The notes below the pieces were generated by a model. The model saw only the letters and a program-made list of their open reading frames with translations. It was not told where the DNA came from and searched no databases. A program made the position numbers and the translations under genes. From Frankiaceae bacterium (GTDB taxonomy: Bacteria > Actinomycetota > Actinomycetes > Mycobacteriales > SCTD01): a DNA stretch of 46,217 bases. The stretch covers positions 1 to 46,217 of the forward strand of contig JANPHZ010000158.1 in assembly GCA_031424715.1 (NCBI GenBank). The letters are read 5' to 3'. Each line of letters opens with the position of its first letter. The stretch's first letter is position 1. Shown here one piece after another: positions 1 to 46,217 of this stretch.

Positions 1-189
1 GACCTTGTTGAGGCGGCCGGCGATGACCTCGTGCAGGTCCTCGTGCCGGCGTACGCGCACCATGGCGACCAGGTCGACGTCACCCGCGACGGAGTAGACC
101 TCGCTCACCCCGTCGAGGTCGGCGATGGACTGCGCGACCTCGGGGATCCGGTCGACGGCGGCGTTGATGTTGACGATCGCGGTGATCAC
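1..189 (-). CDS. Small Lrp/AsnC ligand-binding (RAM) domain protein; the N-terminal 63 codons are present and the gene runs off the left edge
   Basis: My own minus-strand translation from GTG at 189-187 gives VITAIVNINAAVDRIPEVAQSIADLDGVSEVYSVAGDVDLVAMVRVRRHEDLHEVIAGRLNKV, open to base 1. It resembles the stand-alone ~80-aa Lrp/AsnC RAM-domain proteins of actinobacteria. It is absent from the ORF track because there is no stop in the window. Confidence 0.7.
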   Translation of the reverse strand, partial: MITAIVNINAAVDRIPEVAQSIADLDGVSEVYSVAGDVDLVAMVRVRRHEDLHEVIAGRLNKV

Positions 190-208
190 CGGGTCAGCGT
201 AGGGCCGC

Positions 209-1981
209 TCAGGCGCTCGCCCGCGCCGGCCGCGCCACGGGGCGCAGCCCGCGTCGGTCGTCGAACGGGCGTACGGCGCCGCGACCCTCGTCGACGTCGC
301 GCAGCCAGCGCGCGTGCGCGCCGGCCCCGTGGGCGGGGGAGGCCCAGGTGCCGGCGATCCGCACGAGCCGGGTGTCGTCCGCCTCGAGCCAGCGCAGGAC
401 GCACTGCACCTCCTCGGCCGTCGCCGCGGGGAGCGGGCCGGGACCGGGGGTGACCGTCTCCGCGGTGGCTACCAGCGCGTCGACGTAGGGCGCGGGGTGC
501 GCGCCGCGTGGGACGACGCCGGCGGCGACGAGCCGGCCGCGGCGGATGACGCTGATCTCCCAACCGCGCTCGCGGGTGGGTCGAGCGGCGACGAGCTCCG
601 GGACGCCGGTGAGAGCGGACAGTCGCTGCAGCCGGACGAGGGTGCGCAGGAGGCTGGCGAGCCGGTCGCGCTGCGCGGCGGCGTCCTCGAACCGCTCGTC
701 GCGGGCGAGCCCCTCGATGCGGGTAGTCAGGGTGCGCACGACGGCGCTCGGGTCACCGGCCACGGCCTGGCGGAACGCCTCGGCGTGGACGGCGTAGTCG
801 TCCTGGCTTTCCTCGTGCTGGCACGGCGCGCCGCACCGGCGCATCTGGGCGAGGACGCAGGCCGGACTCAGCGTCCGGACGCTGAGCCGCTTGGTGCACT
901 GGCGCAGCGGCAGCGCCTCGTGCAACGCCGCGACGGCGAGCTCGGCGGACCGGGCGGTGCCGAACGGTCCGAGGTAGGTCGCGCCGTCGTCGAGGACCTT
1001 GCGCACGGTGGACAGGCGCGGATAGGCCTCGACGGTGAGCTTGACCCAGACGGCGCGCTCGGGGAAGCGGCTGCGCCGGTTGTAGCGCGGCCGGTGCTCG
1101 GCGATGAGGCGCAGCTCGCGCACCTCGGCCTCCAGGGCTGTGCTGCACACGACCGGGTCAACGCGGTCGGCGAGCCCCACCATCTCGGCCATCCGGGTGC
1201 GCATCTCGCTGGCCGTGAAGTAGCTGCGCACCCGGGTGCGCAGGTTGACGCTCTTGCCGACGTAGAGCACGCGGCCTTGGGCGTCGCGGAAGAGGTAGAC
1301 ACCGGGGTCGGTCGGCAGCGCGTCGGCGAGATGTCGCTTGCGCCGCTGGGCCGGCGTCACCTGCGCCGAGAAGGTGCTGAGCTCCTCGAGGCTGTGCACC
1401 CCGAGGTTGCCGAGCCGCCCGATGAGCCCGTGCAGGACGTCGGTCGTGGCCTGCGCGTCGGCGAGCGCCCGGTGGCACGGGGTCACCTGGGCCCGGAATA
1501 CCCGGGCGAGACTGGAGAGCTTGCAGTCGGGCGCCTCGTCGCGGGTCAGCACCCGGCGGGCCAGCTTGGCCGTGTCGAGGTGCTCGTACGCCGGCCAGGC
1601 CAGCCCCAACCGCTCGCACCCGCTGCGCAGGAAACCGAGGTCGAACGGCGCGTTGTGGGCGACCAGCACGGCTCCCTCGCTGAACGCGAGGAAGGCCGGG
1701 AGCGCCTGGTCGAGGCGGGGCGCGCTGGCCACCATCGCGTCGGTGATGCCGGTGAGCACGGCGATGAACGGCGGGATCGCGCTGCGCGGGTTGACCAGGG
1801 TCTGAAACTCCCCGAGGACCTCGCCGCCACGCACCTTGACCGCGCCGATCTCGGTGATGTCGCAGGCCAGGTGTGAACCCCCGGTCGTCTCGAGGTCGAC
1901 AACGACGAACGTCACCTCGCGCAGTGGCCGCCCCAGCTCGTCGAAGGTGGCCTGGTGCGGGATCGCGAGCGGGCCGGCCAT
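209..1981 (-). CDS. DEDD (DnaQ-like) 3'-5' exonuclease fused to a GIY-YIG/UvrC-N-like nuclease domain
   Basis: 590-aa ORF. Exonuclease motifs are FVVVDLETTG, VAHNAPFDLGFL and HRALADA. These are followed by a GIY-YIG block, GVYLFRDAQGRVLYVGKSVNLRTRVRSYF. The architecture resembles mycobacterial Rv2191-type proteins. Confidence 0.9.
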   Translation of the reverse strand: MAGPLAIPHQATFDELGRPLREVTFVVVDLETTGGSHLACDITEIGAVKVRGGEVLGEFQTLVNPRSAIPPFIAVLTGITDAMVASAPRLDQALPAFLAFSEGAVLVAHNAPFDLGFLRSGCERLGLAWPAYEHLDTAKLARRVLTRDEAPDCKLSSLARVFRAQVTPCHRALADAQATTDVLHGLIGRLGNLGVHSLEELSTFSAQVTPAQRRKRHLADALPTDPGVYLFRDAQGRVLYVGKSVNLRTRVRSYFTASEMRTRMAEMVGLADRVDPVVCSTALEAEVRELRLIAEHRPRYNRRSRFPERAVWVKLTVEAYPRLSTVRKVLDDGATYLGPFGTARSAELAVAALHEALPLRQCTKRLSVRTLSPACVLAQMRRCGAPCQHEESQDDYAVHAEAFRQAVAGDPSAVVRTLTTRIEGLARDERFEDAAAQRDRLASLLRTLVRLQRLSALTGVPELVAARPTRERGWEISVIRRGRLVAAGVVPRGAHPAPYVDALVATAETVTPGPGPLPAATAEEVQCVLRWLEADDTRLVRIAGTWASPAHGAGAHARWLRDVDEGRGAVRPFDDRRGLRPVARPARASA

Positions 1982-2031
1982 GGGCCGGACGGTAGGGGCG
2001 GCGTACGACAGCGATACCGCGCCGCGCCGAT

Positions 2032-2775
2032 CTACGTCGTGCGGCTGGCCGTCGGCGTCTTCGTCGCTGGCTTGCTGGTGGCTGGCTTCTTGGTCTGGGG
2101 CTTCCTGGCCGCCGGTTTCTTGAGGGGCGGGCGCTCCAGCGAGGCGAAGACGATCGTGTTGCTGAGGTAGCGCTTGGAGCGCCGGTCGAACTCACCACCG
2201 CAGGTGATCAGGCGCAGGCTCGGGCGCCCGTCGCCGACGTAGACCAGCTCGGTGGGGAAGTTGCGCTTGGCGTAGGTGCGCACGAAGGTCACCCGGAACG
2301 TGGCGAGGCTTCCGTCGGCACGGCGGATCCGGATCGGGTCGTTCTTCTTCAGCGTCCGGATGCGGTTAAAGATGCCGGGGCCGCGATAGCTGTCCACGTG
2401 CCCGACGATCACGGCCGGGCCGGGGTCCCCCGGGGCGGGGCCCTGGCTGTACCAGCCGGCCCGCTGGGGGTCGGCGGGTACGCCGAGGGTTCCGTCGCGT
2501 TGCTTGCGCAAGCCCAGCAGCCGGTCGGTGATCTTCAGGGTGGGGATGCCGAGGGTCACCGGGGCGGCGACCTGGCGCGGGACGGGACGGGCGTCGACGA
2601 GCGGGCCGCGGCCGTTGTCAGCGGCGATGTCCGCCCGAGCGGCTGACACCTGTACAAGGCTGACCACCAGGACGACGGTGATGGCCACGGCCTGTGCGGC
2701 CGGAGCCCACCACTGACGCACCGCACCGGGACCGGCCGCCGAAGCGGCCGTTCCCGGTGCGGTGGTGTGGGTCAT
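2032..2775 (-). CDS. Class F-type sortase (peptidase C60) with a Lys/Pro/Thr-rich C-terminal tail
   Basis: 247 aa. N-terminal TM segment AVAITVVLVVSLVQV, catalytic-type motifs VIVGHVDS and LRLITCGG. The start codon directly abuts the stop of the upstream DUF4331 gene (2775/2776). The C-terminal tail is KKPAARKPQTKKPATSKPATKTPTASRTT. Confidence 0.85.
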   Translation of the reverse strand: MTHTTAPGTAASAAGPGAVRQWWAPAAQAVAITVVLVVSLVQVSAARADIAADNGRGPLVDARPVPRQVAAPVTLGIPTLKITDRLLGLRKQRDGTLGVPADPQRAGWYSQGPAPGDPGPAVIVGHVDSYRGPGIFNRIRTLKKNDPIRIRRADGSLATFRVTFVRTYAKRNFPTELVYVGDGRPSLRLITCGGEFDRRSKRYLSNTIVFASLERPPLKKPAARKPQTKKPATSKPATKTPTASRTT

Positions 2776-4329
2776 CTAGCGGGCGTGGCGAGCCCGAAGG
2801 ACCAGGCCGGCGCCGGCGAGCGCCAGTCCGAGCAGCCCCACGGCGATCGGCGTCACGGGCAGCGAGCTGCTCGATCCACCAAAACCGCTCGAGACCGATC
2901 CGCGGGGTGCAGAGCTGCCCGCCCCAGTGCTCGAGCTGGCCGAGGAGCCGCTGCTCGTGCCCCGAGCCTGCGTGCTGGATCCGGAGTGCGGCAGCGCGAC
3001 GTAGGGGAAGGTCGAGCCGAACTCGAGGTCGTTCTCGTTCACGGCGTCACCGGCAGCGAGCGGCTTGATGATGCCCTTGGTGATAGCGCCCTCGAGCGCC
3101 TGCAACTCGATGTCGACGACGTCGTCGGTGAGGCGACGGCCGTTGGGGAAGCCGGCGTTGTCCTTGGCCAGCACACCCAAGCGGTTGGGGCTGCTGCTCG
3201 GCGGGATCTTGGTGTTGAGCCGCAGCTGCTCAGACGGCGTGACCTTCGGGGGCTGGTTCAGGCCCTTGATCCCGGTGAGGAACGCGGCGACGAGGTCGTC
3301 GCGGGGTGCTGCGGGCGCTTCGATGCCGTAGATGCTCGCGATCAGCTTGGGCACCTCTGGGTCCTTGACTCGCGCGACAGCCTCCATGACGGTGGCGTCC
3401 TGGTCGGGGTTCAAGGAGTTGAACGCGTCCTTGAGCGACACCGGGATGACGACCTCGTTGACGAGCGGTGAGCCCAGTCGGGAGACCTGCACGAAGTCGC
3501 CGGTGGGCGTGGCCTTGCCGGCGGACAGCTGCAGCGTCTGCTGATCGGTGGTGCTCCAGACACCGATGATGCCGCTGTTGTCGCCACCCTTGAGGAGGTT
3601 GGCGGTCGGCACCTGCAGCGCGATGGAGTTGACGTTGTAACCCGTCAGAGTGTCGCTGCCGGCCTCCTTGAGGTTGGTGCCGTAGAGCAGGTCGAACACG
3701 CGCAGGTCGAGGAAGAACGAGTCATCCGCCTGGCCGGCGAAGCTCTTGCCGCCGTCGGTGGTGTCCACGATGGCCTCGTCGCGCAGCGCGGCGTAGTTGG
3801 GCATGGAGGCCATGCCGACGTTGGAGGGGGCCGTCTTGCCGCTCTCCACGAGCGTGGTGGCCGTGCCGGCCGCGTCGAGGACCTCGAGCTTGTAGGTCTG
3901 CTTGAACAGCAGCGTCGGGTCGTCGAAGGAGTTCACCGCCCCGTTGTTGTAGAGGAACGTGGTTCCGGCGCGCTTGTCGTCGTTGGTGAAGGTCCACCGG
4001 TAGGTCAGGTCCGGCTTGGCGTCACCGTTGTTGTCGATCTTGATGTTGTAGCGGTAGCCCTCAGCGCCGAACGGGTAGAAGTTGGGGCCGCCAGCCGCGT
4101 CCTGGAACGGAATCCAGTTGGCGATCAAGGTGGTCGTCTCCGGGCTGTCCGGGCTGACGAAGGCGTAGGTGTCGGTGTTGTCCGACAGCGGGTTGCCGGC
4201 GATGAGCGGCGCCTCGCGGTGACTCGACGCCGTGCCGGTGCCGGGAGCGAGCGCGAGGGCGCTGCCCGTGACTGCGAGACCGGCGGCGGTCAGGGCCGCG
4301 CCTGCTCTGCGGGTTCTGGAACGGTTCAT
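2776..4329 (-). CDS. Secreted DUF4331 family protein (paralog A) with a C-terminal sorting-signal-like anchor
   Basis: 517 aa. Signal peptide with RR (MNRSRTRRAGAALTAAGLAVTGSALALAPGTGTA), then the DUF4331 hallmark SSHREAPLIAGNPLSDNTDTYAFVSPD. A Ser/Gly-rich linker leads to a C-terminal LPVTP + hydrophobic stretch + RARHAR. AGGAGA lies upstream of the ATG. Confidence 0.85.
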   Translation of the reverse strand: MNRSRTRRAGAALTAAGLAVTGSALALAPGTGTASSHREAPLIAGNPLSDNTDTYAFVSPDSPETTTLIANWIPFQDAAGGPNFYPFGAEGYRYNIKIDNNGDAKPDLTYRWTFTNDDKRAGTTFLYNNGAVNSFDDPTLLFKQTYKLEVLDAAGTATTLVESGKTAPSNVGMASMPNYAALRDEAIVDTTDGGKSFAGQADDSFFLDLRVFDLLYGTNLKEAGSDTLTGYNVNSIALQVPTANLLKGGDNSGIIGVWSTTDQQTLQLSAGKATPTGDFVQVSRLGSPLVNEVVIPVSLKDAFNSLNPDQDATVMEAVARVKDPEVPKLIASIYGIEAPAAPRDDLVAAFLTGIKGLNQPPKVTPSEQLRLNTKIPPSSSPNRLGVLAKDNAGFPNGRRLTDDVVDIELQALEGAITKGIIKPLAAGDAVNENDLEFGSTFPYVALPHSGSSTQARGTSSGSSASSSTGAGSSAPRGSVSSGFGGSSSSLPVTPIAVGLLGLALAGAGLVLRARHAR

Positions 4330-4478
4330 GGTTCTCCTCGATCGGGCAAGCGGACACTGCCGCGGGAGGGACCGAGGTCGATGGCGTGAGAGTTGCCAGG
4401 GTCAACGGGCACTCGAGCACAGCGCGTACGGGTCTCGTTCGTCCGGCTAGGGAGAGTGGTTCATTCGGACTAGTTGGC

Positions 4479-5996
4479 TCAGAGCAGGTCGCGGCCGGTC
4501 ACGATGCCGCGCGCCACCAGACCGATGCCGACGAGGACGACCACGGCAGCAGTGAGGACCGGCAAGAGCCGCCCGAGGTTGCGGGTACGGCCAAGCGCCC
4601 AGCCCCGCCGGTCGATGACGGCTTGTGTTCGGAGCAACAGCAGACCGGCGGCGGTCAGCGTGACGGCCATGCCGAGCCCGTAGATCAGTACGAGCAGGAC
4701 GCCGAACCACGCGCGGCCGAGGGCCGTCGCTCCGAGAAGGACGACGAGGGCCGAGGGGCTGGGTACCAGGCCGCCAGCAACACCCATGCCGGCCAGGGTC
4801 CGCCAGCCCAGCGGTCCATCCGGTAGGGGCGCGTGTGAATGGGCCTTGCCGCCGTGGCTGTGCACGAGCCGCTCGGGAGCGGGCTCGGGATCGTGGTCGT
4901 GGGGATGAGGATGGTCGTGCGTGTGGTCGTGCGTGTGGTCGTGCGTGTGGTCGTGGGGGTGGTCGTGCGTGTGCGCTGGTGTACTGCGGACACGACGAAG
5001 AGCCAAGACCAGCAGGTAGATGCCCAGGCTGGCGAGCAGGATGCCGGACACGATCTCGGTCAGCGGTACGACGCGCTCCGGCGCGGCCAGCGTGCCGAGC
5101 GTGAGCAATGCCCCCAGCAGGAGCACTGACGCCGTGTGGGTGAAGGTCACGATCGCACCCAGTTGCAGGGCCTGCCGCCTCGTGCCTCGCTGGCCGATGA
5201 GGTAGGCCGCCATGACGGTCTTGCCGTGTCCGGGAGCCAGCGCGTGCACGATGCCGAAGGCCAGCGACGCAAGGATCGACATGACGGCGAACCCGACGGT
5301 CAGGTCATCTCGGCCGAGGAAGTCGGTGAAGAAGGCGGTCACTCCGCCCACGCCGCGTGGCAACGCCTCGGCGATCGGGTCCTTGCCGGATGCGCCCGCT
5401 GACGAGCAGGGCCCTGGTGAGTACGACGCGCGACCGGACCGGACATCCAGTGGCGACGAGAGGAGGTCCTCTGGGTACGCCGTGAGGAGCGCGGATGTCG
5501 ACACCGCCGGGACGTCGGCGTTACCCAACCGGCCGCAGCGGCTGGCGAGAGTGACTTCCTTCCAGCCCACGCGGCCGTCACCCTGCCCGGCGTCGAAGGC
5601 GAGGGAGGAGCGCGGCGAGGTGCTGGCCGCCAGTTGACACTCGAGCCGCGTCGTCGTGAGCCCGCCAGAGCCCGGCCGGGACTCGCCGCGAGTCGCCCGC
5701 AGCGCCAGATCGGCCGGCGAGCCGTCGACGGTCAAGGACAGCTCTGGGGCGATCCGCGCGCACTCACGCGCGGCGAACCCGTCCAGGCCTCCGGCAGCAC
5801 GGATGTCGCCGCGCGCCTGCACCGTGGGAATCTCGGCCAGGTCGATGACGTGCAGGACCTCGACGCCCTCGGCGACAACGGTGACCTGATCAGCCGTATT
5901 CACCGTGAAGTTGCCGAGAGGGTGCGCGAGGGCAGGCGCGGCTGGCAGAAGGGCGAGTGCCGTGCCCACGACGAGTACTGCAAGCAGTCGCCTCAC
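4479..5996 (-). CDS. RcnA/NicO-family (nickel/cobalt-type) metal transporter with an N-terminal extracytoplasmic domain and a His-rich loop
   Basis: 505 aa. Signal peptide MRRLLAVLVVGTALALLPAAPALA, a ~200-aa soluble domain, then a polytopic part with the HALAPGHGKT signature and the loop HTHDHPHDHTHDHTHDHTHDHPHPHDHD. 4-nt overlap with the upstream TPR gene stop. Confidence 0.8.
   Translation of the reverse strand: MRRLLAVLVVGTALALLPAAPALAHPLGNFTVNTADQVTVVAEGVEVLHVIDLAEIPTVQARGDIRAAGGLDGFAARECARIAPELSLTVDGSPADLALRATRGESRPGSGGLTTTRLECQLAASTSPRSSLAFDAGQGDGRVGWKEVTLASRCGRLGNADVPAVSTSALLTAYPEDLLSSPLDVRSGRASYSPGPCSSAGASGKDPIAEALPRGVGGVTAFFTDFLGRDDLTVGFAVMSILASLAFGIVHALAPGHGKTVMAAYLIGQRGTRRQALQLGAIVTFTHTASVLLLGALLTLGTLAAPERVVPLTEIVSGILLASLGIYLLVLALRRVRSTPAHTHDHPHDHTHDHTHDHTHDHPHPHDHDPEPAPERLVHSHGGKAHSHAPLPDGPLGWRTLAGMGVAGGLVPSPSALVVLLGATALGRAWFGVLLVLIYGLGMAVTLTAAGLLLLRTQAVIDRRGWALGRTRNLGRLLPVLTAAVVVLVGIGLVARGIVTGRDLL
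4912..4971. repeat. 12-bp tandem repeat (tggtcgtgcgtg, about 5 copies, one variant) encoding the (HTHD)n part of the transporter His-rich loop
   Basis: Read directly in the sequence at 4912-4971; in frame (12 bp = 4 codons). Confidence 0.85.
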
Positions 5997-7303
5997 CCGA
6001 GAGACTTCAACAGCTTCCGCGCCGCCGGCGCTTGCAACGGGCTGAACGAGGGGTTCAGGTCGAGTGCGCCGCTCAAGGACCGTTTCGCGGCTGCGCGCTC
6101 ACCGACGGCCGCCTCTATCGCGCCCAGGTGGAAGCGCAGATAGGGCAGCCGGGTACCGAGTCGCTGCGCCTTACGCGCAATGGGCAGAGCTTGCGCCGAG
6201 CGACCGGACTTGTGCAGGGCCCAGGCGTAGGCGTCCTGAACCAGGATCGCGTCGGGGCGGTCGCGGAAGGCTGCGGTGGCGTACTTCAGTGCGGTGGCGG
6301 CGCTGCCGTGGTCAGCCTCGAAGAGCGCGAGCTCGAGGTCGACGTTTGCCCCCGACGCGGCGAAAAGCTGCTGGGTGGCCCGCACGACGTCGTACTGCTC
6401 CTGGGCAGCTGCCGGCTGGCCCGTTGCCTCCAGGAGCTCGCCGAGTTCGATGAGATAGCCCGGTTGGGGCTGTGCCTGCACCACCTCGCGGTAGAGGGCG
6501 AGCGCGGCGGTCGGATCCGAGACAGCTAGCGCCTTGGCCTGACCGGCCAGTGCCTGCACGTTTCCAGGGTCCTGCGCCAGCGCCTGCTCGTAGGCGGCCC
6601 GGGCGCCAGCGAGCTCGCCAGCGTTCCAGGCCAGTTCGCCCAGGTAGAACTGCGCGAACGCCTGGTCTCCCGGGTTGCGGGTCGCGGCGGCAGCGCGCTC
6701 CAGCGCCTCACGCGCGCCCGCTACGTCGCCACGCAGCTCGCGCTGGTAGCTGGCCCGGGCGAAGGACGGGGTGCCCGGCTGCAGATCGAGCATGCGTTGG
6801 ACCGCTGCCGCCGCCTGGTCGTAACGGCCGAGCTCGGTGAGTGCATCTGCCTTGACGCCGTACGCCGTCGCGCTGAAGTCGTTGATCCGCAGGGCGGCGT
6901 TGACCAGGGTGAGGGCTTCGGCGAAGTCGTGCCGAGCAGCCGCGAGCGTGGCTTGACCGGTGATCGCAGCGTCATTGTCTGCCGGACGCAGTGCCAAGGA
7001 CTTCGCGAAGGCGCCCTCGGCCTTGCCGTAGAAGGACGGGTCGGCAGTGATCCGCGATTGGCTCACATACGCGAGGCCGAGGTCCGACCAGGCGCGGAAG
7101 TTGCGGGGCGACTCGCGCAGCTGCCCCTGCAGGTCGTTGATGGCGGCGGTCAAGGGGTCAGTGGCCGCCGCGGAGACTGCAGGTGCGGACGGCTCGACCT
7201 GCGGACTGCGGGGCGCCCCTGCTGCCGCGCCCACGACGAACAGGGCCGCCGCGAGCCCGACCACGGCAGCGCCCAGGGCGGCCGTGCGGGCGCCTCGCCT
7301 CAT
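5993..7303 (-). CDS. Membrane-anchored/secreted tetratricopeptide-repeat (TPR) protein
   Basis: The track ORF is 5993..7552, but the probable start is Met84 (MRRGARTAALGAAVVGLAAALFVVGAAAG, signal/anchor) at 7303. The rest is Ala/Leu-rich TPR-like repeats (e.g. AWSDLGLAYV, GRYDQAAAAVQRMLDLQPG, YEQALAQDPGNVQAL). Confidence 0.75.
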   Translation of the reverse strand: MRRGARTAALGAAVVGLAAALFVVGAAAGAPRSPQVEPSAPAVSAAATDPLTAAINDLQGQLRESPRNFRAWSDLGLAYVSQSRITADPSFYGKAEGAFAKSLALRPADNDAAITGQATLAAARHDFAEALTLVNAALRINDFSATAYGVKADALTELGRYDQAAAAVQRMLDLQPGTPSFARASYQRELRGDVAGAREALERAAAATRNPGDQAFAQFYLGELAWNAGELAGARAAYEQALAQDPGNVQALAGQAKALAVSDPTAALALYREVVQAQPQPGYLIELGELLEATGQPAAAQEQYDVVRATQQLFAASGANVDLELALFEADHGSAATALKYATAAFRDRPDAILVQDAYAWALHKSGRSAQALPIARKAQRLGTRLPYLRFHLGAIEAAVGERAAAKRSLSGALDLNPSFSPLQAPAARKLLKSLG

Positions 7304-7330
7304 GCGCTGCCTTTCGATGGACGGTCCGTC

Positions 7331-7380
7331 GGTGTCTCCAGTATTCGCTCTCGGGGGCCCGCTGGATCCCTGGAGACCGC
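7331..7380. promoter_or_regulatory. Inverted repeat (gtctccag ... ctggagac) in the divergent intergenic region between the TPR operon and DUF4331 paralog B; candidate operator
   Basis: An 8-9 bp perfect arm pair read in the sequence, about 30-75 nt upstream of the TPR gene start. No known consensus recognised. Confidence 0.25.
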
Positions 7381-7569
7381 CCCCGCCGTGTTTCGTCCGG
7401 GTTTGCCCGGCGACCCATCCGACGGGGGCCGGTGGGCGAACACCAGGAGACGATTCTCGTGTGGCGCGAGCTGCGCGGGAGTGCCACCGTTCTGAGGTGC
7501 TCGTCCGCCACAGAGATGTGTGCGCTGTTCGTCTGACCCGTACGCAGGCCACACCACCGTAGGAGACTC

Positions 7570-9435
7570 ATGTCGTTGTCCCCCCGACCGTCCGTGCGCA
7601 AGCGCGCGATGGTCGTCCTCACCGCTGCGGCCACCGTCGCCGGCGGCGCCGCGCTGCTCGGCCCGGGCACCAGCTCGGCGTCCAGTCACCGCGAGGCGCC
7701 GTACATCAGCACCGACCCGGCTGTCGACAACACCGACACCTATGCGTTCGTCAGTCCTGACGACGCCAACACCGTCACCCTGATCGCCAACTGGGCGCCG
7801 TTCTCGGAGCCGGCGGGTGGCCCCAACTTCTTCCCGTGGGCGACCGACGCGGCCTACGACGTCAACGTCGACAACGACGGTGACGCCAAGCCCGACATCA
7901 CCTACCGCTGGACGTTCAACGACGTCGACCTCCGCGGTGCCGCCAAGCGCTCCGCTGACGGCTCCGCGGACGGCACGTTCCTCTACGCCGACGGTCCGGT
8001 CACCGAGCTCGACGACCCCAACCTGCTGTTCCGGCAGACCTATGACCTGACGGCCCTCGTCGAGAACGGCACGTCGACCCCGACGTCGACCATCCTCATC
8101 AACGACGGCAAGGTCGCCCCGTCCAACGTCGGCACGGCGACCATCCCCGACTACACCGCGCTGCGGGCCAAGGCCATCACGGCCGTGCCCGGTGGCGGTT
8201 CGTCGTACGTCGGACAGGCGGACGACCCGTTCGCGCTCGACCTGCGGGTCTTCGACCTGCTCTACGGCAGTGACCTCAAGGCGACCGGCTACGACACCCT
8301 GTCGGGCTACAACGTCAACAGCGTCGCGCTGAAGCTGCCGAAGAACCTCCTGGCCGCCGCTGGCGACGCGAGCAAGAACCCGGTCATCGGTGTCTGGTCC
8401 ACGACCAGCCGCTTCCAGACCCGCGTCTTCAAGGACACCAACGGCGCGCCGTCGACCAGTGCCACGGCCAGCAGTGACGCGCTCGCGGGCAGCGGTCCGC
8501 TCGTGCAGATCTCGCGTCTGGGCAACCCGCTCGTCAACGAGGCGGTCGTCCCGGCCAACCTCAAGGACTACTTCAACCGGTCCACGCCGGACAAGGACGC
8601 GCAGTTCCTGAAGAAGGTCCAGAACCCCGAGATCCCCCAGCTCGTCGAGGGTCTCTACATGGTCCCGAACCCGAACAAGACCGCGGGTTACGAGAACCGC
8701 CCCGACCTCGTCGCGGCGTTCCTCACCGGCATCTCCAAGGCCAACGGCGAGGGCACCCAGCCCGGGACCGGCAGCCTGACCAAGGGCTCGCCCGCGGTCG
8801 ACCTCAACTCGCTCGCGCTCAACGCGGTCAGCCCCAACCCGGCTCCCGCGGAGTACCTGCGACTGAACATGAACGTGCCCCCGACCCCCGAGACGGCGAA
8901 GTCCTACAGCCGGCTCGGTGTCATCGGTGGTGACGTTGCGGGCTTCCCGAACGGCCGTCGCCTCAACGACGACGTGATCGACATCGCCCTGCAGGTGCTC
9001 GAGGGCGTGCTCGTCCCCGGTTCGCCGGCGGCGGTCAAGGGCCTCGGCGACGGTGTCGCGGACAACGACCTCAAGAACACGGCGTCGTTCCCGTACATCG
9101 CCGGCCCGCACACGGGCAGCGACCCGCGGATCGGTCAGAACCAGGTCTCGTTCGAGCAGGTCTTCACCAGCTCGGGCGGCACGGTCTCGACGCAGATCAA
9201 GAACATCACCCCGGCCATCCCGGGTGGCTTCGTGCAGCTCTACCGCGTCAACGCTGACGGCTCGCTGACGGGCTTCGGCACGTCGGCTCTCAACGCCGCT
9301 GGCACCGCCACCGTCGTGCGCAGCTTCAAGGCGCCGATCGGCAGCAAGCTGACGCTGAACTACCGCGTGTTCCCCAAGCGCGGTAACGCAGCTGGTGTCC
9401 AGCGCGGCCTGCCCTCGACCTTCACGGTCAAGTAG
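7570..9435 (+). CDS. Secreted DUF4331 family protein (paralog B) with an extra C-terminal beta-rich domain and no cell-wall anchor
   Basis: 621 aa. Signal peptide MSLSPRPSVRKRAMVVLTAAATVAGGAALLGPGTSSA, then SSHREAPYISTDPAVDNTDTYAFVSPDD. Collinear similarity to paralog A (FDLLYG, GYNVNS.AL, RLGNPLVNE, GFPNGRRL.DDV.DI.LQ). GGAGAC lies before the ATG. Confidence 0.85.
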   Translation: MSLSPRPSVRKRAMVVLTAAATVAGGAALLGPGTSSASSHREAPYISTDPAVDNTDTYAFVSPDDANTVTLIANWAPFSEPAGGPNFFPWATDAAYDVNVDNDGDAKPDITYRWTFNDVDLRGAAKRSADGSADGTFLYADGPVTELDDPNLLFRQTYDLTALVENGTSTPTSTILINDGKVAPSNVGTATIPDYTALRAKAITAVPGGGSSYVGQADDPFALDLRVFDLLYGSDLKATGYDTLSGYNVNSVALKLPKNLLAAAGDASKNPVIGVWSTTSRFQTRVFKDTNGAPSTSATASSDALAGSGPLVQISRLGNPLVNEAVVPANLKDYFNRSTPDKDAQFLKKVQNPEIPQLVEGLYMVPNPNKTAGYENRPDLVAAFLTGISKANGEGTQPGTGSLTKGSPAVDLNSLALNAVSPNPAPAEYLRLNMNVPPTPETAKSYSRLGVIGGDVAGFPNGRRLNDDVIDIALQVLEGVLVPGSPAAVKGLGDGVADNDLKNTASFPYIAGPHTGSDPRIGQNQVSFEQVFTSSGGTVSTQIKNITPAIPGGFVQLYRVNADGSLTGFGTSALNAAGTATVVRSFKAPIGSKLTLNYRVFPKRGNAAGVQRGLPSTFTVK

Positions 9436-9480
9436 GCCCGCAGTACCGCTCGCGCAGTACCGTTCGCGTAAGGCATGACG

Positions 9481-9516
9481 CCACCGGGGCGGTCCCTGTC
9501 GGGGCCGCCCCGGTGG
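9481..9516 (+). terminator. Strong GC hairpin (12-bp perfect stem ccaccggggcgg / ccgccccggtgg) downstream of DUF4331-B
   Basis: Perfect inverted repeat read directly. It is preceded at 9439-9468 by a direct 15-bp duplication, cgcagtaccg(c/t)tcgcg. There is no U-tail, as is common in high-GC actinobacteria. Confidence 0.6.
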
Positions 9517-9546
9517 CGCGTCCGCACCACCTTCCTCGGAGGACTC

Positions 9547-9954
9547 ATGCGTCTGCTCCCGCCCGTCGTGCTGGCTCTGGTCGCCCTGACCGGGTGCTCG
9601 GGATCCTCGGGCGGACAGGCTCGTGCGACGGTGCCGCTGCCGGCGCCGGAGGCCTTCACCGACGGGACGTGTCGGGTGGCTGCTCCCGACATCGTCGCGA
9701 TCGGCGAGCAGGTCGACCGGCTCGGCGACGGGCCGAAGGTCGACACCGCCGTCAAGGTCGCGCTGCGCGAGGCACAGGTGCGACTGGCCGAGCTCGCCAC
9801 GGCAGCTGAGCCGGCGTACAAGCCGGCGCTGGACGCGCTCGTCGTCACGGTCGGGGGCGTGCGGATCCGTGCGGACGGCAACGTCTACGACCCCGAGCTC
9901 ACCACGCAGCTCGGCCGCGACTACCGCGGCGTGCTCGACGTCTGCCTGCGCTGA
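9547..9954 (+). CDS. Putative lipoprotein
   Basis: The internal ATG of track ORF 9475..9954 gives MRLLPPVVLALVALTGCSGSSGG (lipobox L-T-G-C). Family not recognised. Confidence 0.6.
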   Translation: MRLLPPVVLALVALTGCSGSSGGQARATVPLPAPEAFTDGTCRVAAPDIVAIGEQVDRLGDGPKVDTAVKVALREAQVRLAELATAAEPAYKPALDALVVTVGGVRIRADGNVYDPELTTQLGRDYRGVLDVCLR

Positions 9955-9977
9955 GCATCTCTGCGTAGGCTCACCCC

Positions 9978-10214
9978 GTGTCCGCGCCCGTGACCTCGCC
10001 CGGCCCGGACGACCGGTGGCGGTGCTCGCTGTGCGGCAACCTGACCCGCTTCGACGTCGTACGACGGACCCGGGCGAAGGAGTACGTGCACGCCGACCTT
10101 GCCGGGACGCAGGCGGTCGAAGAGCGCGAGCTGCTCGAGGACGTCATCGAGCACGTCACCTGCCGCTGGTGCAACGCCGTGGACCAGGTGGAGCTGGTGC
10201 CCCGACCGGGTTGA
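9978..10214 (+). CDS. Small zinc-ribbon-like protein (CxxC ... CxxC)
   Basis: 78 aa, GTG start. Contains CSLCGN and CRWCN pairs, with codon third positions mostly G/C. Confidence 0.55.
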   Translation: MSAPVTSPGPDDRWRCSLCGNLTRFDVVRRTRAKEYVHADLAGTQAVEERELLEDVIEHVTCRWCNAVDQVELVPRPG

Positions 10215-10295
10215 CCGACCGCGCGTTGTCGGACCCTGTCCCTAGCGTCCCTCCTGCCGGCGCACCGCCGGTCTTCCCCGCCTCAGGAGGCTGCT

Positions 10296-10514
10296 GTGCT
10301 CATCGACTGCGACGGGTGCGCGATGCGCGACCTGGCCTGTGCCGACTGCGTGGTCACCGTCTTGCTGGGCTGCGAGCCCGGTCCGCTGGAGATGGACGAG
10401 TCCGAGGCCCGCGCGCTCGACGCGCTGGCCGACAACGGGCTCGTCCCGCGCCTGCAGCTGGTGCCCCTGGGCCTGCCGGAGGTGCCCGGCCGGCGCCATC
10501 GCGCGGTGTCCTGA
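10296..10514 (+). CDS. Small Cys-rich protein (CDGC-x7-CADC)
   Basis: 72 aa, starting MLIDCDGCAMRDLACADCVVTVLLG. It lies just upstream of sepH, and AGGAGG lies upstream of the start. Confidence 0.5.
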   Translation: MLIDCDGCAMRDLACADCVVTVLLGCEPGPLEMDESEARALDALADNGLVPRLQLVPLGLPEVPGRRHRAVS

Positions 10515-10609
10515 TCGCCCGGGTTCGGGGGTCCGCTTGTCCTGGGAGCACCTGACGCGGAACACTCACCGTCACCGCCGATTCACGGCGGGCGAAACGG
10601 AGGATCCCG

Positions 10610-11731
10610 GTGCGTGAGCTGCACGTCGTCGCCCTGAGCGAGGACGGACGCTCGGTCCTGCTGGCGCCGAGCAAGAAAGCCCCCGTCGGCGCCTTCCGGG
10701 TCAAGCTCGACGGCAAGCTGTCCGCCGCGCTGCGGGGGGAGCTGCCCCGGGAGGGCGAGAGCGGCCCGCGCGCCGTCGAGGTCTCGCCCAAGGAGATCCA
10801 GGCGCGCATGCGCGCGGGTGAGTCGGCCCAGCAGATCGCCGATGCCGCGGGGGTGCCGGTCGCCCGGGTCGAGCGCTTCGCCGGACCGGTGCTGTCCGAG
10901 CGCGAGCGGATCATCGACCAGGCCCGCGCGGGCTACCTCACCCGCGGTCGTCTCGGCCCCAGCCAGCTGCCGCTGGGCGACGCGGTGCAGGCCGCGCTCG
11001 CCGAGACCGACTCGCTCAAGACCGAGTCAGTGCAGTGGTCCACCCGTCGGCTCGAGTCGGGGCACTGGCTCGTGCAGGTCAGCTACGTCGCGCGTGCGCG
11101 CGCCAAGACGGCCAGCTGGGTGTTCGACGCGGGAACCCGAGCCCTCACGGCCTCCGATACCGCCTCGTCGGCACTGGGGCACCGCAGTGACGTGCCTGCG
11201 ACCGGGGCCGCTGCCGCGGTCGCGGCGGTAGCAGCTGCGGCGCACCGGGCGGCCTCGGGTTCTGCCGGCGCCCGGCGTACGACGCGGACGGCGAAGAAGG
11301 CGGTGGCTGCCAAGCCGGCCAAGAAGGCCAGTCCGGCCAAGAAGGCCAGCCCGGCCAAGAAGGCCAGTCAGCCCAAGAAGGCGGTGGCCGCCACACCGGC
11401 CAAGAAGGCGGTGGTCGCGAAGCCGGCCAAGAAGGCGGTGTCCGCGAAGACGGCGGTGCCCGCGAAGACGGCGGTGCCCGCGAAGACGGCGGTGCCCGCG
11501 AAGACGGCGGTGCCCGCGAGGAGGGTGGCCGCCAAGCCGGCCAAGAAGGCCAGCGCTCCGAGGACGATGAGCCCGCCCGCCCTGCGCGTGGTCCCGCCGC
11601 CCCCGGCCCCGGTCCAGGAGCCGGAGGAGCTGCAGCAGCCGCGCAAGCGGGCCGCCGGCGAGCGTGCGACCGTGCCTGCATGGGCCGACGTACTGCTCGG
11701 GATCTCGCCCCGGGACAAGGCAGACGGCTGA
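10610..11731 (+). CDS. sepH: Septation protein SepH (DUF3071 N-terminal domain, basic Ala/Lys/Pro-rich repeat region, conserved C-terminus)
   Basis: 373 aa. MRELHVVALSEDGRSVLLA... and EIQARMRAGESAQQIADAAGVPVARVERFAGPVLSER are typical of DUF3071/SepH. Then come PAKKA/AKTAVP repeats. GGAGGA lies before the GTG. Confidence 0.8.
   Translation: MRELHVVALSEDGRSVLLAPSKKAPVGAFRVKLDGKLSAALRGELPREGESGPRAVEVSPKEIQARMRAGESAQQIADAAGVPVARVERFAGPVLSERERIIDQARAGYLTRGRLGPSQLPLGDAVQAALAETDSLKTESVQWSTRRLESGHWLVQVSYVARARAKTASWVFDAGTRALTASDTASSALGHRSDVPATGAAAAVAAVAAAAHRAASGSAGARRTTRTAKKAVAAKPAKKASPAKKASPAKKASQPKKAVAATPAKKAVVAKPAKKAVSAKTAVPAKTAVPAKTAVPAKTAVPARRVAAKPAKKASAPRTMSPPALRVVPPPPAPVQEPEELQQPRKRAAGERATVPAWADVLLGISPRDKADG
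11444..11515 (+). repeat. Perfect 18-bp tandem repeat x4 (gcgaagacggcggtgccc = AKTAVP) inside sepH
   Basis: Read directly; in frame. It is embedded in a wider degenerate (P)AKKA(S/V) repeat region at about 11290-11550. Confidence 0.9.
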
Positions 11732-12483
11732 GCAGCGCCCCACGGCTGCTGACAGTGCTGCTGGCTGCGGCGCTGAGCATGGTGAGCATGGTGAGCGGGT
11801 GCGCCGGCCCGGTGAGCACCGAGCGCTCGCAGGGAGTCAGCACCGGCTTGGCGCGCCTCGACGCTGCCATCGTTGGTTTCGACGCGGCGCGAACCAGGGC
11901 GCTCGCGCAGGCCGGGGCGCCCGTGACGGCAGCCCGGGCGCTCGACGATGCCGACGCAGCGGCGGCGCAGGCCGATCAGGGGGTGGCCGCGCAGGCGCGC
12001 CGGCGTAGCAGGGTGGCGGTGCCGGCGGCCCGCGCGGCGCTCGCCGGACTGGCTGCCACCCTGCGCGGCTATCGGGCCGGGGCCGTCGAGCTGGCCGCTG
12101 CCGCGCGGGCTGCCAGCAGCCTCGATGACATCCAGCGCGCCGCGCTGAACGAGGTGGTCCAGGCCGCGGAGGCGGAATCGGACGCGATCGACGCGTTCCG
12201 GGTGGCCGGGCAGTCGGCGTGGCCGGCCTACGCGTCGCTCGACGAGGCTCAGGGCGTGTGGCTCACTCGCGCCGGCGCCGGGTGGTACCGCGACGCCACC
12301 GAGTCAGCCAACGCCTACGCCGTGCTGGTGCAGGACCAGCGGCTCGCCCTGGAGCAGGCCCGGACATTGCTGCGCCGGGTCGACGTCGCCCGCCGCCCCG
12401 CCAGCGCCAGGGTGCAGACGTCGCTGCGCGCGGCCACCGCCGCGTTGGCCTCCCTGCGCTCGCCAGGCCAGCCCGGCAGCTGA
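11680..12483 (+). CDS. Ala-rich putative lipoprotein (start uncertain)
   Basis: 267-aa track ORF overlapping the sepH 3' end. Contains RLLTVLLAAALSMVSMVSGCAG (lipobox). The true start may be later (ATG near 11779). Confidence 0.5.
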   Translation: MGRRTARDLAPGQGRRLSSAPRLLTVLLAAALSMVSMVSGCAGPVSTERSQGVSTGLARLDAAIVGFDAARTRALAQAGAPVTAARALDDADAAAAQADQGVAAQARRRSRVAVPAARAALAGLAATLRGYRAGAVELAAAARAASSLDDIQRAALNEVVQAAEAESDAIDAFRVAGQSAWPAYASLDEAQGVWLTRAGAGWYRDATESANAYAVLVQDQRLALEQARTLLRRVDVARRPASARVQTSLRAATAALASLRSPGQPGS

Positions 12484-12513
12484 CGCGGCTGCCGACTCGG
12501 CCAGCTCGCCGGA

Positions 12514-13803
12514 GTGGCTGACACGCCGCCGTACGATCGGCGGGTGCAGCGCCTGGGAGCTCGACTGCTGCGCATCACGGCCGTCCTCGGGGCGCTGCAG
12601 GTCCTCGCGTGGTCGCCCTGGCTGAGTCCCGCGACCCCGGTCTCGACGGGTGAGTTCGCGTCCTTCGCGCGGGTGGCGCCGCTGGCCCTGCCGCCGAGCA
12701 CGGACTCCGTTGACGGGTCGGTCACCAGTGCGATCGACAGGGCCCTTGCCGCGCGGGTCGAGGCGTTGCAGCGCAGGGACCGCCCGGGCTGGTTGGCCTC
12801 GACGACGCCGGCTGCGCGCGGTCGGCAGGGCGAGCTCTTCGACTCGCTCGTGGCCCTGCCACTGGCTGACCTGACGGTGGTCCGCTCGGGTCCGGTGCGG
12901 GCCGGCCCGGCCGGATCGAGGGTGGACGTGGTCCTGAGCTATCGCCTCGCCGGGTGGGACGCGCGTCCCGTTGCCGCCACCCGCACGCAGGTGTTCGTCG
13001 TACGGCAGGGACGTGCGCTTCTGGCCGCGGACGCACCGGCGGCCGGCTCGGGCAGCGCCGAGATCTGGGACGGCGGGCCGGTCGTGGCGGTGCGCTCTGG
13101 TCCCGCACTCGTGCTGGGGCACCCGCGCGACCGGCGCACCGTGCAGACGGTCGCTGCCGCGGCGGCGCAAGCGGTCCCGCGGGTCACCTCGGTGTGGGGA
13201 CCGCAGTGGCAGCGGCGCGTCGTGGTGCTCGTGCCCGCGTCGCAGGGTGAGCTGCGCAGCCTGCTGGGGGAGAGCGGCGTGACCAGTCAGATCGCCGCCT
13301 ACGCCACGTCGCGGGCGCCCGGCGTCGGCGAGCGCGTCGTCGTCAACCCGGCGACGTTCCCGCTGCTCGGGTCGGTCGGCCGCCGGGTCGTGCTGACCCA
13401 TGAGGTCACCCACCTCGCCGCTCGCTCCAGCACCGGCCCCGGCATGCCGCTGTGGCTGGTCGAGGGCTTCGCCGACCACGTCGGCTACACCGGTCTGTCG
13501 CTGCCCTATCGGGTCTCGGCGCAGGAGCTCCGGCACGAGGTACGCCGGGGACGGCTGCCCGCTGCGCTGCCGTCCGACGCCGACTTCGCCGGGGACAACC
13601 CGCGGCTCGCGGCGGTCTACGAGCAGGCCTGGCTGGCCGTGCGCCTGCTCGTCGAGCAGCACGGTCGCTCTGCCGTCCTGCGCTTCTACCGCGCGGTCGG
13701 GGCCGGCGAGCAGATCGAGCCGGCCCTGCGCCGGATCCTGTCGACCGACCTGCGCTCCTTCACCGCCGCGTGGCAGCGCGACCTGCGGACGCGGCTCGCG
13801 TGA
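12514..13803 (+). CDS. Membrane-anchored putative zinc metallopeptidase (HExxH)
   Basis: 429 aa. N-terminal hydrophobic segment LLRITAVLGALQVLAW, with VVLTHEVTHLAARSS (HExxH) and a downstream EGFADHVG. The family name is not certain. Confidence 0.6.
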   Translation: MADTPPYDRRVQRLGARLLRITAVLGALQVLAWSPWLSPATPVSTGEFASFARVAPLALPPSTDSVDGSVTSAIDRALAARVEALQRRDRPGWLASTTPAARGRQGELFDSLVALPLADLTVVRSGPVRAGPAGSRVDVVLSYRLAGWDARPVAATRTQVFVVRQGRALLAADAPAAGSGSAEIWDGGPVVAVRSGPALVLGHPRDRRTVQTVAAAAAQAVPRVTSVWGPQWQRRVVVLVPASQGELRSLLGESGVTSQIAAYATSRAPGVGERVVVNPATFPLLGSVGRRVVLTHEVTHLAARSSTGPGMPLWLVEGFADHVGYTGLSLPYRVSAQELRHEVRRGRLPAALPSDADFAGDNPRLAAVYEQAWLAVRLLVEQHGRSAVLRFYRAVGAGEQIEPALRRILSTDLRSFTAAWQRDLRTRLA

Positions 13804-15041
13804 GGCGCGGACCGGTCGTCTGGACCCTGCTTTTCCTGCTCGTGGGACTCGGGGCGGCGTTGGCGCTGCTCGTGCCGTGGTCGGTGCTGCCAGGCGCTGA
13901 TCTGCGCGGCGCGATCGGGACCGACTTCACCCCCGGGGAGCTCGCGCGCGAGGAGGCGTTCCACCGGGAGGTGCGCCCCCCGTCGTACGCCGGACTCGTG
14001 CTAGGCCTCGCCGTCAGTGCCGTGCTGGGCCTGACGCCGCTCGGCGGTCGCCTGGTGCGGCGCGTGTCGCCCCGGTGGTGGCCCGCGCAGGTCGTGTGCG
14101 GGACGCTCGCGCTCGTCGGACTCGGGCGTCTGGTGACCCTGCCGCTTGACGCCATGATCGAACGCGGGCTGCGCCGCTACGGGCTCTCCACGCAGACCTG
14201 GGGTGGCTGGCTGCTCGACGTCTGCCGCCAGGTCCTGGTCGCCTCCGCGCTGACGGCGCTGGTGCTCCTGGCGGCGCTGCTTCTCGTGCGGATCGCGCCG
14301 CGCACCTGGTGGGCCTGGGCGGCGGGGACTACGGCGGCGCTGGTCGTCGCCGGTTCGTTCGCCTATCCGGTCCTGATCGAGCCGGTCTTTAACGACTTCC
14401 GGCCGCTGCCCGCCGGCTCGCAGCGCACGGCGCTGCTCGCCCTCGCCGACCGGGACGGGGTGCCCGTGCAGGACGTCCTGGTCGCCGACGCCTCCCGTCG
14501 TACGACCTCGCTCAACGCCTATGTGAGCGGCTTCGGCTCGACCCGCCGGATCGTCGTCTACGACACGCTGCTGCGTACGGCGACACCGCGTGAGGTCGAG
14601 CTGGTCGTCGCCCACGAGCTGGGGCACGCGGACGAGGACGACGTGCTCGTCGGCACGCTGCTTGGGGCGGGAGGTGCCGCCGCCGGTGTCTGCGTCCTGG
14701 CCCTGCTGGTGTCGAGTGCGCGGGTGCGCCGCCGCTGTGGAGCTGACTCTGTCGGCGACCCAAGACTCATTCCGCTGCTGCTGTTCGTCAGCGCGGCGGG
14801 GATGCTCCTGCTGCTCCCGGTGACGAACGCCGTGTCCCGGCAGGTGGAGGCGCGGGCCGACCTGCACTCGCTGGAGCTGACGGAGGATCCGCAGACGTTC
14901 ATCGCGACCGAGCAGCGGCTGGCGCGCACCAACCTCGGTGACCTTCGACCAGATCCGGTGCTCCACGCCATCTTCGCCAGCCACCCCTCGGTCGTGCGGC
15001 GCATCGCCATGGCCCGCGAGTGGGACCGGTTGCGCCGGTGA
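13800..15041 (+). CDS. M48 family (Ste24/HtpX-like) integral-membrane metalloprotease
   Basis: The track ORF 13452..15041 is over-extended. An in-frame GTG at 13800 overlaps the upstream stop (GTGA) and gives VRRGPVVWTLLFLLVGLGAALALLVPW. The protein has several TM segments and VVAHELGHADEDD. Confidence 0.8.
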   Translation: MRRGPVVWTLLFLLVGLGAALALLVPWSVLPGADLRGAIGTDFTPGELAREEAFHREVRPPSYAGLVLGLAVSAVLGLTPLGGRLVRRVSPRWWPAQVVCGTLALVGLGRLVTLPLDAMIERGLRRYGLSTQTWGGWLLDVCRQVLVASALTALVLLAALLLVRIAPRTWWAWAAGTTAALVVAGSFAYPVLIEPVFNDFRPLPAGSQRTALLALADRDGVPVQDVLVADASRRTTSLNAYVSGFGSTRRIVVYDTLLRTATPREVELVVAHELGHADEDDVLVGTLLGAGGAAAGVCVLALLVSSARVRRRCGADSVGDPRLIPLLLFVSAAGMLLLLPVTNAVSRQVEARADLHSLELTEDPQTFIATEQRLARTNLGDLRPDPVLHAIFASHPSVVRRIAMAREWDRLRR

Positions 15042-16138
15042 GGACGCTGGTGGTGACCAACGACTTCCCGCCGCGACCTGGCGGTATCCAGGCCTTCGTC
15101 CACGCGCTGGCATCGCGGCAGCCGGTGGACGAGGTGGTCGTGTTCGCGTCGAGCTGGCAGGGAGCGCCTGCCTTCGATGCGGCACAGGGGTTCCCCGTGG
15201 TCCGGCTGCATGGGTCGCTCATGCTGCCGACGCCGACGGTGCTTCGGCAGGCCCGGCAGATCGCCGCTGCCGAGGGCTGCGACCGGGTGTGGTTCGGGGC
15301 GGCAGCGCCACTGGGGTTGCTGGCACAACCCCTTGCCCTGCAGCGCTCCGTGGCTTCGACCCACGGTCACGAGGTCGGTTGGGCGATGCTGCCCGGAGCT
15401 CGGCAGCTGCTCGCAAGGATCGGTCGGGACACCGATGTCGTCACCTACCTGGGCGACTACACCCGCCAGCGACTCGCCCCGGTCCTGCCTCGGCTCGAGC
15501 GGCTCCCCTCCGGGGTCGACACCGAGCTGTTCCGGCCCGGCGCGGGCGGCGAGCAGGTCCGGGCGCGACACGGCCTGACCGGACGCCGCGTCGTCGTCTC
15601 GGTATCGCGGCTGGTCGAGCGCAAGGGGCACGACGTGCTCATCCGGGCCCTCCCGGAGATTCGACGACGGGTGCCCGACACCGCGCTGCTCATCGTCGGG
15701 GGCGGTCCCTACCGCCAGCAGCTGGAGCGGCTGGCGCGCGAGGCCGGGGTGAGTGAGCACGTGGTCCTCACCGGGTCGGTGCCGTGGGCTGAGCTGCCGG
15801 CTCACTACGACGCCGGCGAGGTCTTTGCGATGCCGTGCCGCACCCGCCGCGGGGGTCTGGAGGTCGAGGGCCTGGGCATCGTCTTCCTCGAGGCCTCGGC
15901 AACCGGAATCCCTGTGGTGGCAGGACGTTCTGGTGGCTCGCCAGACGCCGTCCTGGAGGGGGAGACGGGCCACGTCGTCGATGGGACCAGTGTCGGTGCG
16001 GTGGCTGATGCGGTGGCCGGCCTGCTGGCCGATCCCGAGCGGGCGCGACGGATGGGCCAGGCGGGTCGCGCGTGGGTGGAGCGCGAGTGGCGCTGGGACG
16101 TGCTGGCCCAGCGGCTCAGAGCGCTGCTCGCCGGTTAG
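15038..16138 (+). CDS. GT4 family glycosyltransferase, PimB-like mannosyltransferase
   Basis: VRTLVVTNDFPPRPGGIQAFVHAL at the N-terminus, and EGLGIVFLEASATGIPVVAGRSGGSPDAV (the E-x7-E region). The GTG at 15038 overlaps the M48 stop (GTGA); the track start at 15020 is also possible. Confidence 0.85.
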   Translation: MRTLVVTNDFPPRPGGIQAFVHALASRQPVDEVVVFASSWQGAPAFDAAQGFPVVRLHGSLMLPTPTVLRQARQIAAAEGCDRVWFGAAAPLGLLAQPLALQRSVASTHGHEVGWAMLPGARQLLARIGRDTDVVTYLGDYTRQRLAPVLPRLERLPSGVDTELFRPGAGGEQVRARHGLTGRRVVVSVSRLVERKGHDVLIRALPEIRRRVPDTALLIVGGGPYRQQLERLAREAGVSEHVVLTGSVPWAELPAHYDAGEVFAMPCRTRRGGLEVEGLGIVFLEASATGIPVVAGRSGGSPDAVLEGETGHVVDGTSVGAVADAVAGLLADPERARRMGQAGRAWVEREWRWDVLAQRLRALLAG

Positions 16139-17637
16139 CCCGCGGCGACGACGTGCACGATGCGCGCGCGGGTGTGCGGTTCGTCGTACGCCTTGAGGCT
16201 CTTGCGGATCGACAGCGCTGACAGGCCGCAGATCGGGAGCCCGAGGACGAGCGGCACGGTCCAGTCGCCTGCACTGGTGGACGCTCCCAGGGTCATGCCG
16301 ATGAGCGCCGTCGCCCCGGCGAGCCGCACGCTCGCGGCGACGAGCGCGCCCGGCGGGGTGACCGCGTCGCGCGGTGCCCGCAGGTCAGCGCGGTGCGGGT
16401 GGTGGACCGACAGACGCAGGCACAGAGCGATGACGACGGCGGTGCAGGTCACGGCGGAGACGACGACCGCGGTGAGCTCGGCGGCTGTCGGGGGAGCCGG
16501 GGCGCGCACGGCGCCGGCGATGGCGGCCAGCAGCACCGCGCCCGTGATCGTCTCGGCGAGGACGATGACCTTGGCCCGCGCCAGCAGTCGTGGCGGGTGT
16601 GGCAGCGACGCCAGCCACACCGCCCCGGACCCATCGAGGCAGAAGGCGTTGATGCCGAAGAGCAGGCCCGCGCCGGCGGCGACGAGACCGGGGAGGGCGG
16701 CCAGGGACTTCCAGGGCACGGCAGCGCCCGCAGCGGCGATGCCCGGCAGGATCGCGAGGACCAGCGCGCCGCGCCGCAGGGGGGCGGCGCGCCAGACGCT
16801 GGCGCGGTCCATGGCGACCAGGGCTCGCAGCGGCGAGGAGGCTGGGTCGCGCCGGCGTACGGCCCGGTCTTCCCCGATGGGGGTGGCGTCCAGGGGGCGG
16901 CGCAGGGCCCAGTCGCAGGCATGTCGGCCCAACACGAGCGAGGCCAGCGCGACGGCGCAGAGCGCCGCGGTCACCTGCCACCAGGCCGCGTCGGAGGGGC
17001 TCGACGAGCCGACCGCTCGGACCACCATGGGAGCCGGGCTGAGGTCGAGGATCCGCTGGCCCTGCTCGAAGCGGAAGGCGGTGATGGCCCCGAGGGCTGC
17101 GACGGCGACGGTGCAGCGCACCAGCAGCCGACCGCGCTTGGACTGGCGCAGCCCGACGACGAACCAGGCGAGGGCCTGGCCCCCCGCCGTACACGCGGCC
17201 ACGTAAGCAGCTGTCGTCGCGGCGCCCCGAGCGGGTGAGCCGTCGCCCAGGGTGAGGTAGGTCGTCTCGGCGGTGAGCACTACCAGCTGCAGCACCCACA
17301 CGAGGTTGAGCGGGGCGAGCACGAGCGAACCGAGGAACTGCGTCGCCGGCCGTACCGGATAGGCGACGAGCTGCGACGCGGGCATCACCTCGCTGCCACC
17401 ACCGGCCGTCAGCGGCGCGATGATCGCCAGCAGGCCGAAGCCGAGGTAGGACGGGGCGGCTGCGCTCAGCGCAGCGGTGAGGGCGTCGGGATCGATCCGG
17501 CCGGGGCTCGCGATGGCTGCGGCCAGCAGCAGCGCGACGAGCACCGGCGCCAGGAGCAGGACCGCCTGTGTGCGGCGGGAGCGCATCATCTGCCAGCGCA
17601 GCCGCAGCAGAGCCCTCAGCTGACGGGTCGGGCTCAT
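16135..17637 (-). CDS. Polytopic membrane protein, probable permease partner of the upstream ABC ATPase
   Basis: 500 aa with many hydrophobic segments. 4-nt overlap with the stop of the ATPase gene. No family motif recognised. Confidence 0.6.
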   Translation of the reverse strand: MSPTRQLRALLRLRWQMMRSRRTQAVLLLAPVLVALLLAAAIASPGRIDPDALTAALSAAAPSYLGFGLLAIIAPLTAGGGSEVMPASQLVAYPVRPATQFLGSLVLAPLNLVWVLQLVVLTAETTYLTLGDGSPARGAATTAAYVAACTAGGQALAWFVVGLRQSKRGRLLVRCTVAVAALGAITAFRFEQGQRILDLSPAPMVVRAVGSSSPSDAAWWQVTAALCAVALASLVLGRHACDWALRRPLDATPIGEDRAVRRRDPASSPLRALVAMDRASVWRAAPLRRGALVLAILPGIAAAGAAVPWKSLAALPGLVAAGAGLLFGINAFCLDGSGAVWLASLPHPPRLLARAKVIVLAETITGAVLLAAIAGAVRAPAPPTAAELTAVVVSAVTCTAVVIALCLRLSVHHPHRADLRAPRDAVTPPGALVAASVRLAGATALIGMTLGASTSAGDWTVPLVLGLPICGLSALSIRKSLKAYDEPHTRARIVHVVAAG

Positions 17638-18341
17638 GCGATCAGAGCGCGGTAGCGGTCACGGCCGCCGTCGCCGCGGAGCTCAGCGGCCGGGGCGGCG
17701 GCGACGACGACGCCGTTGCGCAGCACCACCGCCTCCTGGCACGCCTCGACGGCGAGGTGGAGCAGGTGGGTCGACACCAGGACGGCGGCGCCGGTCGTCT
17801 GCGCCTCGCGGACGACCTCGAGCGTGGCCTCGACGCCGATCGGGTCCACGCCGTCGAAGGGCTCGTCGAGCAGCAGCAGCCGCGGTTCGTGGAAGACCGC
17901 GAGGACGACGGACAGCCGACGCCCCATGCCGTGGGAGAAGCCGGAGGTGATGCGATCGGCTGCAGCGGTCAGGTCGAAGCGCTCCAGCAGCTCGGTCGCG
18001 CGCGCCTGCCAACCGCTGGGCATCCCGCGCAGCCGGGCCGCGAGCTGCAGGTGCTCCCACGCGGTGGCGCGGGGGATGAGCCCGCCGACATCGGGGCAGT
18101 AGCCGACGAGCGCGCGTACCCCAGAGGGGTCGTGCGCCGCGTCGACGCCCGCGACCCGGACCTGTCCAGAGGTCGGTGGCAGCACGCCGGCGAGGACGCG
18201 CATCGTGGTCGACTTACCGGCGCCGTTGCGGCCGACCAGGGCGACGCTGGTGCTCGCGCCGACCGACAGGTCAAAGCCCGCGACCGCGCGCACGCTGCCG
18301 AAGTCGACGATCAGGTCCTGGGCCAGGAGGACGGGTTCCAC
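17634..18341 (-). CDS. ABC transporter ATP-binding protein
   Basis: 235 aa. Walker A GRNGAGKST, signature FSHGMGRRLS, Walker B LLLLDEPFDGVD. Confidence 0.9.
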   Translation of the reverse strand: MEPVLLAQDLIVDFGSVRAVAGFDLSVGASTSVALVGRNGAGKSTTMRVLAGVLPPTSGQVRVAGVDAAHDPSGVRALVGYCPDVGGLIPRATAWEHLQLAARLRGMPSGWQARATELLERFDLTAAADRITSGFSHGMGRRLSVVLAVFHEPRLLLLDEPFDGVDPIGVEATLEVVREAQTTGAAVLVSTHLLHLAVEACQEAVVLRNGVVVAAAPAAELRGDGGRDRYRALIA

Positions 18342-18382
18342 GAAGATCTATCGGAGTCCGTGCCGCCACCCTTGAGGCCTGC

Positions 18383-19498
18383 TCAGCGACGTCGGCCGAA
18401 CCTTCCGACCTGGTCGGGCGGGTCCAGAGGGCCGGGAGCGGCGACCTCCTTCGGGTAGAGGGAGACCAGCCTGGCCTGCTCGTAGTCGATTGTGCCGTCG
18501 GCCACCAGATCGCTGAGTGCGCTCTCCAAGGTCTGCATTCCCTCGGACTGGTGCGTGCTCACGACGTTGCGCAGCTGGTTGGTCTTGCCCTCCTTGATGA
18601 GGTTGCGGACCGCCGAGTTGGCCACGAGCACCTCGTACGCCGCGACCAGACCGCCGGCGGCACGCGGCAGCAGTCGCTGGTAGACGATGCCGGTCAAGGC
18701 GTTGGCGAGCTGCACCCGGATCTGAGACTGCCGGTCCGAGGGGAAGACGTCGACGATGCGGTCCAGGGCCTGGGCGGTGTCGTTGGTGTGCAGGGTGGCG
18801 AGCACGAGGTGGCCGGTCTCGGCCAGGGTCAAGGCGAACGAGATCGACTCCAGGTCGCGCATCTCGCCGACGAGCAGGACGTCCGGGTCCTCGCGCAGCG
18901 CCGACCGGAGCGCCGCGGGAAAGCTCGCTGTGTCCTCTCCGACCTCCCGCTGGTGCACGACCGCCTTGCGGTTGGCGTAGACGTACTCGATGGGGTCCTC
19001 GACGGTGATGATGTGGCAGGCCCGCTCGGCGTTGATCCGATCGATCACCGAGGCGAGGGTGGTGCTCTTGCCGGCTCCCGTCGGGCCGGTCACCAGGATG
19101 AGCCCCTGGCGTAGGCCGGCGAAGCGCTCGAAGACCTCCGGCAGGCCCAGATCCTCGTAGGTCGGAATCTCATGGGGGATGAGGCGCAGGGCGATCGCGG
19201 TCTGCCCCTTGGTGCGGAAGGCGTTGCCGCGCAGGCGGGCACTGCTGCGCCAGGTGAACGAGAAGTCCACCTCCGCACCGCCGTCGAAGGCCGCTCGCTG
19301 TTGCGGCAGCAGGAGCTGGTGCAGCAGGTCCTCGGTGTCGGACGCACTCAGTGGTCCGTAGCCCTCGAGCGGACCCAGATTGCCGTCGACGCGCACCATC
19401 GGGGTCGCCTCGGGCGAGATCAGCAGGTCGGTGCCCTTGCTGTCCCAGAGCTGGGACAGCAGGTCGTCAGCCTGCAGGAGGGGGAGAGGCTTGGCCAT
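18383..19498 (-). CDS. pilT: Type IV pilus retraction ATPase PilT
   Basis: Walker A GPTGAGKSTTLA, Asp box and Walker B region DPDVLLVGEMRD, His box TGHLVLATLHTND. The start is taken at MAKPLPLLQ (Met15 of track ORF 18383..19540). Confidence 0.9.
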   Translation of the reverse strand: MAKPLPLLQADDLLSQLWDSKGTDLLISPEATPMVRVDGNLGPLEGYGPLSASDTEDLLHQLLLPQQRAAFDGGAEVDFSFTWRSSARLRGNAFRTKGQTAIALRLIPHEIPTYEDLGLPEVFERFAGLRQGLILVTGPTGAGKSTTLASVIDRINAERACHIITVEDPIEYVYANRKAVVHQREVGEDTASFPAALRSALREDPDVLLVGEMRDLESISFALTLAETGHLVLATLHTNDTAQALDRIVDVFPSDRQSQIRVQLANALTGIVYQRLLPRAAGGLVAAYEVLVANSAVRNLIKEGKTNQLRNVVSTHQSEGMQTLESALSDLVADGTIDYEQARLVSLYPKEVAAPGPLDPPDQVGRFGRRR

Positions 19499-19581
19499 GG
19501 CTCGACGGTACGAACGAGGACGCGCTCGTACATCGTCCAAACGGTCAGGCTTGGCGGCGCGAACTGACTAACGTCTTCGAC

Positions 19582-20319
19582 GTGCCTCCTCCGACTCGTC
19601 GCCGCGGCGGGGGTCCGGACCTGCCGTACCGCCTGATTGCGGGGGTGGAGCCGTGTCCGAAGGGTTGGCTCGTCGTCGGCGCCCGACTGCAGGGGGTCAC
19701 GGCCTTCCCGACGGAACCGGAGGTCTTCCCGACCTTCGCCGGGATCTTGGACTACCGGCCGTCGTACGACGTGATCGCGATCCACTGCCACCTGTCCTTC
19801 CCGGAGGACGACACCCCGGGCGGGCGGACCTGTGATCGGGAGGCCCGCAAGCTGCTCGGATTCGCGCGTGGCGGAGCGATCAAGTCGCCGCCCTCCCGGC
19901 ACTACCTGCGGACCCAGGATCTCGACGCGCGGGCGCAGAAGGGCCTGGATCCGATCAGCGCCCGGATGATGCGGCGCTACGCCGAGGTCGCCGAGGAGAT
20001 GCAGCCCTACCGGCAGCGGCAGGTGTTCGAGGTGCACCCGGAGCTGTCCTTCTACCAGCTCAACGACGACCAGCCGATGCAGCACTCCAAGCACACCGAG
20101 GAGGGCATTCTCGAGCGGCGCCGCCTTGTCGAGACGCGGATCCCCGGGGTTGACGTGGTCCTGGACGCGCAGCTGCCGGGTGGGGTCACCGCCCGGCACC
20201 TGCTGGATGCGACGGCAGACTTGGTGACGGCCCGGCGCATCGCTGCCCGGGCCGTCGACCGGCTCCCTGAAGATCCTGAGTGGGATGAGCAGGGAGTCCG
20301 GATGGAGCTGCTCCGCTAG
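19582..20319 (+). CDS. DUF429 (RNase H-fold, predicted nuclease) family protein
   Basis: Part of track ORF 19351..20319. An in-frame GTG at 19582 gives VPPPTRRRGGGPDLPYRLIAGVEPCPKGWLVVGA..., and RTCDREARKLLGFARGGAIKSPPSRHYL resembles the DUF429 core. The start is uncertain. Confidence 0.65.
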   Translation: MPPPTRRRGGGPDLPYRLIAGVEPCPKGWLVVGARLQGVTAFPTEPEVFPTFAGILDYRPSYDVIAIHCHLSFPEDDTPGGRTCDREARKLLGFARGGAIKSPPSRHYLRTQDLDARAQKGLDPISARMMRRYAEVAEEMQPYRQRQVFEVHPELSFYQLNDDQPMQHSKHTEEGILERRRLVETRIPGVDVVLDAQLPGGVTARHLLDATADLVTARRIAARAVDRLPEDPEWDEQGVRMELLR

Positions 20320-20321
20320 TT

Positions 20322-20347
20322 GGCGCGCACGGTCAGGTGCACGCGCC
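20322..20347. terminator. GC hairpin (ggcgcgcac-ggtcag-gtgcacgcgcc) between the convergent DUF429 and pilin genes, overlapping the pilin stop codon; possible bidirectional terminator
   Basis: Imperfect inverted repeat read directly. Only 13 nt separate the two stop codons. Confidence 0.4.
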
Positions 20348-20686
20348 TGTCGCCGTGACCACCCCGCTGGCGTAGGTGATGAGGTACCCCTCAGTGGCCA
20401 CCGTCGCTGTCGGGAAGGTCTTCAGCGTGGCATTTGCGCCGGTGGTGAGATCGGATGACGTCGCGGCATAGGTGCCGACCTTCGCTTTGTAGGCCTCTGC
20501 GGCCGTCACAACGGTCTTCTTGTCGGCCTTGCACGCGCTGGCCTTGCTGTCGCTCGTTGCACTACCCACGGCAAAGACGACGATCCCGGCGAGGATGCCA
20601 AGGATGACGATGACGATGAGTAGTTCGATGAGGGTGAAGCCATCCTGACGGCCGGCGTCGAGCCGGGTCCGAAGCCGGTCGTTCAT
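20333..20686 (-). CDS. pilA: Type IV (major) pilin with prepilin N-terminal cleavage/methylation motif
   Basis: The start is at Met23 of track ORF 20333..20752, with GAAGGAGACCTC before the ATG. MNDRLRTRLDAGRQDG|FTLIELLIVIVILGILAGIVVFAV is a classic G|FTLIE class III signal. 117 aa, with a Cys pair (ACKAD ... GACT) near the C-terminus. Confidence 0.85.
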   Translation of the reverse strand: MNDRLRTRLDAGRQDGFTLIELLIVIVILGILAGIVVFAVGSATSDSKASACKADKKTVVTAAEAYKAKVGTYAATSSDLTTGANATLKTFPTATVATEGYLITYASGVVTATGACT

Positions 20687-20817
20687 GAGGTCTCCTTCGT
20701 GGGTGGGGTGTGCTCCTGTTAAGAACTGTGCTGCTGCGCCGGGCGGTGTCACATCGGACGATCGGTCGGGCCGATCGGACCTTCGGTCAGTTCCGGTAGT
20801 CCCTCTGGACTAGTGCG

Positions 20818-22314
20818 CTACTGGCTGCGCCAGCTCTTGACGTCGATGCTGTAGGGCGCGTAGTTGCTGACCGTGGCGACGGACCGCTGTCGAGCGGTGG
20901 TGCCGCTACTTGCGTCTGTCGCCTCGACGAGGACAGTGCGGAAGGGTGGGGGCGGCGTGCCTGCACCTGACGACGCGGAGATGGCCAGGGCATCGCTGCC
21001 GACGGCCGATGCCTTCAGTTCCAGTGAGTGCGCCACTACCCCGCCCCGCGCGGCGGCCACGGTGCCGTTGGTCGAGAACACCTCGACGTCGCCATTCGGC
21101 GCGAAGATCTTCGCGTTGACCTGCATGGCGCTGTTGTTGCCTCCTCCGGTCAGCAGCGGGGCTCCGACGACCTGCGCCGCGTACGAGGAGTCCGTGTAGG
21201 AGGAAGCGCCCACGATGTTGACGGGGACTGATGAGCCGCCTGTCGGTGGGCTGAAGAGGGTCACCGCCCCCTTGCGCACGTCCAGTCGAGCGTTGCTGCC
21301 GAAGACCCACGTGACCCCGTATGCGAAGCGGTACGGGGCGACGCTCCCGAGCAGGGGCAGCACTGCTGCCTGGGACATGGCCTTGGCGTCGTCCATACCC
21401 ATCGCGCTGCAAGCGTTCGCAGGAACGGTCGTGTCTGTCGTCGCGGAGCGCTGCCCTCCAATGACCTCGATGTTGGCGTCGTCGATGACCCACGGAGCGG
21501 CAGCGAAGTAGTACAAGCCGCTGACGAAGTAGTTCTTGCTGTTGTTGGTGAGCAAGGGCGGTGCGGCGTACCGTCCGGGGTAGTAGACGCGGCACTGGTT
21601 GGAGCCAGACGTCACCAGCGTGCCGCCGGTCAACACCGCAGGCAGGGCTGATGCGACAGGCGGTGCGCTGGGCAGGACCACCACGGGCAGGCTCTGAGTC
21701 AGTGTCTGCTCGGTGCAGGAGCGGAGCTGCCCCGTCCCGATCAGACGGACCTTCGTCAGCGCATCGAGCCCGGCTTGACAATTCGGACCGTTCGGCCGGA
21801 CCAGGTCTCCCTCGGTGATCTCGACGGGCTTGCCGACGTCCCCGTTGTCCACCGCGCCGTTCAGGAAGACTGAGCCGCCCACCTGTAGGTCCTGTGAGGT
21901 GCCAGACTGCGTGCGGAAGGCACCGTCGGAGGAGCTCGTGACGACGACGGCGTAGTTGCGGGCGGCGGCCTCGCCGGTCAGGGCTGCGCGGCCCGCAAGC
22001 GTGCTGCACGTCCAGGCGGCCGTCGTGCCGTTAGCGGTCAGCGTGCCGCTGCCGCTGCCGCTCGTTGGGCTGGTGCAACTGGTCGGCATACCCGACGCCA
22101 TCTCCGAACGGAGCTGCTGGAGTGCCCTGTCGACGCCGCCGTCCAGGGCGTACTGGACCTGGGTCCGGTCGCGGACCTGTCCGCCTACCAGAGTCGTCGA
22201 AGCGTTCTTGTCCAAGGCCACCGTCGCGAAGAGGCCGACCACGACAAGGAAGACGAGCGCGAGGACGAGCGCCACGCCTTCCTCGCCGTGCATCCGGTTC
22301 CATCGCCGTCTCAT
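20818..22314 (-). CDS. Large PilX-N-like pilus-associated protein (candidate tip/adhesin or minor pilin-like component)
   Basis: The track ORF 20818..22680 is over-extended. Met123 at 22314 overlaps the upstream stop (ATGA) and gives MRRRWNRMHGEEGVALVLALVFLVVVGLFATVALDKNASTTLVGG, a PilX/TadG-like N-terminus. The remaining ~450 aa are Thr/Ser/Gly/Ala/Val-rich. Confidence 0.6.
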   Translation of the reverse strand: MRRRWNRMHGEEGVALVLALVFLVVVGLFATVALDKNASTTLVGGQVRDRTQVQYALDGGVDRALQQLRSEMASGMPTSCTSPTSGSGSGTLTANGTTAAWTCSTLAGRAALTGEAAARNYAVVVTSSSDGAFRTQSGTSQDLQVGGSVFLNGAVDNGDVGKPVEITEGDLVRPNGPNCQAGLDALTKVRLIGTGQLRSCTEQTLTQSLPVVVLPSAPPVASALPAVLTGGTLVTSGSNQCRVYYPGRYAAPPLLTNNSKNYFVSGLYYFAAAPWVIDDANIEVIGGQRSATTDTTVPANACSAMGMDDAKAMSQAAVLPLLGSVAPYRFAYGVTWVFGSNARLDVRKGAVTLFSPPTGGSSVPVNIVGASSYTDSSYAAQVVGAPLLTGGGNNSAMQVNAKIFAPNGDVEVFSTNGTVAAARGGVVAHSLELKASAVGSDALAISASSGAGTPPPPFRTVLVEATDASSGTTARQRSVATVSNYAPYSIDVKSWRSQ

Positions 22315-22907
22315 CCGAGTCGCCCCCGAAGGCAGCCGCTGTACGAGTACCCCTGGGTGCCGATGTCCTGGGCGTAGCTCGGCAGCGTCACCGACAGTCG
22401 CCCGGCAGGGCAGTCCGCCGCAGTGGTCGTCGTCACGGTCACGGGCGTCGCCGAGCCGAGGTTGCGCAGCAGCAGGGAGTCGTCCGCCGCGCCGGTCGGG
22501 GGACACAGCCGCCGTACGAGCTGGTACCGGGTGCCGCCACCCACGGGGATGACGGGGTCGGGCGTCACGACGTAGGAGGAGCGCCAGGTGCCAGCTCCTG
22601 GCACGGGTGTGGGATCGGTCGGTGTCGCGGTCCACTCGGTCCAGCTCATGGTCATTACGGCCGTGCCCGCGCCCGAGCAAGGCGTGGAGGCGGTGCTCGG
22701 GGCCCCATCCGAACTGGCAAGGTCACGGTTGAGGTAGCTGCTCAGCACGACAGCTCCGCCGGTGTGGTCGTCCCGCTCGATCGTGTACGTGCCGTTCTTC
22801 AGAAAGGTGATGAGCGCTCCTGTGATGGCGCCCATGATGATCGTGAGGATGGCCGCAGACAGCAGCAGTTCGACCAGGGTGAAGCCGTCCTCGTCACGCT
22901 GTCTCAC
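22311..22907 (-). CDS. Prepilin-type minor pilin-like protein
   Basis: An in-frame GTG at 22907 overlaps the upstream stop (GTGA). VRQRDEDG|FTLVELLLSAAILTIIMGAITGAL carries the G|FTLxE motif. About 198 aa. Confidence 0.75.
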   Translation of the reverse strand: MRQRDEDGFTLVELLLSAAILTIIMGAITGALITFLKNGTYTIERDDHTGGAVVLSSYLNRDLASSDGAPSTASTPCSGAGTAVMTMSWTEWTATPTDPTPVPGAGTWRSSYVVTPDPVIPVGGGTRYQLVRRLCPPTGAADDSLLLRNLGSATPVTVTTTTAADCPAGRLSVTLPSYAQDIGTQGYSYSGCLRGRLG

Positions 22908-23287
22908 GGCCGCTTCACCACGGTCACAGAGAGCGCGAAGCCATTCCCCGTGACCTTGACGGGGACCCCGACCAGTTGTGCGCACGGCTGACTGTCGACG
23001 GCCACCGCGGGGTCGAAGGTGACCGCGTAGGCAGCGCTGCGCGGGACTTCGGTCAGCGTTGGCGGGGCCAAGACGACTCCGCAGGCAGGTGTTCCGGACA
23101 AGCCCTTGACGAACTCAGCAGCAGAGGCGAGGACGCTCTCGGCCTGCGCCTGCTCGCGGTTGATGCTCGTCGTCGTCACGTTCGTCACCAGAGCACCCGT
23201 CAAGGCGACGATGCCGATGCCGAGGACGGCCAGGGCTACGAGAATCTCGACGAGCGTGTCGCCGGCTTCTCCTTGCGGCCGGGGCAT
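22904..23287 (-). CDS. Prepilin-like minor pilin (atypical +1 residue)
   Basis: Met109 of track ORF 22904..23611, 1 nt after the pilC stop. MPRPQGEAG|DTLVEILVALAVLGIGIVALTGAL has Glu at +5 but Asp instead of Phe at +1. 127 aa with two Cys. Confidence 0.65.
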   Translation of the reverse strand: MPRPQGEAGDTLVEILVALAVLGIGIVALTGALVTNVTTTSINREQAQAESVLASAAEFVKGLSGTPACGVVLAPPTLTEVPRSAAYAVTFDPAVAVDSQPCAQLVGVPVKVTGNGFALSVTVVKRP

Positions 23288-23288
23288 G

Positions 23289-24425
23289 TCAGATCGACCT
23301 GCTGCTGTTGAAGATGCCGTACATCGCGGACACCAGCGCCACCGCCACAAAACCAACGACCAGGCCCATGACGATGATGATCGCCGGCTCGAACAGGTTG
23401 GTGAAGCGCTTGATCTTGTAGTCGAGCTCACGCTCGAAGTAGCCGGCGGCCGTCTCGAGCTGGTGGTCCAGGGTCCCCGTCGACTCGCCGACGCGGAACA
23501 TCTGCTTGGCCGAGGGTGGGAAGAGCCCGCTCTCGTTGAGCGGAGTGGCCAGGCCCTCACCCCGGAGCATCCGTTCGCGGACCTCCACCAGCCCGCGGCG
23601 GTAGACGGCATTGCTGGTCGCCGCCGAGGTCACCCGCATGGCCTCGGGCAGGGGGACGCCAGCCTGCATCATGCTGCTCAGGATCCGGCAGAAGCGCTCG
23701 AGCACGACGTGCTGGACCATGTCGCCGACGACCGGTAGGCGCAGCAGAACGCGGTCTCGCAGGGTCTTGCCGGTGTCGGTCCGCATCGCGGCCACGATCA
23801 GGATCACCACCACGAGCAGAGCCGCCACGATGTACAGGCCGTTGTCGCTGAGGAAGGCCGAGAACGAGAGCATGATGCGTGTGGGAAGGGGCAGTTCAGC
23901 GCCCAGGTCTGCGAAGAAGACCTCGAACTTGGGCAACACGACGGTCGTGAGGATGATGACCACCACAACGCCGAGCGCCATGATGACCGCTGGATAGGTC
24001 AGGGCCGACGTGATCTTCCGGCGCGCATCCACGTCGCGCTCGATGTAGTCCGAGAGCTGCACGAGCACGGTGTCAAGCTGACCGGTCAACTCCGCCGACC
24101 GCAGGATGCCTAGGTAGTAGGGCGGGAACGCGGAGGAGTGTTGCCCTGCGGCGTCGGCAAGGGTTGAGCCGGACCGCAGCGACTCGACGATGTCCTCGAC
24201 GATGGACCGAAAGTACTTGTTGCCCATCTCCTCATGGATTGCCTCGAGCGCGTCCAGGATCGGGATGCCTGCCTTGATAAAGACCGCGAGCTGACGGCTG
24301 AAGTGCATGAGGTCCTTGCGAGGAACCTTTTTAGAGGTCAGCTCGAACTGCAGGATCGACTTCTTCGGCCCCTTTGCCGTCGCGTCCACCTTGCCGGTAA
24401 CGCTCAGCTGATCGATGACGCTCAT
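23289..24425 (-). CDS. pilC: Type IV pilus platform protein PilC (T2SS F family)
   Basis: 378 aa with the two-fold T2SSF-like organisation (HFSRQLAVFIKAGIPILDALE and RFCRILSSMMQAGVPLPEAM) and 3 TM segments. Confidence 0.9.
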   Translation of the reverse strand: MSVIDQLSVTGKVDATAKGPKKSILQFELTSKKVPRKDLMHFSRQLAVFIKAGIPILDALEAIHEEMGNKYFRSIVEDIVESLRSGSTLADAAGQHSSAFPPYYLGILRSAELTGQLDTVLVQLSDYIERDVDARRKITSALTYPAVIMALGVVVVIILTTVVLPKFEVFFADLGAELPLPTRIMLSFSAFLSDNGLYIVAALLVVVILIVAAMRTDTGKTLRDRVLLRLPVVGDMVQHVVLERFCRILSSMMQAGVPLPEAMRVTSAATSNAVYRRGLVEVRERMLRGEGLATPLNESGLFPPSAKQMFRVGESTGTLDHQLETAAGYFERELDYKIKRFTNLFEPAIIIVMGLVVGFVAVALVSAMYGIFNSSRSI

Positions 24426-24432
24426 AAGAACC

Positions 24433-26283
24433 TCATGCCGAGTAGATGTGTCGGATGACTTCGGGGATGGTCGTGAGGTTCTGCTCGACCAGAGCGATCG
24501 CCTCGTCGTTCAGCGTGCGCATGCCCTGCTTGACGGCCATGCGGCGCAGCTCGTCCTGGGTGGCCCAGCCGACAACGAGACGCTTGATCTCCGGCGTGAT
24601 CGTCAGCAGCTCGTAGACGCCGATGCGGTCGGAGAAGCCGGTGTTGCTGCAGAAGTTGCAGCCCATGCCCTTGTAGAACTTGGCCTTGGTCGCTCCGCCG
24701 GACTCCTCGTAGAAGGCCATCTCCTCGGGGGAGGGCTTGTAGAGCTTCAGGCACTTCTCGCAGTTGCGCCGCAGCAGGCGTTGCCCGACGACGCCGAGCA
24801 CCGAGGAGGCGATGAGAAAGCTCTCGATGCCCATGTCGAGGAAGCGGTGCAGGGCCGCCACGGCAGCGGTCGCGTGCAGCGACGACAGGACGAAGTGCCC
24901 GGTCAGCGCTGACTGCGTCGCGATCCGGGCGGTCTCGACGTCGCGGATCTCACCGACCAGGATCACGTCCGGGTCCTGCCGCAGGATCGACTTCAGGCCG
25001 GTGGCGAAGGTGAGGCCGGCCTGCTCGTTGGTCGAGATCTGGTTGATCGAGGGGAAGACGTACTCGACCGGGTCCTCGATCGTCATGATGTTGCTCTGCG
25101 ACTCGTTGATCTCGCTCATCGTCGCGTAGAGCGTGGTCGTCTTCCCGGAGCCGGTCGGGCCGGCGCAGAGCACCATGCCGAACGGCGCGTGTACCAGCTT
25201 GGAGAACGTCGCGTGCGTGTCCGGTGGCATGCCCAGCTCGCCGAGCTTGAAGAGCGGGCGGCTCTTGTCCAGGATGCGGAGCACGACCTTCTCTCCCCAG
25301 ATCACCCCGGTGCTGGCCACGCGGATGTCGACCGACCGGCCGTCGACGTCGATCGCGATCTGACCGTCCTGCGGACGGCGCCGCTCGACGATGTTCATCC
25401 CCGCCATGATCTTGAGTCGGCTCACGAGCGCGGGGCCCATGCTCACCGGCAGGGAAACGACGTCGTGCAGTGCTCCGTCGATCCGGAAGCGGATGCGTAG
25501 CCGGGTGTCCTGCGGCTCGAGGTGCACGTCGGAGGCCCGGTCACGAAGAGCCTGACTGATGATCTTGTTCACCACTTGCACGACGGGCGCGTCGTGCGCT
25601 GCCGAGTCAGACGTGAGGGTGACCGACGTTCTGGTGATGGTCGCTGCCTCGAACGCGGCCACGAAAGCGTCCAGCCCCTCGAGCGACCGGTAGCACAGGT
25701 CGATGGCCCGGCGCACCTCGCTGGCGGGGGCCACGGCCAAGGTGACCGCCAGTCCCGTCACAGCCCCGAGCTGCTCGAGCAGAGCCTGGGACGGGTCAGC
25801 GACGGCGACGACCACACTGTCGCCCCTGCGCAGCATGGGGATGCACTGCTCAGCACGGGCCAGCGCCTCGGGCACGAGGGCGATGGCATCGGGCTCGGGC
25901 GTCTGGGTGCTGAGGTCCACGACGGACAGCGAGAGCTGGGCAGCCAGCGCCTCGGCGAGGTGCTGCTCGGTGATCGCTCCCAGCTCTACCAGCTGAGCCC
26001 CTACCCGCCTGCCCGAGATGCTCTGCTGAGCCAAGGCCTCGTTGAGCCGATCCGGGTCGATGAGCTCATGCGCCAGCAGGATCTGGCCCAAGGGCCACCA
26101 TGTGCTAGCGGCATCTCCGCCGGCCGACGCACCACGGCTCGTCTTCGCGGACCTCTGTCGAGGGGTAGGGGGCACTGCAGCCTTGACGTGCCTCGGCCCG
26201 GCTGCGGGGCTGCTCTCCGCCACGAGGACCGACGAGCCCTGGGCCTCAGACGGAGCCCCCGCGGTCGTGCGTCGGAGCTTCAT
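24433..26283 (-). CDS. pilB: Type IV pilus assembly ATPase PilB (GspE/PulE family)
   Basis: The start is at Met72 of track ORF 24433..26496 (GGAGAGGTCCAC before the ATG). It has a T2SSE_N-like region, Walker A GPTGSGKTTTLYA, DPDVILVGEIRD, TGHFVLSSLHAT and a tetracysteine CEKC ... CNFC. Confidence 0.9.
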   Translation of the reverse strand: MKLRRTTAGAPSEAQGSSVLVAESSPAAGPRHVKAAVPPTPRQRSAKTSRGASAGGDAASTWWPLGQILLAHELIDPDRLNEALAQQSISGRRVGAQLVELGAITEQHLAEALAAQLSLSVVDLSTQTPEPDAIALVPEALARAEQCIPMLRRGDSVVVAVADPSQALLEQLGAVTGLAVTLAVAPASEVRRAIDLCYRSLEGLDAFVAAFEAATITRTSVTLTSDSAAHDAPVVQVVNKIISQALRDRASDVHLEPQDTRLRIRFRIDGALHDVVSLPVSMGPALVSRLKIMAGMNIVERRRPQDGQIAIDVDGRSVDIRVASTGVIWGEKVVLRILDKSRPLFKLGELGMPPDTHATFSKLVHAPFGMVLCAGPTGSGKTTTLYATMSEINESQSNIMTIEDPVEYVFPSINQISTNEQAGLTFATGLKSILRQDPDVILVGEIRDVETARIATQSALTGHFVLSSLHATAAVAALHRFLDMGIESFLIASSVLGVVGQRLLRRNCEKCLKLYKPSPEEMAFYEESGGATKAKFYKGMGCNFCSNTGFSDRIGVYELLTITPEIKRLVVGWATQDELRRMAVKQGMRTLNDEAIALVEQNLTTIPEVIRHIYSA

Positions 26284-26420
26284 GTGGACCTCTCCAGCCA
26301 CTGGATCATCGCGACGCAGAGCACACCGGCGAGCAGCACGACGAGGAGAACGAGAGCAAGCTCCTGCACCCTGAGTTGGATCCCGAAGAGCCGGAACCCG
26401 CTGGTTCGTCTCGCCGCCAC
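26280..26420 (-). CDS. Unannotated 46-codon single-pass membrane ORF translationally coupled to pilB
   Basis: Own translation: VAARRTSGFRLFGIQLRVQELALVLLVVLLAGVLCVAMIQWLERST*. The GTG at 26420 is preceded by GGAGG with a 6-nt spacer. The TGA stop overlaps the pilB ATG (ATGA). Third codon positions are mostly G/C. It is below the size cutoff of the ORF track. Confidence 0.4.
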   Translation of the reverse strand: MAARRTSGFRLFGIQLRVQELALVLLVVLLAGVLCVAMIQWLERST

Positions 26421-26549
26421 CAGGCACCTCCGTCCACGGGGCCGTGCGTGGCGCCCCGCTCACCGTCGCTGCTGACCGGGGCTGGGGCCATCGCACGGTG
26501 GGCCGGAAGAGTTGACCGTTTGGAGGAGGGACAGAAGGGCTGCTTCGTG

Positions 26550-27179
26550 CTAGCCGACGTCGACGAGGCCGAGGCGAACGGCGGCCATGATGGCTTGCGT
26601 GCGGTTGTCGGCGCCGAGCTTCTCGTACACCTTGGACAGGTGCGTCTTGGTTGTCGACTGGCTGATGAACAGCTGTTCCGAGACCTGAGCGACCGAGGCG
26701 CCACCTGCCAGGAGGTCCAGGATTTGCTGCTCACGCGGCGTCAGGTGGACCGTGGGAGTCTGCAGTCGTCGCCGCATCGCACCGGCGAGGTCATGCGCCG
26801 TAAACGTCAACGGCGATGCGGCGGCATGTCGCGCTCCGGCAATCACGTCGCCGGAGGGTGCCGACTTGAGCACGAAGGCCGAGGCACCTGCTTCCAGCGC
26901 CGCGAAGACGTGCTCGTCGGCGTCGTACATGGTGAGGACGACGAGACCCATCTGCGGCCGCCGAGAACGGAGCTCGCGCACGAGGTCGATCCCGCTGCCG
27001 TCGCCGAGGTTGATGTCGACGACGGCGACATCAGGCTCGTGCGCCCGTGCGAGCGCTCGGGCCTCGGAGGCGCTCGCGGCTTCGGCCACCACCGCCAAGT
27101 CATCAGTCTGGTCGAAGGCCTGGCGCAGCCCCTGCCGGATCAGGCTGTGGTCGTCGACCAGCAGCACGGTGATGCTCAT
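26550..27179 (-). CDS. NarL/FixJ (LuxR-type HTH) response regulator
   Basis: 209 aa. Receiver MSITVLLVDDHSLIRQGL ... PDVAVVDINLGDGSG, and C-terminal HTH LTPREQQILDLLAGGASVAQVSEQLFISQSTTKTHLSKVYEKLG. Confidence 0.9.
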   Translation of the reverse strand: MSITVLLVDDHSLIRQGLRQAFDQTDDLAVVAEAASASEARALARAHEPDVAVVDINLGDGSGIDLVRELRSRRPQMGLVVLTMYDADEHVFAALEAGASAFVLKSAPSGDVIAGARHAAASPLTFTAHDLAGAMRRRLQTPTVHLTPREQQILDLLAGGASVAQVSEQLFISQSTTKTHLSKVYEKLGADNRTQAIMAAVRLGLVDVG

Positions 27180-28822
27180 GAGCTCCGCCCCTCCTTGCTC
27201 GAGCCGAACACCACATCTACCCGCACGCCACCACCTTCGCGCAGCGAAACGGTCAAGGCTCCTCCCACCTGCCGGAGGCGTGCATCCAGCTCGTCGACCT
27301 CGAGCGACTCTGGGCTGCCGCTGGCGGCGTCGTGCTCGACGGTGAGCCGCGCGGACGGCGGGTCGACGGCCAGTGCCACCCAGAGGTTGCCGCTACGTGC
27401 GTGGAGCCGGTAGTGCTGGGCGACCGCCTGCAGTGCTTGGAAGAGCAGGACCTCGCTGTCAGCGGGCAGCCTGAAGGCTGCCTCGTCAAGGGACAGATGA
27501 ACGGCCAGCCCGGTCCCTGAGCCCATGGCCCGCAGGTAGGACGCGATCGCAGCGCCCAGGCCACCTTCCTGGTCGACACTTGTGCGGAGCTCGGTGATCG
27601 ACAGGCGGATCGAGCTGATGAGACCGGTGAGGTCCCGGCGCACCTCGGCGACGCTGGAGGCCAGTGCGGGGTCAGTAGTCCGGGCCTGCGTGACCAGCTC
27701 GTCGAGCCGGTAGCCGAAACTGGCGAGGTCCTGCGCCAGGCCGTCGTGGATCTGGCGGGCCAGTCGGTTGCGCTCCTCCAGGGTGAGGCTGCGGCGCACG
27801 TCATCGAACAGCAGCGCCGTCTCGATCCGCAGCGCCCCCGCTGCAGCACAGTCCACCAGCCCGTCGATGACCTGCGTGCTGAACGTCGCCGGCTCGTACA
27901 CCTCGAGGGCGAGCAGTCCGAAGGGCGCGCTGGCTGTCACGAGCGGGATGACCGCGAGGGTGCTGCCCAGTCGTCGTCCGTGCACGTCGGGGGGGCGTAC
28001 GTCGACGACCGGAGCGCAACTGTCCCAGCTCTGCCGAAGCGGTCCCGGAGACGCCAGAGGCGCCCGCCACGGCATGCGGCTCGTCCCGCGGACGGCCGCG
28101 GGCACGAGCGACCCGGTACCGGTCTCCACCAGCACGGCCGAGCGGTCGCTGGGCGCGATGAGCGCCGCCTTGTCGAGGACGGCCATGGCCGCCGCCGGCA
28201 GGTCCAAGCCGCCGGTCAGTCCCTCGGTCACACCGCGCAGCTGCCTCAAGAGGGCGCGCGCCTCGCCGTACCGGTCGCTGTCCGCCGCAGGAGGGGGGTT
28301 CAGGCTGAGTCTGCGTGACCAGTTGGCGCTCAGGCCGAGGGCGAGGCCGAGGACGACCCAGAGCGAAACGGTGGCGGTGAACGCCTCGGCTGTGCCGGAC
28401 GGCACCCCGGGAAGACCCCACGCGTAGGCGAGCCGTCCCATGGCGGCACCCGCGGCGCAACCGGCACTCGCCAGCAGGACGTCGACGCGGGCGCCGGTGA
28501 GGCCCATGGCCACGCCCGGGGCGAGCAGGTAGGGGAGCATCGGGCTCCGTGGTCCGCCCGTGAGGCAGACGGCGGCCCCGGCGATCACCGCCTCGACGAC
28601 AGTGATCGGCAGGACGTGGCGGCGCTCGCGCTCGGCGCGATTCGCGACCAGGACGAGGGCCGCGAGCAGTGCCGTCGGTAGCGCGGTGTAGCTGCGGAAC
28701 TCAGCGAACAGGGCTGTGACGCTGCACAGCACGAGCAGGGCAAGGCGGATCGCTGTCGCTGGAGACGAGTTGTGCCGTGGCTGTCGCCGCCGGCCGGTGA
28801 CCGCCGCCTGCCCGTCGGTCAT
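27176..28822 (-). CDS. Membrane sensor histidine kinase (TM region + GAF-like domain + HisKA_3 + HATPase)
   Basis: Phospho-acceptor box RLARQIHDGLAQDLAS (HisKA_3 type). ATGA overlap with the regulator. I prefer the Met26 start (MTDGQAAV, 28822), because the track start at 28897 would overlap the fadD 3' end by 29 nt. Confidence 0.8.
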   Translation of the reverse strand: MTDGQAAVTGRRRQPRHNSSPATAIRLALLVLCSVTALFAEFRSYTALPTALLAALVLVANRAERERRHVLPITVVEAVIAGAAVCLTGGPRSPMLPYLLAPGVAMGLTGARVDVLLASAGCAAGAAMGRLAYAWGLPGVPSGTAEAFTATVSLWVVLGLALGLSANWSRRLSLNPPPAADSDRYGEARALLRQLRGVTEGLTGGLDLPAAAMAVLDKAALIAPSDRSAVLVETGTGSLVPAAVRGTSRMPWRAPLASPGPLRQSWDSCAPVVDVRPPDVHGRRLGSTLAVIPLVTASAPFGLLALEVYEPATFSTQVIDGLVDCAAAGALRIETALLFDDVRRSLTLEERNRLARQIHDGLAQDLASFGYRLDELVTQARTTDPALASSVAEVRRDLTGLISSIRLSITELRTSVDQEGGLGAAIASYLRAMGSGTGLAVHLSLDEAAFRLPADSEVLLFQALQAVAQHYRLHARSGNLWVALAVDPPSARLTVEHDAASGSPESLEVDELDARLRQVGGALTVSLREGGGVRVDVVFGSSKEGRSS

Positions 28823-28868
28823 CTCGCGCCGGCCACCGAGTCCACGCGCCGCGGCACCGTCAACCCAA

Positions 28869-30680
28869 TCAAGAACCCTGCGCGGCGTAGAGGGCATCGA
28901 CCTCGGCCGCGAACTCCTTCATGACCACGGCGCGCTTGAGCTTGAGCGACGGGGTGAGCTGGCCGCCCTCCTCGGTCCAGTCCTGCTCGAGGACCGCGAA
29001 CTTCTTGATGGCCTCCGCCTGGGACACGGCCTTGTTGGCCTCGTCCACGGCGCCCTGGACCTCGGCGAGCAGATCCTCGTCGGTGGCCAGGTCAGCGGGT
29101 GTTCCGGACTTCCCGCGGGCGGTCGACCAGGCCTGCGCGGCCTCGGGGTCGAGGGTGACGAGCGCGGCGATGAAGGGCTGCTTGTCGCCGACAACCATGC
29201 ACTGGCTCACCAGGGGATGCGCGCGCAGCCGGTCCTCCAGCACCGCGGGGGCGACGTTCTTGCCGCCTGCGGTGACGATGAGCTCCTTCTTGCGACCGGT
29301 GATGGTCAGGAAGCCCTCGTCGTCGAGCTGGCCGATGTCGCCGCTGTGGAACCAGCCGTCGCCCTTGGTCTCGCGGGTCGCGTCCTCGTTGTGCCAGTAG
29401 CCACGGAAGACGTGCTCGCCCTGCATGAGGACTTCGCCGTCGTCGGCGATGCGCACCGTGACGCCCGGCGAGGGGCGCCCCACGGAGCCGATCTTGAGGT
29501 GGGCGGGCGTGTTGACGGTGCCCGCCGCTGTCGTCTCGGTGAGCCCGTAGCCCTCGAGGATCGTGATGCCGATGCCGCGGAAGAAGTGCCCGAGCCGCGC
29601 TCCGAGGGGGGCTCCACCGGACACAGCCCACTCCACCTGTCCGCCTAGGGCCGCGCGCAGCTTGCCGTAGACCAGCCGGTCGAACAGGCCGTGCTGCAGT
29701 CGCAGCGCCAGTGGGACGCCGCCGCGAGCCACGGCCTCGCTGTAGCGGATGGCGACCCGCTCGGACGCATCGAAGATCTTGCCCTTGCCGTCGGCGTGAG
29801 CCTTCTGTCGGGCGGTGTTGTAGATCTTCTCGAACACGCGGGGGACCGACAGCACGAACGTCGGCTGGAAGACCGCGAAGTCGGCGAGCAGGTTCTTGAT
29901 GTCAGCGGTGTGGCCCATCCGCGCGCCGGTCTCCACGCAGCCGATCTGGATCAACCGGGCAAAGACGTGGGCCAGCGGGAGGAAGAGCAACGTCGAGCCT
30001 TGCGCGAGGAACAGCTCCTTGAGCACGAGACCCGCGCTCCGCCCGGTGCCGACGAGGTTGCCGTGCGTTAGCTCGCAGCCCTTGGGTCGCCCCGTCGTGC
30101 CCGACGTGTAGATGATCGTCGCGAGCGAGTCTGCGTTCAGCGTGGCCCGGCGCTCCGCGAGCGCCGTCGCGGGCACGTCGCGACCGGCCGCGGCCAGCCC
30201 CTCGACGTCGCCGGTGTCCATGCGCCACACGTGCTTGACCCCGGGCAGGTCGGCCCGCAGCCCCGCCACGATCGCCTCGTGGGCGGTGCTCTCGACGATG
30301 ACCGCGACGGCACCCGAGTCGCTGAGGTTCCACTGCACCTGCTCGGCGGACGACGTCTCGTAGATCGGCACGGTCACGGCGCCGGCCGTCCAGATCGCGT
30401 AGTCGCAGAGCGTCCACTCGTAGCGGGTCTTGCTCATCAGCCCGACCCGGTCACCGGCCTGTACGCCGGAAGCGATCAGGCCCGAGGCGACCGCGGCGAC
30501 CTCGTCGGCGAACTCGCGGGCCGTCACGGGGGCCCAGCCCGCGTCGGAGCGCCGGCTGAAGGCGACCGCGTCCGGCGTACGGCTTGCGTTGTCGTGCACG
30601 GCGTCGAGCAGGCAGGCCTGCGGGGACGCGGTGAGCACTTGGGGGGTGGAGTACTCGTTCAACACCGGCTCCTCGTTCAT
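28869..30680 (-). CDS. fadD: Long-chain fatty-acid--CoA ligase (AMP-dependent synthetase, FadD15-like)
   Basis: 603 aa. AMP-binding motif IIYTSGTTGRPKG, then EGYGLTET and GWFHSGDIG ... GRKKELIVTAGGKNV. Confidence 0.9.
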   Translation of the reverse strand: MNEEPVLNEYSTPQVLTASPQACLLDAVHDNASRTPDAVAFSRRSDAGWAPVTAREFADEVAAVASGLIASGVQAGDRVGLMSKTRYEWTLCDYAIWTAGAVTVPIYETSSAEQVQWNLSDSGAVAVIVESTAHEAIVAGLRADLPGVKHVWRMDTGDVEGLAAAGRDVPATALAERRATLNADSLATIIYTSGTTGRPKGCELTHGNLVGTGRSAGLVLKELFLAQGSTLLFLPLAHVFARLIQIGCVETGARMGHTADIKNLLADFAVFQPTFVLSVPRVFEKIYNTARQKAHADGKGKIFDASERVAIRYSEAVARGGVPLALRLQHGLFDRLVYGKLRAALGGQVEWAVSGGAPLGARLGHFFRGIGITILEGYGLTETTAAGTVNTPAHLKIGSVGRPSPGVTVRIADDGEVLMQGEHVFRGYWHNEDATRETKGDGWFHSGDIGQLDDEGFLTITGRKKELIVTAGGKNVAPAVLEDRLRAHPLVSQCMVVGDKQPFIAALVTLDPEAAQAWSTARGKSGTPADLATDEDLLAEVQGAVDEANKAVSQAEAIKKFAVLEQDWTEEGGQLTPSLKLKRAVVMKEFAAEVDALYAAQGS

Positions 30681-30739
30681 GACCCGCCGACACGCGGATG
30701 AGCCGCCAACGTATCCCGAGGGTGCTGCTCTCCTACCGT

Positions 30740-31240
30740 GTGCGGGTGACCTCGCCCACCGCGTGCCCGTCGTGCGGCGCCGCGCTGCGCCCCGGTCAGC
30801 CCTGGTGCACGCTCTGCTACGCAGACCTGCGCCCGTCCGAGCCCGAGCCGGAGGTGGCCGACGAGCCGGTCGCGGTCGCGCCGTCCGAGGTCGTGGCTGT
30901 GGCGCCCGACCCGCTCGATCTGTCGACGCCGCTCGACCTCGTCGGGCGCGCGCCGGTGACGCTCCCCGCTGATCTCAGCCCGACTGTCGGCCTCGAGCCG
31001 GCGCCCGGTCCGGCCTGGCCGTGCACGACCTGCGGCGCGGCCAACTCCTTCGACCGCGACGTGTGCGGCAGCTGTGGCAGCGCGTTTCTCGCCGCGGCCC
31101 GCGATGAGGGTCCGCTGCTGGAGCTGCCGGTGGTCGGTGATCTCACCCGCCTCGGTCGGGCGCAGCGGCTCGGGTTGGCCGCCGGCCTCGTCGTCGCTTT
31201 CCTGGCCGTCGTCCTGATTGTCGGTCTGCTGTTCGGCTGA
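30740..31240 (+). CDS. Double zinc-ribbon protein with a C-terminal TM anchor
   Basis: CPSCGAALRPGQPWCTLC and CTTCGAANSFDRDVCGSCGS, with C-terminal LGLAAGLVVAFLAVVLIVGLLFG. The track start at 30698 lies only 17 nt from the divergent fadD start, so a GTG at 30740/30746 is preferred. Confidence 0.6.
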   Translation: MRVTSPTACPSCGAALRPGQPWCTLCYADLRPSEPEPEVADEPVAVAPSEVVAVAPDPLDLSTPLDLVGRAPVTLPADLSPTVGLEPAPGPAWPCTTCGAANSFDRDVCGSCGSAFLAAARDEGPLLELPVVGDLTRLGRAQRLGLAAGLVVAFLAVVLIVGLLFG

Positions 31241-31268
31241 GTCGGGCCCTGTCGGCTAGAACTGGCAG

Positions 31269-32036
31269 ATGAGGGTCCACGTCGTCAGCGACGTCCACGG
31301 CAACGCGGAGGCGTTGGCGCGTGCGGGGGACGGCGCGGACGCCCTGGTCTGCCTCGGTGACTTCGTGCTCTTCTTGGATTACCACGACGCCGGCAACGGC
31401 ATCTTCGCCCGGCTGTTCGGAGCGGACGCGGCCCGGCGACTGGTCCAGCTCCGCACCGAACGCCGCTTCGACGAGGCGCGCGACTGGTCGCGCAGTCTGT
31501 GGGCCAGCCTGCCGGAGGAGCCTGCCGTCGTCATGGAGCGGGAGATCACCCAGCAGTACGCCGAGATGTTCAGCGTGTTGCCCGACCCGTCCTACCTCAC
31601 CTACGGCAACGTCGACGTGCCGCGGCTGTGGCCGGATTACCTGCCCGCCCACGCCACCGTGCTCGACGGCGGGACAGCCCAGCTCGGCGACCGCACCTGG
31701 GGCTTCGTCGGGGGCGGGCTGCGTACGCCGATGCGGACGCCGTACGAGATCAGCGACGAGGACTACGCCGCCAAGGTGGTGCAGGTCGGGGCCGTCGACG
31801 TGCTGGCCTGCCACATCCCGCCGGATGTGCCGGAGCTGCTCTACGACGTCGAGGCGCGCAGGTTCGAGCGCGGGAGCAGTGCGGTGCTCGACGCGATCCG
31901 CGACACCCAGCCCGCACTCGTGGTCTTCGGGCACGTCCACCAGCCGCTGCTGCAGCGCACCCGGATCGGGCGGACCGAGTGCGTCAACGTCGGTCACTTC
32001 GCCGGCACCGGGACGCCGTACGTCGTGACCTACTGA
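31269..32036 (+). CDS. Metallophosphoesterase family protein
   Basis: MRVHVVSDVHGN, LVCLGDFV, GNVD and VFGHVH motifs. Confidence 0.8.
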   Translation: MRVHVVSDVHGNAEALARAGDGADALVCLGDFVLFLDYHDAGNGIFARLFGADAARRLVQLRTERRFDEARDWSRSLWASLPEEPAVVMEREITQQYAEMFSVLPDPSYLTYGNVDVPRLWPDYLPAHATVLDGGTAQLGDRTWGFVGGGLRTPMRTPYEISDEDYAAKVVQVGAVDVLACHIPPDVPELLYDVEARRFERGSSAVLDAIRDTQPALVVFGHVHQPLLQRTRIGRTECVNVGHFAGTGTPYVVTY

Positions 32037-32077
32037 CCCTGGGTACTAGCCTGCCGAGCAGGCAACCAGGAGGACAC

Positions 32078-32512
32078 GTGGCGGATCAGGCGAGCTCCAA
32101 CATCGTCATCAACGCACCCACCGAGGACGTGCTGGCGGTCATCGCGGACATCGCGAGCTATCCCGAGTGGACCGGCCAGATCAAGAGCGCCGAGGTCCTC
32201 GAGACCGACGGCGACGGGCGCCCGCAGCAGGCCCGTTTCGTCATGGACGCGGGCGTGCTCAAGGACGAGTACACGCTGGCCTACGACTGGACCGACTCCG
32301 GCGTCTCGTGGCAGCTGATCGGCAAGAGCACCGTGCAGAAGTCGCAGGTCGGCTCCTACACGCTCGCCGACAAAGGTGGCAGCACGGAGGTCACCTACCG
32401 ACTGGCCGTCGACATCGCCATGCCGATGCTCGGGATGTTCAAGCGCAAGGCCGAGAAGATGATCATGGACTCCGCCCTGAAGGAGCTCAAGAAGCGGGTG
32501 GAGTCGAGCTGA
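32078..32512 (+). CDS. SRPBCC (polyketide cyclase/dehydrase-like, TB16.3-like) protein
   Basis: An in-frame GTG at 32078 is preceded by AGGAGGA and gives VADQASSNIVINAPTEDVLAVIADIASYPEWTGQIKSAEVLE. The track ORF 31499..32512 is over-extended through the previous gene. Confidence 0.8.
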   Translation: MADQASSNIVINAPTEDVLAVIADIASYPEWTGQIKSAEVLETDGDGRPQQARFVMDAGVLKDEYTLAYDWTDSGVSWQLIGKSTVQKSQVGSYTLADKGGSTEVTYRLAVDIAMPMLGMFKRKAEKMIMDSALKELKKRVESS

Positions 32513-32551
32513 GCCTGCGCTTGCTCGCCCCACCCTGACCGAGGAGACAAC

Positions 32552-33733
32552 GTGCGCGTCCTGCTGTTCACCGGCAAGGGGGGTGTCGGCAAGACGACCG
32601 CATCTGCGGCGACCGCTGCCCTCGCTGCCGCGCGGGGACGCAAGACGCTGGTGCTCTCGACCGACCCCTCGCACTCGCTCGCCGATGCCCTCGGGGTGCC
32701 GCTCGGCGCCGAGCCGACCGAGGTCGACACCGGCCTCTACGGCATGCAGATCGACGCGCAGCGCGCCTTCGAGCGCACCTGGCGGGACGTGCAGGGCTAT
32801 CTGCTCGCGGTGCTCGAGCGAGCCGGTGTCGATGCCCTGCAGGCCGAGGAGCTCACCGTCCTGCCCGGGGCCGAAGAGGTGCTGGCGCTGCTCGAGCTGC
32901 GCAACCAGGTGGCGTCCGGTCAATGGGATCTCGTCGTGGTCGACTGCGCGCCGACCGGCGAGACCCAGCGCCTGCTGGCCCTGCCCGAAGCCCTGACGTG
33001 GTACGTCGAGAAGGTCTTCCCGGCGCAGCGACGTGCGCTGCGGGCCCTGCGTCCGGTGTTGTCTCGCGTCGCCGGCCCGGCCGTGCCCGCGGAGCAGGTC
33101 TTCGACGCGATCGAGCGCCTGCACCGCGAGCTCACCGACGTCCGCGCCGTGCTGACCGCTCCCAGCACCTCGGTGCGACTGGTGCTCACACCCGAGGCTG
33201 TCGTGGTGGCCGAGGCCCGGCGCACCTTGACCTCGCTCGCGCTCTACGGCTATCGCGTGGATGGGCTGGTCGCCAACCGCGTCTTCCCCGGCGGCGATGC
33301 GTGGCAGGACGGCTGGGTCAGCGCTCAGGCCGAGCAGCTCGCGGGCGTGCGCGCCGACGTGGCTCCGCTCCCCGTGCTGACGTCGGCCTACCAGGGTGCT
33401 GAGCCGGTGGGCCTGGCGGCGCTCACCGCTGTGGGGGAGGCGCTCTACGGCGACGCCGACCCGGCGGCCGAGACGATGGTGACCGAGGACCTGCTCCGGG
33501 TCGAGCGCACCATCGACGGCTTCGCGCTCTCGCTCGCGCTGCCGCTGGCCCGGCGCAGCGACGTCGACCTGAGCCGCTCCGGCGACGAGCTGGTCATCAC
33601 TGTCGGCGGGCACCGCCGGGTCCTGGCCCTGCCCAGCGCGCTCAAGCGCTGCGTGGTGGCTGGCGCCGGACTGGCTGACGGCCGACTGACCGTGCGCTTC
33701 GAACCCGACCCGTCCCTGTGGAGGCACCCGTGA
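32552..33733 (+). CDS. ArsA/GET3-family ATPase
   Basis: MRVLLFTGKGGVGKTTASAATA (deviant Walker A), DPSHSLADAL and VVVDCAPTGETQRLL. 393 aa with a C-terminal extension. Confidence 0.85.
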   Translation: MRVLLFTGKGGVGKTTASAATAALAAARGRKTLVLSTDPSHSLADALGVPLGAEPTEVDTGLYGMQIDAQRAFERTWRDVQGYLLAVLERAGVDALQAEELTVLPGAEEVLALLELRNQVASGQWDLVVVDCAPTGETQRLLALPEALTWYVEKVFPAQRRALRALRPVLSRVAGPAVPAEQVFDAIERLHRELTDVRAVLTAPSTSVRLVLTPEAVVVAEARRTLTSLALYGYRVDGLVANRVFPGGDAWQDGWVSAQAEQLAGVRADVAPLPVLTSAYQGAEPVGLAALTAVGEALYGDADPAAETMVTEDLLRVERTIDGFALSLALPLARRSDVDLSRSGDELVITVGGHRRVLALPSALKRCVVAGAGLADGRLTVRFEPDPSLWRHP

Positions 33734-34047
33734 CCAGCGACGTCGGCAGCGCTGCGGAGGAGGCGGCCAAGCTCTTCGCAGCGATGGAGGACTGGACCCG
33801 GCGCAAGGCGGGCCACCTCCTCGACGCGGAGCACGTGGCCACGGGTACGCCGGAGTGCCAGTTCTGCCCGGTGTGCCAGGGGATCGGCGCCCTGCGGCAC
33901 GTCCGGCCCGAGGCGGTGGAGCACCTGCTCGACGCGACGGCGTCCTTCGTGGCGGCCCTCAAGTCGGCCCTGGCAGGACCCTCGCCGTCAGCGCCGGACG
34001 GCCATCGGCCGCCTGGGGTGCAGCACATCGACATCAGCGAGGCCTGA
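33730..34047 (+). CDS. Small conserved hypothetical protein (CxxC-containing) following the ArsA-like gene
   Basis: The GTG at 33730 overlaps the ArsA-like stop (GTGA). VTSDVGSAAEEAAKLFAAMEDWTRR ... PECQFCPVCQGIGALRH. Family not recognised with confidence. Confidence 0.5.
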   Translation: MTSDVGSAAEEAAKLFAAMEDWTRRKAGHLLDAEHVATGTPECQFCPVCQGIGALRHVRPEAVEHLLDATASFVAALKSALAGPSPSAPDGHRPPGVQHIDISEA

Positions 34048-34991
34048 TGGGCCTGACGATCGGCGTCGACGTCGGCGGCACCAAGGTCGCCGCCGGCGTG
34101 GTGGCGGAGGACGGGACCATCCTGGCCAGCGCCCGCCGTCCGACGCCCTCAGCCTCCCCGGGCGACGTAGAGGCGACCATCGCGGCTCTCGTCACCGACC
34201 TACGCACCGAGCACGAGGTCGTGGCCATCGGCATCGGCGCGGCTGGCTTCATCGACGCCGATCGGGCGCGGGTGCTGTTCGCCCCCAACCTGGCCTGGCG
34301 CGACGAGCCGCTGCGCGACGAGGTCGCCAAGCGCACGGGCCTGCCGGTCGTGGTCGAGAACGACGCCAACGCCGCCGCGTGGGCCGAACACCGCTTCGGT
34401 GCGGGCAAGGGCGAGCGCGACCTCGTCTGCGTCACCGTGGGCACCGGAATCGGCGGCGGGATCATCCTCGACGGGGCGCTCTATCGCGGCCGCTTTGGCA
34501 TCGGCGCGGAGTTCGGGCACATGCAGGTGATCCCGGACGGCCGCCGGTGCGGCTGCGGGCAGCGCGGCTGCTGGGAGCAGTACTGCTCCGGCCGGGCTCT
34601 GCTGCACGAGGCACGGGAGATCGCGGACGTGGAGCCCGAGTTCGGCGCCCGGCTGCTCGCCCTCGGCGGCGGTGAACCCGAAGGGATCGAAGCGCCAGAG
34701 GTGACACAGGCCGCCCGCGAGGGCGACCCCGCAGCGCTGGCCTGCTTCGCCGAGGTGGGTGGCTGGCTGGGTCAGGGCCTGGCTGACCTCGCCGCCCTGC
34801 TCGACCCGGGCGTCTTCGTGGTCGGGGGAGGAGTGGCCGATGCCGGCGAGCTCCTGCTCGCCCCGGCGCGGGAGATGTTCGCCCGTCGCCTGACCGGGAC
34901 GGGCCATCGACCGCACGCGCAGATCCGCGCGGCACGGCTGGGCAACGACGCAGGCCTGGTGGGAGCGGCCGACCTGGCCAGGCAGCGCTGA
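34047..34991 (+). CDS. glk: ROK family glucokinase
   Basis: Met65 of track ORF 33855..34991, sharing 1 nt with the upstream stop (TGATG). MGLTIGVDVGGTKVAAGVV, ENDANAAAWAE, and the ROK zinc motif GHMQVIPDGRRCGCGQRGCWEQ. Confidence 0.85.
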   Translation: MGLTIGVDVGGTKVAAGVVAEDGTILASARRPTPSASPGDVEATIAALVTDLRTEHEVVAIGIGAAGFIDADRARVLFAPNLAWRDEPLRDEVAKRTGLPVVVENDANAAAWAEHRFGAGKGERDLVCVTVGTGIGGGIILDGALYRGRFGIGAEFGHMQVIPDGRRCGCGQRGCWEQYCSGRALLHEAREIADVEPEFGARLLALGGGEPEGIEAPEVTQAAREGDPAALACFAEVGGWLGQGLADLAALLDPGVFVVGGGVADAGELLLAPAREMFARRLTGTGHRPHAQIRAARLGNDAGLVGAADLARQR

Positions 34992-35014
34992 CCGCAGCCC
35001 GGCCCCTGCGGGTC

Positions 35015-35644
35015 ATGACGTGGAACGTGCGCTCTCTGCGCGACGACGCTCGCGGGGTCGCGCGGGTGCTGCGCGACCTCGCGCCCGATGTGGTGCTGGT
35101 ACAGGAGGCCCCGCGGCTGTGGCGCTGGCGCTCGGCCTGCGCGCGGCTCGCCCGCGAGGCGGGACTTGTCGTGGTGACCGGCGGCCGGCCGGCGGCGGGC
35201 AACCTGCTGCTGTGCTCGATGCGCGTCCGCGTGGTGTCGTCGTACGACGTGCTGCTGCCCAAGCGGCCCGGTCTGCACCGCCGTGGTGCGGTCGTCGCCA
35301 CGCTGGAGGTGGGTGGGGTGTCGTTCACCGCCCTTGGCACGCACCTGGACCTGGACCCGCAGGCACGGTTGGAGTCAGCGCGAGCGCTCCGTGCACACGA
35401 CGCCGACGTCATCGGGGCAGACGTCAACGAGGAAGCCGGCGCCCCCGCTTGGTCGGGCCTGTCGGCGGGCCTGGTCGACTGCGGTGCGCAGGCGGGGCCG
35501 ACCTTCCCCGCTCGCGCACCCCGGCGCAGGATCGACGCGCTGCTCGTCTCCCCGCGCTGGTCGGTGGCGAGTGTGCAGGTGCCCGACTGCGGCCCGGTCA
35601 CCGACCACCGCCCCGTCGTCGCCGACCTGAACCTGCCGGGCTGA
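35015..35644 (+). CDS. Endonuclease/exonuclease/phosphatase (EEP) family protein
   Basis: MTWNVRSLRDD ... DVVLVQEAP ... C-terminal VTDHRPVVADL, typical of the EEP fold. Confidence 0.8.
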   Translation: MTWNVRSLRDDARGVARVLRDLAPDVVLVQEAPRLWRWRSACARLAREAGLVVVTGGRPAAGNLLLCSMRVRVVSSYDVLLPKRPGLHRRGAVVATLEVGGVSFTALGTHLDLDPQARLESARALRAHDADVIGADVNEEAGAPAWSGLSAGLVDCGAQAGPTFPARAPRRRIDALLVSPRWSVASVQVPDCGPVTDHRPVVADLNLPG

Positions 35645-35647
35645 CCT

Positions 35648-35684
35648 GCCCGCCGCACCCGCGCCCGCCGCACCCGCGCCCGCC
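35648..35684. repeat. C-rich 15-bp direct repeat, about 2.5 copies (gcccgccgcacccgc)
   Basis: Read directly. It immediately abuts palindromic element copy A on its outer (left) side. Confidence 0.8.
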
Positions 35685-35752
35685 CAAGATCATTGTCTGT
35701 GGAGACGACTGCCGCGCCGGCGTGTCGCGCGCCAGACAGACAACGATCTTGG
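35685..35752. repeat. 68-bp palindromic element, copy A (caagatcattgtctgt ... acagacaacgatcttgg)
   Basis: It matches the 36884-36951 copy at both ends and over a 28-nt internal run (gccggcgtgtcgcgcgccagacagacaa). The terminal arms are inverted repeats of each other. It lies between the convergent stops of the EEP and DUF559 genes. Confidence 0.85.
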
Positions 35753-35823
35753 AAAGGGGGTGCCGCGGTGGGGGCCGAGCGGAGACGGGACGGCCGGAGG
35801 CCAGCGCCGGAGGCGAGGGGCGG

Positions 35824-36795
35824 TCAGCGCCAGATGTGGGCCGGGGGTGCGGGCAACAGTGACGGTGGGGGAGCGGTCACCCGCAGCCGGGTGGCCTGCT
35901 CTGCCGCTGCGCGTCCCACCCGACGTCGTACGGCCGCTCGGCCGCGGCGAACGTCAGGCCACGTCACGCGCAGCAGCCGGTAGCCGTGGTCGGCGACGGT
36001 GGCCTCGCGATGACGGTCGACGAAACGCGCCTCGGGCAGGGTGTGCGGTCCGGCGCCGTCCGACTCGACTCCGAGCTGCAGCGCGCGTACGCCGTGGTCA
36101 AGGGCTGCCAGGACCTGGTCGTCGTCGTACACGAGCAGCTGAGGCTCAAAGGCTGGAAGCTGCGGATGCCACAAGGTGATGCGGGTCAGCGTCTCTAGCG
36201 GCGACTGGGCTCGGCCCTCGACCCACCGCCCGCACCAGCGCAGCGCCGGCCCGCCCGGGCGAGCACGCAACCGGGCGGCGGCCGTGGTGATCAGTGGCGT
36301 GCTGGTCAGGCGAAGGCGTACGGCGGCGTCGCAGGCGCAGAGCAGCGCGTCGAGCCCCACCAAGCGCGACAGGTCGAGCAGGGTGCGCAGCGGGGTGGTG
36401 AGCCGGATGCCGTCCACGCTGATGACGTCGGCGTCGTCGTACGCCCAGCGATGGGCGATCAGCCGGGGGCGGCCCCCCAGGCGTCGCCCGGTGAGGACAT
36501 CATCGAGAAGCCGCTCCGGCGCCGGGCCGTCGTCGATCAGCGGAAGTCCCCACCACCGCGCTGCCGTCCGACCGCACGCGACCGCTTCGTCGTCGGCCAC
36601 GGCCAGCGCAGCGGCAGCGCGTTGCCGCGCGTCGGGCACGTGCCCGGCATCGGTCAGGGCGCCGGCGTGGATCTGCTGCCACTCCCGACCGATGCGTCCC
36701 GCGACCTGATGACGGGACAGTCCCGCGTCCTGCGCTTGCGCCGGCGTCCATACGCCGAGCCGGTGTGCGCCGAGGTCAGCGAGCGTTGCGTCCAT
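35824..36795 (-). CDS. DUF559 (Vsr/restriction-endonuclease-like fold) protein with an AbiEi-like N-terminal HTH region
   Basis: The start is taken at Met50 (MDATLADLGAHRLGVWTPAQAQDAGLSRHQVAGRIGREWQQIHAGAL) of track ORF 35824..36942. The C-terminus LGVESDGAGPHTLPEARFVDRHREATVADHGYRLLRVTWPDV resembles DUF559. Confidence 0.65.
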   Translation of the reverse strand: MDATLADLGAHRLGVWTPAQAQDAGLSRHQVAGRIGREWQQIHAGALTDAGHVPDARQRAAAALAVADDEAVACGRTAARWWGLPLIDDGPAPERLLDDVLTGRRLGGRPRLIAHRWAYDDADVISVDGIRLTTPLRTLLDLSRLVGLDALLCACDAAVRLRLTSTPLITTAAARLRARPGGPALRWCGRWVEGRAQSPLETLTRITLWHPQLPAFEPQLLVYDDDQVLAALDHGVRALQLGVESDGAGPHTLPEARFVDRHREATVADHGYRLLRVTWPDVRRGRAAVRRRVGRAAAEQATRLRVTAPPPSLLPAPPAHIWR

Positions 36796-36883
36796 CGCAC
36801 GAGGGTGCGGGTCGCGGTCGACGCTTGTGCCGGCGCGGGGCTCGGCTGTGGGCAACCACGGAGCTTGTGGACAACCGCTCTCG

Positions 36884-36951
36884 CAAGATCGTTGTCTGTC
36901 TCGCGCCCCGACACGCCGGCGTGTCGCGCGCCAGACAGACAATGATCATGA
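36884..36951. repeat. 68-bp palindromic element, copy B (caagatcgttgtctgtctcgcgcc ... ggcgcgccagacagacaatgatcatga); can fold into a ~25-bp imperfect hairpin
   Basis: Read directly and aligned by eye to copy A. It lies about 90 nt upstream of the DUF559 start and downstream of the TIGR00300-like gene stop. Confidence 0.85.
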
Positions 36952-37007
36952 GGGCGGGGCGGGGCGGGGCGGGGCGGGGCGGGGCGGGGCGGGGCGGGGC
37001 GGGGCGG
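36952..37007. repeat. Pentanucleotide microsatellite (GGGGC) x10 plus a partial unit; G-quadruplex-prone on the + strand
   Basis: Read directly at 36952-37007. It ends right at the stop codon (37008-37010) of the neighbouring minus-strand gene. Confidence 0.95.
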
Positions 37008-38237
37008 TCAGGCGCCGGCGTACGACGGGACGAGATCGCGGGCGAGCTGCTCGAGGAAGAGCCCGATGTCGGTCACGATCCCGACGGCCTGAGCCGAACC
37101 GCGGTCAGCGAGCTTGGTGACCGTCGCCGGGTTGATGTCGACGCAGACGAGGGGCACGGAGGCCGGGAGGATGTTGCCGGTCCCGATGGAGTGCAGCATC
37201 GTCGCGACCATGATGGCGAAGCCCACGCCGGGCAGTTCGGCCCGCATCGCGCGCTGGCCCTCGATGACGTCGGTGTAGACGTCGGGCAGCGGACCGTCGT
37301 CCCGGACGGACCCGACGAGGACGAACTTCTTGTGCGCCGTGACCAGCGCGTGCATGACTCCGCCGGTCAGCGTTCCGTCGGACACCGCCGCCGCGATCGA
37401 CCCGCAGCGGCGCACCGTGTTGATGGCCCTGATGTGGTGCTCGTGCCCGTGCTCGACGCCCTTGCCCTGGGCCAGGTCGACGCCGAGCGAGGTGCCGTAG
37501 AGAGACGACTCGATGTCGTGCGTGGCGAGCGCGTTGCCGGCAAAGAGCACGTCGACGTAGCCGGCTTCGACCAGGGCGACCATGGCGGGGGCAGCTCCGG
37601 TGTGCACCACCGCCGGCCCGCCGACCCAGAGGATCTTGCCGCCGTCGGCCTTGACCTCGCGCATCCGCTGCGCGATCTGCCGCACCAGCAGAGCCTGCGG
37701 CTTCTCGCTCGACACCGAGGACGACATGAACTCGAAGGCGTCGTTGGCGCTGTGCTCGCGCGGCGGCAGGACGACGCGCACCCCGGCGGCGCCGCAGACC
37801 ACCTGGTCTCCTGCCTTTACGTCGGATACGGGCACGGTGTGCACCCGGTTGCCGGTCACCACGAGGCCGCAGTCCATCTCCGGCTGCTCGACCGGGATCC
37901 ACTCTCCGTCCAGGCGTACGACGGTCTCGAGGTTGGTCGTGGAGTAGAAGTCGTCCGGGAACACGCCGTCGCGCTCGGCCGGCTTGAGGACCGCGAGCCC
38001 CGGGTCGACCTGGTTGACCCCGTGCGTCTGCAACCGCATGAGCAGGCGTGCCAGGCCGGCGGCGTCCTCAGACGTCACGGTGATGCGCGCGTAGGACTCG
38101 TCGTCGTGAGCGCGCCCGACGTCGAGCTGGTCGATCCGGTAGTCCCCGCCGTAGCCCAGGACGTCGTCGAGCACCAACGCGAGGACGCCGGAGTCCATCA
38201 GGTGTCCGCTGACCTCGACTGTCTCGCTGGCCGACAC
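37008..38237 (-). CDS. TIGR00300 / LOR-SDH-like family protein (archaeal-type ornithine cyclodeaminase-like)
   Basis: 409 aa. The N-terminus VEVSGHLMDSGVLALVLDDVLGYGGDYRIDQLDVGRAHDDESYARITV matches the LOR/SDH conserved N-domain pattern as I remember it. The Rossmann-like C-terminal part includes ILWVGGPAVVHTG. Confidence 0.75.
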   Translation of the reverse strand: MSASETVEVSGHLMDSGVLALVLDDVLGYGGDYRIDQLDVGRAHDDESYARITVTSEDAAGLARLLMRLQTHGVNQVDPGLAVLKPAERDGVFPDDFYSTTNLETVVRLDGEWIPVEQPEMDCGLVVTGNRVHTVPVSDVKAGDQVVCGAAGVRVVLPPREHSANDAFEFMSSSVSSEKPQALLVRQIAQRMREVKADGGKILWVGGPAVVHTGAAPAMVALVEAGYVDVLFAGNALATHDIESSLYGTSLGVDLAQGKGVEHGHEHHIRAINTVRRCGSIAAAVSDGTLTGGVMHALVTAHKKFVLVGSVRDDGPLPDVYTDVIEGQRAMRAELPGVGFAIMVATMLHSIGTGNILPASVPLVCVDINPATVTKLADRGSAQAVGIVTDIGLFLEQLARDLVPSYAGA

Positions 38238-38261
38238 GCGGTGCTCCGTTCGATCGGAAGG

Positions 38262-39116
38262 TCAGACGACCGCGCCGTCATCGGGGCCGCGGTCAGTGGG
38301 GGGAGCATCGCGCACCTGCCACACGAGGGCCCCGGCACCCCCCACCATGAGCAGGACACCGACGACGCCCAGCTCGCCGGTGGCGACCTGGCCGACGAGC
38401 TGCGGCGCGAAGGTCAGCACCAGACCGAGGGCGAGGCAGACCACGGCGCCGACAGTGTGCCGGCGCACGCGGGGGATCGGCGGCGGCGGGGGCGGGACGT
38501 AGTGACCGTCGTCCTCGAGAGCCTCAGGCTCCAGCCACGCCGGGAGCGCCTCGTCCCCATCGTCCTCGTCAGCGGCGGGCTGCCGCCGACGACGTCGGGT
38601 CGACTCGGCGGGCTCTGCTGGCTCACTGCTGTCCAGGTCCTCGGTCACCGGCCAGCGAGGGACGGGGGTGTCGGTGGTGTCGGCCGTCCAGCCCTCGACG
38701 ATCTGCTTCCAGGCCTGCTCGTCCGGGTCGGTGGAGGTCGGCAGGACCGGAGGCGCGAGGACCCGCGTCGCCGCCGTACGGGGGACCGCCTGGATGAAGC
38801 CGGTGACGCTCGTGCCGGGCTCGTCGGCAGCCAGGAGGGAGGCCAGGTCGGCGATCTCGGCGCCGACGACCGCGCGGGCCTCGTCCGCCCGCGACGGGTC
38901 CACCCAGAGCCGGTCGAGCGGCCGCTTGGGCAGGGCGACGGCGCGCGAGAACGAGTCGACGCCGTGCGCGGGCTCGACGTAGGCGGCGACCCCGATCGCT
39001 CCCAAGCTGCCCAGCAGGGTGTCGGACAGCCGCGGGTCGAGGTCGACCAGTGCGCCCCACTCGCCGCAGGTCAGCCCGTTGTCGCGACGGCCGGAGGGCT
39101 CGGGAGTGGTCGTCAT
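38262..39116 (-). CDS. Hypothetical membrane protein (soluble N-domain, acidic/Pro-rich linker, two C-terminal TM helices)
   Basis: 284 aa. C-terminal VGAVVCLALGLVLTFAPQLV and GVVGVLLMVGGAGALVW. No family recognised. Confidence 0.55.
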   Translation of the reverse strand: MTTTPEPSGRRDNGLTCGEWGALVDLDPRLSDTLLGSLGAIGVAAYVEPAHGVDSFSRAVALPKRPLDRLWVDPSRADEARAVVGAEIADLASLLAADEPGTSVTGFIQAVPRTAATRVLAPPVLPTSTDPDEQAWKQIVEGWTADTTDTPVPRWPVTEDLDSSEPAEPAESTRRRRRQPAADEDDGDEALPAWLEPEALEDDGHYVPPPPPPIPRVRRHTVGAVVCLALGLVLTFAPQLVGQVATGELGVVGVLLMVGGAGALVWQVRDAPPTDRGPDDGAVV

Positions 39117-39119
39117 GGT

Positions 39120-39881
39120 TCAGCCGGCGGAGGCGGCGGGGGCGTGGGCCCGGACGAAGTCGAGGCTGCCCGCGAAGATCGTGGGGGCGTCGTTGTCCAG
39201 CGTCGCCACGTGGAAGCTGTCCTCGAGGATGCGCTCCTCGACCGTGCCCGCGGCGGTCTCGCTGAGCAGCAGCCGGCCGCTGAGGGGCTCCACGACGTGG
39301 TCGACGCGGCTGCGGTAGGCCAGGACCGGGCAGGTGATCAGGCCGAGGTCCTTGCGCACCTGCGGCCAGGCTCCAGACAGTGACGCAAAAGCCTTGAGTG
39401 GCGTCTTGGTGTAAGCGAGCTCGGTGACGCCGGGCTTCTTGATGTCGCTGCCGATGCCGGGCATCGAGGCGATCACCTTGGACAGCAGCGGCGCGAGCTT
39501 GACGTCCTTGCGCTCACTGGCCAGGGCCGCATTGACCAGGACCAGACCGGCGACCTGATCGGGCCGCAGCTCAGCCAAGCGCAGGGCCAGCGTTCCGCCC
39601 ATCGACAGGCCCATGGCGAAGACGGTGTCGCAGCGGCCGCGCACGTCGTCAAAGGCCCGCTCGATCTCGCCGTACCAATCGGCCCAGCGGGTGGTGTTCA
39701 TGTCTTGCCAGGTCGTGCCATGGCCCGGCAGGCGCGGCGCGACGACGGTGAGCCCGGCTGCCGCGAGGTGCTCAGCCCACGGTCGCATGGACTGGGTCGT
39801 GCCGGTGAAGCCGTGGCTGAGCAGGACCCCGACGGGTCCACCGGGCAGGTCAATCGGCTCAGCGCCGGGGAGCACGGACAC
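39120..39881 (-). CDS. Alpha/beta hydrolase (carboxylesterase/lysophospholipase-like)
   Basis: 253 aa. VLLSHGFTGT and the nucleophile elbow GLSMGG. Confidence 0.85.
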   Translation of the reverse strand: MSVLPGAEPIDLPGGPVGVLLSHGFTGTTQSMRPWAEHLAAAGLTVVAPRLPGHGTTWQDMNTTRWADWYGEIERAFDDVRGRCDTVFAMGLSMGGTLALRLAELRPDQVAGLVLVNAALASERKDVKLAPLLSKVIASMPGIGSDIKKPGVTELAYTKTPLKAFASLSGAWPQVRKDLGLITCPVLAYRSRVDHVVEPLSGRLLLSETAAGTVEERILEDSFHVATLDNDAPTIFAGSLDFVRAHAPAASAG

Positions 39882-40042
39882 GCGTTCCTCGTTCTCGGGT
39901 CGGTGGCAGGGGACGCACGCGGCGGGTCGGCGCCCATCGTCGCACGATCGCCGGGATACCCCCTCCCGGCCAGGCCTTCGTTGCCCTAGGTTGGGGCACT
40001 AGGTTGGCCTGGTACGACGAGTACGACGGAGGAGGTGGGCAC

Positions 40043-40783
40043 GTGGGTTACTGGATCGTCAAAGCGATCCTCACGCCGATCCTGCGCGTGCTCTTTCGGC
40101 CCTGGGTCGAGGGCGGCGAGCACCTGCCGACCGAGGGCGCGGCGATCCTCGCCAGCAACCACCTGTCGTTCAGTGACTCGATCTTTCTGCCCCTCGTCGT
40201 ACCGCGGCGCATCACGTTCCTCGCCAAGGCCGACTACTTCACCGGCAAGGGGCTCAAGGGCAAGCTGACCAAGGGCTTCTTCTCCGGTGTCGGCCAGGTG
40301 CCGATCGACCGCAGCGGTGGCGCGGCCTCGGAGGCCGCGCTGCGCACCGGCATCCGCATCTTGGCCGACGGCAACCTGCTCTGCCTCTATCCCGAGGGCA
40401 CCCGCTCGCCCGATGGGCGGCTCTACCGCGGCAAGACCGGCGTGGCCCGGATGGCGTTGGAAGCCGGCGTGCCCGTCATCCCCGTCGCGATGATCAACAC
40501 CGATGTGGTCCAGCCGACTGGCAAGAAGATCCCGCACATCGGTCGGGTGGGCATCCGGGTCGGTCGGCCGCTGGACTTCAGCCGCTACAAGGGGATGGAG
40601 GGCGACCGGTTCGTCCTGCGCTCGATCACTGACGAGATCATGTACGAGTTGATGCTGCTGTCCGGTCAGGAGTACGTCGACACCTACGCGACCAACGCGA
40701 AGGCCGACATCGAAGACGCCCGGGTCGCGGCCAGCGAGGCCATGGTCAGCAGCAGCCCGGCGCCCACCCGCCGCGCTAGCTAG
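40043..40783 (+). CDS. plsC: 1-acyl-sn-glycerol-3-phosphate (lysophospholipid) acyltransferase, PlsC family
   Basis: H(x)4D motif NHLSFSDS and the PEGTRS box. A GTG at 40043 preceded by GGAGGAGG is preferred over the TTG track start at 40004. Confidence 0.85.
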   Translation: MGYWIVKAILTPILRVLFRPWVEGGEHLPTEGAAILASNHLSFSDSIFLPLVVPRRITFLAKADYFTGKGLKGKLTKGFFSGVGQVPIDRSGGAASEAALRTGIRILADGNLLCLYPEGTRSPDGRLYRGKTGVARMALEAGVPVIPVAMINTDVVQPTGKKIPHIGRVGIRVGRPLDFSRYKGMEGDRFVLRSITDEIMYELMLLSGQEYVDTYATNAKADIEDARVAASEAMVSSSPAPTRRAS

Positions 40784-40860
40784 TCCGACCCGTCCCTGGG
40801 GCGCTCTGCGCGGGGCCGCACGAGTGTCGTCCTTTGCTCGGTGTTGTCGAGTGTCGTCTC

Positions 40861-40893
40861 CGTGACATACACGAGCTCCGCCACCATGTCACG
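40861..40893. promoter_or_regulatory. Perfect 8-bp inverted repeat (cgtgacat-N17-atgtcacg) upstream of the orphan secreted protein gene; candidate operator
   Basis: Read directly, about 45 nt upstream of the ATG at 40939, in a visibly less GC-rich intergenic stretch. Confidence 0.3.
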
Positions 40894-40938
40894 TTTCAGC
40901 CTGTCAGCTCCATCGGGCCGAAACGTAGAGGAAGAGAC

Positions 40939-41445
40939 ATGCGCCGAATCATGGCCAAGGTAGTTCTCGTAGCGGGCATTCTTGCGGGGGTGATCGGCGT
41001 CTCCACCCCAGCCAGTGCTGCCCTCCTGTGCCCGCCCGGCTGCTTCGTCGCTGGCACAACGCTGGGTGCCGGGGGATTCCCTGATCCGACCAGCTTCAGC
41101 TATGACGGCACCTTCGCGGTCACAGCGATCACCAACCACAACGACGCCACGTTCGATTTCACTCGTCAGTACTACATCCGCATCCTCGGAGACGTCACCT
41201 TGTCAGGGGAGAACGTCACGGGCAGGGCCAATTATGCGGTGTCAACGGACCCCTTCCCGGTGGCAGGCAGCCTGGCCATGCGGAATCCGAACCACTGGTT
41301 CACGGGCACGGTGGCTATTTCCGGGAAGCGCTATGCCATCTACATGCCGGGTACGTACATGTCCATGACGCTGGAGTCGACTCCACTCACCACGTGCTCG
41401 ACGTGCACTGCCCGATACGTCGGCAGCTTCTTCTACAACCACTGA
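40939..41445 (+). CDS. Small secreted protein, no recognised family (four Cys: CPPGC ... CSTC)
   Basis: Met36 of track ORF 40834..41445. Signal peptide MRRIMAKVVLVAGILAGVIGVSTPASA. 168 aa, with codon usage visibly less GC-biased than its neighbours. Confidence 0.55.
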   Translation: MRRIMAKVVLVAGILAGVIGVSTPASAALLCPPGCFVAGTTLGAGGFPDPTSFSYDGTFAVTAITNHNDATFDFTRQYYIRILGDVTLSGENVTGRANYAVSTDPFPVAGSLAMRNPNHWFTGTVAISGKRYAIYMPGTYMSMTLESTPLTTCSTCTARYVGSFFYNH

Positions 41446-41447
41446 CG

Positions 41448-44108
41448 CTATGCCGATGGTGCTTGTGCGTGTCGCTTGAGCAACTCTGCTAGCACGGCTT
41501 GGCGTTGCTCGAGCTCGATGGGATTGCCCAACCGCTCCGCGAGGGCAATGCTCCGTCGAGCTCGAGCAATGCTCGCAGGCAGGTCGCTGTCGTCCAGCGA
41601 CCAGAGATAGAGCACCGTGCCCTGCTGGGCCAGGCTGCCGACCTCCTCAGCCGTTTGCAGCGCGGAGGAAAATCGATCCCCGGCCTCTTGAACGTCGTTC
41701 TCACGCAGAGCCATCATTCCCAGGTTGGCGTCGGCGTGAGCGCGGGTTTCAAGGTTTCCGAGCCGGTCGGCCAGATCCCTAGCTGTCTGCATGACCTTCC
41801 TGGCTGAGTGAGCATCGAAGTACGACTCCACGCCGGCGAGGTCGAGGGTGATCTGCAGGATCAGGTGGTCGTCACCGGTTGGCAGCGCTTTCTGACGGCT
41901 CTCAGACATGGCCTGCCTAGCCCGGTCCAGCCACAGCTGGGTGTCCTCCGTGATGGCCTGGTCGCGTGTCATGGCGGCGCTGGCACGCTTGAAAGCTGCG
42001 TCACCCGTATTGAGGAGGGCGATGGCCGCTAGTCGGGGCTGGCCAGCTTCCTCCGCCAGTGACTTCGCCCGCGCGTAGGCCAGACCAGCGGCGTCCAATT
42101 CGCCAGCCGTGCGGGCAGCAAGGCCCTGCAGGATGGCCACATGGGCCTGGACCGCGAGGTCGGCCGGCAATGCAGCGGCCCGAGCCAGGTGAGTCTCCGC
42201 CTCGCTGAGTTCTCCCTGGGCGACGGCCAGCTCAGCTGCTCCCGCCAGCGCTCGAGCGAGGATCGTCGGGTCGACCGATGGCTCGGCTCGGCTCAGTGCT
42301 TCTGCAAGTGACTGCCGCCCTGCGGTCCATCTGCTGTGGCGCACCCACCAACGCACCAGCGCTCCCGCCATCTCGAGGGCCTTCGCCGGCGGAAGTCGGC
42401 GTACGGCGAGCTCAAGGTCGGTCGTTTCGGCGTCCAATCGATCGAGCCAGCGGGCCTGCTCGGCCGACACCAGGTGCGGACTGGCGGTTGCGGCGAGATC
42501 CGCGAAGTGGTGCCCGTGTCTGCTTTCCAGTGCCGCACGCACATCGCTGGTGAGCTGTTCGCCCAGGAAGGCGCGGATGGGGACGAGCACCCCGAACCGG
42601 TCGCCGCGGCGCACGATGAAGGAGCAGTCGGCCAGCTGCTCCAGAACGCGGTCCACCGGCGCGCCATGCACCGCGCCGATCGCTGCGGCCTCAGCGTTGC
42701 CGCCGAAGACCGCAACCGAGCGCAGAACCGTGCGCTCCTCGTCATCACATAGACGCCAGCTCCACGCCACGGTCGCCCGCATCGTCCGGTGGCGTGCCGG
42801 CAGGTCGCGATCGCCCTCGCTCAGCAGGTCGAGCGCATCGGTCAGCTCGACCAGCAGTTGATCCACGTCGTGCGTGCGCACCCGGGCCGCGGCCAACTCG
42901 AGGGCGAGCGGGATCCCACCCAACTCTGCACTCAGCTTCTCCACCTGGACCAGATCACTGGCGAAGTGAGCATCGGCTGCCAGTGCCCGGGCGGTGAACA
43001 GTGCGACGGCGTCGGCAGTATCCAGCCCGTCGAGCACGATCTCGTGCTCGCCGCGCAGCCTCAACCGTTCACGGCTGGTCGCCAGCACGGTGAGCTCAGG
43101 GCAGGCGGCGAGCAGGTCCGAGACGACGGTGATGCCGTCGTCAGAGAGCAGTTGCTCCAGGTTGTCGAGAACGAGCAGCGACGGACCGTTGCCCAGCTGT
43201 TCGACCAGCTGCTGCTGAGGTGTGGCGCCGGTGCGCTCGAGCAAACCGATGGCCGACATCATCGCTCCCGGAATGGCAGCGGACTCGGTCAGGCCAGCCA
43301 GGTCGACGAACCACACCCCCTCGCGGAACCACCCCAGCACCGACCAGCCGACCTCCAGGGCGAGTCGCGTCTTTCCCAGGCCGCCGGCGCCCGTGAGCGT
43401 GACCAGTCGGGCGTCGCCGACGACAGTGCGCTGCACCGCCTCGAGTTCCCCTGATCGGCCCACGATCGCGCTGGTGGGGCGTGGGAGGTTGTGGGACCGG
43501 GCGGTGCTGGTCCGTGGAGGGGGAAACGTGTTTTCTAGACCCGGCCCGGTGAGCTGGAGCAGCCGGCGCGCTGTGGGGAAGTCCTTGAGGCGATGGCTGC
43601 CGAGGTCGTGGACGCCGAGCTCGTCGTCAGACTGCAGCCCGGCGGCGTCAAGGGTGCTGCCCGTCAGCAACACCTGCCCACCGTGCGCGGCCCCTGCAAC
43701 CCGCGCGGCCTGATGCACGTCCAGTCCGACGTAGTCCTTGCCCTCCACGATGACTGCCGACCCGGTGTGCATGCCGATCCGCACCCGCACCGGTCGTCCG
43801 TGCGGCCAGTCGGTCTCGGCGAGCACTCGCTGAGCGTCGGCACCAGCACGCATCGCAGCTGCCGCGTCAGCGAACGCTACGAAGAAAGCGTCACCTTCGG
43901 TGCCCAGTTCGATACCGCCATGCGTGGCCCATACGCGACGCAGCGCTGCATGGTGCTGAGCCAGAACGGCGAGGTAATCGTCCCCGAGCTCGTGGAACAG
44001 CGCGGTCGACCCTTCGATGTCGGTGAAGACGAACGTGACGATGCCGTCAGGGAGCACGGCGGAAACGTAGCGGTCCGCAGGTGAGATGTGTACCGATAAG
44101 CCCCGCAC
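41448..44108 (-). CDS. Class III adenylate/guanylate cyclase domain fused to a P-loop NTPase (NB-ARC/STAND-like) and TPR repeats
   Basis: 886 aa. Cyclase block VTFVFTDIEGSTALFHELGD ... GTEGDAFFVAF ... RVRIGMHTG, Walker A LTGAGGLGKTRLALEV, Walker B LLVLDNLEQL, and a long Ala/Leu-rich TPR-like C-terminus. No C-terminal HTH is evident. Confidence 0.85.
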   Translation of the reverse strand: MRGLSVHISPADRYVSAVLPDGIVTFVFTDIEGSTALFHELGDDYLAVLAQHHAALRRVWATHGGIELGTEGDAFFVAFADAAAAMRAGADAQRVLAETDWPHGRPVRVRIGMHTGSAVIVEGKDYVGLDVHQAARVAGAAHGGQVLLTGSTLDAAGLQSDDELGVHDLGSHRLKDFPTARRLLQLTGPGLENTFPPPRTSTARSHNLPRPTSAIVGRSGELEAVQRTVVGDARLVTLTGAGGLGKTRLALEVGWSVLGWFREGVWFVDLAGLTESAAIPGAMMSAIGLLERTGATPQQQLVEQLGNGPSLLVLDNLEQLLSDDGITVVSDLLAACPELTVLATSRERLRLRGEHEIVLDGLDTADAVALFTARALAADAHFASDLVQVEKLSAELGGIPLALELAAARVRTHDVDQLLVELTDALDLLSEGDRDLPARHRTMRATVAWSWRLCDDEERTVLRSVAVFGGNAEAAAIGAVHGAPVDRVLEQLADCSFIVRRGDRFGVLVPIRAFLGEQLTSDVRAALESRHGHHFADLAATASPHLVSAEQARWLDRLDAETTDLELAVRRLPPAKALEMAGALVRWWVRHSRWTAGRQSLAEALSRAEPSVDPTILARALAGAAELAVAQGELSEAETHLARAAALPADLAVQAHVAILQGLAARTAGELDAAGLAYARAKSLAEEAGQPRLAAIALLNTGDAAFKRASAAMTRDQAITEDTQLWLDRARQAMSESRQKALPTGDDHLILQITLDLAGVESYFDAHSARKVMQTARDLADRLGNLETRAHADANLGMMALRENDVQEAGDRFSSALQTAEEVGSLAQQGTVLYLWSLDDSDLPASIARARRSIALAERLGNPIELEQRQAVLAELLKRHAQAPSA

Positions 44109-44119
44109 CCAAGGGTCGG

Positions 44120-45582
<1,463 letters not shown>

Positions 45583-45586
<4 letters not shown>

Positions 45587-46217
45587 GGCTGGCGCTCCTG
45601 GTCGGCTGCGCGCAGCTGGGCCAGCAGCACGGGGTCCACCCCGTCAGCCGTCAGCCGCTCCTCGAAGTTGGCCGCCCCCGCCCAGTCGGCCAGGTCGGAG
45701 TAGCCAAGGCGGGTGATCCGCTGCAGCACCTCGGTGCGTAGCTCCTCGGTCAGCGGGAGCACGGCGGCCGGGTCGGGGCGGCCGAAGTAGAGCTCGTGCA
45801 GGTCCACGAGCCGGCGCAGCTCGGGCACGGGATCGTGGTGGTCGTCGACCCGCAGGTCGACGAGGACATCGCTCCCGCCGCCGTAGCCGCCCGCCTCGCT
45901 GACGACCAGGACCGCCGCGCTCTGCCGGCCGCGGCTGTCGCCTCCGGCCCGGTCAGCGGCGAGCAGGGCCGTCGTCAGCCGCAGCGCGAGCGGTCCCGCC
46001 GTGCCCTCGAAGGTCTCCGCGAGCGCGTCGACGACTTGCGGTCCGGTGAGGATGTTGCCCTGGGCGGCGTAGCCCTCACCCGTGCGCCCGCCGGCCCACG
46101 CCGAGCAGGCCGATCCGGTGAAGGTCGCGGCTTCACCGTCGCGGTCGATGACCCCGAGCTGGCGCTGGCCGCGCTGGTCATCGGCGGCCGTGAGCTCGTC
46201 GACGACCTCCTGCGCCG
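45583..46217 (-). CDS. DUF1028 (Ntn-hydrolase-like) family protein, C-terminal part; the 5' end lies outside the window
   Basis: My own translation of the minus strand, open from the right edge: AQEVVDELTAADDQRGQRQLGVIDRDGEAATFTGSACSAWAGGRTGEGYAAQGNILTGPQVVDALAETFEG ... DLRVDDHHDPVPELRRLVDLHELYFG ... The track shows only the last 81 codons (45583..45828). Confidence 0.65.

Follow-up and report, generated by a model that had tools for sequence, protein, structure and literature searches.

SigK-type promoters and a conserved DUF4331, TPR protein and NicO-type permease gene set in a Frankiaceae contig: a candidate metal-handling module of the cell envelope

In a 46,217-nucleotide stretch of DNA from a Frankiaceae bacterium (hereafter the window), we characterised a group of genes around two DUF4331 paralogs. 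The conserved unit in this group comprises three genes, not five: a DUF4331 gene, a gene for a membrane-anchored TPR protein and a gene for a NicO-type permease. An earlier reading of the sequence without database searches (the sequence-only reading) had taken these genes, together with the second DUF4331 paralog and a class F sortase, for one functional unit that might handle a metal at the cell surface. The conserved three-gene core supports a real functional unit of exported and membrane proteins, and a metal-handling role remains the best reading. The explanation we favour, to which we give about an even chance, is a SigK-controlled module for the capture and transfer of a divalent transition metal at the envelope, with Ni(II) or Cu(II) as the likeliest candidates. 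The SigK-type promoters and the N-terminal SSH motif of the DUF4331 proteins are new relative to the first reading. The gene set is conserved in actinobacteria yet unstudied.

ORF calling and profile searches reproduced the five ORFs together with the junctions and domain assignments first described for them (Table 1). On the minus strand the genes run in the order TPR protein, permease, DUF4331-A and sortase, and DUF4331-B is transcribed divergently from them. The TPR stop codon and the GTG start of the permease overlap by 4 nt (5993-5996), the sortase ATG directly follows the DUF4331-A stop with zero spacer, and the gap between permease and DUF4331-A is 149 nt. As neither terminator-like sites above chance nor a sigma-70 promoter were found in 1800-10700, co-transcription of the four minus-strand genes appears plausible. 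The identical five-gene arrangement with identical flanking genes is present on two related metagenome contigs (L081 and L084).

Table 1. Features of the module, in positions of the window.
Feature	Position	Strand	Basis or remark
Class F sortase, 247 aa	2032-2775	minus	ORF call, NF033748/PF04203
Sortase Pro/Lys/Thr-rich C-terminal tail	2035-2130	minus	sequence
Sortase RYLSN with conserved Arg	2158-2172	minus	motif search
Sortase LITCGG, catalytic-type	2194-2208	minus	motif search
Sortase VGHVD, catalytic-type	2392-2406	minus	motif search
Sortase N-terminal membrane helix	residues 22-46	minus	sequence
DUF4331-A, 517 aa	2776-4329	minus	ORF call, PF14224
DUF4331-A basic tail RARHAR	2779-2796	minus	sequence
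DUF4331-A hydrophobic C-terminal helix	2797-2847	minus	sequence
LPVTP in DUF4331-A tail	2848-2862	minus	sequence
Candidate sortase-F signal APRGSVSSGFGG in DUF4331-A	2875-2910	minus	tail motif
SSHREAP of DUF4331-A, after signal peptide	4207-4227	minus	invariant in alignment
NicO/RcnA-type permease with fused ectodomain, 505 aa	4479-5996	minus	ORF call, PF03824
Permease membrane domain	4482-5306	minus	PF03824
Permease motif GGLVPSPSAL	4746-4775	minus	motif search
Permease motif HSHGGKAHSHAP	4827-4862	minus	motif search
Permease His/Asp-rich loop HTHDHPHDHTHDHTHDHTHDHPHPHDHD, residues 342-369	4890-4973	minus	motif search
Permease HALAPGHGK, residues 251-259	5220-5246	minus	motif search
Permease ectodomain, from His25 (HPLGNF, 5907-5924)	5307-5924	minus	four invariant Cys
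Permease signal peptide	5925-5996	minus	sequence
TPR protein, 436 aa	5993-7303	minus	ORF spans 5993-7552; internal ATG at 7303
TPR protein N-terminal membrane anchor	7214-7282	minus	extracytoplasmic TPR array follows
Candidate SigK (ECF19)-type promoter GGATCC-N15-GCGAAT, weak	7337-7375	minus	PWM 9.8
DUF4331-B promoter, SigK (ECF19)-type, CCATCC GACGGGGGCCGGTGG GCGAAC	7409-7447	plus	PWM 19.3
DUF4331-B, 621 aa	7570-9435	plus	ORF call, PF14224
SSHREAP of DUF4331-B, after signal peptide	7681-7701	plus	invariant in alignment
DUF4331-B extra C-terminal domain, ~104 aa	9121-9432	plus	no Pfam match
Predicted lipoprotein, 159 aa (…LVALTGC…)	9475-9954	plus	ORF call

To define the conserved unit, we counted the neighbours of 59 actinomycetotal DUF4331 genes that had at least 4.5 kb on both sides and came from many genera, including Streptomyces, Lentzea, Nonomuraea, Micromonospora, Nocardioides and Kibdelosporangium. 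A TPR gene adjoins DUF4331 in 57 of the 59 loci, and in 53 of them a TPR gene and both permease halves lie within 4.5 kb. No other gene family was linked to DUF4331 to a comparable degree in this survey of locus neighbourhoods. The sortase accompanies only about ten DUF4331 loci, and DUF4331-sortase pairs are also found without the rest of the module (L001, L002, L082/L083 and L085). Co-occurrence of all five genes across Actinomycetota, as the idea of a single five-gene unit had implied, was thus not recovered, whereas the trio stands; the class F sortase is an accessory and not part of the conserved core.

The membrane domain of the permease matches NicO (PF03824) with 48.9 bits (cut-off 27.7), over residues 240-469 only, and with 49.3 bits when searched alone. 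The transporter had been proposed to be RcnA/NicO-like. The NicO part of this assignment holds, but the protein does not qualify as an RcnA equivalog, as the nickel/cobalt efflux model NF007454 gave 117.6 bits against a cut-off of 195. The membrane domain had no match to HupE_UreJ_2 (PF13795) even at E<=10, and the match of the permease to DsbD_2 was weak (E=0.012). H251, P255, G256, H257, G258 and K259 are invariant among 42 homologues, and PGH[GS]K is kept in 97 of 98 full-length family representatives. These permeases are annotated in the source records as "nickel/cobalt exporter", and RcnA, the closest named transporter, is an exporter; with the score of the subfamily model below its cut-off, the direction of transport is not readable from homology.

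A Pfam search with the ectodomain region (residues 25-230, ~205 aa) gave nothing at E<=10. Of 150 family representatives, 144 have a signal-peptidase site of the type AXA (among others ASA in 53, AAA in 29 and ALA in 14) directly before HPLGNF, and A22, A24 and H25 are invariant (alignment A2). His is the predicted mature N-terminus of the permease, after cleavage at AXA. In the AF2 model the ectodomain has pLDDT values mostly of 85-98. The top Foldseek match was 9gce, the Cu-bound domain of Ang-1 (E=4.6e-4, probability 1.00), with a low TM-score of 0.38 (target-normalised) and an rmsd of 5.5 Å over 144 columns. The second and third matches were ZrgA and PA4063, both zinc-bound (E=0.04-0.05, probability 0.92-0.97). 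The best reading of the modelled ectodomain would be a disulfide-stabilised, "anglerase-like" N-terminal-His beta-sandwich. Its position in the anglerase/ZrgA fold neighbourhood would favour capture or hand-over outside the cell over plain efflux.

Both paralogs turned out to be DUF4331 proteins, as proposed, with PF14224 scores of 512 bits for DUF4331-A and 484 bits for DUF4331-B over model positions 1-421 in each case; they are 49% identical. In DUF4331-A the domain is followed by a Ser/Gly-rich linker. The domain of DUF4331-B contains insertions, and this protein has neither a membrane helix nor a sortase-type tail; it is probably released or non-covalently held. The conserved part of the family, ~420 residues, contains many invariant Asp, Arg and Asn residues. 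The alignment revealed no conserved Cys or Met and a sole invariant His, H37 (alignment A1), which sits in A/SSHREAP. The sequence xA-SSHREAP is kept in 117 of 118 homologues as well as in each of the 65 locus genes with a readable N-terminal motif, and the Pfam model begins precisely at the first Ser of SSH. Moreover, 54 metagenomic homologues and one genomic paralog (L052) are leaderless and start with M-SSHREAP, so that loss of the Met would leave SSH as their N-terminus. The invariant A/SSH junction and these leaderless proteins together suggest that the mature end is probably NH2-Ser-Ser-His. The classical ATCUN motif for Cu(II)/Ni(II) reads NH2-X-X-His, and the DUF4331 N-terminus is probably a site of this type. 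This reading needs the signal peptidase to cut after Ala; a cut at ASS/H instead would give His1. The leaderless paralogs are presumably cytoplasmic, so the family is not confined to the cell surface, and no permease or TPR gene is linked to them. In the structure model of DUF4331, residues 1-44 have pLDDT below 50, and the fold search found no solved structure resembling the DUF4331 fold.

The assignment of the third core component as a TPR protein was borne out by family profiles, with TPR_16, TPR_2, TPR_19 and TPR_14 above thresholds and matches to many TPR families. There is also weak similarity to the TPR domain of CcmH/CycH and to NrfG. The protein is probably a scaffold.

The sortase belongs to class F, as first assigned, with 169.8 bits for the NF033748 class_F_sortase model (cut-off 166), an E-value of 3.8e-19 for PF04203 and the His, Cys and Arg motifs in place. 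These features are shared with the class F sortases of Cutibacterium acnes (SrtF) and Actinoplanes (SrtF1-4). Its homologues at >=53% identity share contigs with DUF4331-A homologues. The proposal that one DUF4331 protein is wall-anchored had to be modified: DUF4331-A has the hydrophobic helix and the basic C-terminus of a sortase substrate but neither LPXTG nor LAXTG, and it is another C-terminal signal that correlates with sortase adjacency. It can be written as Px[GA][GAS][VIA]x[ATS]G, often with xGG after the motif, and then a membrane helix and basic residues; among the ORFs of the window, DUF4331-A alone has a tail of this kind. The signal was present in all nine DUF4331 genes with a downstream class F sortase vs 1 of 68 without (Fisher p=6e-11), the motif having been defined post hoc on the same loci as used for the test. 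Further class F sortase genes among the loci lie downstream of unrelated proteins whose tails look similar. Its dedicated class F sortase probably links DUF4331-A covalently to peptidoglycan via this non-LPXTG signal. The one characterised class F sortase is reported to be a housekeeping LPXTG sortase; unlike it, the enzyme here has an adjacent substrate with a Gly-rich signal and no LPXTG, and apparently serves a single protein family. What class F sortases do physiologically has been described as unknown, and a quadruple mutant was without phenotype (PMC13251363).

Regarding regulation, the top PWM match on each strand of the window falls inside the 266-nt divergent intergenic region. The plus-strand site, ~125 nt upstream of the DUF4331-B ATG, is the only exact match in the window at 15-nt spacing. 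The minus-strand site lies 34 nt upstream of the TPR ATG and is a candidate for serving the TPR-permease-DUF4331-A-sortase unit; its score is the best on the minus strand of the 46-kb window, yet it is within the shuffled range (mean of maxima 10.3). A regex match with 12-nt spacing at 42557-42580 looks like chance. Of 83 loci, 27 have the motif C[CA]ATCC-N15-[CG]CGAA[TC] (CCATCC-N15-CCGAAT-type) upstream of DUF4331, the expectation being 0.012 per 350 nt. In the loci of other genomes it also precedes a divergent sigK gene, with rskA (PF10099) behind it; in 23 of 80 loci this sigK-rskA pair lies beside the operon. The neighbouring sigma factor matches the SigK model NF007228 with 292.8 bits and is closest to M. 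tuberculosis SigK (structure 4nqw, E=2.8e-51). The 46-kb window contains no sigK or rskA gene. Searches for binding sites of known metal regulators and for riboswitches found none, and no metal-sensing repressor gene or operator of the RcnR/CsoR, ArsR/SmtB or Nur type was linked.

In related loci the motif also lies upstream of genes for fasciclin (Mpt70/83-like) lipoproteins, a CMAS-family methyltransferase and CbiM; in one Nocardioides locus, the CbiM uptake component with the motif comes after the operon. The mycobacterial SigK-RskA regulon locus comprises mpt70, mpt83, dipZ and ufaA1. The loci studied here are like it in the sigma factor matching the SigK model, in RskA and in the shared motif upstream of Mpt70/83-like fasciclin and ufaA1-type CMAS genes. 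From these promoter-like motifs we infer that the module is under SigK-RskA (ECF19) control and would depend on SigK in this organism. In the literature searched, DUF4331, TPR protein or this permease are not described as SigK targets, and the SigK regulon is described as unknown both in its function and in the signal that induces it (PMC7509140).

In the explanation we favour, the module would act in the cell wall and on the outside of the actinobacterial membrane. The DUF4331 proteins would bind the metal in the wall zone and, with the TPR protein helping, hand it to the His1 site of the ectodomain, a proposed mono-histidine-brace domain. The ectodomain would then supply the metal to the six-helix permease of NicO/RcnA type for uptake, and the cytoplasmic His/Asp-rich loop of the permease would receive it. 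Metal binding, hand-over between the proteins, which metal is involved, which way it is transported and sortase cleavage at the proposed motif are all inferred.

Several known systems share parts of this design. The permease is like E. coli RcnA/NicO in its NicO membrane domain, HAxxPGHGK and a His-rich loop that follows helix three; unlike RcnA it carries a ~205-aa ectodomain, has no linked RcnR-type repressor and scores below the RcnA subfamily cut-off. In Bacillus YcnI / CopC-CopD (YcnJ) copper uptake, an extracytoplasmic protein with an N-terminal His site, held by a C-terminal membrane helix, is encoded next to a permease with an N-terminal-His metal-binding domain of its own. As in YcnI, most DUF4331 proteins (55 of 77) have a membrane helix at the C-terminus, here with basic residues, but the folds and families are unrelated, and the YcnI/YcnJ system has no TPR protein or sortase and is controlled by a copper-sensing repressor, not an ECF sigma factor. 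The modelled fold of the ectodomain matches those of the DUF2796 proteins ZrgA of Vibrio cholerae (8F1B) and PA4063 of Pseudomonas aeruginosa (7AMX), which are soluble metal-binding partners of membrane transporters. Unlike the ectodomain, these are separate proteins of Gram-negative bacteria that have ABC transporter partners and bind zinc via internal His; the sole sequence-level match is to the His-rich loop, which is of low complexity. In the Ang-1/Ang-2 anglerases, a beta-sandwich domain with an N-terminal His is fused to a HupE/UreJ-2 permease (Franco Cairo et al., Nat Commun 2025, PMC12537917; PDB 9GCE), and Ang-1, which via His1 binds Cu(II) with a Kd of ~74 nM and Ni(II) with a Kd of ~220 nM, is proposed to feed its own permease (PMC12537917). 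As in anglerases, His1 here is predicted to come directly after the signal peptide, and a putative Ig-like beta-sandwich would stand ahead of a multi-helix metal permease. The permease is, however, NicO (PF03824) and not HupE_UreJ_2 (PF13795), and the ectodomain has four invariant Cys, starts with HPLGNF and shows no similarity to 9GCE at the sequence level. Partners of the DUF4331 and TPR types and the apparent SigK control have not been reported for anglerases.

The same components could also serve metalloprotein maturation: DUF4331 would be an enzyme or effector that depends on metal and works outside the cytoplasm, the permease would export the metal from the cytoplasm, and the ectodomain and TPR protein would load it onto DUF4331. 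We consider this unlikely, and unlikely too that the His-rich loop is a cytoplasmic metal donor site, although relatives of the RcnA type are metal exporters and the His/Asp-rich loop is expected on the cytoplasmic side. There is a weak resemblance of the TPR protein to assembly factors such as CcmH/CycH, NrfG and Ycf3, the size of DUF4331 and its invariant Asp, Arg and Asn exceed the needs of a simple chaperone, and the strict 1:1:1 gene linkage suits a client with its maturation factors. However, a single invariant His without conserved Cys or Met offers no obvious buried catalytic metal site, leaderless DUF4331 paralogs exist away from permease and TPR genes, and the N-terminal-His ectodomains described to date sit on permeases proposed to mediate uptake (PMC12537917). 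Detoxification, one of the options of the sequence-only reading, seems quite improbable to us. It would involve RcnA-like Ni/Co efflux, the ectodomain and DUF4331 binding the expelled metal in the wall and blocking its re-entry. The best NCBIfam match is indeed a nickel/cobalt efflux model, in line with the exporter annotations and with a His-rich loop like that of RcnA, but the NF007454 subfamily cut-off was missed and control is apparently by an ECF sigma factor with no metal-sensing repressor or operator linked. The CbiM uptake component sharing the promoter motif in the Nocardioides locus and the resemblance of the ectodomain to capture domains also argue against it.

The invariant HAxxPGHGK and HSHGGxAHxH of the permease, its His/Asp-rich loop, the His with which the ectodomain begins and the SSH end of DUF4331 all speak for metal, and they argue against a SigK envelope-stress module that would remodel or monitor the envelope without a metal role, its NicO-like domain moving another solute. 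We give such a module only a slim chance. It would fit the co-members of the candidate regulon (fasciclin and CMAS-family methyltransferase, the latter of a lipid-modifying type), which have no assigned metal role, and NicO belongs to a broad superfamily, with a weak DsbD_2 match seen here, but the membrane helices contain no conserved Cys pairs as a DsbD/CcdA-type electron transfer would need.

The predicted lipoprotein ORF starts 40 nt downstream of DUF4331-B and may be co-transcribed with it; its membership in the module is uncertain. The protein had no Pfam or NCBIfam match, and no homologue was found near DUF4331 in 80 genome loci. On the L081 contig, a gene of similar size likewise follows the DUF4331-B homologue.

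ORF calling recovered all five genes that the sequence-only reading had placed between 2032 and 9435, including their tight junctions: the stop codon of the TPR gene and the GTG start of the transporter gene overlap by 4 nt (5993-5996), and the ATG of the sortase gene directly follows the DUF4331-A stop. The transporter and DUF4331-A genes are 149 nt apart, and DUF4331-B is divergently oriented from a 266-nt intergenic region (7304-7569). Profile searches agreed with the proposed families. PF14224 (DUF4331) scored 512 bits for DUF4331-A and 484 bits for DUF4331-B, the sortase matched PF04203 and the class F model NF033748 (169.8 bits, cut-off 166), and the TPR protein matched multiple TPR families. 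PF03824 (NicO) scored 48.9 bits over transporter residues 240-469; against the RcnA-like subfamily model the transporter reached 117.6 bits, below the cut-off of 195, and its residues 1-230 matched no Pfam family even at E≤10. Nowhere in the window did an Rfam family attain its gathering threshold, and no NiCo, cobalamin or other riboswitch was thus recognised; searches for sigma-70 promoters and intrinsic terminators between 1800 and 10700 gave nothing above chance.

A scan for DUF4331 with one genome per species gave 593 loci, of which the best 80, all from Actinomycetota, were analysed. Using tblastn with the window proteins against these 80, we found a near-universal unit in the order DUF4331-TPR-permease (ectodomain plus membrane domain). 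All three partner pieces lie near 53 of the 59 DUF4331 genes that have at least 4.5 kb on either side, and the TPR gene lies near 57 of them. In an all-against-all clustering of 1,073 called genes no further family came close to this linkage, the next commonest neighbours being an ABC ATPase (19 loci), a kinase (16), the anti-sigma factor RskA (14) and the ECF19 sigma factor SigK (12). A sortase gene follows DUF4331 in only about 10 loci, and some DUF4331-sortase pairs stand without TPR or permease (L001, L002, L082, L083 and L085). On these grounds the module is a conserved three-gene core. The earlier idea of one functional unit therefore holds for DUF4331, TPR and permease and not for the sortase; what had been observed was right, and its interpretation is partly supported and sharpened. 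In the window's lineage the core is followed by an inserted DUF4331-sortase pair and faces a second, free DUF4331 gene, and this exact five-gene layout, with the same flanks, occurs also in two related metagenome contigs (L081 and L084). The three-gene operon is spread across soil Actinomycetota, including many Streptomyces, yet it is unstudied.

A 942-aa ORF in L084 (1487-4315, plus strand) was considered as a true TPR-permease fusion and rejected; it looks like a frameshift or assembly error, because beyond residue 388 it shows no more TPR similarity and becomes Arg-rich. In the Actinomycetota MAG locus L085 (7039-10933), the genes beside the DUF4331-sortase pair encode an ECF sigma factor that shares only 27% identity with the L057 SigK, a possible anti-sigma factor of 235 aa, a DUF3179 protein, a thioredoxin-like protein and a membrane protein of the DsbD/CcdA type. 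In their thioredoxin and CcdA parts the last two are similar to DipZ, which belongs to the SigK regulon in mycobacteria.

Across 42 homologues of the permease, the ectodomain invariants are A22, A24, H25, P26, G28, N29, C79, C120, C154, C197 and several acidic residues, and those of the membrane domain are HALAPGHGK, THT-S, a PSPS helix and the histidines of HSHGGxAHxH. The loop after the third helix is rich in His and Asp and varies in length; being placed after three helices, it should face the cytoplasm in the predicted topology. In the AlphaFold model (mean pLDDT 71, mostly 85-98 in the ectodomain blocks), six long helices come after a beta-sandwich. In Foldseek searches of the PDB the top match of the ectodomain was 9gce (E=4.6e-4, probability 1.00), in which the Ang-1 domain from a HupE/UreJ-2 protein is bound to Cu, followed by zinc-bound ZrgA and zinc-bound PA4063; searches of the ectodomain against Pfam (E≤10) and PDB sequences gave no real match. 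A PDB sequence match of the transporter to PA4063 (E=0.065) was discarded, as it covered the His-rich low-complexity loop alone. A full HMMER search with the ectodomain returned 1,887 representative clusters at E≤1e-3. In 144 of the best 150 of these, HPLGNF or a near variant directly follows a canonical signal-peptidase site (ASA, AAA, ALA, AGA, AQA and others), and PGH[GS]K is found in 97 of the 98 members of at least 430 aa among the same 150.

The anglerases Ang-1 and Ang-2 carry a 100% conserved histidine directly after the signal peptide and are proposed to feed the permease fused to them; Ang-1 binds Cu(II) with a Kd of ~74 nM and Ni(II) with a Kd of ~220 nM via a mono-histidine brace, and its nearest structural neighbour is the same ZrgA entry that appears in our Foldseek list (PMC12537917). 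The ectodomain-permease family is large and shares this architecture, with a NicO permease here instead of HupE/UreJ-2. That the permease works like an anglerase is thus supported, whereas membership of its ectodomain in the anglerase family is not established, given the modest TM-score to 9gce (0.38) and no sequence similarity. Many ectodomain homologues have an EF-hand-like insertion, DTDGDGxLSxxEL, after the first beta-hairpin (columns about 85-110 of the permease alignment A2), which the window's permease and its closest relatives lack.

For DUF4331 itself, the literature search found no paper on the family or on PF14224, and comparison with solved structures gave no match by sequence at E≤1 and none that was meaningful by fold (best E=0.012, TM about 0.1). 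The structure model is moderate (pTM 0.70); residues 50-375 form a beta-rich core that is predicted with confidence. The telling part of the protein is its N-terminus. The string xA-SSHREAP is kept unchanged by 117 of 118 homologues and by every one of the 65 locus genes with a readable N-terminus; its histidine (H37 in DUF4331-A) is the sole invariant one, and conserved Cys residues are absent. Counted for a cut after the invariant Ala, position -3 holds a small residue (G, S or A) and position -2 varies, which looks like a signal-peptidase site with Ala as its last residue. Within a signal peptide, an invariant Ser-Ser would be unusual. A Rugosimonospora paralog (L052, 3688-5094, plus strand) begins directly with M-SSHREAP and has no leader, with an in-frame stop four codons upstream and no alternative start. 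Scanning metagenomes for ATG-Ser-Ser-His-Arg-Glu-Ala-Pro, we obtained 80 matches (L087-L166), 54 of them DUF4331 homologues whose residue 2 aligns to the first Ser of the window proteins; the complete ones have 453-485 aa and neither leader nor C-terminal anchor. The PF14224 model starts at the same Ser. From the invariant A-SSHREAP, the leaderless forms and the Pfam start, the family appears to need SSH at its very N-terminus, reached by leader cleavage or by loss of the initiator Met. An N-terminus of the form NH2-Xaa-Xaa-His makes up the classical ATCUN site, which binds Cu(II) and Ni(II). If the leader were instead cut after ASS, DUF4331 would start with His, like the permease ectodomain, and under either cut an N-terminal Cu/Ni site is predicted. 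The neighbourhoods of the leaderless genes showed no recurrent partner and include an aminotransferase, a molybdenum hydroxylase, a GGDEF-EAL protein and a nitrilase; SigK-like sigma factor genes lie near three of them (L121, L140 and L160).

The C-termini of DUF4331 proteins bear on the role of the sortase. No LPXTG was found in the DUF4331-A tail, which reads …SAPRGSVSSGFGGSSSSLPVTPIAVGLLGLALAGAGLVLRARHAR. Among 77 C-termini, 12 have no anchor, 55 a plain hydrophobic helix with basic residues, and 10 the motif P-x-[GA]-[GAS]-[VIA]-x-[ATS]-G ahead of a helix, mostly with x-G-G after the motif. This last class comprises 9/9 genes with a class F sortase gene downstream and 1/68 of the others, the single match there being weak (Fisher p=6e-11, with the motif defined on the same loci as the comparison). 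Four class F sortase genes follow unrelated proteins, and the tails of these partners are similar, with Gly-rich stretches (APDTGAGG, MPNGAADTGDG, LPTAVNAGAAG and PTAVEAGISG) before a hydrophobic helix and basic tail, which suggests a general class F sorting signal. Of 25 homologues of the window's sortase (≥53% identity) located on contigs >5 kb, at least 14 have a DUF4331-A homologue on the same contig; of three that were looked up, two had a DUF4331-A orthologue upstream and one lay at a contig edge. We conclude that DUF4331-A and the class F sortase probably form a dedicated substrate-sortase pair whose sorting signal is non-canonical. According to a 2026 study, class F sortases have no known physiological role, and a quadruple mutant showed no phenotype (PMC13251363); the pair offers a candidate natural substrate and recognition motif for this class. 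The window's sortase has a Pro/Lys/Thr-rich tail of 32 residues beyond the catalytic domain, PPLKKPAARKPQTKKPATSKPATKTPTASRTT (2035-2130, minus strand); many homologues are shorter (190-225 aa).

Upstream of 85 DUF4331 genes we found no enriched inverted repeats of the metal-regulator operator kind. The words that were enriched, GACCAATCCG and GCTCCGAAT, keep a fixed distance from each other 60-130 nt ahead of the start and apparently represent the paired elements of an ECF-type promoter. Written as C[CA]ATCC-N12-15-[CG]CGAA[TC], the motif occurs 47 times in 1.48 Mb (loci plus window), mostly with 15-nt spacing and either before DUF4331 or on the opposite strand of the same intergenic region; with one mismatch allowed it is present in 27/83 DUF4331 upstream regions, against 0.012 expected per 350 nt. 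The opposite-strand copies would drive an ECF sigma factor gene whose product scores 292.8 bits against the NCBIfam SigK model (cut-off 226) and has M. tuberculosis SigK as its closest match (4nqw, E=2.8e-51); an RskA gene comes next (PF10099, 106 bits). Such sigK-rskA pairs adjoin the operon in 23/80 loci from several families. The SigK promoter consensus of Veyrier et al. (2008) is reported to be of the CCATCC…CCGAAT type, which the motif recurring across these genomes resembles.

Further genes with this motif upstream encode fasciclin-domain lipoproteins (Mpt70/Mpt83 family), a methyltransferase of the CMAS family, to which ufaA1 in the mycobacterial sigK locus also belongs, a molybdopterin oxidoreductase and, in one Nocardioides genome, CbiM. 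The two fasciclin genes, from Kitasatospora and Streptomyces, lie within a few kb of DUF4331 genes, the oxidoreductase belongs to a Streptomyces locus with sigK-rskA also nearby, and the CbiM gene of Nocardioides sp. Soil774 directly follows a NicO-type permease gene. In the window, which lacks sigK and rskA over its 46 kb, the top matrix hit on either strand falls inside the divergent region. The plus-strand score (19.3) exceeds the mean of shuffled maxima (10.3) and lies below the largest (22.0), so the argument for this promoter rests on position and cross-genome recurrence, not score; the minus-strand score (9.8) is not exceptional on its own. Published work states that neither the signal for SigK-RskA nor the function of its regulon is known (PMC7509140; PMC10449499); with a metal permease operon among its core members, the regulon would gain a concrete hypothesis that is open to test.

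Coordinates of the window genes, putative promoters and comparison genes
Feature	Sequence	Position	Strand	Remark
Class F sortase	window	2032-2775	-	
DUF4331-A	window	2776-4329	-	
NicO/RcnA-type permease	window	4479-5996	-	
TPR protein	window	5993-7303	-	
DUF4331-B	window	7570-9435	+	
Putative SigK-type promoter before DUF4331-B	window	7409-7447	+	best plus-strand matrix score in window, 19.3
Candidate SigK-type promoter	window	7375-7337	-	34 nt before TPR ATG; best minus-strand matrix score in window, 9.8
Peptide SAPTGGVSTGFGG				candidate class F sortase recognition sequence, as opposed to LPXTG
Class F sortase	L004	5871-6650		not beside DUF4331
Class F sortase	L051	2-508		not beside DUF4331
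Class F sortase	L008	1003-1743	-	not beside DUF4331
Class F sortase	L072	1491-2771		not beside DUF4331
Fasciclin-domain lipoprotein (Mpt70/Mpt83 family)	L021	405-1088	-	SigK-type motif upstream
Fasciclin-domain lipoprotein (Mpt70/Mpt83 family)	L034	13121-13822	+	SigK-type motif upstream
CbiM (Co/Ni ECF-transporter S component)	L072	14416-15172	+	N-terminus MHVPDGFL; SigK-type motif upstream
Membrane-anchored molybdopterin oxidoreductase (PF00174)	L035	6257-7874	+	SigK-type motif upstream

Regarding the metal, the NicO-type permease with its His/Asp loop points to Ni or Co, the mono-His-brace-like ectodomain to Cu or Ni, the ATCUN-type DUF4331 N-terminus to Cu or Ni, and the CbiM neighbour with the same promoter, seen in one genome, to Co or Ni. 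The common denominator is a borderline divalent metal; nickel fits all four parts, and copper is the main alternative. In M. tuberculosis sigC is activated by SigK (PMC4821874), and SigC is described as preventing copper starvation (PMC7924339); this is a hint towards copper, no more.

The reading we favour, which we regard as evenly poised between right and wrong, is that DUF4331, wall-linked, membrane-tethered or free, would capture the metal in the wall zone and hand it to His1 of the ectodomain, with the TPR protein as scaffold, for uptake through the permease, the whole route being under SigK-RskA control. That the permease instead exports metal to metallate DUF4331 as its client we consider unlikely. 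Efflux or detoxification, the latter already raised by the sequence-only reading, seems less likely still; the score of the permease lies under the RcnA-like cut-off. Least probable is an envelope role without metal.

The proposed capture-uptake system extends a known principle, that of N-terminal-histidine capture domains feeding a permease. If the model is true, it would provide a second permease family for such metal "fishing" domains feeding a fused permease and add wall-anchored and free protein partners to the scheme. In a joint reading, DUF4331 would be a hitherto unrecognised, widespread Ni(II)/Cu(II)-binding family acting through an obligatory N-terminal Ser-Ser-His (ATCUN) and, with the anglerase-like NicO permease and TPR scaffold, the main output of actinobacterial SigK-RskA; SigK-RskA would sense envelope metal supply, and class F sortases would attach such proteins to the wall via a new non-LPXTG glycine-rich signal. 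We hold this combination to be doubtful as a whole; if true, it would open a first functional approach to the regulon of which Mpt70 and Mpt83 are part. The SSH N-terminus of DUF4331, its specific putative class F sortase signal and the putative membership of the system in the SigK regulon appear undescribed in the literature searched.

The genes flanking the module in the window are of housekeeping type (a DEDD exonuclease, a DUF3071 protein and an M48 peptidase). The C-terminal half of the DUF3071 protein (10610-11731, plus strand) consists of short Ala/Lys/Pro-rich repeats with PAKKAS and AKTAVP units, and ORFs overlapping it in other frames are artefacts of these repeats. The G+C content is 0.65-0.67 at 20001-26000 and 40001-42000, compared with 0.69-0.76 elsewhere in the window.

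Follow-up and report, generated by a model that had tools for sequence, protein, structure and literature searches.

A compact type IV pilus locus with a PilT retraction ATPase and a linked DUF429 gene in an uncultured soil actinobacterium

The locus described here probably encodes a functional, retractile type IV pilus (T4P) of a kind that is common in Actinomycetota. The window analyzed is an entire NCBI contig of 46,217 bp from an uncultured soil actinobacterium. The genes are located on the minus strand in the order sensor histidine kinase, NarL-type response regulator, 46-aa ORF, pilB, pilC, three minor pilins of 127, 198 and 498 aa, and the 117-aa major pilin pilA, which confirms the one-strand arrangement from the small ORF to the major pilin given in a preliminary description of this DNA. 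The pilT gene follows on the same strand and lies, as stated there, 0.8 kb beyond pilA, but the intervening gap is occupied by a DUF429 gene of opposite orientation. The present analysis established the identity of these genes, their intact state, their order and their conservation: each core component is matched by a domain or family model (Pfam, NCBIfam), and all pil genes read as undamaged, the catalytic motifs and cleavage sites being conserved. The combination of PilB, PilC and PilT with class III signal pilins and no secretin indicates that the monoderm retractile T4P proposed in the preliminary description is the right reading. Actinobacteria are already known to have many such clusters, which makes the pil locus largely ordinary; the exceptions are the tightly linked DUF429 gene and the missing PilM/N/O genes, which normally take part in assembly.

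The motor proteins match characterized T4P components. The PilB extension ATPase (616 aa; positions 24433-26283, minus strand) consists of a T2SSE domain (406 bits) and an N-terminal MshEN-type domain (63 bits), contains the Walker A motif GPTGSGKT and a CxxC...CxxC motif, and is similar over its full length to the PilB/PilF proteins of Geobacter, Myxococcus and Thermus (E ~1e-124 to 1e-128). The PilC platform protein (378 aa; 23289-24425, minus strand), the gene for which starts 7 nt past pilB, contains two T2SSF domains (192 bits) and matches Myxococcus PilC with an E-value of 1e-63. The PilT retraction ATPase (371 aa; 18383-19498, minus strand) scores 432 bits against TIGR01420 (cutoff 319), matches solved PilT proteins with E-values of about 1e-98 and contains the AVRNLIKEGK motif. 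Together with the pilins, these domain, family and PDB matches bear out the assignment to type IVa-like (T4aP) machinery. PilB scores nearly equally against the PilB (TIGR02538) and GspE families (533 and 524.6 bits, respectively), the best NCBIfam match of PilC is GspF, with both proteins below the equivalog cutoffs of what are nevertheless their best or near-best families, and the pilins show weak similarity to GspG, GspI and GspK, as would fit a type II secretion (T2SS)-like pseudopilus that pushes proteins through the wall and forms no surface pilus. This interpretation appears extremely improbable given that a dedicated PilT, a hallmark of T4aP that does not belong to the T2SS, is present, that GspL, GspM, GspC and the GspD secretin were not found in the window, and that only PilB proteins in PDB match over the N-terminal domains; a T2SS identity was accordingly rejected. 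A Tad/Flp (T4cP) identity was rejected as well, given the single PilC with two T2SSF domains and the N_methyl-type pilins; the score against the TadA-family model is only 36-44 bits.

The N-terminal region of PilB resembles that of MshE/PilF-type c-di-GMP ATPases. The MshEN motif has been defined as two 24-residue RLGxx(LVI)(LVI)xxG(LVI)(LVI)xxxxLxxxLxxQ units separated by a 5-residue spacer (PMC5013675). PilB contains two such 24-residue units with a 5-residue spacer and a canonical motif II, and exceeds the cutoff of the c-di-GMP motif domain model NF053729 (57.8 bits against 38). In contrast to these ATPases, motif I (PLGQILLAHELI...) has P where R is expected and E at the site of the conserved G, and at position 10 it does not fit the motif even in relaxed form. 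Binding of c-di-GMP thus remains putative, and because of this deviation from the consensus (PMC5013675), control of PilB by c-di-GMP is uncertain. The strict tandem expression matched only 10 of 66 PilB ORFs, which indicates that the motif is not general among these proteins.

Four genes encode predicted prepilins. The N-termini of three of these match the N-methylation-site model, one of them just below its cutoff, and the leaders have G at position -1 and E at position +5, except for the K-like subunit, which lacks E5; GspK likewise lacks this residue. The first minor pilin (127 aa; 22904-23287, minus strand; leader ...EAG|DTLVE) is GspI/PilV-like (NCBIfam PilV, E 4e-5; GspI, E 1.7e-3) and falls just below the N_methyl cutoff (20.6 bits against 21.2; its L041 orthologue scores 30.9); its gene is separated from pilC by 1 nt and has orthologues in 27 of the 80 related loci. 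The second (198 aa; 22311-22907, minus strand; leader ...DEDG|FTLVE; N_methyl 27.6 bits) is joined to its neighbor through a GTGA overlap, and the third, a large GspK/PilX-class protein (498 aa; 20818-22314, minus strand), through an ATGA overlap; orthologues of each are present in 42 of the 80 loci. The 498-aa protein had been described as PilX-N-like, and this is not upheld by Pfam, in which no PilX_N match was detected; the only similarities found are weak ones, to the GspK N-terminus (E 4.8e-5) and to Tad (E 0.04). Its AlphaFold model (pLDDT 88.9) shows a helix at residues 12-74 followed by a beta-rich body. A Foldseek search of PDB with this model yielded no significant match, the best being an ice-binding beta-helix (E 8.7e-3), and the body might be beta-helix-like, judging only from such weak matches and the secondary structure. 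The protein is likely to be a tip subunit or adhesin.

The major pilin PilA (117 aa; 20333-20686, minus strand; N_methyl 35 bits) has a 16-aa leader ending in G|FTLIE and a 101-aa mature part with two cysteines. Its gene is preceded by a strong ribosome-binding site (GAAGGAGA, 6 nt upstream). Among pilins of solved structure, those nearest to PilA are Geobacter PilA-N, MshA and Streptococcus sanguinis PilE1, which are of the T4a or MSH type. The tight operon junctions, as read from gene coordinates, agree with the gaps of 1-8 nt or ATGA/GTGA overlaps described previously, but not immediately before pilA, where a spacer of 131 nt follows the 498-aa gene.

Immediately upstream of the pil genes is a two-component pair. 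The membrane sensor histidine kinase (27176-28897, minus strand) is of the HisKA_3 type (38.8 bits in Pfam) with NarX/MctS-like NCBIfam matches, and the NarL/GerE-type response regulator (26550-27179, minus strand; Response_reg 87 bits, GerE 63 bits) begins with an ATG that overlaps the kinase stop (ATGA). The pair and its position had been recognized correctly, but the GAF domain attributed to the kinase was not detected by Pfam at E<=0.1; such domains are seen only in orthologues, as GAF_3 in L085 and a faint GAF_2 in L081. The order kinase-regulator-pilB is retained in L001, L002, L004, L066, L081 and L085, and in L084 a gene for a fatty-acid CoA ligase is inserted between the pair and pilB. 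The response regulator is a candidate for controlling pil gene transcription. The small ORF (46 aa from a GTG start; 26280-26420, minus strand) lies between the pair and pilB and has a single TM segment and a stop codon overlapping the pilB ATG. Similar small hydrophobic ORFs end at the pilB start in the closest relatives (L001, L002, L004, L066 and L081), and in L081, L084 and L085 the gene calls include products of 31-73 aa at the same place. Scanning for sigma-70 promoters and for terminators gave no useful signal, with 0 promoters and only chance-level terminators, and CCGATCG repeats upstream of pilA are neither enriched in the window nor common to L001. WhiG/FliA-type promoters (TAAA-N14-17-GCCGATAA, up to 2 mismatches) were not found in the window, in contrast to the WhiG-controlled clusters of the Rubrobacter type.

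Similar loci are widespread. In a collection of species-representative genomes, PilB has at least 593 relatives. Of the 80 best, 71 carry the label Actinomycetota, among them Nocardioides, Amycolatopsis, Kribbella, Actinokineospora, Luedemannella and many Acidimicrobiia. In the loci of the same best 80 relatives, pilT is present in 46 and an adjacent prepilin peptidase gene (pilD) in 34, and the core conserved across related loci comprises pilA, pilT, pilB, pilC, three minor pilins and pilD. Neither these counts nor the literature support the earlier view that sets with PilT are unusual in Actinobacteria. In particular, T4aP-type systems have been recorded in monoderm Actinobacteria (PMC6668835, PMC6916266), pil clusters controlled by WhiG are known in Rubrobacter (PMC12871210, PMC8325347), and zoospores of Actinoplanes missouriensis bear pili needed for adhesion, as cited in PMC12871210. 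A literature search found no description of an Actinoplanes pilus gene cluster, and these pili are equated here with the present cluster type through loci from the same family, Micromonosporaceae (L038 and L054). With that equation, the actinobacterial pil clusters of Actinoplanes, Rubrobacter and the Nocardioides/Amycolatopsis type share the core family set with the present locus, and PilB is 53-60% and PilT 60-67% identical. The order is different: kinase, regulator, small ORF, pilB, pilC, minor pilins, pilA, DUF429 and pilT here, and pilA, pilT, pilB, pilC, minor pilins and pilD in those clusters, the PilBs of which lack the extra N-terminal MshEN motif region that is kept here. The gene set of this locus is retained intact and in synteny in L001, L081, L084 and L085, and identical copies of the locus are present in two further sequencing runs; no exact match for the PilC of the window was found in the assembly index.

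Several components expected in such a locus are missing, as the preliminary description had noticed. Pfam scans of all substantial ORFs of the 46-kb contig detected no Peptidase_A24, PilM/N/O or secretin, and searches of its six-frame translation with a PilD profile and by tblastn gave no genuine match. No prepilin peptidase is encoded in the loci of the closest syntenic relatives either, so that pilin processing depends on an unseen gene. One might therefore be dealing with an incomplete or non-functional remnant in which no fiber is assembled for want of pilD and PilM/N/O, and this is compatible with the drop in G+C content from 0.72-0.75 in the flanks to 0.66-0.69 in the pil region. Such a remnant is nonetheless very improbable: the genes are intact with their motifs and cleavage sites, some known systems, such as MSH (PMC6668835), have no peptidase of their own and share one from another locus, and the pilD-less arrangement is conserved in relatives with PilB proteins 69-84% identical to the one analyzed here, which indicates selection.

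The locus thus has class III prepilins, a PilB ATPase with a single two-domain PilC, and PilT, as is typical of T4aP, and lacks the PilM/PilN/PilO sub-complex. Like the monoderm T4aP of S. sanguinis and Clostridium spp., it combines PilB/PilC/PilT motors and clustered genes with the lack of a secretin, pilins that have a class III signal and a T4a-like alpha1N helix, and a number of minor pilins, one of them large and modular; unlike in those systems, pilD is not part of the cluster and a DUF429 gene is linked to pilT. The T4aP systems of Firmicutes that have been studied contain and require PilM/N/O (PMC6916266), whereas neither these proteins nor any further conserved gene family were found in the 80 related loci, and Pfam annotation of L081, L084 and L085 includes none of the three. 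The lack, here and in related loci, of proteins that are essential in the studied T4aP counts against a functional pilus.

The new point of this analysis is a DUF429 subfamily embedded in actinobacterial pil operons. The gene (19582-20319, plus strand) encodes a 245-aa protein of the RNase H-like superfamily (PF04250, 118 bits), with the start codon set from orthologues, and is located tail-to-tail with pilA and head-to-head with pilT. When loci were collected from DUF429 alone, pil neighbors were found in 72 of 80, and there is frequently a 4-nt overlap between the DUF429 gene and the pilT stop (L011, L019, L024 and L052). Within the present data, the arrangement with DUF429 occurs only in genomes of uncultured organisms. 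The residue aligned to the N-terminal GW motif, which we take from the family consensus to be the position of the usual first-strand acidic residue, varies among orthologues (E, K, T or V). The predicted structure is poor (pLDDT 60), and its Foldseek matches were discarded as meaningless. We raise, tentatively, the possibility of a distinct T4P sub-type of Actinomycetota that is powered by PilT, lacks PilM/N/O and includes the DUF429 RNase-H-fold protein as an integral part of the machine, with its translation coupled to that of pilT in many lineages and no conservation of the expected first-strand acidic residue; in such a sub-type, this protein could be a cytoplasmic motor adaptor or a nucleic-acid-handling factor for DNA uptake.

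The same gene could point to a pilus used chiefly for DNA uptake (competence), in which DNA bound by the short fiber would be drawn in by PilT and the nucleic acid processed by the DUF429 protein, given that the operon includes, across lineages, a gene for a predicted nuclease fold (PMC3985635). The short major pilin with ComGC- and GspG-like matches at its N-terminus and, as in Com systems, the lack of PilM/N/O are in line with this. We regard this role as unlikely, however, because ComEA, ComEC and ComF were not found among the ORFs of the window by Pfam, no signal peptide is evident in the DUF429 protein, and the residue at its GW motif is variable. As regards the machinery, the ComG pilus of monoderms is similarly small and has a short major pilin and I/J/K-like minor pilins, but ComGA is a short ATPase without N-domains and Com systems lack PilT. 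The 616-aa ATPase of this locus is a full-length PilB with MshEN N-domains, and PilT is present, which does not fit a ComG identity. The ComGA model matches only the core of PilB (253 bits against a cutoff of 300) and the ComGC model scores 37 bits against 75. Of the ComG-like pseudopilus with an added motor, proposed as an option in the preliminary description, only the missing PilM/N/O and the short pilin are retained.

For the favored retractile T4P, assembly, retraction, regulation and biological role can be predicted from well-studied homologues. A prepilin peptidase from another part of the genome would cleave the four prepilins after the conserved Gly, and the I-like, J-like and large, beta-rich K-like minor pilins would form a priming tip complex. 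A PilB hexamer would power PilC to polymerize the short PilA pilin through the cell wall, and replacement of PilB by PilT would depolymerize the fiber, with the resulting retraction serving adhesion, surface movement or DNA uptake. Input control would probably be transcriptional, via the adjacent kinase/NarL-type pair, and maybe also post-translational, via the MshEN-type domain of PilB.

The pilus locus itself adds little to what is known, given that PilT-bearing T4P are already recognized as widespread in Actinobacteria. Two points may nevertheless matter to pilus biologists: clusters that consistently lack PilM/N/O could show how a PilB/PilC/PilT machine works with fewer parts, and the strong genomic link between DUF429 and pilT provides a concrete, testable lead toward the function of DUF429.

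The window, which spans one entire NCBI contig of 46,217 bp with a high G+C content (0.65-0.76), carries on its minus strand, from 28897 down to 18383, the genes for a membrane sensor kinase (HisKA_3), a NarL/GerE response regulator, a 46-aa single-TM protein (26280-26420; its stop overlaps the pilB ATG), PilB (T2SSE and MshEN), PilC (two T2SSF domains), three minor pilins of 127 (22904-23287), 198 and 498 aa, the 117-aa major pilin PilA (leader MNDRLRTRLDAGRQDG/FTLIE, the slash marking cleavage) and, last, PilT, the gene of which ends at 18383. ORF, Pfam and NCBIfam evidence bears out this gene set and order on one strand; the locus is real and was correctly recognized in the preliminary description. 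The tight junctions reported there hold between the small ORF and the 498-aa gene, where the coordinates give 4-nt overlaps or 1-7 nt gaps, but not before pilA, which has a 131-nt spacer upstream and a strong RBS. The gene pilT does lie 0.8 kb beyond pilA, but the interval is not empty, being filled by a plus-strand DUF429 gene (19582-20319). The upstream kinase and regulator are present, except that the GAF domain attributed to the kinase is undetected by Pfam in the window protein; the kinase orthologs in L081 and L085 (handles up to L085 denote related pil loci) carry this domain. Pfam searches of every substantial ORF confirmed the absence of an A24 peptidase, PilM/N/O and a secretin across the whole contig, in which a PilD profile built from relatives gave nothing real.

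PilT scores 432 bits against the curated PilT/PilU cutoff of 319, matches solved PilT structures (E ~1e-98) and contains the Walker boxes and the AVRNLIKEGK motif. Because a dedicated PilT is present, the locus is unlikely to encode a T2SS-like pseudopilus. PilB aligns over its full length with PilB/PilF of Geobacter, Myxococcus and Thermus (E ~1e-124 to 1e-128), and GspE proteins align to its C-terminal part only. A pilus serving competence alone is possible but unsupported, given that the ATPase is not ComGA-like and that ComEA and ComEC are absent from the window. Small hydrophobic ORFs resembling the 46-aa ORF occupy the same position at the pilB start in L001, L002, L004, L066 and L081, and gene calls in L084 and L085 likewise place a short gene at this site; the 46-aa protein could be a membrane partner of PilB.

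The closest solved structures to the major pilin are Geobacter PilA-N, MshA and S. sanguinis PilE1. The three minor pilins resemble an I/J/K set: PilV and GspI are matched by the 127-aa protein, the leader of the 198-aa protein is canonical (G/FTLVE), and that of the 498-aa protein is GspK-like, without E5. The PilX_N domain previously assigned to the latter gave no match, and a GspK N-terminus matched weakly. The AlphaFold model of the 498-aa protein, computed with 31 homologs as input, is confident (pLDDT 88.9) and has a 60-residue pilin helix leading into a beta-rich body. Foldseek found no significant relative of this protein among solved structures, the best matches being beta-helical ice-binding proteins (E 8.7e-3). 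We infer that this protein might be a modular tip subunit, possibly an adhesin. In the 127-aa pilin and its orthologs, the residue at +1 after the cleavage Gly is D or E (G/DTLVE, G/ETLLE) instead of the usual F or M. L081 contains three tandem short pilin genes (77-79 aa; 11982-12929) versus the single pilA of the window.

A scan of one genome per species yielded at least 593 PilB relatives. Among the best 80 of these, 71 are labeled Actinomycetota, including Acidimicrobiia, Frankiaceae and Mycobacteriales MAGs, Nanopelagicales, Nocardioides, Amycolatopsis, Kribbella, Actinokineospora and Luedemannella. Comparison of the window proteins with these 80 loci, combined with clustering of all their ORFs, defines a core of pilA, pilT (46/80), pilB, pilC, the three minor pilins (127-like, 27/80; 198-like, 42/80; large 498-like, 42/80) and a prepilin peptidase (34/80; confirmed as A24_N_bact plus Peptidase_A24). 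The clustering revealed no further conserved family in these loci, the leftover candidates being unrelated enzymes, GT87 glycosyltransferases and family-less proteins; therefore PilM/N/O, listed as specific to type IVa pili (T4aP) (Pelicic, PMC6916266), are missing from these clusters as a class and not just from this contig. Three gene orders are found repeatedly: Nocardioides, Amycolatopsis and similar genera have pilA-pilT-pilB-pilC-minor pilins-pilD; Acidimicrobiia have pilB-pilC-pilA-pilT-DUF429 and then a convergent pilD; and the order of the window is common to L001, L081, L084 and L085. In L001, PilB is 84% identical to that of the window, and the locus is flanked by the same fatty-acid CoA ligase and ABC transporter genes. 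The locus of the window is unlikely to be a decayed remnant, considering that the pilD-less arrangement is kept in relatives with PilB identity of 69-84%; the identity, intactness and conservation of the genes are established.

Genes for GT87 membrane glycosyltransferases, which may glycosylate pilins, lie within the pil clusters of L081 (7607-8734), L085 (12120-14539) and L024 (16630-18156); the window pil cluster has none, and a GT4 gene is located at 15020-16138. In clusters of the Nocardioides/Pseudonocardiaceae type, a ParA/MinD-like ATPase gene, missing from the window, is found just upstream of pilA (L041, 8626-9522; L045, 8436-9218; also L046, L047 and L051) and recalls TadZ/CpaE of Tad systems. 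The G+C content of the pil genes (20000-26000) is 0.656-0.67, below that of the flanks (0.72-0.75), and the window PilB is up to 74% identical to those of Acidimicrobiia versus 53-60% for Nocardioides and similar genera, which may reflect an old lateral transfer.

Two regions of the window outside the pil locus were also noted. A sortase gene is adjacent to genes for two large DUF4331 proteins, a TPR protein and a NicO-like membrane protein (2032-9435), which could form a separate cluster concerned with surface proteins or metals. An 886-aa protein, in which an adenylate/guanylate cyclase domain precedes an NB-ARC (STAND) NTPase region, is encoded on the minus strand (41448-44108) in a stretch of lower G+C (0.645).

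About 18 of the 80 loci found with PilB have the DUF429 gene adjoining pilT or pilA. There is a 4-nt overlap between the pilT stop and the DUF429 start in L011 (15840-16559), L019 (6872-7594), L024 (14853-15575) and L052, whereas 6-7 nt separate the two genes in L025, L017 and L084 (10001-10732). To avoid circularity, the DUF429 alignment alone was searched against metagenomes: pil genes adjoin DUF429 in 72 of the 80 loci retrieved, the 8 exceptions being contigs of at most 2.1 kb. A co-directional pilT is immediately upstream in 30 of the 55 loci with at least 700 nt upstream; in some other loci, DUF429 is the end of a pilT-minor-pilin operon. The genomic tie of DUF429 to the pilus, above all to pilT, is strong, and this subfamily is embedded in actinobacterial pil operons, often with predicted translational coupling to pilT. 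Structure prediction for the protein was poor. Across the pil-linked orthologs, the residue preceding the conserved PC..GW motif is E, K, T or V; in the family consensus, this position is normally that of the first-strand acidic residue. Within the RNase H-like superfamily, DUF429 falls in a clade with RuvC and YqgF; its only annotation is that of a predicted nuclease, for which a conserved genomic context has been noted (PMC3985635). We found no earlier report of a DUF429-pilus link in the literature searched.

The locus quite likely encodes a working retractile pilus, the assembly, retraction and biological role of which we infer from homologs. The four prepilins would be processed by a peptidase encoded elsewhere, the minor pilins would prime assembly, PilB and PilC would extend a fiber made of the short PilA, and PilT would retract it. 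The locus is probably regulated by the neighboring two-component pair, which is kept next to pilB only in the clade of the window and is separated from it by a CoA ligase in L084. No WhiG/FliA-type promoter was found in the window. Short GTCCG-containing repeats upstream of pilA (20690-20815, minus strand; L001, 16150-16320) may serve as a binding site for a regulator; a related motif, CCGATCG, shows no enrichment in the window. PilB may sense c-di-GMP, with binding uncertain. Its N-terminus contains two MshEN motifs of 24 residues, separated by the canonical 5-residue spacer, and scores above the NF053729 cutoff; in motif I, however, P replaces R and E replaces the conserved G, so that it fails even the relaxed published motif (PMC5013675).

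All major monoderm phyla, Actinobacteria included, are likely to express T4aP, and the actinobacterial pili studied by then were of the Tad type (Pelicic, PMC6916266). Zoospores of Actinoplanes missouriensis need type IV pili for adhesion, and WhiG governs the pil clusters of Rubrobacter and probably those of several further families (PMC12871210, PMC8325347). The view that a PilT-containing set is unusual in Actinobacteria does not stand in the face of these published cases, the predominance of Actinomycetota among the best 80 PilB relatives and the frequency of pilT in their loci. The locus is an ordinary representative of an actinobacterial type IV pilus family that is widespread and already documented, and is of modest interest in two respects: PilM/N/O are systematically missing, and DUF429 is a partner.

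What the first reader, a model, noticed from the sequence alone, without database searches (positions are those of the whole stretch)
35645..37007. DUF559/AbiEi-like gene bracketed by two copies of a 68-bp palindromic element and mirror-image simple repeats
Seen: element copy A (35685-35752) and copy B (36884-36951) share identical ends (caagatc.ttgtctgt ... acagacaa.gatc) and a 28-nt identical core, and differ in a 15-nt internal patch. Each element is itself a long imperfect palindrome, so direct and inverted orientation cannot be told apart; the termini of A actually match the reverse complement of B slightly better. Copy A is flanked on its outer side by a C-rich 15-mer x2.5 (35648-35684). 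Copy B is flanked on its outer side by (GGGGC)x10 (36952-37007). The flanks are therefore compositionally inverted relative to each other. The only gene inside is the DUF559 endonuclease-fold protein. Inference: this could be a cassette-like insertion (a MITE/REP-type element pair that mobilised or captured the gene), an invertible or excisable segment, or simply two members of a palindromic terminator family. No recombinase is present.
Basis: partly seen in the sequence, partly recalled or inferred. Interest (0 to 1): 0.65.

Follow-up and report, generated by a model that had tools for sequence, protein, structure and literature searches.

The report
Nuclease gene bracketed by its own palindromes
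A 1.36-kb insert in an actinobacterial chromosome carries a DNA-binding nuclease gene flanked by two copies of a 68-bp palindrome, and this gene-plus-cognate-palindrome layout recurs across Actinobacteria much like the REP-transposase units of proteobacteria, apparently undescribed until now.

Summary
Two 68-bp imperfect palindromes (35685-35752, 36884-36951), each with a G/C-rich simple repeat on its outer side, bracket one gene (35824-36795, minus strand). The gene encodes an AbiEi-like wHTH domain fused to a Vsr/DUF559-fold nuclease. About 27 relatives have the two neighbouring genes abutting or overlapping, so the 1.36 kb is an insert.

The pairing is not local. About 22 of 27 assessable homologues (28-91% identity) carry their own matched pair of 40-85-bp palindromes hugging the ORF. 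These include five paralogues in cultured Tsukamurella tyrosinosolvens and two Arthrobacter genes. Each gene has a different palindrome. Random placements almost never show such matched flanks.

In Tsukamurella and one Arthrobacter replicon, every palindrome type tested also occurs as a few to about ten solo copies. The eight solo sites whose gene context I examined are intergenic, seven of them just after a stop codon and six between convergent genes.

My best reading is a REPtron-like unit in which a wHTH-nuclease takes the place of a RAYT transposase. The protein probably binds, and perhaps cuts, its cognate palindromes. Binding, cleavage and mobility are inferred, not shown. No other copy lies in this 46-kb window. 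I found no description in the searched literature.

The parts
35015..35644 (+). Left neighbour: endonuclease/exonuclease/phosphatase (EEP) family gene, convergent with the insert. It marks the left edge of the empty site.
   Evidence: Pfam PF03372, E 1.8e-15. In about 27 relatives its stop lies -17 to +54 bp from the ArgZ-like stop.
35648..35684 (.). C-rich 15-mer x2.5 (GCCCGCCGCACCCGC) on the outer side of the downstream palindrome. It is a variable low-complexity junction.
   Evidence: TRF, 100% matches. The corresponding junction in the 91%-identical relative L082 has a different sequence (72% identity). Similar C-rich repeats lie outside the palindromes in L039 and L087.
35685..35752 (.). 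Palindrome copy A, downstream of the nuclease gene (71 nt after its stop) and 40 nt after the EEP stop. The arms are AAGATCGTTGTCTGTCTGG / CCACAGACAATGATCTT. The interior of its right half is degenerate.
   Evidence: CM R1 scores 71.9 bits. It is 88% conserved against L082 at dS 0.3.
35824..36795 (-). Gene for a 323-aa AbiEi-like wHTH plus Vsr/DUF559 (MTES_1575-type) PD-(D/E)xK nuclease. The catalytic-core residues are conserved and the gene is under purifying selection.
   Evidence: PADLOC AbiEi E 8e-11. Pfam PF18741 E 1.4e-4. AF2 pLDDT 92.9. Foldseek: I-Bth0305I catalytic domain 3r3p (prob 0.97) and DUF559 3hrl (prob 0.94). Invariant E201, D233, E244, D246, H251, D260, R263 in 35 homologues. 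dN/dS 0.16 against L082.
36847..36872 (-). Two conserved (G/T)(T/C)CCACA motifs about 12 nt apart, between the upstream palindrome and the ATG. They are a candidate promoter or operator of the nuclease gene.
   Evidence: GTCCACA at 36866-36872 and TGCCCACA at 36847-36854. Both are conserved in four of the five aligned orthologous loci, WIN, L082, L085 and L086; L087, whose annotated ORF start is probably too far upstream, does not align well. A TCCAC(A) motif follows the upstream palindrome in about 11 of 15 cassettes.
36884..36951 (.). Palindrome copy B, upstream of the nuclease gene (89-156 nt before the ATG) and 56 nt after the ArgZ-like stop. It is the better palindrome, with the centre CGACACGCCGGCGTGTCG.
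   Evidence: z -5.3 to -6.9. CM R1 scores 76.5 bits. It is 91% conserved against L082.
36952..37007 (.). (GGGGC/GGGCG) x11.2 microsatellite on the outer side of copy B, running up to the ArgZ-like stop codon.
   Evidence: TRF score 112. It is absent or much shorter in L082/L083. A related GCCCC tract on the downstream side differs in copy number between L082 and L084.
37008..38237 (-). Right neighbour: ArgZ-like / LOR-SDH family gene. It marks the right edge of the empty site.
   Evidence: Pfam PF21570 E 4e-100, PF04455, PF21571. It was used to fetch 80 related loci.

Best explanation
The 1.36-kb segment is one member of a recurrent actinobacterial unit. The unit is a single gene for a wHTH (AbiEi-like) plus Vsr/DUF559-fold endonuclease, bracketed by two copies of that gene's own long imperfect palindrome (two 17-23-nt arms around a variable centre). 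Here it is inserted between two otherwise abutting convergent genes. The layout works like a REPtron (a RAYT gene flanked by its REP/REPIN repeats). In the genomes that could be searched, the palindrome type is specific to the gene and also occurs as a small family of solo copies in intergenic DNA, mostly just after stop codons where the context was examined. There they can serve as bidirectional hairpin terminators. Shown: the architecture, its statistical specificity, the gene-specific palindromes, the dispersed solo copies in two cultured genera, the empty sites, an intact nuclease core and purifying selection. Inferred: the wHTH domain, probably as a dimer, recognises the conserved arms. 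The upstream copy, with the GTCCACA motifs, gives autoregulation as in AbiEi. The nuclease nicks or cuts at or beside the palindrome, and this activity creates, maintains or spreads the solo copies and once moved the unit itself.
For: Empty site: the ArgZ-like and EEP stops lie -17 to +54 bp apart in about 27 relatives. Orthologues at 57-91% identity sit at the same site, and each has two palindromes with GATCGTTGT...ACAACGATC ends but lineage-specific stems. Family-wide: 14 of 18 loci have flank-to-flank alignment scores above the 99.9th percentile of 1,455 random placements. A blind scan recovered a further cassette around a distant AbiEi-DUF559 ORF in L039. Prediction tests on new loci: 4 of 5 were bracketed (L108, L109, L111, L112). 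Five T. tyrosinosolvens paralogues each have a different palindrome. All six palindrome types tested have further copies in the same genome: 3, 8, 7, 9 and 5 Tsukamurella records, and 17 places in one Arthrobacter replicon. The pal310 solo copies keep 23-nt arms but vary in the centre; the five pal310/pal515 solos that follow a gene end start 4-12 nt after its stop codon and four of those lie between convergent genes, while the sixth (L100) sits between divergent gene starts. A solo palindrome of the same style sits at this very site in L019 and supplies both stop codons, while L019's closest relatives have overlapping genes there. The protein combines an AbiEi-like DNA-binding half with a conserved Vsr-fold nuclease, and dN/dS is 0.16. 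Hairpin stability shows no sense-strand bias, so the symmetry is at the DNA level.
Against: No third copy of this palindrome lies in the 46-kb window or, apart from L019, in 1.27 Mb of relatives' loci. An exact-end pattern scan of 185,579 species genomes found nothing. Dispersal in this organism is therefore untested. Copy numbers in the genomes that could be checked are low (about 5-20), not the hundreds typical of REPs. The orientation of the pair is mixed (11 direct, 5 inverted, tie here), unlike the usual inverted REPs around RAYTs. The variable centres of solo copies argue against recent copy-and-paste from one master. There are no biochemical data for binding or cleavage in this family. 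A few family members lack detectable palindromes (L051, L110, weak in L067 and RS09230). The GTCCACA motifs, not the palindrome, could be the real operator.
Confidence: 0.6

Rival explanations
1. An autonomous, or formerly autonomous, insertion-sequence-like element. The two palindromes are the element ends recognised by its own nuclease acting as transposase, in an IS200/IS605-style hairpin-end layout. The solo palindromes are MITE-like derivatives. On this reading the gene itself is the thing that moves.
For: The whole unit shows presence/absence polymorphism at the ArgZ/EEP junction. A 34%-identical family member with different palindromes occupies the same junction in L020. Units are inserted between housekeeping genes such as purC/purB in Tsukamurella. 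11 of 17 pairs are in direct orientation, as in IS200/IS605 ends. A PD-(D/E)xK protein, TnsA, is a known transposition nuclease and is a weak structural neighbour.
Against: Each palindrome type has only one associated gene copy. No near-identical multi-copy cassettes were seen. Orthologues stay at one site over deep divergence (57-62% protein identity) under purifying selection. No target-site duplication was found. The family is absent from phages and almost absent from true plasmids.
Confidence: 0.2
2. Pure regulation with no mobility. The protein is an autoregulated DNA-binding factor. The upstream palindrome is its operator and the downstream one its terminator or a second operator. The solo copies are further binding sites or ordinary terminators kept by selection.
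For: AbiEi proteins are known (from my own background knowledge; I did not retrieve the paper) to repress their own promoters by binding inverted repeats. The N-terminal half matches AbiEi. The arms of solo copies are conserved while the centres drift, as expected for dimer-binding sites. Most of the solo copies examined sit where terminators sit.
Against: This does not explain why a conserved nuclease core is retained. It does not explain why the unit is an insertion that brings both palindromes with it. It does not explain why a regulator would need sites after the stop codons of unrelated housekeeping genes. No U-tract terminator signature is present.
Confidence: 0.15
3. Coincidence: two unrelated hairpin terminators of a common GC-rich type happen to flank a horizontally acquired gene.
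For: Both copies lie downstream of stop codons of convergent or tandem genes. Actinobacterial terminators often lack U-tracts (background knowledge).
Against: The two copies share a 28-nt identical block, with 0 chance matches expected. The same matched-flank pattern recurs at about 22 independent loci against about 0.1% of random placements.
Confidence: 0.03
4. An invertible or excisable segment operated by a recombinase encoded elsewhere, with the palindromes as recombination sites.
For: Orientation cannot be told apart here, and the outer arms match each other slightly better than the arms within one copy: A at arm position 5 in the outer arms against G in the inner arms. A solo palindrome in L019 could be an excision product.
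Against: The attL/attR-like pattern rests on one informative position and is shared by descent with L082, so there is only one observation. No inverted-orientation allele was seen: L001 and L082-L084 all share one orientation. No recombinase gene lies nearby.
Confidence: 0.02

Closest known systems
REPtrons: RAYT (REP-associated tyrosine transposase) genes flanked by their REP/REPIN repeats (Nunvar 2010; Bertels & Rainey 2011; Ton-Hoang 2012; discussed in PMC3733652 and PMC5581495)
   Same: A single-copy, largely vertically inherited gene is bracketed by two copies of a palindromic repeat. The repeat is also dispersed as solo copies in the same genome. Several paralogues in one genome each have their own repeat type. 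In the cases examined, most solo copies sit within about 20 bp of 3' gene ends, mostly between convergent genes, and can supply stop codons. Conserved inverted arms with a variable spacer resemble REPIN doublets.
   Different: The protein is a wHTH plus PD-(D/E)xK (Vsr/DUF559-fold) nuclease, not an HUH Y1 transposase. The hosts are Actinobacteria. The palindromes are longer (40-85 bp), lack GTAG/CGTC tags and are low-copy (about 5-20). The orientation of the flanking pair is mixed. No biochemical link has been shown.
IS200/IS605-family insertion sequences
   Same: A short element with one gene and imperfect hairpins at both ends, often in the same (direct) orientation. No terminal inverted repeats in the classical sense and no obvious target duplication.
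   Different: No TnpA (Y1) or TnpB gene is present. There are no multi-copy identical elements. The hairpins here are much longer and symmetric on both strands.
AbiEi antitoxin/repressor of the type IV AbiE toxin-antitoxin system
   Same: The N-terminal 180 residues match AbiEi models. A palindrome upstream of the gene fits AbiEi-style autoregulation through inverted repeats.
   Different: There is no AbiEii nucleotidyltransferase partner gene. The AbiEi module is fused to a nuclease. A second palindrome lies downstream and solo copies occur genome-wide.
Vsr-fold nucleases: Vsr, DUF559 (NGO0050, 3hrl), homing endonuclease I-Bth0305I (3r3p)
   Same: The C-terminal domain has this fold and keeps its acidic/His core. 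I-Bth0305I shows that the fold can serve a selfish, site-specific nuclease.
   Different: The gene is not in an intron or intein. There is no evidence of homing. It is not coupled to a cytosine methyltransferase as Vsr is.
Integron gene cassettes with attC sites
   Same: One promoter-proximal gene is bounded by imperfect palindromes of 60-140 bp with conserved ends and a variable centre.
   Different: There is no integrase, attI or array. The ends do not fit the RYYYAAC/GTTRRRY core sites. The host is a high-GC actinobacterium.
MITEs
   Same: Short non-coding elements made of two inverted arms, dispersed in intergenic DNA and related to the ends of a gene-carrying element.
   Different: No target-site duplication was identified, and no classical transposase is known. 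The gene-carrying unit has a complete palindrome at each end rather than one arm at each end.

Membership tests
REPtron (RAYT + REP/REPIN) | Gene flanked on both sides by copies of one palindromic repeat type | tested here: met
   Copies A and B. The same holds in about 22 of 27 homologous loci.
REPtron (RAYT + REP/REPIN) | The same repeat type is dispersed as many extragenic copies in the host genome | tested here: inconclusive
   This cannot be tested for the source organism: only 46 kb is available and it holds no further copy. The feature is met at low copy number for 6 of 6 analogous palindromes in T. tyrosinosolvens and Arthrobacter.
REPtron (RAYT + REP/REPIN) | The flanked gene encodes an HUH Y1 (IS200-like) transposase | tested here: not met
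   The protein is AbiEi-like plus a Vsr/DUF559 fold. It is therefore not a member of this family, only an analogue.
REPtron (RAYT + REP/REPIN) | REP carries a conserved GTAG (or CGTC) tetranucleotide tag | tested here: not met
   The arms begin AAGATCGTTGT. There is no GTAG/CGTC tag. GATC is enriched 2.5-fold in the MAG-clade palindromes only.
IS200/IS605 | tnpA (Y1) and/or tnpB gene between subterminal hairpins | tested here: not met
   The only ORF with homologues is the AbiEi-DUF559 gene.
Type IV toxin-antitoxin AbiE | abiEi followed by abiEii (DUF1814 nucleotidyltransferase) in one operon | tested here: not met
   The neighbours are EEP and ArgZ-like genes and no NTase is present. The same is true in Tsukamurella.
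DUF559 / Vsr-like (REase_MTES_1575) endonuclease superfamily | Vsr-type PD-(D/E)xK fold with a conserved acidic/His core | tested here: met
   Pfam PF18741 E 1.4e-4, below the gathering score. The profile hits 3hrl at E 1.4e-4. Foldseek gives 3r3p and 3hrl at prob 0.94-0.98. E201, D233, E244, D246 and H251 are invariant.
Integron cassette / attC | attC with R''/R' core sites (RYYYAAC ... GTTRRRY) and an integron integrase with attI nearby | tested here: not met
   The end sequences do not fit. No tyrosine recombinase ORF lies in the neighbourhood.
MITE | Terminal inverted repeats plus a target-site duplication, in multiple copies | tested here: inconclusive
   Inverted arms are present. No TSD is recognisable at the cassette or at the Tsukamurella solo copies. 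Multiple copies are shown only in other genomes.
Intrinsic (Rho-independent) terminator | GC-rich hairpin followed by a U-tract | tested here: not met
   The scan found 0 terminator-like sites in 35400-37200. A U-tract-less hairpin terminator function cannot be excluded.
Known RNA families (Rfam 15) | Match reaching a family's gathering score | tested here: not met
   The best hit is mir-4433 at 23 bits against a gathering score of 77, which is a generic hairpin match.

The most novel reading that the evidence does not exclude
The very large 'orphan AbiEi-DUF559' protein family of Actinobacteria (about 5,000 50%-identity clusters at E<=1e-30 and about 28,000 at E<=1e-10) is the enzymatic partner of a previously unrecognised class of REP/REPIN-like palindromic replicators. 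On this reading a wHTH-guided PD-(D/E)xK nuclease recognises and processes its own cognate palindromes and is responsible for their spread. This would be a second, mechanistically independent invention of the RAYT-REPIN relationship.
Probability: 0.35. Interest if true: 0.9.

Novelty: new variant of a known kind. Interest (0 to 1): 0.75.

Why it matters
REP-type repeats and their dedicated enzymes are known almost only from proteobacteria, and only with HUH transposases. CGTC-type REPs, for example, are said to lack a dedicated enzyme (PMC3733652). If the link proposed here holds, three things follow. It assigns a concrete, testable role to tens of thousands of unannotated 'DUF559 / AbiEi antitoxin domain' proteins. 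It identifies a family of structured intergenic repeats in Actinobacteria, including clinically relevant Mycobacteriales. It also offers programmable protein-palindrome pairs, with many natural specificities in one genome, that could be exploited as orthogonal DNA-binding or cutting modules. On the practical side, these units break short-read assemblies, since several contigs end at the palindromes, and they mark insertion hotspots between convergent genes.

Tried and rejected
- **Pattern scans for the element ends.** An exact-pattern scan of the GTDB species genomes gave 0 hits, as did two scans of IMG/VR. The element is therefore lineage-restricted, or the source genome is not in the set.
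- **Search in relatives.** blastn-short and a covariance model over 1.27 Mb of relatives' loci found only L019 and weak hits to other cassettes' palindromes.
- **Known RNA families and signals.** Rfam gave nothing. The sigma-70 promoter and U-tract terminator scans gave nothing.
- **RNA-structure hypothesis.** There is no sense-versus-antisense stability bias in 30 palindromes (Wilcoxon p = 0.87), so I did not pursue an mRNA-specific structure.
- **Integron attC idea.** Rejected on the core-site sequence and the absence of an integrase.
- **attL/attR hybrid-site idea.** In the window the outer arms pair with each other and the inner arms with each other, but this rests on a single informative position shared by descent with L082, and other loci do not show it. 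I dropped it as unsupported.
- **Uniform direct-repeat or target-duplication model.** Rejected because 5 of 17 pairs are inverted.
- **Other ArgZ-EEP gap contents.** The gaps in L002, L010, L025, L033, L047, L064, L071, L073 and L044 hold different genes (a GNAT, an ABC ATPase and others) and are not degraded cassettes.
- **Phage or plasmid origin.** There are no protein hits in 50,697 phage records. The only plasmid-collection hits are chromosome fragments or chromids labelled as plasmids.
- **Protein family libraries and literature.** NCBIfam gives no family for the protein. Seven literature searches found no paper linking AbiEi/DUF559 proteins to flanking or dispersed palindromes. The library is not exhaustive.
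Full report
**1. The observation**

Copy A (35685-35752) and copy B (36884-36951) share a 28-nt identical block that is found nowhere else in the window, with 0 matches expected by chance. The end motif GATCNTTGTCTGT occurs exactly four times in the window, once at each of the four arms. The copies differ in a 15-nt internal patch.

Each copy folds into a long hairpin on either strand, far better than shuffled controls (z -4.1 to -6.9). TRF confirms the C-rich 15-mer x2.5 at 35648-35684. It also confirms a GGGGC-type pentamer at 36952-37007, which is x11.2 rather than x10. The outer flanks are 71% complementary over 48 nt. Direct and inverted orientation tie in this locus.

The window is 70.8% G+C. 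A 1,740-bp contig from run SRR20217182 is 100% identical to 35242-36981.

**2. The genes**

The left neighbour, 35015-35644 (+), is an EEP-family gene. The right neighbour, 37008-38237 (-), is an ArgZ-like/LOR-SDH gene.

The enclosed gene is 35824-36795 (-), 323 aa. Its start is set by its homologues.
- Residues about 5-185 match AbiEi models (E 8e-11).
- The C-terminus matches the Vsr-type REase_MTES_1575 model, below the gathering score.
- A profile of the family hits the DUF559 structure 3hrl.
- The AlphaFold model is confident (pLDDT 92.9). Its C-terminal domain superposes on the I-Bth0305I homing-endonuclease catalytic domain and on 3hrl (prob 0.94-0.98).
- E201, D233, E244, D246, H251, D260 and R263 are invariant in 35 homologues.
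- Against the 91%-identical orthologue, dN/dS is 0.16, similar to the neighbouring EEP gene at 0.12.

The gene is therefore intact and constrained. There is no AbiEii partner and no recombinase nearby.

**3. It is an insertion into a variable junction**

I fetched 80 loci around ArgZ-like homologues from species-representative genomes, mostly Mycobacteriales and Frankiales MAGs. In about 27 of them the ArgZ-like and EEP stop codons lie -17 to +54 bp apart. The 1,363 bp between the two stops in the window is therefore extra.

Other relatives hold unrelated DNA at this junction. The closest one (L002, ArgZ 89% identical) has a GNAT gene there. The other long gaps I examined hold different genes, not degraded cassettes. 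The junction is a hotspot.

**4. The same unit occurs in orthologues**

Contigs encoding the closest homologues of the nuclease were retrieved for P0002 (91%), P0003 (62%), P0004 (57%) and P0005 (60%). All show the gene directly after an ArgZ-like C-terminus. In all of them the gene is bracketed by two 60-70-bp palindromes.

The outer ends GATCGTTGT...ACAACGATC are shared. The stems are lineage-specific: TTGTCTGTCTGG in one lineage and TTGTACGGCGAC in another. Both copies within one locus carry the same stem.

The up/down difference seen in the window, the 15-nt patch, is already present in L082. The two copies are therefore inherited separately in this lineage rather than continually homogenised. 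At dS 0.3 the palindromes are 88-91% conserved, while the other spacers are 32-80% conserved.

**5. It is a family-wide rule**

More distant homologues (28-44% identity) at other genomic sites also have a matched pair of 40-85-bp palindromes hugging the ORF, spaced 1.0-1.25 kb apart. Each locus has its own sequence.

- **Control.** In 14 of 18 loci, the best local alignment between the two flanks exceeds the 99.9th percentile of 1,455 random placements in the same DNA.
- **Blind scan.** A scan of all loci for such matched flanks recovered the known cassettes and one new one, in L039 at 3101-3164 and 4124-4187. It surrounds a distant AbiEi-DUF559 ORF that my tblastn had missed. A C-rich simple repeat lies just outside it, as in the window.
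- **Fresh material.** The rule was tested on cultured organisms. T. tyrosinosolvens NCTC13231 has at least five paralogues and each is bracketed by a different palindrome. Two Arthrobacter genes are bracketed as well. One Nonomuraea hit is not.

Overall, about 22 of 27 assessable genes follow the rule. The orientation of the pair is mixed: 11 direct, 5 inverted, 1 tie.

**6. The palindromes are also dispersed**

Every palindrome type tested in a searchable genome has further copies in that genome:
- pal515: 3 Tsukamurella records.
- pal310: 8 records.
- pal230: 7 records.
- The L108 type: 9 records.
- The L109 type: 5 records.
- The Arthrobacter ERGS1:01 type: 17 places in a 754-kb replicon.

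Context was examined for six Tsukamurella solo copies, four of pal310 and two of pal515. All are intergenic. Five start 4-12 nt after a stop codon. Four lie between convergent genes, one between tandem genes and one between divergent gene starts. The pal310 solo copies keep 23-nt perfect arms around a variable 17-19-nt centre.

Two solo palindromes of the same style lie at the ArgZ/EEP junction itself. One is in L019, where it supplies both stop codons, while L019's nearest relatives have overlapping genes there. The other is next to the EEP stop in L033. The L029 and L044 palindromes are the same style, but their gene context was not examined.

The specific gene-palindrome pairing, however, is not generic.

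**7. What could not be shown for this locus**

The 46-kb window holds only the two copies. The relatives' loci hold no convincing further copy. The exact-end pattern was absent from the species-genome and viral collections. Dispersal of this particular palindrome in its own genome is therefore an extrapolation. At about ten copies per 5-Mb genome, none would be expected in 45 kb.

**8. Mechanism**

The data parallel the argument that first linked RAYTs to REPs: flanking copies, paralogue-specific repeat types, dispersed solo copies at 3' gene ends, and a constrained single-copy gene. I therefore read the segment as a REPtron-like unit in which a wHTH-guided Vsr-fold nuclease replaces the HUH transposase.

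The following steps are inferred:
- Recognition of the conserved arms by the AbiEi-like domain. AbiEi proteins bind inverted repeats to autoregulate; this is background knowledge, not retrieved here.
- Nicking or cleavage by the nuclease.
- A role of that activity in creating or maintaining solo copies and in the original insertion of the unit.

Hairpin stability shows no sense-strand bias, which points to DNA-level symmetry rather than an mRNA element.

Two GTCCACA-type motifs between the upstream palindrome and the ATG are conserved in four of the five aligned orthologous loci. They may be the promoter or an alternative operator.

The rivals are an IS-like element in which the gene itself moves, a purely regulatory operator/terminator arrangement, coincidence, and an invertible segment. 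They are weighed in the rival-explanations section. Only coincidence is effectively excluded.

**9. Comparison with what is known, and novelty**

The unit is not a member of the RAYT/REP family because the enzyme is different, there is no GTAG/CGTC tag and the orientation is mixed. It is not an IS200/IS605 element, an AbiE toxin-antitoxin system, an integron cassette or a classical MITE (see the membership test).

It works most like a REPtron. The protein family is very large: 4,960 50%-identity clusters at E<=1e-30 and 28,449 at E<=1e-10. It is chromosomal, with no phage hits. The only plasmid-collection hits are chromosome fragments or chromids labelled as plasmids.

Seven full-text searches found no paper connecting AbiEi/DUF559 proteins with flanking or dispersed palindromes. 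The MTES_1575 nuclease domain is described only as a Vsr-family REase domain in a conflict-system survey.

I rate the finding as a new variant of a known kind, with substantial interest. The functional link still needs biochemical and whole-genome confirmation.

Noticed in passing
window 35645-37007, compared with L002-L081 (ArgZ-like stop to EEP stop): The junction between the convergent ArgZ-like and EEP genes is an insertion hotspot. Relatives hold 0 bp, a solo palindrome, a GNAT gene (L002 11221-11763), AbiEi-DUF559 units of two unrelated types (this one and the L020 one), or 1-5 kb of other genes.
   Followed up: partly
window 36847-36872 (-): Two (G/T)(T/C)CCACA motifs about 12 nt apart lie between the upstream palindrome and the start codon. 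They are conserved in L082, L085 and L086, and a TCCAC(A) motif follows the upstream palindrome in about 11 of 15 cassettes. Their function is unknown (promoter, or operator of another factor).
   Followed up: partly
window 36952-37007 and 35648-35684; L082/L084 downstream flanks; L039 2982-3105; L087 upstream flank: G/C-rich microsatellite-like tracts sit just outside, or in L082/L084 just inside, the palindromes of several units. They vary between close relatives: (GCCCC)4 in L082 against (GCCCC)5 in L084, and x11 in the window against almost none in L082. The G-rich strand is a potential G-quadruplex former, and contigs tend to break at these tracts.
   Followed up: no
L104-L107, L099, L102 (T. 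tyrosinosolvens): Several solo palindromes and one flanking copy are preceded by a TAG stop codon followed by CC (TAGCC), although TGA is the usual stop codon in high-GC actinobacteria. This may be a target preference, or the element may contribute the stop codon.
   Followed up: no
window 10610-11731 (+), tandem repeats at 11289-11519: This ORF has an N-terminus that looks like a SepH/DUF3071-type protein (my reading, no family search run) and a C-terminal run of PAKKA/TAVPAK repeats (18- and 27-nt periods).
   Followed up: no
window 4912-4973: A 12-nt unit (TGGTCGTGCGTG) is repeated 5.2 times at 92% identity. It was not examined.
   Followed up: no
L039 16440-16518; L077 16732-16820; L003 474-587: Other long palindromes occur in relatives' loci: a 79-nt near-perfect palindrome, an 89-nt repeat structure, and two tandem 50-nt palindromes. 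None is next to an AbiEi-DUF559 gene in the stretch held. They may be solo members of other families.
   Followed up: no
NZ_LR134454.1 and sister records (L098-L109): The 'plasmids' of T. tyrosinosolvens NCTC13231 in PLSDB carry core chromosomal genes (gltB, pks13, fadD32, serS, purB). They are evidently chromosome fragments, which is why genome-wide repeat counts could be taken from the plasmid collection.
   Followed up: partly
L067 (JAJAYQ010000171.1): This contig is labelled as a Spirochaetaceae MAG, yet it carries the actinobacterial ArgZ-like/EEP synteny and an AbiEi-DUF559 gene. It is probably a mis-binned actinobacterial contig.
   Followed up: no
L008 9362-9424; L070 about 11260-11320: Further palindromes lie just after the ArgZ-like stop: ATCATCGTGTCCGG...CCGGACACGATGATC at a contig end in L008, and GTTTGTATCACTTGG...GAGTGATACAAAC in L070. 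These may be additional occupied or solo states of the same hotspot.
   Followed up: no
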